64,000 nucleotides of DNA from Octopus vulgaris (taxonomy: Eukaryota): contig OX597818.1 of the NCBI GenBank assembly GCA_951406725.2, positions 59,830,001 to 59,894,000 of the forward strand, in the 5' to 3' direction. How positions within the stretch are numbered: the first letter of the stretch is position 1; each line of letters starts with the position of its first letter. The translations under genes were made by a program, and so were the position numbers. Positions 1 through 64,000 of this stretch are shown here, in pieces. The notes below the pieces were generated by a model, which saw only the letters and a list, made by a program, of their open reading frames with translations, ran no database searches and was not told the origin of the DNA.

Positions 1-539
1 TGATTAGATATTCTGAAATGAGCTGTCAGTGCCCATATTTTAACCAGAATAGGTTAATGTGATTAATATCTAATTTAAAACCATCGTATTTTCAATGACC
101 AAAGAGAGAGAGAGAGATAAAAAAATATATGGAAAATAGAGAATTCGCTAGTAATGTGCTTTTAAGGATGACAAATTAGATGGGGTATTTAGTATGGGGT
201 CCTGACATTTAGAACACATGAGAAACAGCAGGCTCCGAAAAGTTGCATTAATGAGATTAAGGGGTTTGGGGTAGTCAGTGGTGGTGGGCGTACGGGGAGG
301 TTGGTATTAATTGACAATGGTCCACTTTTTTAAAAGTGATTTTGAATTTCAAAGATGTCATTTCTTTAAAAACACATTTAAAATACTTCCACATCGCATG
401 CTTGAAATCTTCAGACATTACATTTGTGTTAGCAGCATTTATCAAGATTTTGGCATGTTCTTCAAGAAATGGAAAAAAGAGAATGGTAACTCTTCTCGTC
501 AAAGTTCAGGTGATTATCAGGTAAGAGCTCTTGATGCAT

Positions 540-947
540 TGCCATCATCACCATCATCACCATCAAAATCATCATCATAGACGTCGTCGTCGTCGTCGTC
601 ATGGCTGTCGTCGTTGTTGTTCTTGTCATCGTTTTGGTCCTTATCATCTTCATCAAGATGTCAACATCGGGAGCATCGTCACCATCACCATCACCATCAC
701 CATCATCATCATCATCATCATCGTCATCATCATGATCATCGTCATCATCGTAACCACCATCATCTTCATTATTATCATCATCATCTTAGTATCATCATCA
801 TCATCATCATCTTCATCATCATCCTCGTTGTCATCATCGTAACCATAATCATCACCATCATCGTCATAATCATCATCGTCGTCGTCGTCATCGTAACCAT
901 AATCATCATCATCATCATCATCATCGTCATCATCATCATCGTCATCG

Positions 948-987
<40 letters not shown>

Positions 988-1075
988 TATCGTCAACGTT
1001 GTCGTCATCATTATCACCATTATGATCGTTATAATCGTCATCATCACCATCATCATCTTCCTCACCGCCACCATG
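540..1075. repeat. (CAT/CGT)n trinucleotide low-complexity tract (copy at ~24960-25490)
   Basis: Directly visible. It is the source of the poly-H/I/D/M ORFs. Confidence 0.95.
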
Positions 1076-1349
1076 ATCCCCTACTCTCTGCATTGTATTC
1101 CTCTTTGCTTTCTCTTGCCTTTACTTAAACTGAATTTATTTTTATTTATTTTACCTTTGTTTCGTTTTTTTTTTCTTAATGTAGCAAAGAATGAAGAGAA
1201 ACCTAAGAATCCATCATAGGGGAAGATGGCAGATACGGGATGATATGGAATGGCTGTATCGCGCATTATCATTTACCTCTGTATTTCAGCTGCTCATCTA
1301 TCAAATATCAAGTGCGGGGCAGTGGAAAACTTGTTAGTCCGTACCGTGA

Positions 1350-1822
1350 GTTCTAACCCAATCGCGGCCAAATTTTACCTTTTCAAAGCCGATATCAAAT
1401 ATATATTTCTTTATTGCCCACAAGGGGCTAAACATAGAGGGGAGAAACAAGGACAGACAAAGGGATTAAGTTGATTACATCGACCCAAGTGCGAAACTGG
1501 TACTTTATTTATCGACCCCGAACGAATGAAGGGCAAAGTCGACTTCGGCGGAATTTGAGCTCAGAACGTAACGACAGACGGAATACCTATTTCTTTATTG
1601 CCCACAAGGGGCTAAACATACAGGGGACAAACGAAGACAGACAAAGGGATTAAGTCGATTACATCGACCTCAGAGCGAAACTGGTACTTTATTTATCGAC
1701 CCCGAAAGGATGAAAGGCAAAGTCGACCTCGGCGGAATTTGAGCTCAGAACGTAACCGCAGATGAAATACTGCTTAGGATTTCGCCCGGCGCGCTAACGT
1801 TTCTGCCAACTCGCCGCCTTAC
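1350..1822 (-). mobile_element. SINE family B (MetaSINE-like) with tandem ~185-bp internal units
   Basis: Minus strand reads aaggcggcgagttggcagaaacgttagc...gtcgactttgcctttcatcctttcggggtcgataaa, with the body repeated. Many copies occur in the window. Confidence 0.85.
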
Positions 1823-2382
1823 CGATATCAAATATAGGCGACATAGGGGCAGACAGAGCTGTGCGGTAAGAAATTGCTTTCCACCCACATGTTTCCGGGT
1901 TCAGTCCCACTGCGTGACATATTGGAGAGGTATCTTCTACTTCTCTGTCAAACCTTGCAGAGTATTTAGCCATGGAGTGATCTTTCTTTCCATTTATTCT
2001 TATTAGTTTTATTTTCATTATCATTTTTGTCTTTTCGATAATTTCTATCGTATTGTCATTTGACTGGTTCTGATTTCTATTTTATCGCCTCCTTTCGTAC
2101 AAGGAAAAGTGCTTTCTTGCTTTTCGTGTTGCTTTATTTCATGTAGCATTCTTCCACTTTTTGTTTCGAAGCATTTTTCTAGTCCAACTGTTCATATTTT
2201 ATGGTAATTCTCTATGTACATCGAATACCGACGTCCTGAGCGTGGTAAATATATTCCGACTCTGTCTAATTTGGGAAGGTGACCTCTGTATGGGGTAATA
2301 GTTACCTTGATTTTCTTAAATTTCTCGATTCACTAATCTTCCAGTTTATTATGTTGAAGCTATAATTTATTGCTGGTATGGC

Positions 2383-2467
<85 letters not shown>

Positions 2468-2512
2468 TAGTTTTATTTTTATAGCGTGCTTTCACTTCAC
2501 TTATTATTATTA

Positions 2513-2551
<39 letters not shown>

Positions 2552-2559
2552 TCATTATA

Positions 2560-2728
2560 GGCGTATGAGTGGCTGTGTGGTAAGTAGCTTGCTAACAAAC
2601 CACATGGTTCCTGGTTCAGTCTCACTGCGTGGCAGCTTGGGTAAGCATCTTTTACTATAGCTTCAATGTAACCAAAGCCTTGTGAGTGGATTTGGTAGAC
2701 GGAAACTGAAAGAAGCCCGTCGTATATA

Positions 2729-2812
<84 letters not shown>

Positions 2813-2921
2813 TTTGTTCTATGCGTGTGTGTATAAATATATATACATACACACATATAGGCATAGGAGTGGCTGTGTGGATTTGGTATACGGAAACTGA
2901 AAGAAGCCCGTCGTATGTATG

Positions 2922-2972
<51 letters not shown>

Positions 2973-3196
2973 GTATATGTATATGTGTGTACATGTTTGT
3001 GTGTCTGTGTTTGTCCCCCAACATCGCTTGACAACCGATGCTGGTGTGTTTACATCCCCGTGACTTAGCGGTTCGGCAAAAGAGACCGATAGAGTAATTA
3101 CTACGCTTACAATGAATAAGTCCTGGGGTCGAGTTGCTCGACTAAAGGCGGTGCCCCAGCATGGCCGCAGTCAAATGACTGAAAGAAATAAAAGTG
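2560..3196 (+). mobile_element. SINE family A (tRNA-like head, internal TA/TG microsatellite, CR1-like 3' end), with an internal duplication
   Basis: gagtggctgtgtggtaag...ggttcagt head and gacggaaactgaaagaagcccgtcg(ta)n core. The 3' end is ggcggtgccccagcatggccgcagtcaaatgactgaaa. Confidence 0.9.
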
Positions 3197-4639
3197 TAAG
3201 CGTATCGTTTATACGGTAGTTGTTAGGCTGTGGCTCAAGAACACAGAATTTCGTTCATGACACAATATACATACACCCGTGTTGAATGCTATTTAGCCTT
3301 TCTGTTCAAGCGAAACTTAACGTTGAATGTATGCGTGTGTTAGTGTGTGTGTATAACATCACAAGTACCATAAAATGGAATGTATTTAGAAGCTTCCTTT
3401 CAGCATATAAAGCTATATAACCTTTGAGCTAGATTATCAAACCGGATAGCTATCTATATGAATTAGTTAAATTTGCATACAAGTAAATTAAGTTACCGCT
3501 AGCCATATTAGTTTTGGTTATCTATATGCGGTTCAAAGTGGGTATGTTTGATATGAGAGACTATAACATTATTCCATTAAATCGTAACATCCTGATAAAG
3601 ATGGATTACATGGTTATCTTGAAGAAGCCGTTTAATATTTATTGCGTTGCTAATTATTCTATCTCTATTGTATCTGAGAAATACGGAAGATTGTTGCTTT
3701 TATCTTATGTCTAAATGGAAACTATCTAATCGACTTTTCTTTATTCTCTGGTAGGCAAGTTGTCAAAAGGGTAATTAATTTCGTAATTGGAAGCACTATT
3801 TGGGCGATTAATTGAGAAATTCAGATCATTGAAGAGGATAATCCAACGAGAGAGAATCTGGACACTTACTCAGGGACGCAGATGTGAGAGAAAGAGCAGT
3901 CAAGTCTCTCTCATATCTTGAAAACGGTTAAATATTATACAATGTAGACTCGGGTATAAAAATAATGGATCAACTCAACTAGAGAGATTTTTGCCACGAG
4001 TATGTAGGAGCTCGCTTACCCCTGCCAAACTGACATTCGAACCCGAATCTACACACTTGCTGCTTGTCAAGCGACTGTCTGATTCAATTATACTTTATTT
4101 CCATGCGGTCGACTTTGCTTTTCATCCGTTCAGGGTCGATAAATTAAGTACCAATTAAGTTAAACACTGGCGTCGATGTATTCGACTTACACCCTCTGCC
4201 GAAATTGCTGAACTTGTGCCCAAATTTGAAATCAATATTTGTAGGCTGATGAAGCAGTGAACTGTCAAGTCATGAGTTCAAATTCCGGTGAGGTAGACTT
4301 CGCCTTTTGTTCTTTCGGAGTCGGTTGATTAAATACCAGTTGTGTGTTGGGTTCGATACATCGAACCCAACCGATTTCCATGCTGAGAGATTAATGAGAA
4401 ACATTTGTAGGCTGATGTCTTTAAGGTAGTTGTAAATGTTTCCAGTTATTAGAGACGAAGGCTTCCTTGTTCCAAAATTACTGGAAGAGACGTAAGAAAA
4501 CAGAATACATCAATGTGGCAGAGATTGCACAATTATGGTGATTAAAAATTGCTGATAAAGACATTGGTTGATTATTGGATATAAAGAAATGCTAATGAGT
4601 TTTGTGTATCCATTGTATACTGCAGCCGATATGATTCAG

Positions 4640-4850
4640 TCTCACAACACATAACCATAATACAACACAATTACTTTTCCTCAACAGACCCTGCACTATT
4701 TTAACATCACCCCAAAACGAATAAAAGAAAAAGTTTCCATTTCCTTCAAACGATATCTAGACATCTTCAACGGATACCAGATAAACCACCTATACCTAAA
4801 TACATCTCAATCAAAAACTCCCTACTTGAATCGGTCATAATACCACAAAC
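4640..4850 (+). mobile_element. Decayed 3' fragment of a CR1-like LINE
   Basis: With frameshifts it translates to PALF-NI.PK...SFKRYLDIF...IPDKP...NSLL, resembling the C-terminus of the LINE ORF at 12282-12974. Confidence 0.55.
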
Positions 4851-4944
4851 CCTGACTTAAAAATGACTTCGCAAATTTTGTCAGTTGGTGTTTTTAAGTT
4901 AGAAATAGTCTGGGCTAATTTTGGGCTAAACACATTACTCTTTA

Positions 4945-5360
4945 CTCTTTTACTCTTTTACTTGTTTCAGTCATTTGACTGCGACCATGCTGGAGCACCA
5001 CCTTTAGTCGAGCAAATCGACCCCGGAACTTACTCTTTTGTAAGCCCAGTACTTATTCTATCGGTCTCTTTTGCCGAACCGCTAAGTAACGGGGACATAA
5101 ACACACCAGCATCGGTTGTCAAGCAATGCTAGGGGCACTAACACAGACACACAAACACACACACGCATATATATATATATATATATATACATATATACGA
5201 CGGGCTTCTTTCAGTTTCCGTCTACGAAATCCACTCACAAGGCTTTGGTCGGCCCGAGGCTATAGTAAAAGACACTTGCCCAAGGTGCCACGCAGTAGGA
5301 CTGAACCCGGAACCATGTGGTTGGTAAACAAGCTACTTACCACACAGCCACTCCTGCGCC
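4945..5360 (-). mobile_element. SINE family A, full length (copy at ~29475-29900)
   Basis: Reverse complement of family A, with a (GAGTAAAA)n tail. Confidence 0.92.
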
Positions 5361-5624
5361 TACATCCAAATTTTATCTTTCCTTTTCTAGTTTACCTTGG
5401 AAAGGTCAATAAAGAAAAGTGTAATCTATTGTTTTAGTACAGCTGACCTCACAATTGTTTGTGTACCTCATTCAAGAAGTCAGCTGTGCTGTTTTCACTT
5501 CAACAATTATTACGATGTCTTATATAGAGATGACAAATATTTACTTCGAATCTGTCTTTATAAGACACAAACATATATATCTATATTTGTTTTAGTTAAG
5601 TAAATTTTACATGAAGATTTTTTA

Positions 5625-6015
5625 AATTTCTTTATTGCCTACAAGGGGCTAAACATAGAGGAGACAAACAAGGACAGACAAACGGATTAAGTTGATTATA
5701 TCGACCCCAGCATGTAACTGATACTTATTTAATCGACACCGAAAGGATGAAAGGCAAAGTCGACCTTGGCGGAATTTGAACTCAGAACGTAACGGCAGAC
5801 GAAATACCCATTTCTTTACTACCCACAAGGGGCTAAACACAGAGAGGACAAACAAGGACAGACAAACAGATTAAGTCGATTATATCGACCCCAGTGCCTA
5901 AATGGTACTTATTTAATCGACCCCGAAAGGATGAAAACGCAAAGTCGAACTCAGCTGAATTTGAACTCAGAACGTAACGGCAGACGAAATACCGCTTAGC
6001 ATTTCGCCCGGTGTA
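5625..6015 (-). mobile_element. SINE family B, two tandem units (three units in copy 2 at ~30165-30735)
   Basis: Repeated cacaaggggctaaac...gaactcagaacgtaacggcagacgaaatac units. Confidence 0.88.
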
Positions 6016-7468
6016 CTATGGAAGACCAACAGAGGTGAGGCATTTATTTACATTTACATCGCAGCCATTTCGGGAGTTATCTTTATGAGTTTCCTATTTT
6101 CCGAAATTTTACTGAAAGAGAATAAACTTTATATTTTTTTCACTAGATTTCCGTTGTTGTTATTGTTGTGTGTCGATGTTTCTGCAGCAGTCTTTTGCTG
6201 TTGTTGGTTTGTCCTTATTTCCGTCTTTTTTTTTTTGTTGTTGTTGCTTTTAAACGTGTTGCTAGTTTGATGTTGTTCTAATATCAAATATGTTGAAAAC
6301 CAAAAACTTGCTTGAATTTCCTTGCTCTAGCAACTCTCAACAACAATTGATTATTTCGCTTCCATTTCCAAATGCATTCTTTGCAAATACATGAATATAA
6401 CATATTTTCCTGTTATCTCATTTGATGTTTCCCAAATTGACGCCCGAGTGTCTCAAGACCACTTGATACTAATCGATATTTTTATATGTTAGTTAGTGGT
6501 AATAGTGTTTTTCCCTGACTTTCGTCAGATACCTCACCTCTTGGTAGATTGATAATGTCGGTTCTGTTTGAATATCATGAAAGAAAACATGAGCAGAGAA
6601 TGTCCTCCAAAAGGTTTTTCATCCGCGTGACGAATGGCGTTAGTGATCATTATGGAGACAGTCGAGCGAGATATGAAGACGCATCTCCTAGTGATTAGAT
6701 AATCAGAATAAGGTTCACAAGATAGCTGTTTCGATTCCCAGACCGTAGACTTCATTTACCGTTGCTTTATTCAGCTGTAAGTGAGCAACCCTACAACAAA
6801 CTGGCATCTGGTCCAGGGGTGATTATTATGAACTCGCTCCGATACCGAGTAACGGATCCAGGGGGACTATGATCTCGCCATACAAACCAAGTAACGTCGT
6901 AGGAGTTGGAGGATTCAAGACAGTAATATCCAGACGAATGACAAGGAGAATATATAAAGTAATAAGGGATAAGTAAGAGTTAGCTGCCCTTTGGAGAAGA
7001 AAGAATTCAAATAGTCATTTCCAAAGTGCAGAGGCCGTCCCATTCTCGAAATAAAGTAAAGAAACAGCAAGTCTAGTTGAAGATACTGATGCTTGGAATT
7101 ATTCCAGTGAGTTCGAGAGCCTTGTTTTCGATGCTGCCTATTTTATTCACGCGTTTAGCAAACAGGGATCAGTTTAATATTTGTAGTATGAATCGAGATT
7201 CATAGTGAATCCGCAATTCTATTTTCTGAGTCTAAAGAATTACAAAAGCAGCATTTTTTGTATTATGTATAAGAAATAGCCTAAAAAGTATAGGGCTTCA
7301 CTTTGGAACAATTTTGATACTCGAAAAATATTAATGATTCAGTTTGTAATTTCAACCAATCAATTCTGTTACTAAGTGTAAATAGGCACCTCAGGGAAAT
7401 ATGGTTTAATAGTATTTATTTAGCATGAATATTGCAACCAAGATTACCTCTCGATTTATATACACATC

Positions 7469-7691
7469 CTAGTAAATGCCCCGTCATTGGACGGTTTGTA
7501 TAAGTGAAGAGGGCTAACTTGGACGGTGTTATGGAAGTTTTAATCATTCGATGGACGGGCCATAAGGATTACGAAAATAGCGATTCTCACTCTTTCATGT
7601 ATCATTGTTTAAAATTTCAGCGCGATCGGATGAACAATACTCGAGTTATAAGCGCACAAACAGACAGATAGAACGGGATTTATATATTAGA
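7469..7691 (-). mobile_element. Non-autonomous Helitron-like element (copy at 32192-32414)
   Basis: Minus strand starts A|TCTAATATATAAA and ends with hairpin ccgtc-caat-gacgg followed by CTAG. Confidence 0.7.
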
Positions 7692-8013
7692 TTTCAGCCA
7701 TATATGGAACTGTGCGATAACAGTTTAAAGGAATACTATTTTGAGTATAAAAGACATATATTTTTTTAAATCACTATTATTGCTGTTAAATGTTATAAAA
7801 ATTTACACTACGTTAGAAAAATGAAGCAAAATTTAGCCGATGTTTGTACTGATATATGTGTTGCTTTTAAAGTAAAGATTAAAAAGACTGGTTCGCAAAA
7901 TAGCCGAAATTAATAATGGTTTTAAGATACCAGACATCAGACATCATGTTAATGCGATGAAAACTTACTACTACAATCAGTGGTTGATCAAGATAAAGAG
8001 CCCTCACCCCCGT

Positions 8014-8049
<36 letters not shown>

Positions 8050-8834
8050 CCTCCCCCCTCTCTAATTCCCTCACTGTTTTTCAATGTCTTCATAGTCTAG
8101 CAGAAACAAACGTTATATTATTTATTTATTTATTTATTTATTTATTCAGTATTTAGTTTAAATGCAACTAAGCTAAAACCAAAAGTGATATTTTAATTAT
8201 AAATACGTTCAAAAGAAACAAAATGTGGAACAATTTAACTGAAATATTGTATATAAGAGTTCATAATTTGAGTCTCTTCAGCATGACCACAGAGTTAATC
8301 AATAACTATAGTCGTATTGTTATGTAGTGCAAGCAAAATTTTCTCCCCGGGCGCTTCTGAGATTTGCAATAATTTGCTGTAATGAAAATCCTGCAAAAGA
8401 CAAAGAAAGAAGAAAACTAAACTCTTATAATTACTTACCACCAACAGTTCCTTTAATGTCTGTCTAAAATTAATTGATATTTTCCTCAATTAACATATGC
8501 CTTTTACAAAATTTCACCAATTATTTCCAGTTATTTGCATTTTGTTCTATAATTAACAAATTTCTTTCTCATGGTGAATGAACTTTTGCAAGGTGCATTA
8601 TTTTACTGTAAACAACAATCCGGAGTAAACAGTTACAATTGAGGTAAATATTTTCCATCCAAAACGATATTTATTTATATTATTTACATTATTTATATTA
8701 TTTTATTTCAGTCACGTTTGAAATTAATTAACTTTATATATTGTATATTCCTGAATAAATATAAATAATCCAATTTCACATTACTATTGTCGTTGAAGAT
8801 TCTATAAGTACTCAAGTAGTTTACTACACGGGTT

Positions 8835-9177
8835 GTGCAGGCGCAACGAACTCAACTCACGATCGTGGGATGGTGGTTTCGATTCCCAGACCGGGCGTTG
8901 TGACTGTTTATGGAGCGAAAACACTAAAGCTCCACGAGTCTCCAGCAGCGGGGTGGTAGCGAACCCTTATGTACTCTTTCATCACAACTTTCTCTCACTC
9001 TTTCTTCCTATTTCTGTTGTACCTGTATTTCAAAAGGGCCAGACTTCTCACACTCTGTGTCACGCTGAATCACTCCGAGAACAATGTTAAGGGTACACTT
9101 GCACGTTAATTTCACGTGCAGACTGTTCCGTTGATCGGATCAACTGAAACCCTCGTCGTAACCGACGGAGTGCCACG
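8835..9177 (+). mobile_element. SINE family C, diverged (copy at ~33552-33893)
   Basis: gtttcgattcccagaccgggcgttg B-box head and gtaaccgacggagtgcca end. Confidence 0.85.
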
Positions 9178-9236
9178 TATTGTATTCCATGAGTTCTTTC
9201 ATTTTTTTTTTCCTTTCCTTATTTCTAACTTGTGTA

Positions 9237-9618
9237 TGTGCAATGGACCAGTGGTTAGGGCAGCGGACTCGCGGTCGTGGGATCGCGGTTTCGATTCCCA
9301 GACCGGGCGTTGTGAGTGTTTATTGAGCGAAAACACCTAAAGCTCCACGAACCCAGGCAGCAGGGGGGAGCAACTGTACTCTTTCATCACAACTTCCTCT
9401 CACTCTTTCTTCCTGATTCTGTTGTACCTGTATTTCAAGGGCCAGCCTTGTCACACTCTGTGACACGCTGAATCACCCCGAGAACTACATTCATGTGTAC
9501 CTTTCCTTGTGTACCCACAGACAGGTGTACCCTTAACTTACACGTTAATTTCACGACCAGGCTCTTCCCTTCATTGGATCAGCTGAAACCCTTATTGTTC
9601 TAACCGACGGAGTGCCAC
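9237..9618 (+). mobile_element. SINE family C (copy at ~33955-34335)
   Basis: A box tggaccagtgg, B box gtttcgattc, and the same 3' end. Confidence 0.88.
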
Positions 9619-9860
9619 GATTACACAGGTAAATAATTTATTCGAATTGCAGATCAACAGCTAAAATAACTATCCATTTAGTGTGATGAAACGAATATAA
9701 TTTACCAAAGCATGTCAATAACCTCAGCTAAACGTCCGGCATAATCATAGATGAAACCCATTTGGCAACCCACTAAATATGGGTTCAGTTCCACTACGTG
9801 GGACCTACAAATGCCTAGAGAATGAATTTGGTAAACAGAAACTGAGTGGACGTCAGTAGC

Positions 9861-9955
<95 letters not shown>

Positions 9956-9989
9956 CGTATGTCTGTGTTTATATATATATATATAATTT

Positions 9990-10171
9990 TACTATTTTAT
10001 TTGTTTCAGTCATTTGACTGCGGCTATACTGGAGCTCCGCCTTTAGTCGAACAAATCGACCCCCAGAACTTATTCTTACGCCGAACCGCTAGTTACGGGG
10101 ACGCGAACACATCAACATCGGTTGTCAAGTGATGATGGGGGACAAACATAGTCATGAAGACGCACAAACAT

Positions 10172-10263
<92 letters not shown>

Positions 10264-10358
10264 GTATGTATATATATATATGTATGTATATATATATATA
10301 CATATATATATATATACATACATATATGTATGTATATATATATATATATATACATACA

Positions 10359-10412
<54 letters not shown>

Positions 10413-10515
10413 CGACAGGCTTCTTTTAGTTTCCGTCAACCAAATCCGCTCTCAAAACTGAACCCGGAACCATGCAGATGGGAAGCAAGCTTCTTATCAC
10501 ACAGCCATACCTACG
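9990..10515 (-). mobile_element. SINE family A, diverged, with expanded (TA)n
   Basis: Family A motifs on the minus strand. Confidence 0.82.
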
Positions 10516-11475
10516 CCAATTTGTATACATGTGTGTGTGTGTGTGCGTGTGTGTGTGTGCGTGTGTGTGTGTCTGTCAGTCTAATATTAATTGATATTTT
10601 CATCAAATGCCTTTTACAAAATTTCACCAATTATTTCTAGCTACTTGCATTTCATTCCATAATTAATAAATTTCACTCTCACTATGAACTTCTCCAAGTG
10701 CATTATCTTAGTCTAAACTTTGTAGTATCGAAATTTCAAAAAAGGTTTTCTAATCAGAGTAGCATAGTAATTTTTTAGTATACTAATGTCAAATGGTATT
10801 TAAAAAGCTCAAACAGAAAAAAAGAAACGCTAAGAATTTAAAAGTCGCCGAAAGGGAAACAACTTCATTTATCATACTTAAAATTCATTCCCAACATTGG
10901 ATATTTAAAAATTAATATTTGTAGGCGATGTAACTGGCGGGTTCTGATTGCAAGTTCCACAGCGTCGACTTTGCTTTTCATCCTTTCGGGATCGATAAAT
11001 CAAGTACCATTTAAACACTGGTGTCGATGTATTCGACTTACACCCTCTCCCGAAATTGCTGGCCTTGTACCCAAATTTGAAACCAATATTTGTAGGCTGA
11101 TGAAGCAGTGAGGTGGTAGATCATGTTCATATTCCGGCGTGGTTAATTTTGCCTTTTGTTCTTTCGGAGTCAGTTAATTTAATACCAGTTGTGTATTGGG
11201 AACAATGTAATCGATTTGTCCCCTCCCCCAATATTGCTGGCCTTGTTCCAAAATTACAATCAATATTGTAGGCTGATGTCTTGAAGGTAGTTGTAATTAT
11301 TTCCAGTTATTAATGGCGAAGGCTTCCTTATTCCAAAATTCAGCTGGAAATAGAAATAATATAAGGTAATATGAAAGAGCAAAGAGTAACAAAGAACTTG
11401 GTGGAAATGAATTTGATTTTACGATGAATGATCAAATTAATGCTATATTTGAGAGAAGTATAAAAAGATTATCTC

Positions 11476-11895
11476 TGCAGTTGTTCTAGATAGGATTCTT
11501 CTTTTGTGAATAATAACTGTAAAACTAAAAATGTGATATATAGATGTAAAATTACTGCTGTTGGAAATGAATAGCTTTAAATCGGTGCAACTGTACTAAT
11601 TTTCAAAATGAGTTTCGCTAATCATTTAAGTTAATATAGAGATAAAAATTAAAGATTCCAAAGAAGTCTAAGTAAATTAATTTGATGTATTAAAAACAGA
11701 AACAAAGATTATACTATCGACTGGGAATTAATTAGTAGTGCAAAAGCATACAGACCGGGAACTAATAAATGTGACTTGTGCATAGAAGAATTTTACCAGA
11801 GTTTTACATCTAAGGAAAAGATAATAAATTCTACAGAGAAGCAAGCTCTGAGATGCTTGCATATGAGGAAATTTACCTTTGCTCAATATAAATGA
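11476..11895 (+). pseudogene. Penelope-like element GIY-YIG endonuclease relic (Naiad-like Cys pattern); copy at 36150-36569
   Basis: Hand translation in one frame with several stops gives CSC...NNCKTKNVIYRCKIT...*IGAT..FKMSFANH...LSKLI*...IDWELI..AKAYRPGTNKCDLCIEE...IN..E....CLHMRKF. This has VIY/YIG, CxxC and CxH motifs. It is absent from the ORF track because of the stops. Confidence 0.85.
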
Positions 11896-12160
11896 GTAAT
11901 AAACATTTAATCAACAAAATGTTTTTCAATAAATGACTATAAGTGATTATGCATTCAAAACGTGAATTGAAGATTTTTCGTGTCTAAATTAACGAACACC
12001 TCCACTACGCAGAGGGGGTAAACGAAAAACTTTAAGCAGTTATCTCAAAGGATATCAAAGAGAAGCCCCGAAAAAAAGGGCAGCGATATTATAGCAGGGT
12101 TCCAATTGCAACGGCTACTAATCGATGCGGTATAGACATGTGTAGGTCTATTTAATGCTG

Positions 12161-12191
<31 letters not shown>

Positions 12192-14225
12192 GATTGATTT
12201 TGATTTTGATTTTTCCAGTTTCAGCTAATGAGCTGTGGCCATGTTGGGGCACCGCCATTTGGTTTGCTACACGGTTTTACCTCACGGATGCTTTTTAGCA
12301 AACGCCATCTGATGCATGAGAGAGTTCGTTGCAGCTGCCCTCATCTGCACCTCCTGCCGTGAAGTTGGTTCATCCGGGACACCTGACAGGAAGAGATCCA
12401 GTCCTACTTTAAAGACATCCGCATCTACACCATGTAGGTCCCTCAGGTTCTTCGGGAGGATATTGAAGAGCCGTGGGCCTCTGAAGCCCAGGCTATCACA
12501 ATATCTTGTCCTACATCTTGATGGCAAATTTGGAGTCCTTGGTACTACACAGTGGCGTCCGGTTCTGGCATTTGTGTGACTCTCGATGCCAAAGTCTGGG
12601 ACAAGACCTTCCAGGATCTTCCAGATATATATTATGGCATATCTTTCTCGCCTACGCTCCAGGGAATAGAGCTTTAATCTCTTGAGTCTCTCCCAGTAGC
12701 TCGTATGCTGCACAGAGGCTATCTTCTTCGTGTAGCTTCGTTGGATCGCCTCAAGTTCTGTGATCAACTTGACACTGGATGGTGACCATAGCTGAGAGCA
12801 ATAGTCAAAGTGGCTTAGGACAAGTGTCTTCCAGAGGACCATCATGGTTTCTTGTTCTCTTGTTCTAAAGGTTCTAAGAATCCATCCAGCCACCCGCCTA
12901 CATTTCATTGTCAGTTTAGCAACATGTACATGAAAGGTCGCGTCATCACTCATGTGAATACCCAGGTCACGCACTGATTGTGCCTCTGGGATTGCAATCC
13001 TCCGGGTCCAGTGTATTCATTGGGTATTGCATTCAGTTTTGCATGCTGATAGTATAAAGCTTGAAACTTTCCGGCATTGAACTGCATGCTATTCTTTTTC
13101 AGCCCACTTGTATATTTCGTCCAGCTCACATTGCAGGTGCTTAGTGTCTTCAGGGTTCTGTATTGCCTGTGAAACGTTTGTATCATCTGCATAACTTGTG
13201 ATCGTGGCTCTCCGCGTGGCTGAGGGCATGTCTGAGAGGGCCATTATGAACAGTAGTGGTCCCAAATCAGTGCCCTGTGGAACACCGCTCACTATTTGCG
13301 TGCTAATGGAAGTGCTGCTACCACCTGACTGCTATTCTTCAGAAAGTCATGAAGCCATTCTCCTAGTTTTCCAACTATGCCAAGATCACGCAGTTTGTGA
13401 CATATCATTCCATGATCGACTTTATCGAAGGCCTTTGCGAAGTCGAGATATATGACTTCCACATTTGAGTGGTTGAGCAGTTGTTTCAGCACCCAGTCAT
13501 AGTGCTGCAGGAGCTGAGTTAAGCAGCTTCTTCCTGGTCGGAAACCATGTTGGGTGTCAGGCAGCAAGTCATTTTCTTCAAGGAAGGTGATTAGTTTCCT
13601 TCTGACTATTCGTTCCATGACCTTGCTGATGTGTGAGGTCAGAGAGATAGGTCTGTAGTTCTTGGCCTCCGCTCTGCTACCTCCTTTATGAATAGGGCAT
13701 ATTTTACCTTCCTTCAGTTTTCTTGGAAGTTTGCCAGCTGCAAGGAAGCTCTGAAAGAGGAACTGCAGTGGTCTTGCTAGGACTCTCTTACATACTTTTA
13801 GGAGGATTGCCGGGAATCCATCGGGGCCAATAGCTGAGTCTGTTTTCATTTCATCTATAGCCTTTATTACATCGTCTTCCTTTATATCGATGTAATTTAT
13901 CGTCGCCGCCTCTGATTCTATATCTGCAGTGGTAAAGAAGTCAGTTGGATTGCTGATTTGGAAATGCCCAAGGGGTGGAGTGAAAACACTCTTGAATTGT
14001 TCATTCAGTATTTCACTTACCCTCATTGGTTTTCCTGTGAGTGTGCCATCCTTTTCAAGGAGTGGCCCTATCCTACAGTGCACCGTAGCTGTTTCTTTGG
14101 CATACCTGTAGAAAGCTCTGGGGTTAGTTTTTATGTTGTCTATAGCTTGAGGCTTCTTTGTCTGCTCTTTCCTTCTCATGGGAGAGTTGCAGACAATTTT
14201 CAATTTCCAACAGTTTTATTTTCAG
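12192..14225 (-). mobile_element. 5'-truncated CR1-like non-LTR retrotransposon, RT domain, frameshifted
   Basis: GPDG, NYRPISLTS, QHGFRPGRSC, YLDFAKAFDKV, GVPQG, YADDT and YWERLKRLKLYSLERRR motifs are split over several ORFs. It has a short 3' UTR and a (CAAAAT)n tail. Confidence 0.93.
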
Positions 14226-14250
14226 GCGGGACTTTTCATATATATATATA

Positions 14251-14549
14251 ATTTAAAAGTAAGATAAAATCTTTATAAGAAGTTATCAAGTAGGTAGCGT
14301 GAAAAACCTCATAAGAGAAAAATCCACCAATTTTTTCACTGAAATATATTTATTTATATTACATAGAGGGCATTACTTTAAGAGTCGCTAGGAGGGACTC
14401 TTAAAGTCAAAAACTACCAAAATAAATAAATACGTCATACCGAATGCACCTCTCGAAGCAAGTCATTTATGTTTATTTATTTTGGTAGTTTTGACTTGAA
14501 GATTCCCTCCTTGCGTGTGACATTTATGTATAATAATGCCCTTTATATA
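14251..14549 (-). mobile_element. Decayed fold-back element with one-sided tail between (TA)n tracts (copy at ~38922-39219)
   Basis: Arm ~14361-14430 (gagggcatta...ggagggactc...gtcaaaaactaccaaaataaataaa) is an imperfect inverse of ~14482-14549. About 110 bp is unpaired on the left. Confidence 0.7.
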
Positions 14550-14609
<60 letters not shown>

Positions 14610-14659
14610 AAGAATTGAAATATAACGTTATGCTACTTCGTCAAAATTTCTGGTCCAGA

Positions 14660-14986
14660 TAATGCAATAATCTAGCGTTCAAAGGCCCACAGCTCTTCAA
14701 TGCCCTGTCAGAAAATGTAAGAAATCTGCACAAGGTGGAAATAGAAGTCTCCAAAAAGGAGCTAGACATCCTCCTCTCCACAATATTGGATTAACCCACA
14801 GCGCTACATGAGGTGCAGATGAGTGCAACGTAATCAAACTCACTTATTCACGCAATGGGGCAACAGTTGGTACAGAGGCGCATTCAGGAGTGGCGATGTG
14901 AAACACCCCAGACTGAGGAAATCAAAAGAACCACGGTGGTGCTCCAGTATGACTGCAACAGCATGGTTGAAGCGAGTAAAGGAGTA
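14660..14986 (+). mobile_element. Older CR1-like LINE 3' fragment (copy at ~39325-39650)
   Basis: Translates to AFKGPQLFNALSENVRNLH...ELDILLS...EVQM...SNSLIH, homologous to the LINE C-terminus. It ends in ggtggtgctccagtatgactgca. Confidence 0.8.
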
Positions 14987-15085
14987 TGTAAAATATATAA
15001 TATTGTAAACATAACCAGAAAGGCTTTGTAAATTATGGAGAGGAAACTACTATGGAAAACATATAGTATAATAATAACTGTATAC

Positions 15086-15138
<53 letters not shown>

Positions 15139-15589
15139 TGTATGTATGTATGCATATACGTATGAATGTGTGTGTGTCTATGTATGTTTGTGTGTCTTTG
15201 GGTTTGTCCCACGCTCACCGTTTGAAGATCGATGATGGTTTGTTTACGGCCTTGTAGCTTAGTGATTCGGCATAAGAGATGGTAGAATGAGTGCCAGACT
15301 TGAGATAACTAAGTACAGGGGGCAATTTTTCCGGATAAAATCCTTCAAGGCAGTGCCCCAGCATGGCCGCAGTCCAATGAATGAAATAAATCCTCTTTGA
15401 TCTTCTGGTCTCCCGACATCGACACAATTGTTACATAGGAGTAAGCCTGGTTGTGTGGGAAAGAAGCTTGCTTCCCAACAACATGGTTCCGTGTTCAGTT
15501 CCATTGTGTGGTACCTTGGGCAAGTGTCTTCTACTGTAGTATTGGGCCGACCAGTGCCTTGTGAGTGGATTTGGAATATATATACCTTT

Positions 15590-16125
<536 letters not shown>

Positions 16126-16388
16126 ATATATCAGTACACAAATGGTGTTTTAAGCTTGCGATAGTTGTTTCGGTTAAATTTTATTGAATTATTCATAGAT
16201 TACATCGTAGCATAGAATCCAACATCTTCAGGCCAAATTTTAAACGTGTATCGAGCAGGGGAGATAATTCCTTGATCGTAACGAATCCAGCCATCATTGT
16301 TGCTTGTTTTCGATTAAATCATTATCTCATTTATATTCTTATACATACCTATTTCTTTACTACCCACAAGGGGCTAAACAGAGAGGAG

Positions 16389-16488
16389 NNNNNNNNNNNN
16401 NNNNNNNNNNNNNNNNNNNNNNNNNNNNNNNNNNNNNNNNNNNNNNNNNNNNNNNNNNNNNNNNNNNNNNNNNNNNNNNNNNNNNNNN
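16389..16488. other. Assembly gap (100 N)
   Basis: Run of n, flanked on both sides by SINE B sequence. Confidence 0.99.
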
Positions 16489-16521
16489 TGCTAAAATTCG
16501 AAACCAATATTACTGATTTAG

Positions 16522-17128
16522 AGGGCGGCGAGCTGGCAGAATCGTTAGCACGCCGGGCTAAATGCTTAGCAGTATTTCACCTGTCTTTACGTTCTGAGTT
16601 CAAATTCCGCCGAAGTCGACTTTGTCTTTCATCCTTTCGGGATCGACGCCGGGCGAAATGCTTAACCTGTCTTTACGTTCTGAGTTCAAATTCCGCCGAA
16701 GTCGACTTTGTTTTTCATCCTTTCGGGATCGATAAATTAAGGACCAGTTTTGCACTTGGATCGATATAATCGATTTAATCCGTTTGTCTGTCCTTGTTTG
16801 TCCTCTCTGTGTTTATCCCCTTGTGAGTAGTAAAGAAATGGATATTTCGTCTGTCGCTACGTTCTGAGTTCAAATTCCACCGAGGTCGACTTTGCCTTTC
16901 ATCCTTTCAGGATCGATTAAATAAGTAATAGTTACGCACTGGGGTCGATATAATCAATTTAATCCTTTTTTCTGTCCTTGCTTGTCCTCTCTGTGTTTAG
17001 CCCCTTGTGGGTAGTAAAGAAATGGGTATTTCGTCTGCCGCTACGTTCTGAGTTCAAATTCCACCGAGGTCGACTTTGCCTTTCATCCTTTCGGAGTCGA
17101 TAAATTATGTACCATTTGCACACTGGGG
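16522..17128 (+). mobile_element. SINE family B tandem array
   Basis: gggcggcgagctggcagaatcgttagcacgccggg head, then repeated gttctgagttcaaattcc...gtcgactttg units. Confidence 0.88.
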
Positions 17129-17130
17129 GT

Positions 17131-17656
17131 CAGGTAAAATGATCTGACACATTTGTAGGTTAAATTGTTTTTCGTTTCTTTTTCAGTTGCTGCCATGAAT
17201 TGGACTGGTGAGCATCGCGCTTTCATTGTGGAAACGTTTATCAAAACAAACGATTCTGTAACTGCAACACAAACAGCGTTCCGTTTGCACTTCAATCTTG
17301 GTAGACATGATCCCGTACCAGCTCGAAACACGATCTTGTTATGGGTTACCAACTTCAGAGCTATTGGATCTGCATTGAAACGAAAATCAACCGGCCGACC
17401 TCGCACCGCCAAAACTTAAAGATGCAGTTCGTCAAGAAATTACTGCCATTCCTCATGAAATGACCCGCCGAGTTATTGACAACTTTCGTGAACGCCTTCG
17501 ACAGTCTGTGGACAATAATGGATCCGATTTGACTGATTTACTTTTTAAAACATAATGAAACAAAATGGCATTATATGTACTTTTCAAAAATAAAAACACT
17601 TTTTTGTTTCTTTACTTCATTTGCCTTTTATTTAACCTAAAAATGTGTCAGATCAT
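17131..17656 (+). mobile_element. Internally deleted Tc1/mariner-superfamily transposon (DUF4817-type HTH N-terminus fused to the extreme C-terminus)
   Basis: 27-bp inverted repeats at 17139-17165 and 17630-17656 with 1 mismatch. MNWTGEHRAFIVETFIK...GRPRT is followed by LKDAVRQEITAIPHEMTRRVIDNFRERL. Confidence 0.85.
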
Positions 17657-17887
17657 ATATATATACACGTATATATAGTCTAAATAATTATACTAATTCT
17701 ACTAATTCTACTAATTACTATTTCTGTATAAATTTTACCGACAATAAAAGATTGCTTACGCACATGGAAAAGGGCCACATACACACACAAACACACACGC
17801 ATATATAATATATACTCTTTTACTTATTTCAGTCATTTGATTGTGGCCATGCTGGAGCACCGCCTTTAGTCGAGCAAATCGACCTTA

Positions 17888-18500
17888 TTGTAACTTTCGA
17901 TGAAAAGTGGATTCTGTACAATAATAAGAAACGTTCTTTACAGTGGTTGGAGCAAAATGAAGCACCGAAATCCTTCCCTAAACCTGAGCTCTTCAAAACG
18001 AAGGTTATGGTGGATGCTTGGTGGTGTAAGGTTTGACTCATGTACTATAACTTCTTAAATCCCGGAAAAACCATTACTACAGAAACATTGCCATGAATGT
18101 GCCAACATGAACGAAAATCTGCTATTCCTTTGTCCCAGACTGGTCAACAGAAGAGGGCCAATCATTCCTCATGACAAAACTCGAACACACGTTTCACTAA
18201 TGATGCTCCAGAACTGAGGGAACTTGGTTATGAAGCTTTTCCCCACCCAGCTTATTACCCAGACCTTTTCCTATCGACTACCACTTTTTCAAGCATGTTG
18301 ATGGTTTCCTGAGAGAGAGGTTCAAAAATTAAATCGATGCTGAAAGTGCGTTCAAAGAGTTCATCAACGCCAGAACTCGGAATTTCAATTTACCGGAATA
18401 AACAAACATGTAATTCGTTGGCAAAATTGTATTGATTGTAATGATACTTTCTTTGATGAATAAAATTTCCGCATTGTTAATGAATTTCATGTTTCAAAAC
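17888..18500 (+). pseudogene. Mariner transposase relic (catalytic half)
   Basis: VTFDEKWILYNN...PKPEL..TKVMV..WW, PIIPHD and HPAYYPDL (variant of HPPYSPDL), with frameshifts. Confidence 0.88.
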
Positions 18501-18750
18501 GTTTTCAATAGTTTTGAGAGTCAAAACTTATTGAAATGGTTGCGAGACGCAACGAAAATTTTAGAAAAATAAAAAAAGAAAGAAGTGGAAATTTTACCGG
18601 TGTGTGTGTTAAATTATAAGGCACCAAAAGAGAATGACTCTCCCCAGACACAACAGAATATGCTTCAACACACGAACCCACATTAAAAATCTTGCAAAGG
18701 AAATCCCAAACCGAAATATATATATATACAAAAAAACCTAATCCCAAACC

Positions 18751-18789
<39 letters not shown>

Positions 18790-18861
18790 GGTACTTCACT
18801 AGCAGTGTATTGGATATATGTTATCCCATGGAGGGTTGCATTTACAACCCCTATCTTAATT

Positions 18862-18928
<67 letters not shown>

Positions 18929-19689
18929 GTATATATAATATATATACACACATTCAAACATACATACACATATACATACATGTAGGCACACACTAAAAAA
19001 TGCATGCAAATTTAAACAATTATCATATGATGTGGCAGATCTTTTATCAAGTCCTAGATCATATTCGAAGATTCCAAATCATTAATTCCTAATAGATATT
19101 TTCTCATTTCTTTCCTTTGGCTGTTTTTGCTTTCATTTTTATGTTTACTTATTTTATTTTTCAATTACATTCTTGTTTGTAAAAGAAAACCTAACAATCT
19201 GGTCAACAGATCTGGTATAATGCATTGTGATACACGTCTAAGTATATGCATTGTTTAGCATCAATGTTTATTTATGAAAACTTTTGCTGAATTCTCTTGT
19301 TTATTTATTGAATATTTATTATATTCATGTGAGTGTAAGTATGTATGTGTACTTGTATGTCTGCGTCTGTGTACGCATGAACGCCCATATGTGTAAAACT
19401 CTGATCGAGAACATTCTTTAATTATATTTAACATCAATTTATAACTTATAAATATATATAAGTGGCTGGTTTTCAAAGAGAAATAAAAGTTATTGTGAAT
19501 AGACGATGACAAAGGGGGAAACAGAACACAAACGGCCATCTACTTCAAATGACATTTTGTAAGATTTGAATAAGAACAGAGTCGAAGCCGAGAAAGGAGA
19601 ATATTTTGAAGGCAATTAATGAGAATGTCCGTTAATAAAAAGACAGCTTTGTTAAACTTTAACTAGGAAGGAGTTTCTTGTTAGAGATA

Positions 19690-19795
19690 CAACGGATTGC
19701 TCACAGTTGGAATGGTAATTATACACGTACGCACATATATGTACATATATATATGTGTGTGTGGGTTGGTGGGTGTTTAGGTGGGTGGATGTGGG

Positions 19796-19830
<35 letters not shown>

Positions 19831-20156
19831 GCGTGTGTGTGTTGTCGCTCTCATACGTATATGTATGCCTACATATGTGTATATAAACCAAATATATGTA
19901 AGCGTATATATATGTATATACATACATACAAACATAAAAATACATATATAATTATAGTCACAAACATATAAGATGTAAATATATATACATATATATGTAT
20001 AAGTATACATGCATATATATATATATACATATGTACATATACATATATATATATATACATATATATATGTATATATATGCATATATGTATATATATATAT
20101 ATATATATATGCATTATATGTATGTATATGTGTATATATGTATATATATATGCATG

Positions 20157-20189
<33 letters not shown>

Positions 20190-20204
20190 GTATATATGTG
20201 TATA

Positions 20205-20240
<36 letters not shown>

Positions 20241-20320
20241 TACACATATACATACATATACATGCATATATATATATATATATATATATAAGCATATTAG
20301 CATATATATATATATATACT
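19690..20320. repeat. Compound (TA)n/(TG)n/(CA)n microsatellite
   Basis: Directly visible. Confidence 0.95.
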
Positions 20321-20907
20321 TGTGACAGGTAATCCCACGTATAAAGCATCTACATCAAGCTTATTTTTTGTTTCGTCCTGAAGCTTTTTTCCTTTTCCTC
20401 TCATCAGTAACCATCTCCTCGTCATTTTATTGTTCAAACGAGTTGTTTACATTTTCATAATTGTTTATTTGTACGTATGTTCTTGTATGAAATAACTGCA
20501 AAGAATCTGACGTATTTGGCATTATACATTATAATTACTAATTTGTGAGAGAAAAAAAGGAAGTGATCAAAGTTACTGCTAGTTTGAAGTGACAATAAAA
20601 CAGAGTATTTAAAATGGAAATAACATGCAGCGAAGACTCGTTGCTCCGTGGTTAGCTTTCTGCACCTGCGATCTTACGATAGTGGTTTCGATTCAAATAC
20701 TAAAATGTGCTATGTGCTTTTCAATAAAACACTTCGTTTCACAGCGGAAGATTATAGTTAAAAAAAAAAAAACGTAAAATTTATTCGTGTTAATTCAGGT
20801 AACATTAAAAAGGGTTAAAGGTGTAATATAAATGAAAAATAACGACCGAGTTTATCTGACGTTCGATCAAGTCAGTAAGAAACATATAAAGAAACGTGTC
20901 CGTTAAA

Positions 20908-21613
20908 CATTGCCCTTGGTGAAATGTAACACAGCGCTACGTAGTTTCTCGCTCTGCTAAAAATCGCTGCCAAACCAGTTTCAGATCATATCCTTTTCTC
21001 TTAAAAACCCAAAACATTGCCCTTGGTGTGCTATTAAGTTAGACATGGCCTGGACCAATCTCTGGTCGAAACATATCTAAGTTTTATCTAAGTTTCTAAC
21101 CCAGCGCTACGTAGTTTCCTGCTCGGCTGAAAATCGCTGCCAAACCAGTTTCAGATCATATCCTATTCTCTTAAAAACCCAAAACATTGCCCTTGGTGAA
21201 ATGTAACACAGCGCTACGTAGTTTCTCGCTCTGCTAAAAATCGCTGCCAAACCAGTTTCAGATCATATCCTTTTCTCTTAAAAACCCAAAACATTGCCCT
21301 TGGTGAAATGTAACACAGCGCTACGTAGTTTCTCGCTCTGCTAAAAATCGCTGCCAAACCAGTTTCAGATCATATCCTTTTCTCTTAAAAACCCAAAACA
21401 TTGCCCTTGGTGAAACGTAACCCAGCGCTACGTAGTTTCCTGCTCTGCTAAAAATCGCTGCCAAACCAGTTTCAGATCATATCCTTTTCTCTTAAAAACC
21501 CAAAACATTGCCCTTGGTGAAACGTAACCCAGCGCTACGTAGTTTCTCGCTCTGCTAAAAATCGCTGCCAAACCAGTTTCAGATCATATCCTTTTCTCTT
21601 AAAAACCCAAAAC
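20908..21613 (+). repeat. Minisatellite, six 107-bp units (unit 2 is 63 bp longer)
   Basis: cattgcccttggtg starts at 20908, 21015, 21185, 21292, 21399 and 21506. Confidence 0.95.
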
Positions 21614-21834
21614 AGCAGTGAATGAGTTCAAACAATTGCAGTGAAGTTAGCCCTTCGACGGACTGGAGTTCCGTTCAAGAGCAGTGTTGTACGCTCAATC
21701 ACTTATGCACCATAGAAACCAGATTAGGTCTCGGCTTTATGAGTCCCGAGGCTCATAAGAGGCGGATGCTTATTTTTCAGTCCCTAATTTCAAAATTTGA
21801 ATAACATGCACACGTTCTTCCGGCAAGACTCTCT

Positions 21835-22221
21835 CTCTTTTACTCTTTTACTTGTTTCAGTCATTTGACTGCGGCCATGCTGGAGCACCGCCTTTAGTCG
21901 AGCAAATCGACCCCGGGACTTATTCTTTGTAAGCCCAGTACTTATTCTATCGGTCTCTTTTGCCGAACCGCTAAGTAACGGGGACGTAAATACACCAGCA
22001 TCGGTTGTCAAGCAATGCTAGGGGGACAAACACGGACACACAAACATATACACACACACACTTATATATATATATACATATATACGACAGGCTTCTTTCA
22101 GTTTCCGTCTACCAAATCCACTCACAAGGCATTGGTCGGCCCGGGGCTATAGCAGAAGACACTTGCCCAAGATGCCACGCAGTGGGACTGAACCCGGAAC
22201 CATGTGGTTGGTTAGCAAGCT
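21835..22221 (-). mobile_element. SINE family A, head truncated
   Basis: Near-consensus family A sequence. Confidence 0.92.
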
Positions 22222-22547
22222 GAATCTTTGTCAGTTTACATTGATTTTCTGTTCTCTTTCCAGATGGCGTTAATTCTCTCCCTAATTCGATTTCTTGTTA
22301 TGGTATAAAACTATTTTCGATGTGATTCCTTCGAGTCTTGACAGTAGTCACTTCTTATAAAACATTGCTCATTTGAGTATTGGCCTCCATGTTTTCTGTG
22401 AAGTGGGTGGAGGCATGGCAGGAGTGGAGTGCAAAGCATAACGTTTGAGAAGGTTTTATTCTGACCGTGGGTTGAAATAAATCACACATCGGCTATTCCT
22501 ACAAATATATTGGCTTTACAGAAAAATTCGCTAATTATTTCTATTTT

Positions 22548-22560
22548 CTGGTGGTGGTGG

Positions 22561-22591
<31 letters not shown>

Positions 22592-22675
22592 GCTGGTGCT
22601 GGAGATGCTGGTGGTGCTGGTGGTGCTGGTTGTGCTGGTGGTGCTGGTGATGGTGGTGGTGGTGGTGATGGTGGG
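22548..22675. repeat. (GGT/GCT)n trinucleotide tract
   Basis: Directly visible. Confidence 0.95.
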
Positions 22676-22976
22676 TCTTTATTTTCTTTTTCTTCCCTGG
22701 CTCTCCATTATCGGAAAAGAAATAAAATTTCTTCAAATTTCAAAAACAATAAATCAGAGTGATAGCAGAAGATTATAGTTTGAAAAAAAAAACGTAAAAT
22801 GTATTCGTGTTAATTCAGGTAACATTAAAAAGGGTTAAAGGTGTAATATAAATGAAAAATAACGACCGAGTTTATCTGACGTTCGAGCAAGTCAGTAAGA
22901 AACATATAAAGAAACGTGTCCGTTAAACATTTCCCTTGGTGAAATGTAACACAGCGCTACGTAGTTTCCCGCTCTG

Positions 22977-23361
22977 TGGAGGCGCAATGGCCCAGTGGTT
23001 AGGGCAGCGGACTCGCGGTCATAGGATCGCGGTTTCGATTCCCAGACCGGGCGTTGTGAGTGTTTATTGAGCGAAAACACCTAAAGCTCCACGAAGGCTC
23101 CGGCAGGGGATGGTGGTGATCCCTGCTGTACTCTTTCAGCACAACTTTCTCTCACTCTTACTTCCTGTTTCTGGTGTACCTGTATTTCAAAGGGCCGGCC
23201 TTGTCACTCTCTGTGTCACGCTGAATATCCCCGAGAACTACGTTAAGGGTTCACGTGTCTGTGGAGTGCTCAGCCACTTACACGTTAATTTCACGAGCAG
23301 GCTGTTCCGTTGATTCGGATCAACCGGAACCCTCGTCGTCGTAACCGACGGAGCGCTTCCA
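22977..23361 (+). mobile_element. SINE family C, full length, with 14-bp target-site duplication
   Basis: A box tggcccagtgg and B box gtttcgattc. TSD is agtttcccgctctg (22963-22976) / agtttctcgctctg (23362-23375). Confidence 0.93.
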
Positions 23362-23669
23362 AGTTTCTCGCTCTGCTAAAAATCGCTGCTAAACCAGTTT
23401 CAGATCATATCTTTTTCTCTTAAAAACCCCAAAACGGTGAACATTGTAGCTATAGATTCACTATATCTGAACAAAATACGTGATAGTCTCGTTTGGAACA
23501 TAGGTTTGATCAAGTAAGCTCTACGACAAAGTAGCTACTAGGATATATACAGATACACACACAAACACATATATTGTTATATTTTGCCATAGACATTTTT
23601 TTATGCCAATAAACACGCGCTCTATTTATTTCATCTTCATTTGAATTTTGTTATTTTGGTTTGGTTCAG

Positions 23670-23808
23670 GATCGGTCTTATTCCTGGTAGGATTTACCTG
23701 GGTAGGGGGTTACTACCTGTAACCTTAGATGTCCAAAAGTTTTTCAGCAGACTTTCAAAAGCTTAGAACCATCCTGATAGTCCTTGCTGTCCCTAAGAGA
23801 CAAATATG
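23670..23808 (-). mobile_element. 3' fragment of an R4/Dong-like restriction-endonuclease LINE abutting an (AAT/AAC)n tract
   Basis: Minus-strand ICLLGTARTIRMVLSF* resembles the LLGTA.I.R.VL C-terminal motif of this group. Confidence 0.6.
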
Positions 23809-23889
23809 ATTATTGTGTTTGTTGTTGTTGTTGTTATCATCAACATCATCATCTTCATCATCATCATTATTATTGTTGTTGTTATAATA

Positions 23890-23931
<42 letters not shown>

Positions 23932-24423
23932 GTTATTATTGTTGTTGTTTTTGTTGTTGTTGTTGTTAAACACGGACACAAATGAATGCGCACATGAGGA
24001 TACACACCTTAGAAGAACAGAATGGAGTAAGTGGAGCAAGAAGACACACGAAAATGTAATGTGACGCTGAAGAGGTCACAGATGTGTGACGTGTGTTTAT
24101 TTGGCAAAAAAAAAATAATAAATAAAAATGACCGTCCCGAAAAACAACAATATCGGTTTCAAAACACGCTTTCATATCAGGAATCTTGGAACACAAATTG
24201 ATAACCGTAAAATTTATGTTATATATTCAGATCTATACAAACCGACCCTGGAGAGAATTAAAGTCTAAAGAAAAATTTCGAAATAGCTTCAGTTATCGTT
24301 TGCAACACATGGATTACTTAAATAGCTCATATATCTTGGTGGTACTTTATATGACATTGTTATTGGAACCATATGATTTGTAGAGCTCATACATCGCTTC
24401 AAGAAATTTAATACATTTTTCCT

Positions 24424-41091
<16,668 letters not shown>

Positions 41092-42499
41092 ACAAACAAG
41101 GACAGACAAGCGGATTAAGTCGATTATATCGGCCCCAGTGCGTAACTGGTACTCAGCTTATCGAACCCGAGAGGATGAAAGGCAAAGTCGACCTCAGCGG
41201 AATTTGAACTCAGAACGTAACGGCAGACGAAATACGTATTTCTTTACTACCCACTAGAGACTAAACACAGAGGGGACAAACAAAGACAGACAAGCGGATT
41301 AAGTCGATTATATCGACCCCAGTGCCCAACTGGTACTTATTTAATCGACTCCGAAAAGATGAAAGGCAAAATCGACCTCGGCGGAAATTGAACTCAGAAC
41401 GTAACGGCAGACGAAATACCTATTTCTTTACAACCCACAAGAGGCTAAACACAGAGGGGACAAACAAGGACAGACAAGTGGATTAAGTCGATTATATCGA
41501 CCCCAGTGCGTAACTCGTACTTATTTAATCGACTCCGAAAGGATGAAAGACAAAGTCGACCTTGGCGGAATTTGAACTCAGAACGTAGCGGCAGAAGAAA
41601 TACTGCTAAGTATTTCGCCCGGCGTGCTAACGTTTCTGCCAGCTCGCCGCCTTCATCTTATACATACCTACGCCGCAACTAGACCCAACCCTACATCGGA
41701 TGTAAAGGTTCAGTACATCCATAGCAACAATATCCTACCAGCACCTCATACCTTAATTGTTGTGTTACCTCACTGTGAGCTCTATGTTAATGTACCTAGC
41801 CATTTCTGGCGTCCTACGTGTTTACGTGCTCAGATTCTATTGTATCCAATAACTAATCTGTGTGTGTGTCTGCGTGTGTATGTAAATGTATGTATAAAAG
41901 TCATCACAATATAGCTGTTAAAACGTAGTTTTAATTTCCCCATCTTACATAACTATAACAGGCATATCAAATTATACTTCGCTAATGTATTGTGCAATAT
42001 TGTAATATTGTTAATGATCTGTAATATCGTGTTATAATATATGGCAGGAAAATGTCTTTTAACGAAAAATAATTATTACAAAAAAATTGCTGATCATTTT
42101 GAACAGCAAAGCAAATTGTCCATTATTTTTCGAAACTTGACGTGATTAATACTGGAAATGCTAATAATAATTATTTTTTGTTATGTTTTTCAGCGATAAT
42201 TTTCCTCTAAAAACAAAAAAAATCGCAAAAGCATAATTGCAGAAGCAAGACATATTGACATGAAATAATTTTGATAGAAATTACAGGAGAGGAGAAAAAA
42301 AAATATTTGAAATATTGAATATTGTGAATTTTCTGGCACCGCTAGAGGGCTAATATTTTAAACACACTAGATCTATTATCCAGTCCATGTACACCTGTGT
42401 CAACAATGTTCGAAGTTATTTACTTAATAAATTGTTCAATATAGGGTGAACAGCGAGATTTGAAACGAATATGGCTGTTCACGTAGTATAGATCAATTT

Positions 42500-42885
42500 G
42501 GGGAGGCGCAATGGCCCAGTGGTTAGGGCAGCGGACTCGCGGTCGTAGGATCGCGGTTTCTCTATTCCCAGACTGGGCGTTGTGAGTGTTTATTGAGCGA
42601 AAACACCTAAAGCTCCACGAGGCTCCGGCAGGGGATGGTGCTGATCCCTGCTGTACTCTTTCACCACAACTTTCTCTCACTCTTACTTCCTGTTTCTGTT
42701 GTACCTGTATTTCAAAGGGCCGGCCTTGTCGCTCTCTGTGTCACGCTGAATATCCCCGAGAACTACGTTAAGGGTACACGTGTCTGTGGAGTGCTCAGCC
42801 ACTTACACGTTAATTTCACGAGCAGGCTGTTCCGTTGATTTGGATCAACCGGAACCCTCATCGTCGTAACCGACGGAGTGCTTCC
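42500..42885 (+). mobile_element. SINE family C, full length, with perfect 12-bp TSD
   Basis: atagatcaattt at 42488-42499 and 42886-42897. Confidence 0.95.
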
Positions 42886-43068
42886 ATAGATCAATTTATT
42901 ATCGGTTCGCAAATGTTAGCACGGATCAGCGAACAGAAGTCGATAACCGTTCCTCCCTAGGTAAAGCTTCACTGAATGAATATTTAAAATATCTGCTACA
43001 TCAATGCCTGTATACTCGGCCATAAATAGAACTGAGATCAGTGAACAAGTTTTATATTAAAAAAATAA

Positions 43069-43240
43069 GCGCAGGAGTGGCTGTGTAGTAAGTAGCTTGC
43101 TTACGAACCACAGGGTTACGGGTTCATTCCCACTGTGTATCACCTTGGGCAAGTGCCTTCTACTACAGCCTCAGGCCGATCAAAGCCTTGTAAGTGAATT
43201 TGGTAGACGGAAACTGAAAGAAGCACGTCGTATATATGTG

Positions 43241-43309
<69 letters not shown>

Positions 43310-43505
43310 TTGTCCCCACAACATCGCTTAACAACCGATGCTGGTGTGTTTATATCCACGTAACTTAGCGATTCGGTAAAAGAGACCTGTAGAATAAGAA
43401 CTAGGCTTAGAAAGAATAAGTCCTGGGATCGATTTGCTCGACTAAAAGGCAGTGCTCCAGCATGGCCACAGTCAAATTACTGAAACAAGTAAAAGAGTAA
43501 AGAGT
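43069..43505 (+). mobile_element. SINE family A, full length
   Basis: gcgcaggagtggctgtgt head through a gtaaaagagtaaagag tail. Confidence 0.92.
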
Positions 43506-43879
43506 ATTATGAAAATACAATACAATAATATAATTTATAATTCTATCGTTACGGTGCTTATTTCGCTGGAGAATAATCTTTTTCACTGCTGCGTTCAATT
43601 TCTCCTATGTAGGCAGCTATCATGTTTCTGCACCATCCCTCACTACATCTTAAGCTATACACTACATATCTTATCTTACATTTAACCCGAGGGTGCATCC
43701 TACATACAACACAATTGTACTCCCTGCAGGGGAACTTATGAAAGGGATAGGGATTGCAGATCGGGGATTTTAAAGGGGCACCAGGCCTCTCCACTACTTT
43801 AATTCGTAGATCAGTCTTACTATATGTTTCTTTCTGAAGAGATGTGCTAGTTCGCCGCCAAGGGTAGCATCAACCAGCA

Positions 43880-44790
43880 TGACACTGGTGTTTTTTGTTG
43901 CCATACCAAGTGTTGGCCTTATTTATCTAATTACTGCTCCTTTCCGCGCTGTTCCAGGATTTACACCTGTACAGCGGGCAAATACCCTTAGCATCACTCT
44001 TTATGGTGGATTTGTACTTAATCCTGACTCCTTTGTACAGTCTAATCCCGTCCCTTTGGTTCTAGCCAGAGAACTACATGCGGTGGATGAAGTGTGGTGC
44101 ATATCTTTCCAATTCCATTGGGTTGCAGATGCGAGACACATTCCTCATCACTCTAACCAAGTCAGCTTTCAGAATGTTGAACTTGGCAAAGTCTGCAATC
44201 GCTGCGTATTGTGAACAAGGTACTTAGATGCCATGGGTTTGGCATAATGAGAATGAAGGATCTGAAACTTACCGTTCTTCGTTTCTAGCCAGAGTTCAGT
44301 GTCTAAAGCGGGTAATGTTTATTTAGGGTGCTTACTAAGGACGTCTATCGCTATTTCTGTACTCTGGTGGATGAAGTTAGCTATTTGCTGGATGCTCTCC
44401 ATAATGTTAGCTTCTTGATCTTCAACATCGTGTTTTCGAGATGTCCTGGCTATTATGTTGATATCATCCACGAAACGTGAGTACATGATTAGGTTTATGG
44501 AGTTCTCTACTAATTTCTCTTCAAGTCTTTTATCCAATCATACCATAAATAGGTTAGCCACATCGCCAGCAATATTGACACCGATGGCTGCACCTTCCTC
44601 TTGGACGTATGTTTTGTTGTTAAACTCAAATATATGGCACTTGAGTGTGGTCTTAATACTCTCACCCACCGCATGGGTGACGATTGTTTTAACCTGTTCA
44701 TTATATTCGGGGGTCCTTATAGCTCTGATCCAACCGTTCCATCTCTCTTTGGGGGTTCTTCTATAGCGGTGAGATCTAGCTTTTATGGAT
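43880..44790 (-). pseudogene. Penelope-like reverse transcriptase relic
   Basis: Minus strand reads HIFEFNNKTYVQEEGAAIGVNIAGDVANLFMV*LDK...MYSRFVDDINII...TLPALDTELW...HYAKPMASK. These are PLE-type RT motifs (FEF...Y.Q..G.A.G, Y.RFVDD, LP.LD, Y.KP). Confidence 0.88.
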
Positions 44791-44990
44791 CTAGTGGGGC
44801 ATAAACAAATAAGGCCATGTTTATCTAAGTACTCATAAAATCTTTTCTACGTATAAATAACGTCAGCATTAAATTACAAAGAAAACATAGTTTAGAAAAT
44901 TAACAATAAGCAAATGCCATTGTGTTTTCGTAGAATAAAGTACATTGCTATGATATCTGATGCAATTAGAGTGTTAGAAATATAATCCAC

Positions 44991-45222
44991 AAGGCGGCGA
45001 GCTGGCAGAATCGTTAGTACGCCGGGCGAAATGCTTAGCCATATTTCGTTTGCCGTTACGTTCAGAGTTTAAATTCCGCCGAGGTCGACTTTGCCTTTCA
45101 TCCTTTCGGGGTCGATAAATTAAGTACCAGTTACGCACTGGAGTCGATTTAATCGACTTAATCCGTTTGTCTGTCCTTGTTTGTCCCCTCTGCGTTTAGC
45201 CCCTTGTGGGTAGTAAAGAAAT
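44991..45222 (+). mobile_element. SINE family B, single unit
   Basis: aaggcggcgagctggcagaatcgttag head plus one body unit. Confidence 0.9.
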
Positions 45223-45421
45223 CTATTAGAAATGTTATGGAGGAAACGTGAGTTTGGTGACTAAATGTGCACTGTCTCACACACACATGCGCACTCACAC
45301 GCGCGCAACACGCACAAACATGCACGTAGTCACGTATGCACACACACACGCAAACACTCACATACACACGCACAAACATACACTCACACACGCACACAAA
45401 CACACACACACACATACATAT

Positions 45422-45827
45422 ACTCTTACTCTTTTACTTGTTTCAGTCATTTGACTGCGGCCATGCTGGAGCACCGCTTTTAGTCGAGCAAATCGACCCC
45501 GAGACTTATTCTTTGTAAGCCCAGTACTTATTCTATCGGTCTCTTTTGCCGAACCGCTAAGTGACGGGGACGTAAACACACCAGCATCGGTTGTCAAGCA
45601 ATGCTAGGGAGACAATCACAAACACACAAACACATACACACACATACATATACATATTTATACATATATACGACAGGCTTCTTTCAGTTTCCGTCTACCA
45701 AATCCACTCACAAGGCATTGGTCGGCCTGGAGCTATAGCAGAAGACATTTGCCCAAGATGCCACGCAGTGGGACTGAACACGGAACCATATGGTTGGTTA
45801 GCAAGCTACTTACCACACAGCCACTCC
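45422..45827 (-). mobile_element. SINE family A
   Basis: Near-consensus family A sequence on the minus strand. Confidence 0.92.
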
Positions 45828-45884
45828 TTGCGCACAAAAACACACACACGCACAATAAGAAGAAAATTTGTTTCCGTTTTAAAA

Positions 45885-46803
45885 AATTCTGTCATCTGGT
45901 TCTTTTCTCGAAACATTCAGAGACAATTTTTTCTATTGTTCCTCTGCTTTTATCTTTATTGTTGGTGTTGTAGTTATTGACGATCACGTAAGCGTTTCAT
46001 GGAACATTGTTGCTGTTACCGTTGTTCTGATACAGGTCAGGTTTGATTGAAATAAACTTGAAATCGCAGATAACCCAAGAAATCTTATAGACAAGACAGC
46101 TACAATACACAAGTCGATTCCTTGGTTCTTTTTTACATGTAAATCTTGTTCGGTTTTTAGACGTAGCTGTCGCTTTACTTCTTGTTATGGATATTGTTGA
46201 AATAAGGCCAGTTAACTCTGTTTGTAGAAACACAGCTCCAGAATTCGATGACGTAATGATTATTGACACAAAAGAATTCGTCCGTTGATTTTGTTATTCT
46301 TGTTCATACTAATGCCAGTCAATTTTGTTCGAACATATATAAATCTGCAGTCGTGATTGCAGAAACTATAACTAAAGGGACAGCTACATATGGAGAAAAA
46401 AAAGAGAAAAGAAAAACCAACAGAAAGACAAAAAGAAAACAATAAGATTTGCAGCGACATTTACAGAGAATAAAACGGTTGTTGACATGATTTAATCAGA
46501 TTTGACCTGGGAATAAGCGACGATAATATTTCTAACTGCAAAACGGGCGAAGAAAAGTAAAAAAAACAAGCATCTTCAGCGTCCATAAAACTCTAAGAAC
46601 AGCAACACCACCATCAGCGCCACCACCACCACCAACAACAACGACAGCAAAAACAACAGTGACAATAATAACAGCGGCAACAACAACGATAATAACAATA
46701 GCTTTTTTACAGAAAGAACGTCGATTACGAAAGCAGCAAGCGAGCAAAAGAAACATCTTTTCTCTTTGAATGTTTCGAAAGAAAAGAACCAGATGACAGA
46801 ATT
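45885..46803. mobile_element. Putative non-autonomous element bounded by ~40-bp inverted repeats
   Basis: aattctgtcatctggttcttttctcgaaacattcagaga (45885-45923) is the inverse of 46761-46803, apart from small indels. Confidence 0.6.
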
Positions 46804-48330
46804 ATGATTGAGATCTTCCGTTTGACGGTGGAGAATGCTGTACAAATGCTTGCGGGCTTTGTGATTTTGCGGCTGTTTTATCTCAGAAAATGCAATCACA
46901 GAAAGACATTGAACTGCAATCAGTTTACTGTTTATACCTTTCTGTCTTTTCTTAAAAACTCTCGCTAATGAATCCTGGCAGACTAATTTATTCATTAAGT
47001 GCACTACTGGAAATATTTTCTCAGGCACCTCTTCAAAGTAATTCAGTGCATATATAATAAGATACATAATGTCTCAGCAACATTTGGTATTTAGTACTAA
47101 AGTTTCAGCTCTTATATTGATGGACGGTAGCTCTTTGTCATATCTATAAAAATGTAATATTCTTACCGCTAGAGAATACTAAACGAAACTAGTTATATTG
47201 AAACTGTTGCAAAACTTCGTTTGTTACCATAACAATTTAAAGTTCTGTGGCTTTCACAGTTATTTCTTTATATTGATGTATAGTAAATCGCGCCTCATGC
47301 CCTAGGACTCAGTGATCTAGTTATCCGCTTTCCATTGGATACAAGTGACCGGAACAACAAGAGGACGTCTGGCCATCGCAGGGTTACGCATTTATAGCCG
47401 AATGGACTGAAATAACGTGTAATGAAGTTTCTTGCTACAAAAAACAACGCACCGCCCGGTGCGCGAATCGAAACCACGACCTTACGCACGTGAGAGCATC
47501 AGCATGAACATAAGTCCACGCATCTTCATATATCGAAGTATGGACGTCTGAAGAAGAGACAAGAGGTATATATATGATATGAAGGAATATTGTTCCAAAC
47601 TTACTGGGAAAATTCAATTTAGAAATACTAAATCAAATTTCGAAATTTCACATCATTATATTTTTATCCTATATTTAATCTTTCTATAATATGTAATTTT
47701 CTAGATGGTGTAATTTAATTTTTCATTATTGAATTGATAAAAGGTGCTTTTTTCTAATTTACATATATATATATATATACACTCACATATTCACATACAC
47801 ACCCTCACACACACATACACATATGCACCAAACAGTGGCACCCCACTTTATTTATAGGTGCAAGTGTGGATAGGCGCAAGCGGGGGTAGGCATATGGGTG
47901 GCTTTGTGGTAAGAAGTTTGCTTTCCAGCCACATGGTTCTGGGTTCAGTCCTACTGCGTGGCATCTTGGGCAGATTGATTACATGAAGTTCAATAGAAAA
48001 CCGTCTGCGTAAACCGAACATCCCAACCACAAACATTTGCTATACGGATATTTCAAAGACGAATTTCACAGTGCAAAACCGACAACATTAGATGATTTGA
48101 GGAATAGTATTAAAAAAAAAAAATGCTTATAAATATCATTCCATTACTTTGGCGTTATCAGCGAAGCGTGAATAAGAACAGGTGTTGTTCTAAAAAAATT
48201 TAAAGCGTTTCTCTAGATTTTATTAACTTTTGAAAATGAAGTGTATCTTAATAAATATTGAATTTCATTCAACATATGTGAATACAAATTCTACTGTTAC
48301 CTGTATGTATGTAAACATATATATCTATAT

Positions 48331-48373
<43 letters not shown>

Positions 48374-48383
<10 letters not shown>

Positions 48384-48699
48384 TAAATTAGAGATAAAAC
48401 CACTATTAGGCAAATCATACAATGAAAAACTTAAGCCAATACATAAGATTAATTAATGTATATTATTTAAATATATATCAAAATTATTAAAAAATATATA
48501 TTTAAATAATATAAATTAATTAATCTTATGTATTAGCTTAAGTTTTTCATTGTATGATTTGCCTAATAGTGGTTTTATCTCTAATTTAATATAATATAAT
48601 ATTTTACTATAAAATTTGATTCAATCCTAAATCTGATTTTTCCCTTAAGTTCTGATTTATTCCCTGTAAGTTCTGATTTATTCCCTAATATTTTATTAT

Positions 48700-48700
<1 letters not shown>
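48374..48700 (+). mobile_element. Fold-back element in (TA)n: 105-bp arms, 15-bp spacer, ~100-bp tail
   Basis: 48374-48478 is the inverse of 48494-48598. The tail 48599-48700 contains a duplicated taagttctgatttattccct. Confidence 0.85.
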
Positions 48701-48746
<46 letters not shown>

Positions 48747-49414
48747 TGTAAGTATTATGTATGTATGCTTGCATATATATAATGTTTACGCAGGATGGGC
48801 CCAACGACTAGAAAACTGAACAAAATTATCACGTGTGTTTATGAACAAAAATACTCCATGTTGTTTCTTTGGATTCATTTGCTCCCCGCTTAGGATTTAT
48901 GCTATTGGGAATGCATGGATACACAGTGAGAAACCTGCTGGAAACCTCCAAGGACGGAAGCATTTTATCTTGAAATGCATGCTGTACATATTAAAAATAT
49001 GTATATATAATTTGAACATATTCGCTATCATATTTCCAATATACTTACTTTGAATACACCAAATCTACACTTATAATCAGACGTTCAAATATCCTACTTT
49101 CTAAAATTCAAATTCATTATTTTATCCTAATTAGAAAACTTTCGTTTCATTGCTCTTTTCGTATTTGATTCCGAATTAGTTTCAAATGCTTAATGTTTTT
49201 TTTTTTTATATCTGCAAAGCATCATTAATGAGAGTATAGTTTCTTTTCATTCCCCTTTCAGATAAATTCTCTATCGTTTTTGGAAATTCATGTTTGACTC
49301 ACTTTCTCATTTTGTTTAAATCTGAAAAGTTTGCCACACTGAACTGTTAAATATACTAAATAATGAGGTTAAAAGAAATAACAAGTTAGGCACGCTAACC
49401 AAGTTGAAACGTAT

Positions 49415-49790
49415 ATTTTTCTTCTACTCTATGCACAAGGACAGAAATTTTGAGGTGGGGGGGACCTGTCGATTAGATCGACACCAGTATTCAACTGGTA
49501 CATAATTTATCGACCCAAAAAGGATGAAAGGTAAAGACGACCACGACGAAATTTGAACTCAGAACGTTAAGACAGACGAAATACCTACAGAGAGGACAAA
49601 TAAGGACAGACAAAGGGATTAAGTCGAGTATATCGACCCCAGTGCGAAACTGGTACTTACTTTATCGACCCCGAAAGGATGAAAGGCAAAATCGACCTCG
49701 GCGGAATTTGAACTCAGAACATAACGGCAGACGTAATACGGCTACGCATTTCGCCCGGCGTGCTAACGTTTCTCCCATCTCGCCGCCTTC
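49415..49790 (-). mobile_element. SINE family B
   Basis: Family B head and units on the minus strand. Confidence 0.85.
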
Positions 49791-49850
49791 CTCCACACAA
49801 TTTCCAATAACAACTAAAAGAACACCAACATCTAAAGAAGAATGAGAACA

Positions 49851-50248
49851 TCTTTTAATATAAAAGTGAAGTTGTGTGCCTGTCTCCTACGATTTAGATT
49901 CCTAACTACTCCCACATTTTGCAGTGCAGTGTAACCAAAACCAGGTATCTTATAGTCGTGATTCATATCGAGCCCGTCTGGGTATTAGCGCGCGTCTATG
50001 ATGAGTCTACGATTTCAAAAAAGTTTACCATCATTTTTTTCCATTTTAATGCATTTTTTCGCTATTATATAAGGGAAGTAACTCTCTAAAAATGTCTACG
50101 ATGAGTCAACGATTTTTTAAAAATTTTACCATCATTTTTTTTTTCCATTTTTAATGCATTTTTTTGCTATTTTTTGGCTATAACTCTCTTAAAATGCTTT
50201 ATAGTTATTTCCCTTACAAATCCGAGCAACGCCGGGCGATACTGCTAG
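49851..50248 (+). mobile_element. Non-autonomous Helitron
   Basis: A|TC 5' end, subterminal GC hairpin ccgagcaacgccggg, CTAG|T 3' end, and no TSD. Confidence 0.82.
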
Positions 50249-50356
50249 TTTACAAATAAAAACAGGAAGCAATTATTCTTATTTGCAATATTATTTCATT
50301 ATTTAACAAACATATAGATTGACAGATCGGTTGAGCAAGAAACAGATGACCGTAGA

Positions 50357-50387
<31 letters not shown>

Positions 50388-50629
50388 CGCTAGATTCAGT
50401 TTAAATCTTGCCTCACTGTTCGTCATCTGAAAATCGAAAAATTAAATATGAATAACAATAATATTAAACAGTTGACGAATCAGAGAGCTGGCAGAATCGT
50501 TAGGATGCCGGGCAAATGACAGACTTTATGTTCTGAGTTCAAATTCCGCCCATGATGTATATATATATATACACATATATATTTATATGTATATATATAT
50601 AAATGTATATATGTATATGTATAGACATG

Positions 50630-50661
<32 letters not shown>

Positions 50662-50970
50662 CACATATGTATATATATATATACATATATATGTAGACAT
50701 ATATATATATACATACATATATACTTATACATATATATACATACATATACATATCTATATGTGTGTATATGTACAGCAATAAGAAAATGGAGGGAATCAA
50801 GAGGTGGTATTCATCAACTTTTTGACATTATATTATATCTATTTTTCTAAAGCAACAATTATAGCAGTATACATACATTTATATCATTATGTATTATATA
50901 ATATATAAAAATATAAAAATACCAGTAATTATTAAAATATATAACGTAGAGCATAGGAGGTAGAATCGTA

Positions 50971-51092
50971 TCTTACAGCTCTTTCCGCCAAGGGGTCATA
51001 GTACCCCACTTTACTTCCCTCCCTTCAGTGAACTGAAGTATTTTGTAGATAAGACTAAGGTACTTGGGTGTGCCTCTAGGCTTCGTCTGAGA
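50971..51092 (-). ncRNA. Decayed type I hammerhead ribozyme with long stem II
   Basis: Minus strand reads tct-CAGACGA-agcc...ggcg-GAAAG-agct-GTA-aga. There are two substitutions from CUGANGA/GAAAC. Confidence 0.5.
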
Positions 51093-51279
51093 GTTTAGAA
51101 AGTTCATAAGGTTAAGTTATAAATATAAATACATATATAAACACATTTATATATACATACATATACATTGATATACATAAATACATATCTATACATTTAT
51201 ATGTACATGTATATACATACAAATGAATCAATTATTATTAACATTAAGTGTATTTTATTATTCCTATTAGATAAAGTAC

Positions 51280-51326
<47 letters not shown>

Positions 51327-51404
51327 TGTGTGTGTGTGACCGCGTGTGTATCGTTGGCGATTGTTTCCTCCGTCTTCCCTTCCTTGGATCTTTCCTTTTC
51401 CTAT

Positions 51405-51440
51405 GTTTCTGACGAAGAGCTCCGCTCGAAACGTTAAAAC
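51405..51440 (+). ncRNA. Minimal type I hammerhead ribozyme (PLE type)
   Basis: gttt-CTGACGA-a-gagc-tcc-gctc-GAAA-cgt-TA-aaac. Stem I is gttt/aaac, stem II is gagc/gctc, and stem III is the vestigial palindrome AACGTT. Confidence 0.72.
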
Positions 51441-51553
51441 CTCCGTCTTTCTTTCCTTTCCTGAGTGTCCAATAACACTACGTTTGTTCTACGTCCTCGC
51501 GTTGTTGTTTTCTCTTTGTGTTTTCATGTTTAGATTATCTATCTATCTATCTT

Positions 51554-51591
<38 letters not shown>

Positions 51592-51612
51592 AATCTATCT
51601 ATTCTATCTATA

Positions 51613-51647
<35 letters not shown>

Positions 51648-51830
51648 TATCTATCTATCTCTCTCTCTCTATATATATATATATATTGAAGAACGTAGGA
51701 TCGAAACGTAAAAGACTTTCTGATCTCCCCGAGCGTTAATCTACTACACCTGTTTTTGCTTACACACCTGTTTTCATCTTTTGTTTTTTGTTTGTCTTTT
51801 TTTTTTGTAAATTCCAACGATATATAGATT

Positions 51831-52699
51831 GGATATTTTTCTATTTGGCTACCAGCGTCAATTTTCTCTTCGAATTGAGTTCATATTGAGAGTAATGATA
51901 CACTTTTATAGGCTAATTATTGACGTGAAAGTAATTTTCGCTATAAATCAAAAAATACAGAGTTATTAGTAATTAAAGTTTGAACATTTTGGTAATTTTA
52001 GCCACTCGTAAGCCACAAACACATTCATGGCTGTTTCGATAGTAAGAAGCAGAACATGAGAACTCTTTTGTCTCTTAACATGACTGTTGCCATAGTAACA
52101 AGCGACTCCAAGCAGTCTTTGAAAAGTCTTTTATCTGCGAGAAGCACGTGTTGACACATTTGGCTATGTGTTCTTTGATCTTTGTAATTGTGGCTGCAAG
52201 CTGAAGTAAGTTCGCTTCTACTATGGAAACATTGAAATTTGAGGAGGATATTTTAAAAATTAAAACCAAAAGCTAATGTTTGTTTTTTAAGCATATTTAA
52301 ATTGTAATTAAACATGTTTAAATTCTTTTTGCCATTGAGCATTGAGGTGGTTTGTGAGGTGTGCTAAAACTAACAGCTAAATAACATTTATTTACATGAA
52401 AAGAAAAATTACCGAAGACATAAAACGTGCTGTTTACAAATATTGACAACACGTGATATTTTCAGTTTCTTGACGACAAAATGTGCAATCACACACAAAA
52501 TGGCAGCTTCCAAATCCTTTTTTTTTTTTTGACTGAGTGAAAATGATCAAACTTTAAACCTCTATAAATGTTCAAAAACTTTTTTCTGGAGAAAATGAAC
52601 CCCTGTAATTCGGTTTGGGACAATGTATTGTTGTGCCAAATCTTAGAATTTTCGGTAAACTCTAAATTTTGGAGCCGCTGGCAGCCAAACAGGAAAGAT

Positions 52700-52701
<2 letters not shown>
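51831..52701. mobile_element. Non-autonomous DNA transposon with ~27-bp imperfect TIRs
   Basis: ggatatttttctatttggctaccagcg matches the reverse complement of the right end, ggatctttcctgtttggctgccagcg. Confidence 0.65.
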
Positions 52702-52750
<49 letters not shown>

Positions 52751-52773
52751 TTTATTTTAAGCAGCAGAAAATT

Positions 52774-52829
52774 CAACAAAATCTGTTACTCTGAGTTTCT
52801 CGTTGCCGTTCATCAGACAGATTTTGCTA
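52774..52829 (-). ncRNA. Type I hammerhead ribozyme (mirror copy, fully paired stem I)
   Basis: Minus strand reads tagcaaaatctgt-CTGATGA-acggcaacga-GAAAC-tcaga-GTA-acagattttgttg. Confidence 0.85.
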
Positions 52830-52869
52830 GAATGGAACCGATATATCAATTGATATATCGGTTCCATTC

Positions 52870-52925
52870 TAGCAAAAACTGTCTGATGAACGGCAACGAG
52901 AAACTCAGAGTAACAGATTTTGTTG
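52870..52925 (+). ncRNA. Type I hammerhead ribozyme
   Basis: tagcaaaaactgt-CTGATGA-a-cg-gcaa-cg-a-GAAAC-tcaga-GTA-acagattttgttg. It has a long stem I, a GNRA-capped stem II and a near-palindromic stem III. The predicted cut is after 52912. Confidence 0.85.
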
Positions 52926-53041
52926 AATTTTCTGCTGCTTAAAATAAAGCATATTACTCTACCACTGGTATTTGAGTACTCTTTTTTCCACCTTGTTTCA
53001 CATTTATGTGTTTACTCCGGTATATATATATATATATATAT

Positions 53042-53240
53042 ATAGTTATTGCCATACTTATATGGCAGTCTTATAGATATAAGACTAAAGCTGTCGCTGA
53101 TTGGCTCCAAGAGGCCACTTGGAGCTAATCAGCGACAGCTTTAGTCTTATATTTATAAGACTGCCATATAAGTATGGCGATAACTATTAATTTCCAGTAA
53201 CGCTGCCGTAATCTCCTTTAGAGAGACTTAATAATTTTAA

Positions 53241-53246
<6 letters not shown>
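53042..53246 (+). mobile_element. Fold-back element: 146-bp palindrome plus 59-bp tail in (TA)n
   Basis: Symmetric about ggcc at 53113-53116 with 4 mismatches. The tail is 53188-53246. Confidence 0.88.
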
Positions 53247-53287
<41 letters not shown>

Positions 53288-53438
53288 TTAATCATATCGA
53301 AGGGAATTGGTATGATTATATTTTTTCATTTCGTTCCTGTCGAATTTTATCCCTAATTTTGTGGTTATAGAACCTAGCTGTTCTTTCTAGCGTGTTGAAT
53401 CCCACGAGTGGATTCCTTATGTGATTAAATGTACACTG

Positions 53439-53476
<38 letters not shown>

Positions 53477-54294
53477 GACGGGCATCTTTTGGTTTCCGTC
53501 AACGAAATCAACTCACGAAGATTTGGCTGGCACGAAGCTATAGTAGAAGAAACTTGTCGAAGGTGTCACACAGTGGGACTGAGCCCGGAGCCATGTGGTA
53601 GAGAAGCAAGCTTCTTACCACATAGCCACGCCTATATACCATTCAAAAGCTCTACTAAACACACTATCAGTTTCCTTAAGTAAAAACCGTCCAACTGACC
53701 ACAATATTTATTTCCTTAACCAGGTCAGCAACCGGGAGTTTTCACATGCTCAGACACGCATCGGACTCCATCATATATGTTTACATTGTACACGTATGCA
53801 TATCATTATCAATGTACACGCTCACGTGTACAAATAATTTAAACACGGAACTAGCATCCATAATAGACAGCAATTGATTTAGCCGTATGGGTCTTTTGGA
53901 CGCATTTTAAATTATGACTTAAACAGGTTTTCTTAATATATTAACATAGTTACGTAACAAGACACCTAACAACAAACCTAGTTTTGTTTCAAAGTGAGAC
54001 ACGTTTCGATAGTCACTTACTGCACGCAAACTCTGAACAAAATTTGTAATTTTTATTCAGTATTTCAGGCAGTTAACTAAAGATATAAAACCTGAAGGAT
54101 TCGGTTTGTGTTCTAATTGACAAATATTAGTCAATATAACCAAAGACATCGTGCAAGTTCCAAGCGATTAGGGTGGAAAATTTAAGCTCATTTTAACAGC
54201 AAAAATCGGATTAATACTCTACGTAATATTTCATTCAGGTAACAATTTAACAAGCTAAACATTATTAAAATAAAAAGATCAAAACGAAACAAAG

Positions 54295-54372
<78 letters not shown>

Positions 54373-54448
54373 ATTTGCATAGTTGTGTGTGTATGCACAT
54401 ACATATGTGTGTTTGTATATATGCATTGCTATGTATATATACACATGG

Positions 54449-54490
<42 letters not shown>

Positions 54491-54684
54491 GTATATATAT
54501 ATGCGTGGATGTGCATATGAGTGTGTGTGTGTGTGTGATTAGAAGTGAAGTACAGATATTGAATATTGAGAAAAGAGGAGGTCACCAGGCTGTTTCTTTG
54601 GTATAATTAAAGACGGCCCTTTGGTGTGTCTTAATGTTTTTTATAACCCAGGCTTCTTTGTCTGCTCTCCCCACCACACACCCA

Positions 54685-54736
<52 letters not shown>

Positions 54737-54738
<2 letters not shown>

Positions 54739-55060
54739 AGTACTCCGTCTGTTACGACGACGAGGGGCCCAGCTGACACGATCAATGGAATAGCCTGCTC
54801 GTGAAATTAACGTGCAAGGGACTGAGAAATCCACAGACACATGCACCCGTAACGTAGTTCTCAGGGAGATTCAGCGTGACACAGATGTGACAAGGCTGGC
54901 CCTTTTAAATACAGGTACAACACATTTTTGTTGGCTGAGAGAACTGGAGCATCGTGAAATAGAGTGTCTTGCTCAAGGACACAACGTGTCGCCGGGAATC
55001 GAACTCACGACCTTACAATCGTGAGCCGAATGCCCTAACCACTAAGCCACGCGCCTTCAC
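54737..55060 (-). mobile_element. SINE family C variant
   Basis: Minus-strand head gaaggcgcgtggcttagtggttaggg...gttcgattccc with the family C 3' end. Confidence 0.85.
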
Positions 55061-55456
55061 AGTATTATATGTTACTCTTTTACTTTTCCAGTCATTTGAT
55101 AGAGTAACGCTTTTTCTGTCTGCAACGTCCTCAGCCTCACGACGTCTGCATTTCACCAGACCGTAATCTATATGAAATATTGTGTCGATGCTGCTACAGA
55201 TAAAATATATTTCAAATCATATTAAATACGAAAGAAGCTCAACGAATGTTGGGGAATATTTTAACACCGAGATAAAGCCATTTTTATCGTGGTTTTCTTT
55301 TCAGAATGTTCGTTATCGCCTTGTGTTTTAATACGTAACTTCATAGTTAAACTATTTTGTCGATTTAGAAGTCAGATATTAATTTAATGAAGTACATGGC
55401 AACACTATATCTAACATTATGCTGGAAGCCAGAGACGTACTACTGAAATAGTCTCC

Positions 55457-55875
55457 TTACTCTTTTACTCTTTTACTTGTTTCAGTCATTTGACTGCGGC
55501 CATGCTGGAGCACCGCCTTTAGTCGAGCAACTCGACCCCGGGACTTATTCTTTTTTTGTAAGCCCAGTACTTATTCTATCGGTCTCTTTTGCCGAACCGC
55601 TAAGTGACGGGGACGTAAACACACCAGCATCGGCTGTCAAGCAATGCTAGGGGGACAAACACAGACACACAAACATATACACACACATACATATATATAT
55701 ATAAATATATACGACAGGCTTCTTTCAGTTTCCGTCTACCAAATCCACTCACAAGGCTTTGGTCGGCCCGAGGCTATAGCAGAAGACACTTGCCCAAGGT
55801 ACCACGCAGTGGGACTGAACCCGGAACCATGTGGTTGGTAAGCAAGCTACTTACCACACAGCCACTCCTGCGCCT
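55457..55875 (-). mobile_element. SINE family A, full length, near consensus
   Basis: Complete head, body and (GAGTAAAA)n tail. Confidence 0.94.
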
Positions 55876-56248
55876 ATTGATTTTTGTGAAAGAACAGGAA
55901 ACCAAACTAAAAGTAATCGAAAATATAAACAATGGGAATGAACCGCTGATGGCGCTTTCGGATTTTGTAAAGAGCAGAGTTTAGTAGTATAAAATCTTTT
56001 ATTAATTGATGCAATTCAAAGTGATGGATAAGTGTAATACAATTTCCAAACAGACACGTTGATCATTTTTTTTTTACCTTCAAGCGCTTTGCTGTGTTGA
56101 GCATAATTTTATTTGTTCCTGATAAGCACTGTACTAAAGTAGCATGTGGATGCTTGTGCGCGGGTGTGTGAGTGTCTGTGTTTGCGACGGCATGTGTGTG
56201 TGAGTTTTGGGATTTGTGTACATACGTGTATACATACATACATGTATA

Positions 56249-56430
56249 TAAGGCGGTGAGCTGGCGGAAACGTTAGCACGCCCGGCGAAATGCGTAGCTG
56301 TATTTCGTCTGCCGCTACGTTCTGAGTTCAAATTCCGCCGAGGTCGACTTTGCCTTTCATCCTTTCGGGGGTCGATTAAGTAAGTACCAGTTACGCACTG
56401 GGGACTTAATCCGTTTGTCTGTCCTTGTTT
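56249..56430 (+). mobile_element. SINE family B
   Basis: Family B head. It is flanked by a ~33-bp direct repeat, tacatacgtgtatacatacatacatgtatata. Confidence 0.88.
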
Positions 56431-56465
56431 GTACATACGTGTATACATACATACATGTATATATA

Positions 56466-56770
56466 TCACGTGATCACGTGACCGACCAGTCCATCAGATG
56501 TAGTTACACATCGCTGGTCACAATGCGTTCGCATTGTTTTAGCCTTCGAATGACGCCACCCCGCTGGCTAAGCGAGCAGGCCAACAGAAGAAAGAGTGGG
56601 AGAAAGAGTGGTGAAAGAGTACAGCAGGGATCACTACCCCCTGCCGGAGCCTCGTGGAGGTCTTAGGTGTTTTAGCTCAATAAACATTCACAACGCCTGG
56701 TCTGGGAATCGAAACCGCGATCCTACGACTGCGAGTCCGCTGCCAAAACCACCAGGCCATTGCGCCTCCA
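56466..56770 (-). mobile_element. SINE with family C head and a different 3' end (…tcacgtgatcacgtga)
   Basis: ggaggcgcaatggcctggtgg head on the minus strand. The 3' half differs from the other family C copies. Confidence 0.82.
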
Positions 56771-56773
56771 AAC

Positions 56774-56857
<84 letters not shown>

Positions 56858-56877
56858 TAAAATATATATCTATATAT

Positions 56878-57282
56878 TCTTTTACTCTTTTATTTGTTTC
56901 AGTCGTTTGACTGTGACCATGCTGGAGCACCGCCTTTAGTCGAGCAAATCGACCCCAGGACATATTCTTTGTAAGCCTAGTACTTATTCTATCGGTCTCT
57001 TTTGCCAAACCGCTAAGTTACGAGGACGTAAACACACCAGCATCGGTTGTCAAGTGATGTTGGGGGCACAAACACAGACATACAAACACACACACACACA
57101 CACAGATATATACATATATACGACGGGCTTCTTTCATTTTCCGTCTGTCATCCACTCACAAGGCTTTGGTCGACCCGAGGCTATAGTAGGAGACACTTGC
57201 CCAGGGTGTCCTGCAGTGGGACTGAACCCGGAACCATTTTGTTGGTTAGCAAGCTACATACCACACAGCCACTCCTGCGCCT
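56878..57282 (-). mobile_element. SINE family A
   Basis: Family A motifs on the minus strand. Confidence 0.9.
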
Positions 57283-57798
57283 ATATAGTATACAAAAAAT
57301 AAACATCAGCATTCTTATATGTGTATGCATAATCACACACGTACACATACATATGTACTTCCACACACAAACACACACATATCTATATTATTTCTCTACG
57401 TATTTCGGTATTATACTCATATGGTTTTCTCTCACGTGTTCACTTCTACTAATCTACTTCATTTTCAAAACTATTTTTGTCAAAATAAATTAAATTATTT
57501 CACTTTTAATATAAGTCTCACTATAATATTAATCCGATCGCCTATTGTTGTTGTCTTATAGTGATTATAATTTCAACGGCTACCACCTCTGAAGCTGTAT
57601 ATCGCTGATAATATGTGCAAAATGGCTTCATTCAAAACGGTTTGGTATTTTCCTTCTTTTTTTTTACCAGTCCAGAATATACTGTATTTAAATAACAAAT
57701 TAGCAATTAGGTGCGTGAAACCATTTGAAGTCGATATATTATCTTAAACATAATTAATCACTTAATTCTTAATCCAGACCCAAAAATAGACAACTGTA

Positions 57799-57844
<46 letters not shown>

Positions 57845-57944
57845 TTGTATGTGTGTGCTTTTGTGTATTTGTGTGTGTTTGTGTTTGAAGGCGTGGCTGT
57901 GTCGCGTGGCTGTGTTTGTGTTTGCAGGCGTGGCTGTGTACAGC

Positions 57945-58097
57945 CATGAAACGATCGTAGTGTTTTACTCTTTATCTTTTATTAAACTTTTAATACTTTT
58001 GATATATATTTAAAATAATATAAATTAATTAATTTTATGTATTTGCTTATGTTTTTCATTGTTTGATTTGCCTAATAGTGGTTTTATCTCTAAATTA

Positions 58098-58106
<9 letters not shown>
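57945..58106 (+). mobile_element. Single arm of the 48374 fold-back family, starting with the 3' half of a hammerhead
   Basis: 57990-58106 matches the arm of the 48374 element. It begins with GAAAC-gatc-GTA (57948-57959). Confidence 0.72.
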
Positions 58107-58144
<38 letters not shown>

Positions 58145-58182
58145 TGATCAAAATAAAATAAAAACATGATGCGAAGGATTCA

Positions 58183-58260
58183 GCGGTACATATGTTTCGG
58201 GCCTTTATTAGACAGATTTATAACAATGCATAATGTATGTCTGTGGCCTTCTTCAGCCGC
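58183..58260 (-). ncRNA. Type I hammerhead ribozyme (mirror copy)
   Basis: Exact reverse complement of 62029-62106. Confidence 0.88.
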
Positions 58261-59989
58261 GCACAACAGCTTCCACAAGGACATGTGTTACATCAAAAAT
58301 TCTTGGTTGGGGATGCAAATCCTCTCATTCGCGAACGACATAATGCGGCAGCAGCATAGAATTGAAGCGTCCATCTCTTTCTTCTCTCAATGTAGAATGA
58401 GGAAAATTGGATGTTGAGGTAATGTAAATAAATAAATACATATATAGACGTGAAGATGGAGGGGCGAGAATTCGGGACGAGGGATAAAAAATGTATAAAA
58501 GGTGTAAGTATAGAAAAATATAAAAATGTAGAGCGTAAAGATATAAAGAGTTATAAGGAGATGTAAAGGGGGTATAAAGAATATAAAGAAATATTAAGAA
58601 ATATAAATAAATGTAAAGGCATAAGGTTATAAAGTAAAAATAGAAATAGAAATAAAAGTAAAAAAACATGATAAAAACATGATAAAAATGTAAAAGAATG
58701 TAAAGATAACGGATGTATAGAGGTTACGGACCAAGCATGGTGGTCAGGAGATTGATAAAATTTAGTTGTAGAATTGTCAGTAAATCAACAGTTTCGTCTG
58801 GGGACCTAATGTGTTGTAAATCAGAGCTGATGAGCATTTAATCTGGTTCCTTGAATTAAATGGACTTCTAGTACATACATATCATCATGGATACATACAC
58901 CCACATACACGCGTACATATACGCCTCCAAGCCTATAAGCATACACACGCACTCGCGTGTAAACATGTACATAAACACACACGCACCCACACGCACGCGC
59001 GTACGCATACATACATACAACAGAATATCCGCATGTATACACGGACACTATACGCGTACACACTCACATGTACATACGCGCGCCCATCCCTACATACACA
59101 CACGTATATGCCCACGCCTCTAGGTCTAGATATAAGATATTAAAGGATGTATATAAGAACGTATGTAAAAAACGTATGTAAAAAATCACGTACTCATGTC
59201 TATACGTGCACGCACACACGGCTGTGTGTCCGTATGTGCGTGCACATATACACTCATATACACACACAGAGACACACGCGCATATGGGTATAGCTATAAG
59301 ATATCGAAATATGTATGTACATATATGCGCGTGCATATGTATGTATGCGTATACACACGTACGCGGACGCTCGTATAGTCAAAAAGTGGATCCATAGGTA
59401 AGTAAATAAACATATATAGAGGTGTAAAGCGATAAGTTAGGGGTAAGAATGAGGGTAAGGGTAAAAATTAGAAATAAAAAATACAGTATAAAATAAGAAA
59501 TACAATGTAATAGTTAGAAATGAAATATAAGAATTATAAAAATTATAAGAGTTAAGGTAAGGGATGAAAATAAAAATGAGAATAAATGGAAGTAGAATAA
59601 AAGTAAAAATAAAAATAAATGGAAGTAGGATAAAAGTAAAAATAAAAGTAAAAATAAGAATAAAATAAAATAAGATAAAAATATAATTTGGTAAAGTTTA
59701 ACATGAGATGAAGGTGGTTGAAAGTTAGAGGTGTGTGTTAAACGTAGGGGCGGGCGGGGGGAACTGAAAATTGGAAGGGTGGGAAGTGGAGTTTGGCGGT
59801 GTGCGTTCAACATCCGAGTTAGAAATGTGAAAGGGTATAGATATAGGGAATTAAAGAGACTATATAGGGAGGATATGGGTGTAGGAGAAGAAATATTTAG
59901 GGAAAAGAAGTCATATATGGGAGACAAAATTTGTATATATAGGAGGAAAATGCAGGGAACCGTATATGCACATACACACACCCACACGC

Positions 59990-60029
<40 letters not shown>

Positions 60030-62028
60030 GTACACATATGTGCACATACACATACATACACACACACATACGCATATACACGCACATATAGGAAAGCGGG
60101 ATGTGTTGGAGCCGACAGGTTGCACCGGGTGGGAGGAAATTGCATTGGGGAGTTGGTATAAGACCTAAGCTTTGTACACATCCCGCTTTCCTATATGTGC
60201 GTGTATATGCGTATGATTGTGTGTATGTATGTGTATGTGCACATATGTGTACGTATGTGTACATATATATATATATATACATGTGCGTGTGTGTGTGTGT
60301 GTGTGTGGGTGTGCGTATGTGCATATACGGTTCCCTGCATTTTCCTCCTATATATACAAATTTTGTCTCCCATATATGACTTCTTTTCCCTAAATATTTC
60401 TTCTCCTACACCCATATCCTCCCTATATAGTCTCTTTAATTCCCTATATCTATACCCTTTCACATTTCTAACTCGGATGTTGAACGCACACCGCCAAACT
60501 CCACTTCCCACCCTTCCAATTTTCAGTTCCCCCGCCCGCCCCTACGTTTAACACACACCTCTAACTTTCAACCACCTTCATCTCATGTTAAACTTTACCA
60601 AATTATATTTTTATCTTATTTTATTTTATTCTTATTTTTACTTTTATTTTTACTTTTATCCTACTTCCATTTATTTTTATTTTTACTTTTATTCTACTTC
60701 CATTTATTCTCATTTTTATTTTCATCCCTTACCTTAACTCTTATAATTTTTATAATTCTTATATTTCATTTCTAACTATTACATTGTATTTCTTATTTTA
60801 TACTGTATTTTTTATTTCTAATTTTTACCCTTACCCTCATTCTTACCCCTAACTTATCGCTTTACACCTCTATATATGTTTATTTACTTACCTATGGATC
60901 CACTTTTTGACTATACGAGCGTCCGCGTACGTGTGTATACGCATACATACATATGCACGCGCATATATGTACATACATATTTCGATATCTTATAGCTATA
61001 CCCATATGCGCGTGTGTCTCTGTGTGTGTATATGAGTGTATATGTGCACGCACATACGGACACACAGCCGTGTGTGCGTGCACGTATAGACATGAGTACG
61101 TGATTTTTTACATACGTTTTTTACATACGTTCTTATATACATCCTTTAATATCTTATATCTAGACCTAGAGGCGTGGGCATATACGTGTGTGTATGTAGG
61201 GATGGGCGCGCGTATGTACATGTGAGTGTGTACGCGTATAGTGTCCGTGTATACATGCGGATATTCTGTTGTATGTATGTATGCGTACGCGCGTGCGTGT
61301 GGGTGCGTGTGTGTTTATGTACATGTTTACACGCGAGTGCGTGTGTATGCTTATAGGCTTGGAGGCGTATATGTACGCGTGTATGTGGGTGTATGTATCC
61401 ATGATGATATGTATGTACTAGAAGTCCATTTAATTCAAGGAACCAGATTAAATGCTCATCAGCTCTGATTTACAACACATTAGGTCCCCAGACGAAACTG
61501 TTGATTTACTGACAATTCTACAACTAAATTTTATCAATCTCCTGACCACCATGCTTGGTCCGTAACCTCTATACATCCGTTATCTTTACATTCTTTTACA
61601 TTTTTATCATGTTTTTATCATGTTTTTTTACTTTTATTTCTATTTCTATTTTTACTTTATAACCTTATGCCTTTACATTTATTTATATTTCTTAATATTT
61701 CTTTATATTCTTTATACCCCCTTTACATCTCCTTATAACTCTTTATATCTTTACGCTCTACATTTTTATATTTTTCTATACTTACACCTTTTATACATTT
61801 TTTATCCCTCGTCCCGAATTCTCGCCCCTCCATCTTCACGTCTATATATGTATTTATTTATTTACATTACCTCAACATCCAATTTTCCTCATTCTACATT
61901 GAGAGAAGAAAGAGATGGACGCTTCAATTCTATGCTGCTGCCGCATTATGTCGTTCGCGAATGAGAGGATTTGCATCCCCAACCAAGAATTTTTGATGTA
62001 ACACATGTCCTTGTGGAAGCTGTTGTGC

Positions 62029-62106
62029 GCGGCTGAAGAAGGCCACAGACATACATTATGCATTGTTATAAATCTGTCTAATAAAGGCCCGAAACATATG
62101 TACCGC
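62029..62106 (+). ncRNA. Type I hammerhead ribozyme
   Basis: gcgg-CTGAAGA-a-ggcc-[acaga...tctgt...]-ggcc-c-GAAAC-atat-GTA-ccgc. Stem I is gcgg/ccgc, stem II is ggcc/ggcc, and stem III is the palindrome ACATATGT. The predicted cut is after 62102. Confidence 0.88.
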
Positions 62107-62213
62107 TGAATCCTTCGCATCATGTTTTTATTTTATTTTGATCAATTTACTCCACCACCTACACCACCAAACGGTATACACAGGTGCTTATAATTATCAA
62201 GTACTCACCCCGA

Positions 62214-62267
<54 letters not shown>

Positions 62268-62346
62268 GTATTTATATACATATATGTATATATATATGTA
62301 AATATATATATGTATGTATATATGCATGTATGTATGGACGTATGTA

Positions 62347-63551
62347 TTAGGTTGTTTAACATGAAATGTCGTATTTGAAAGGTAACAATAAAATGTCTCA
62401 GAAGTGTTAGAGAACTGATTTATTTAATCAAAGTATGATCCATTTATGACGTTTATGACGTTTACCCAACGTTTCTCTATGTCATATATTCCATCTTTAA
62501 AAAAATAAATTCATCTTTTACTGTGATAAACTGTCCGAATGCTTCAATTACCTCTTCTCTATTTAAGATTGTTTTATTGGTTACGAAAAGCTCAAAATGC
62601 TTAAATAAGTGATGATCAGTAGGAGAGATACCAGGGGAATAGGAAGGATGTTGCAAATTGTCATCATTCAGGCTTTACAACTTTTGGAGCGTAGCTTGAG
62701 GAGTGTGAGAACGTGCATTGTCGTGGAGTAAAATTGGGCCATCTCTATTCTTCAGTCTGGGTTGCTTCTTTTTCAAATTCTTATGCATACAATCAATTTC
62801 CTGACAATACGATATTACTGTTACCATTTTTCGTTCTTGTAAAAATGAATAATGAATAACTCTCTTCGCAGACCACAATACAGTGACCACTAACTTTTTA
62901 AGGTGCAATGGTACGTTTTAGGTGGTATTTAGGTGACTCTCCTGCATCTAATCACTGTCCTGTTCTTCTGCTGTTGTCAAAGAGTATCCATTTCTCATCA
63001 CATGTAATGATTCTATGCAAAAAGGGTTCTTTTTCCAGTCGAGAAATCAATAAGAAACACTTTTTTTTTAAATCTCGTTCAGCTGGTGTAGAACAAACCT
63101 ATCCGTTTTCTTGTCTTGTTTGGAGTTCTGATGAAAATTTAGGAACCTTTGTTTTCGGATTTTGTTCAACCAAATTTATGTATCCATCATGCCGAATAAC
63201 TGATTTTGGCCTACCCCTTGGTTTATTTTCAAGGCTATCATCTCCTGAACGAGAGCTTTCGAAACATCTCTGAACAGTTCTGATGTCAACAAAACCATTA
63301 CCAAAGGCCCGCTTGATATTCCGTAGAACTTCTTCGACATAGTGACCCAGTTTGTACTCATACGAGAAAATCACTCAACATAGTTTTGTTATTATCATTT
63401 TCATGGGGTCTGTGGGTACGAATATTGCATACCAATATTGTTGGGGAAAGAAAATGACTCAAGATTAAAGGTAAGGTATATATAACTCAGTTTTTAAATG
63501 ACTGAAATAAAAAGTAATTAAAAATGCAACATTTCATGTGAAACAACCTAA
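62347..63551 (-). mobile_element. Near full-length mariner transposon with decayed transposase
   Basis: TIRs ttaggttgtttaacatgaaatgt / ttaggttgtttcacatgaaatgt, TA on the left flank. HTH region ...LENKPRGRPK, PILLHDNARSH and HPSYSP motifs, with frameshifts. Confidence 0.93.
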
Positions 63552-63582
<31 letters not shown>

Positions 63583-63601
63583 GTGTATGCATGCATGTAT
63601 G

Positions 63602-63632
<31 letters not shown>

Positions 63633-63751
63633 AATATATGTATATATATGTATAAATATGTATATATATATATGTATGTAGGTAGGTATGTTTGTATATA
63701 TATGTATATGCATGTATATATATATATATATATGTTTATTATATGTATATA

Positions 63752-63783
<32 letters not shown>

Positions 63784-64000
63784 CATACATATGTTTATTA
63801 TATGTATATATATATGTATATATATATATGTATATTATATATGTATATATATATATGTATGTTATATATGTATATATATATACGTGTATATATATATGTA
63901 TATATATGTATATATATGTATACATATATGTATATATATGTATACATATATGTATATATATATATATATGTTTGTGTGTGTTTGTGTGTGTGAGTGTGTG
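63552..64000. repeat. Compound (TG)n/(TA)n microsatellite
   Basis: Directly visible. Confidence 0.95.

What the first reader, a model, noticed from the sequence alone, without database searches (positions are those of the whole stretch)
48374..62216. A shared 'palindrome + one-sided tail in (TA)n' architecture across at least five unrelated-looking sequences
Seen: (TA)n - inverted arm - short or no spacer - arm - 59-110 bp unpaired tail - (TA)n occurs at 14251-14549, 48374-48700, 52750-53020, 53042-53246 and 58140-62216. Arm lengths range from ~70 bp to ~2 kb and I see no sequence similarity between families. Three families are tied to hammerheads. PLE RT (43880-44790) and GIY-YIG (11476-11895) relics lie in the same window. 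Inference: a TA-targeting PLE system routinely builds hairpin insertions. First-strand cDNA would start at the tail, truncate, fold back and self-prime, and the copy-back would stop before the tail. That would make it a genome-wide generator of inverted repeats.
Basis: partly seen in the sequence, partly recalled or inferred. Interest (0 to 1): 0.8.

Follow-up and report, generated by a model that had tools for sequence, protein, structure and literature searches.

The report
Head-to-head Penelope stubs in TA repeats
These palindromes with a one-sided tail are real, and are likely truncated, head-to-head insertions of Penelope-like jumping genes that land in TA repeats, an already described layout; their junctions fit best with one RNA likely being copied twice, from both sides of the cut, rather than one copy folding back.

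Summary
The layout is real at all five places. Four palindromes are clean (228-6870 bits), one is decayed (104); 30 shuffles reach at most 59. Families share no DNA similarity. Outward-pointing hammerheads are intact in two families and half-decayed in a third.

This is the published anatomy of Penelope-like elements (PLEs): inverted 5'-truncated copy, tail at one end, (TA)n target (PMC8557442, PMC3846280). The 52750 end matches a published Hydra-clade end at 27 of 28 hammerhead positions outside helix II (by eye). The 58140 family is multi-copy and 3'-biased in public runs.

The proposed mechanism (tail-first cDNA folds back) is weakened. In both elements with a testable spacer, it belongs to the tail-less arm, and the joint has at most 1 nt of pairing. 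Arm lengths are coupled and the 2-kb arms share alleles that are rare in the runs laid. I favour one RNA copied twice from two start sites, then joined (about 0.5). Fold-back followed by central deletion remains (about 0.3).

No autonomous partner was found. The genome-wide claim could not be tested, as no genome is held. Verdict: new members of a known kind, with useful mechanistic junctions.

The parts
58140..60106 (-). Element D, tail-less inverted arm (1967 nt), starts directly in (TA)n
60107..60175 (-). Element D spacer (69 nt): extra family sequence that continues the tail-less arm
   Evidence: high depth; loose end behind 60176 in 2 of 4 runs, 2 contigs each; GC skew +0.44, left arm +0.21, right arm -0.19
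60176..62149 (+). Element D, tailed arm (1974 nt), low-complexity, no credible ORF seen
62029..62106 (+). Type I hammerhead in D (GCGG/CCGC helix I, CUGAAGA, GAAA, palindromic helix III, GUA site after 62102); mirrored in the left arm
62150..62216 (+). Element D one-sided tail (67 nt), followed by (TA)n 62217-62254
52750..52949 (.). Element C1 palindrome, 100-nt arms, no spacer
52879..52916 (+). Hydra-type hammerhead in C1 (mirrored at about 52783-52820, minus strand)
   Evidence: compared by eye with File S2 of PMC8557442
52950..53020 (+). C1 tail (71 nt) with a CTC...GAG hairpin like that in published Hydra ends
   Evidence: by eye
53045..53184 (.). Element C2 palindrome, 70-nt arms, no hammerhead
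53185..53246 (+). C2 tail (62 nt)
48379..48602 (.). Element B palindrome; 48479-48492 is a 14-nt overhang of the tail-less arm
48603..48702 (+). B tail (about 100 nt, with a 21-nt tandem repeat)
57915..58102 (+). Second, longer, tail-less B-family copy with a half-intact hammerhead (GUA site after 57959); same outer end as B; shares its (TA)n with D
14250..14550 (.). Element A, decayed palindrome with its tail on the left (about 14250-14360)
43561..44846 (-). Broken Neptune-like PLE RT + GIY-YIG relic (context; no DNA link to A-D shown)
11476..11895 (+). Broken Hydra-like GIY-YIG endonuclease relic (context; no DNA link to A-D shown)

Best explanation
Each element is likely a single insertion of a Penelope-like retroelement's 3' end into a (TA)n repeat, in which one RNA was likely copied twice, once from each nicked strand and from two start sites a tail-length apart, and the two copies were likely joined head to head. 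Steps: (1) an endonuclease would nick both strands of the self-complementary (TA)n target (shown in vitro for a lizard PLE on AT-rich DNA, PMC11167929; inferred here). (2) One strand would prime at the tail end and the other at the internal start, which leaves the tail on one side only (two start sites shown in that paper; fixed tail-less end shown here). (3) Both cDNAs would stop at or near the same 5' end of the RNA, the internal-start copy running slightly ahead (inferred from coupled arm lengths and spacer side). (4) The two 3' ends would be joined by a template jump with 0-1 nt of homology, or by annealing at a short palindrome (inferred). The products are protein-less; a read-through transcript would fold into a long hairpin that buries the hammerheads.
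For: PLE identity: outward-pointing type I hammerheads 37-143 nt upstream of the arm end; C1 matches Hydra-2_Amil at 27 of 28 positions outside helix II/loop 2 (by eye); 3'-biased depth of family D in 3 large runs (bins 61900-62115 at 549-916k, 502-966k, 162-311k against 7-145k, 22-229k, 10-98k in unmasked bins 60316-61899). Fixed tail-less end: B and its second copy end at the same base; in run X2 a 22-contig loose-end consensus runs from the arm end into TATATA. Spacer on the tail-less arm in 2 of 2 testable elements with at most 1 nt of pairing. One template: D's arms have 0 substitutions over 1836 nt yet carry, at 4 of the 40 variant rows shown (75 in all), a letter absent from at least 98% of depth in each of the three large runs. 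In D the two copies are nearly equal in total length (2036 and 2041 nt). In vitro PLE data: both strands cut and extended, two start sites bounding the tail, predicted dimer (PMC11167929).
Against: Only two spacers could be tested. A perfect palindrome that later lost an asymmetric central piece would look the same (known instability of long palindromes; my own knowledge). C1 and C2 have spacer-less palindromic centres that fit fold-back equally well. Shared rare alleles are also expected from copy-back or from later arm-to-arm conversion, and the runs may be of other species than the window. D's inner arms do differ, in and beside microsatellites. Read laying listed no strand-change joints (9 joints listed, none changing strand; 24 of 392 loose ends shown), and in X1 the 9-contig consensus at the arm end continues with the first tail letters, not TA. 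No autonomous partner was found. C2 has no hammerhead and A's is doubtful, so their PLE origin rests on shape alone.
Confidence: 0.5

Rival explanations
1. One reading: one cDNA starts at the tail, truncates, folds back and copies itself up to a fixed point before the tail (set by an endonuclease cut); spacers in B and D arose later by asymmetric central deletion.
For: Arm lengths are coupled in all five elements; D's arms share alleles rare in the runs laid; C1 and C2 have palindromic, spacer-less centres; PMC8557442 attributes the tail to endonuclease-mediated resolution.
Against: In B and D the spacer continues the tail-less arm, so the tailed strand does not contain its template; the joint has at most 1 nt of pairing. 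Needs a second event in both cases. The in vitro tail boundaries are RT start sites.
Confidence: 0.3
2. Self-priming on an antisense RNA (Arkhipova et al. 2013): the antisense transcript folds back at its 3' end, primes DNA synthesis through the tail, and loses its own 5' tail part on integration.
For: Predicts head-to-head orientation and a loop on the tail-less arm, as seen in B and D; proposed for rotifer PLE palindromes.
Against: Needs a priming stem, absent in B and D; does not explain precise (TA)n at both ends; sense-RNA target priming is what was shown in vitro.
Confidence: 0.1
3. MITE or foldback DNA transposons with TA target duplications; tails are unrelated flanking DNA.
For: Short palindromes in TA; C2 has no hammerhead and A's is doubtful.
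Against: Ends are asymmetric; the centre differs between B copies; family D depth rises several-fold toward one end and its tail is covered in all 4 runs; C1 hammerhead and tail resemble published Hydra PLE ends.
Confidence: 0.04
4. Assembly artefact (fold-back chimeric reads).
For: The window holds a probable false duplication around a gap; D's outer arms are identical; no listed contig spans the stretch laid.
Against: Arms stop at element ends with different flanks on each side; the same layout recurs at five sizes, with arm mismatches and one decayed case.
Confidence: 0.03

Closest known systems
Endonuclease-bearing PLE insertion unit with inverted 5'-truncated copy and one-sided tail (Craig et al. 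2021, PMC8557442 Fig. 2 legend; Arkhipova et al. 2013, PMC3846280; passages and named sections read)
   Same: Head-to-head inverted copy, tail at one end only, palindromic joints, (TA)n target that hides target-site duplications.
   Different: Here both copies are truncated and carry no ORF, so the whole insertion is one palindrome; tails are 62-110 nt against the 30-40 nt stated in the main text.
Hydra clade PLEs (PMC8557442 section 11; Files S1, S2, S7 read in part), e.g. Hydra-2_Amil, Hydra-2_Ajap, Penelope-13_HM, Hydra-1_Obim
   Same: (TA)n insertion; hammerhead often with an extra base on both sides of helix II; C1 matches Hydra-2_Amil at 27 of 28 positions outside helix II/loop 2 and has a similar CTC...GAG hairpin in a long 3' extension; Penelope-13_HM is listed with an inverted 5' copy and a hammerhead on both strands.
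   Different: No family here matched the octopus consensus Hydra-1_Obim 3' end by eye, and none of the short motifs searched hit the stored supplement; no ORF is attached; D has a 2-kb non-coding body.
Minimal hammerheads of metazoan PLEs (Cervera and De la Pena 2014, PMC4209133; section 5 and passages read)
   Same: Palindromic helix III, dimer-type; the paper already notes pairs 100-700 bp apart on opposite strands, ascribed to truncated PLEs.
   Different: Not reported for cephalopods in the passages I saw; here the pair is buried in a perfect hairpin.
Poseidon element of Anolis studied in vitro (Frangieh et al. 2024, PMC11167929; parts 1-2 of 4 read)
   Same: Tail bounded by two fixed sites, AT-rich target, both strands cut and extended, predicted dimer.
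   Different: The parts read do not explain how the inverted copy forms; the double-copy step is my inference.

Membership tests
EN+ Penelope-like element insertion | Type I hammerhead near the 3' end, in sense orientation toward the tail | tested here: met
   Intact in D and C1, half-intact in B's second copy; absent in C2, doubtful in A. Cleavage not tested.
EN+ Penelope-like element insertion | Inverted 5'-truncated copy with tail at one end only | tested here: met
   5 of 5 elements
EN+ Penelope-like element insertion | Multi-copy family with variable 5' truncation and fixed 3' ends | tested here: met
   Family D only, from contig depth and loose ends; B from two copies; A, C1, C2 not tested
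EN+ Penelope-like element insertion | Contiguity with an RT + GIY-YIG ORF in some copy | tested here: inconclusive
   No ORF in the elements; relic 3' ends do not match; no outside locus found; no genome held
Hydra clade | Hydra-type hammerhead and (TA)n target | tested here: met
   C1 27 of 28 positions against Hydra-2_Amil; D has the same helix II geometry (by eye)
Hydra clade | ORF motifs (DKT, CxCX5C linker, no CCHH) | not testable with these tools
   The elements carry no ORF. The separate relic at 11476-11895 has CxxC and CxH, and 5 of the 6 homologues fetched show a CxCX5C linker (the sixth starts downstream of it).
MITE / foldback DNA transposon | Symmetric termini and a fixed centre | tested here: not met
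   One-sided tails in 5 of 5; B copies differ at the centre
Non-LTR retrozyme | Head-to-tail tandem units, each with a hammerhead (bioRxiv 10.64898/2026.07.22.740005, part 1 and passages read) | tested here: not met
   Units are head to head and single

The most novel reading that the evidence does not exclude
PLE reverse transcriptase works as a staggered pair that copies one RNA twice from both nicked strands of (TA)n, so the tail and the inverted copy are two results of one step; in octopus several PLE clades do this at high copy number and supply a main source of the long perfect hairpins behind its extreme A-to-I hyper-editing.
Probability: 0.2. Interest if true: 0.7.

Novelty: new member of a known kind. 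Interest (0 to 1): 0.33.

Why it matters
How PLEs make their inverted copies is stated as open in PMC8557442. ORF-less, single-event palindromes are clean substrates for that question: spacer side, joint homology and allele sharing between arms separate fold-back from double priming, and can be counted in any good assembly. Separately, PMC5625713 reports unusually high dsRNA potential and hyper-editing in octopus without a repeat annotation; if these palindromes are as dense elsewhere as here (five in 64 kb), they are candidates for that source. Neither point is shown here; the layout itself is ordinary for PLEs.

Tried and rejected
No genome is held, so the genome-wide scan could not be run. 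Rfam: 0 hits at gathering score; the E-value scan of 48000-62400 gave 199 hits, 150 listed, mostly miRNA-model matches to hairpins and microsatellites, with one weak HH9 hammerhead hit in C2 (21.7 bits, E 0.19) that lacks GAAA and is rejected. Outside copies: 0 in metagenome contigs, viral contigs, prokaryote genomes, plasmids. Of 37 metagenome loci encoding relatives of the Neptune-like RT, none held a whole palindrome-plus-tail insertion; 1 ends in (TA)38 and 1 has an inverted hammerhead-bearing piece at its 5' contig edge. No RNA holder on record was listed; the one guessed-RNA run laid showed no excess of A>G or T>C places over the other runs (12 and 14 against 10-11 and 11-14), which says nothing on editing. 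A resemblance between a D loose end and B's second copy scored 27 against 25 and 24 elsewhere in the window and was dropped as chance. Tail motifs shared between window families were not significant. Single-strand folds of the D and C1 hammerheads were not more stable than shuffles (z 1.0 and 0.03), as expected for dimer-type motifs. The word-indexed search with the 69-aa relic found nothing; the full HMMER scan found 247. Literature searches listed no paper that describes these octopus families or a double-priming origin of PLE inversions, judged from listings; older subscription papers and Repbase are outside the library, and the PMC8557442 supplement is stored cut, so short-motif searches there can miss.
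Full report
Setting. The window is AT-rich animal DNA (36% GC), probably an octopus. This is inferred: the RT relic's only hit was an Octopus vulgaris protein at 59% identity, and my recognition of the local SINE-like repeats is from memory. No genome is held. Window 1-16388 is repeated at about 24424-41091 at 98-99% identity across a 100-N gap, probably an uncollapsed haplotype.

Observation. All five palindromes exist. I call them A (14250-14550), B (48379-48702), C1 (52750-53020), C2 (53045-53246) and D (58140-62216). They score 104, 345, 361, 228 and 6870 bits against at most 59 in 30 block shuffles. Each has (TA)n at both ends and a tail of 62-110 nt on one side. No pair of tails or arm+tail units is significantly alike (20 comparisons). 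D and C1 carry intact type I hammerhead cores pointing outward, with cleavage sites 47 and 37 nt before the arm end (one search printed 38 for C1 with the arm end set one base late). B is tied to a hammerhead through a second, longer, tail-less copy at 57915-58102, whose 3' half is intact and whose CUGANGA box is degenerate. C2 has none; A has only a doubtful remnant.

What they are. PMC8557442 (passages, section 11, part of the supplement) draws this layout for PLEs: an inverted 5'-truncated copy, a tail often at one end only, and (TA)n targets in Naiad and Hydra clades. It lists octopus Naiad and Hydra families with (TA)n preference. PMC3846280 (passages, section 11) describes palindromic joints and proposes self-priming. 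PMC4209133 (section 5, passages) notes hammerhead pairs on opposite strands 100-700 bp apart. C1 can be placed closely: outside helix II and its loop its hammerhead equals that of Hydra-2_Amil at 27 of 28 positions, and its tail holds a CTC...GAG hairpin like those at the ends of Hydra-2_Amil and Hydra-2_Ajap (compared by eye). So long tails are already visible in published Hydra consensus ends. D's hammerhead has the same geometry. The two relics belong to different clades. [quoted passage not shown] The one at 11476-11895 has CxxC and CxH, and its homologues have the CxCX5C linker, so it is Hydra-like. Neither relic's 3' end matches A-D.

Family D in public runs (4 of 24 listed runs laid, all contigs). 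3206, 4766, 1784 and 520 contigs mapped to 60100-62240. Summed depth is several-fold higher over 61900-62115 than upstream in the three large runs, as in 5'-truncated retroelements; depth is not copy number. Loose ends at the arm end run into TATATA in X2 (22 contigs, agreement 0.79) but into the first tail letters in X1 (9 contigs). In X3 and X14 two contigs each follow the spacer on the + strand to 60176 and then go on with other letters, so the real joint is spacer/tailed arm. The spacer's GC skew agrees. No strand-change joints were listed, and only 24 of 392 loose ends and 40 of 75 variant rows were shown, so variation of the centre across the genome was not observed for D.

Mechanism. 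Three facts constrain it. First, in B and D the spacer continues the tail-less arm, and the joint pairs by at most 1 nt. A tail-first cDNA cannot template that spacer from itself. Second, arm lengths are coupled: the inner ends lie within 0, 0, 14 and 69 nt of each other in C1, C2, B and D, which two independent truncations would rarely give for 2-kb arms. Third, D's arms have no substitution over 1836 nt while carrying letters that at least 98% of run depth lacks at 4 listed sites, which points to one template. One RNA copied twice from two start sites, one on each nicked strand of the self-complementary (TA)n, fits all three. It builds on PMC11167929 (parts 1-2 read), where both strands are cut and extended, two start sites bound the tail, and a dimer is predicted. 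The second pass and the joining step are inference. Against it: n is 2; a later asymmetric central deletion would mimic the spacer; C1 and C2 fit fold-back as well; arm conversion could erase differences (A's left arm shows such a template-switch patch); the runs may be other species. I give double copying 0.5, fold-back 0.3, antisense self-priming 0.1. PLE origin itself is about 0.9 for B, C1 and D, and lower for A and C2.

Consequence. A read-through transcript of C1 folds into one 100-bp hairpin (-175.5 kcal/mol, z -29) that buries both hammerheads, so they are likely inert here. PMC5625713 (passages) reports exceptional dsRNA potential and hyper-editing in octopus and left it out of the repeat analysis. 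A contribution of these palindromes is possible but untested; one search gives no evidence on it.

Earlier scan notes (unchecked) report the same layout in other genomes and file it as known. They agree with my reading but are not evidence.

Verdict. Observation confirmed; interpretation partly supported; new members of a known kind; interest 0.33.

Noticed in passing
window 1-16388 and about 24424-41091: 98-99% identical direct duplication around a 100-N gap at 16389-16488, probably an uncollapsed haplotype; it doubles element A and the Hydra-like relic.
   Followed up: partly
window 14367-14407: In A's left arm a stretch is replaced by the reverse complement of its neighbour, forming a small perfect hairpin: looks like quasi-palindrome template switching after insertion.
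   Followed up: partly
window 51400-51535 and 51677-51820: Two single-orientation PLE-type 3' stubs: one with an intact hammerhead core ending in a (TATC)n repeat, one degenerate ending in ATATATA. Not all PLE-type insertions here are palindromic.
   Followed up: no
window 60176-62030: D's 2-kb body is strand-skewed, microsatellite-rich and non-coding, yet covered along its length in all four runs laid: probably a non-autonomous family or a very long 3' UTR whose 5' part is unknown.
   Followed up: partly
window 58140-60175 and 60176-62216: The two halves of D have nearly equal total length (2036 and 2041 nt) because the spacer (69) about equals the tail (67); not seen in B, C1 or C2, so it may be chance.
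   Followed up: partly
window 52702-53286 and 57915-62254: Elements of different families sit side by side sharing one (TA)n run (C1 with C2; B's second copy with D), suggesting that each insertion leaves a target for the next.
   Followed up: no
window 12190-14237 (minus): A young 5'-truncated LINE with a long RT frame is also flanked by (TA)n on both sides and abuts A's tail.
   Followed up: no
window 61460-61500: A second, broken hammerhead-like remnant in D (GTC/GAC stem then GAAAC) next to a short local palindrome that contains an inverted CTGATGAG box.
   Followed up: no
L007:1-61 and L007:3126-3186; L002:2596-2671: A Neptune-like ORF from a metagenome has a minimal hammerhead in its 3' UTR and an inverted copy of it at its 5' contig edge; another ends in (TA)38.
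   Followed up: partly
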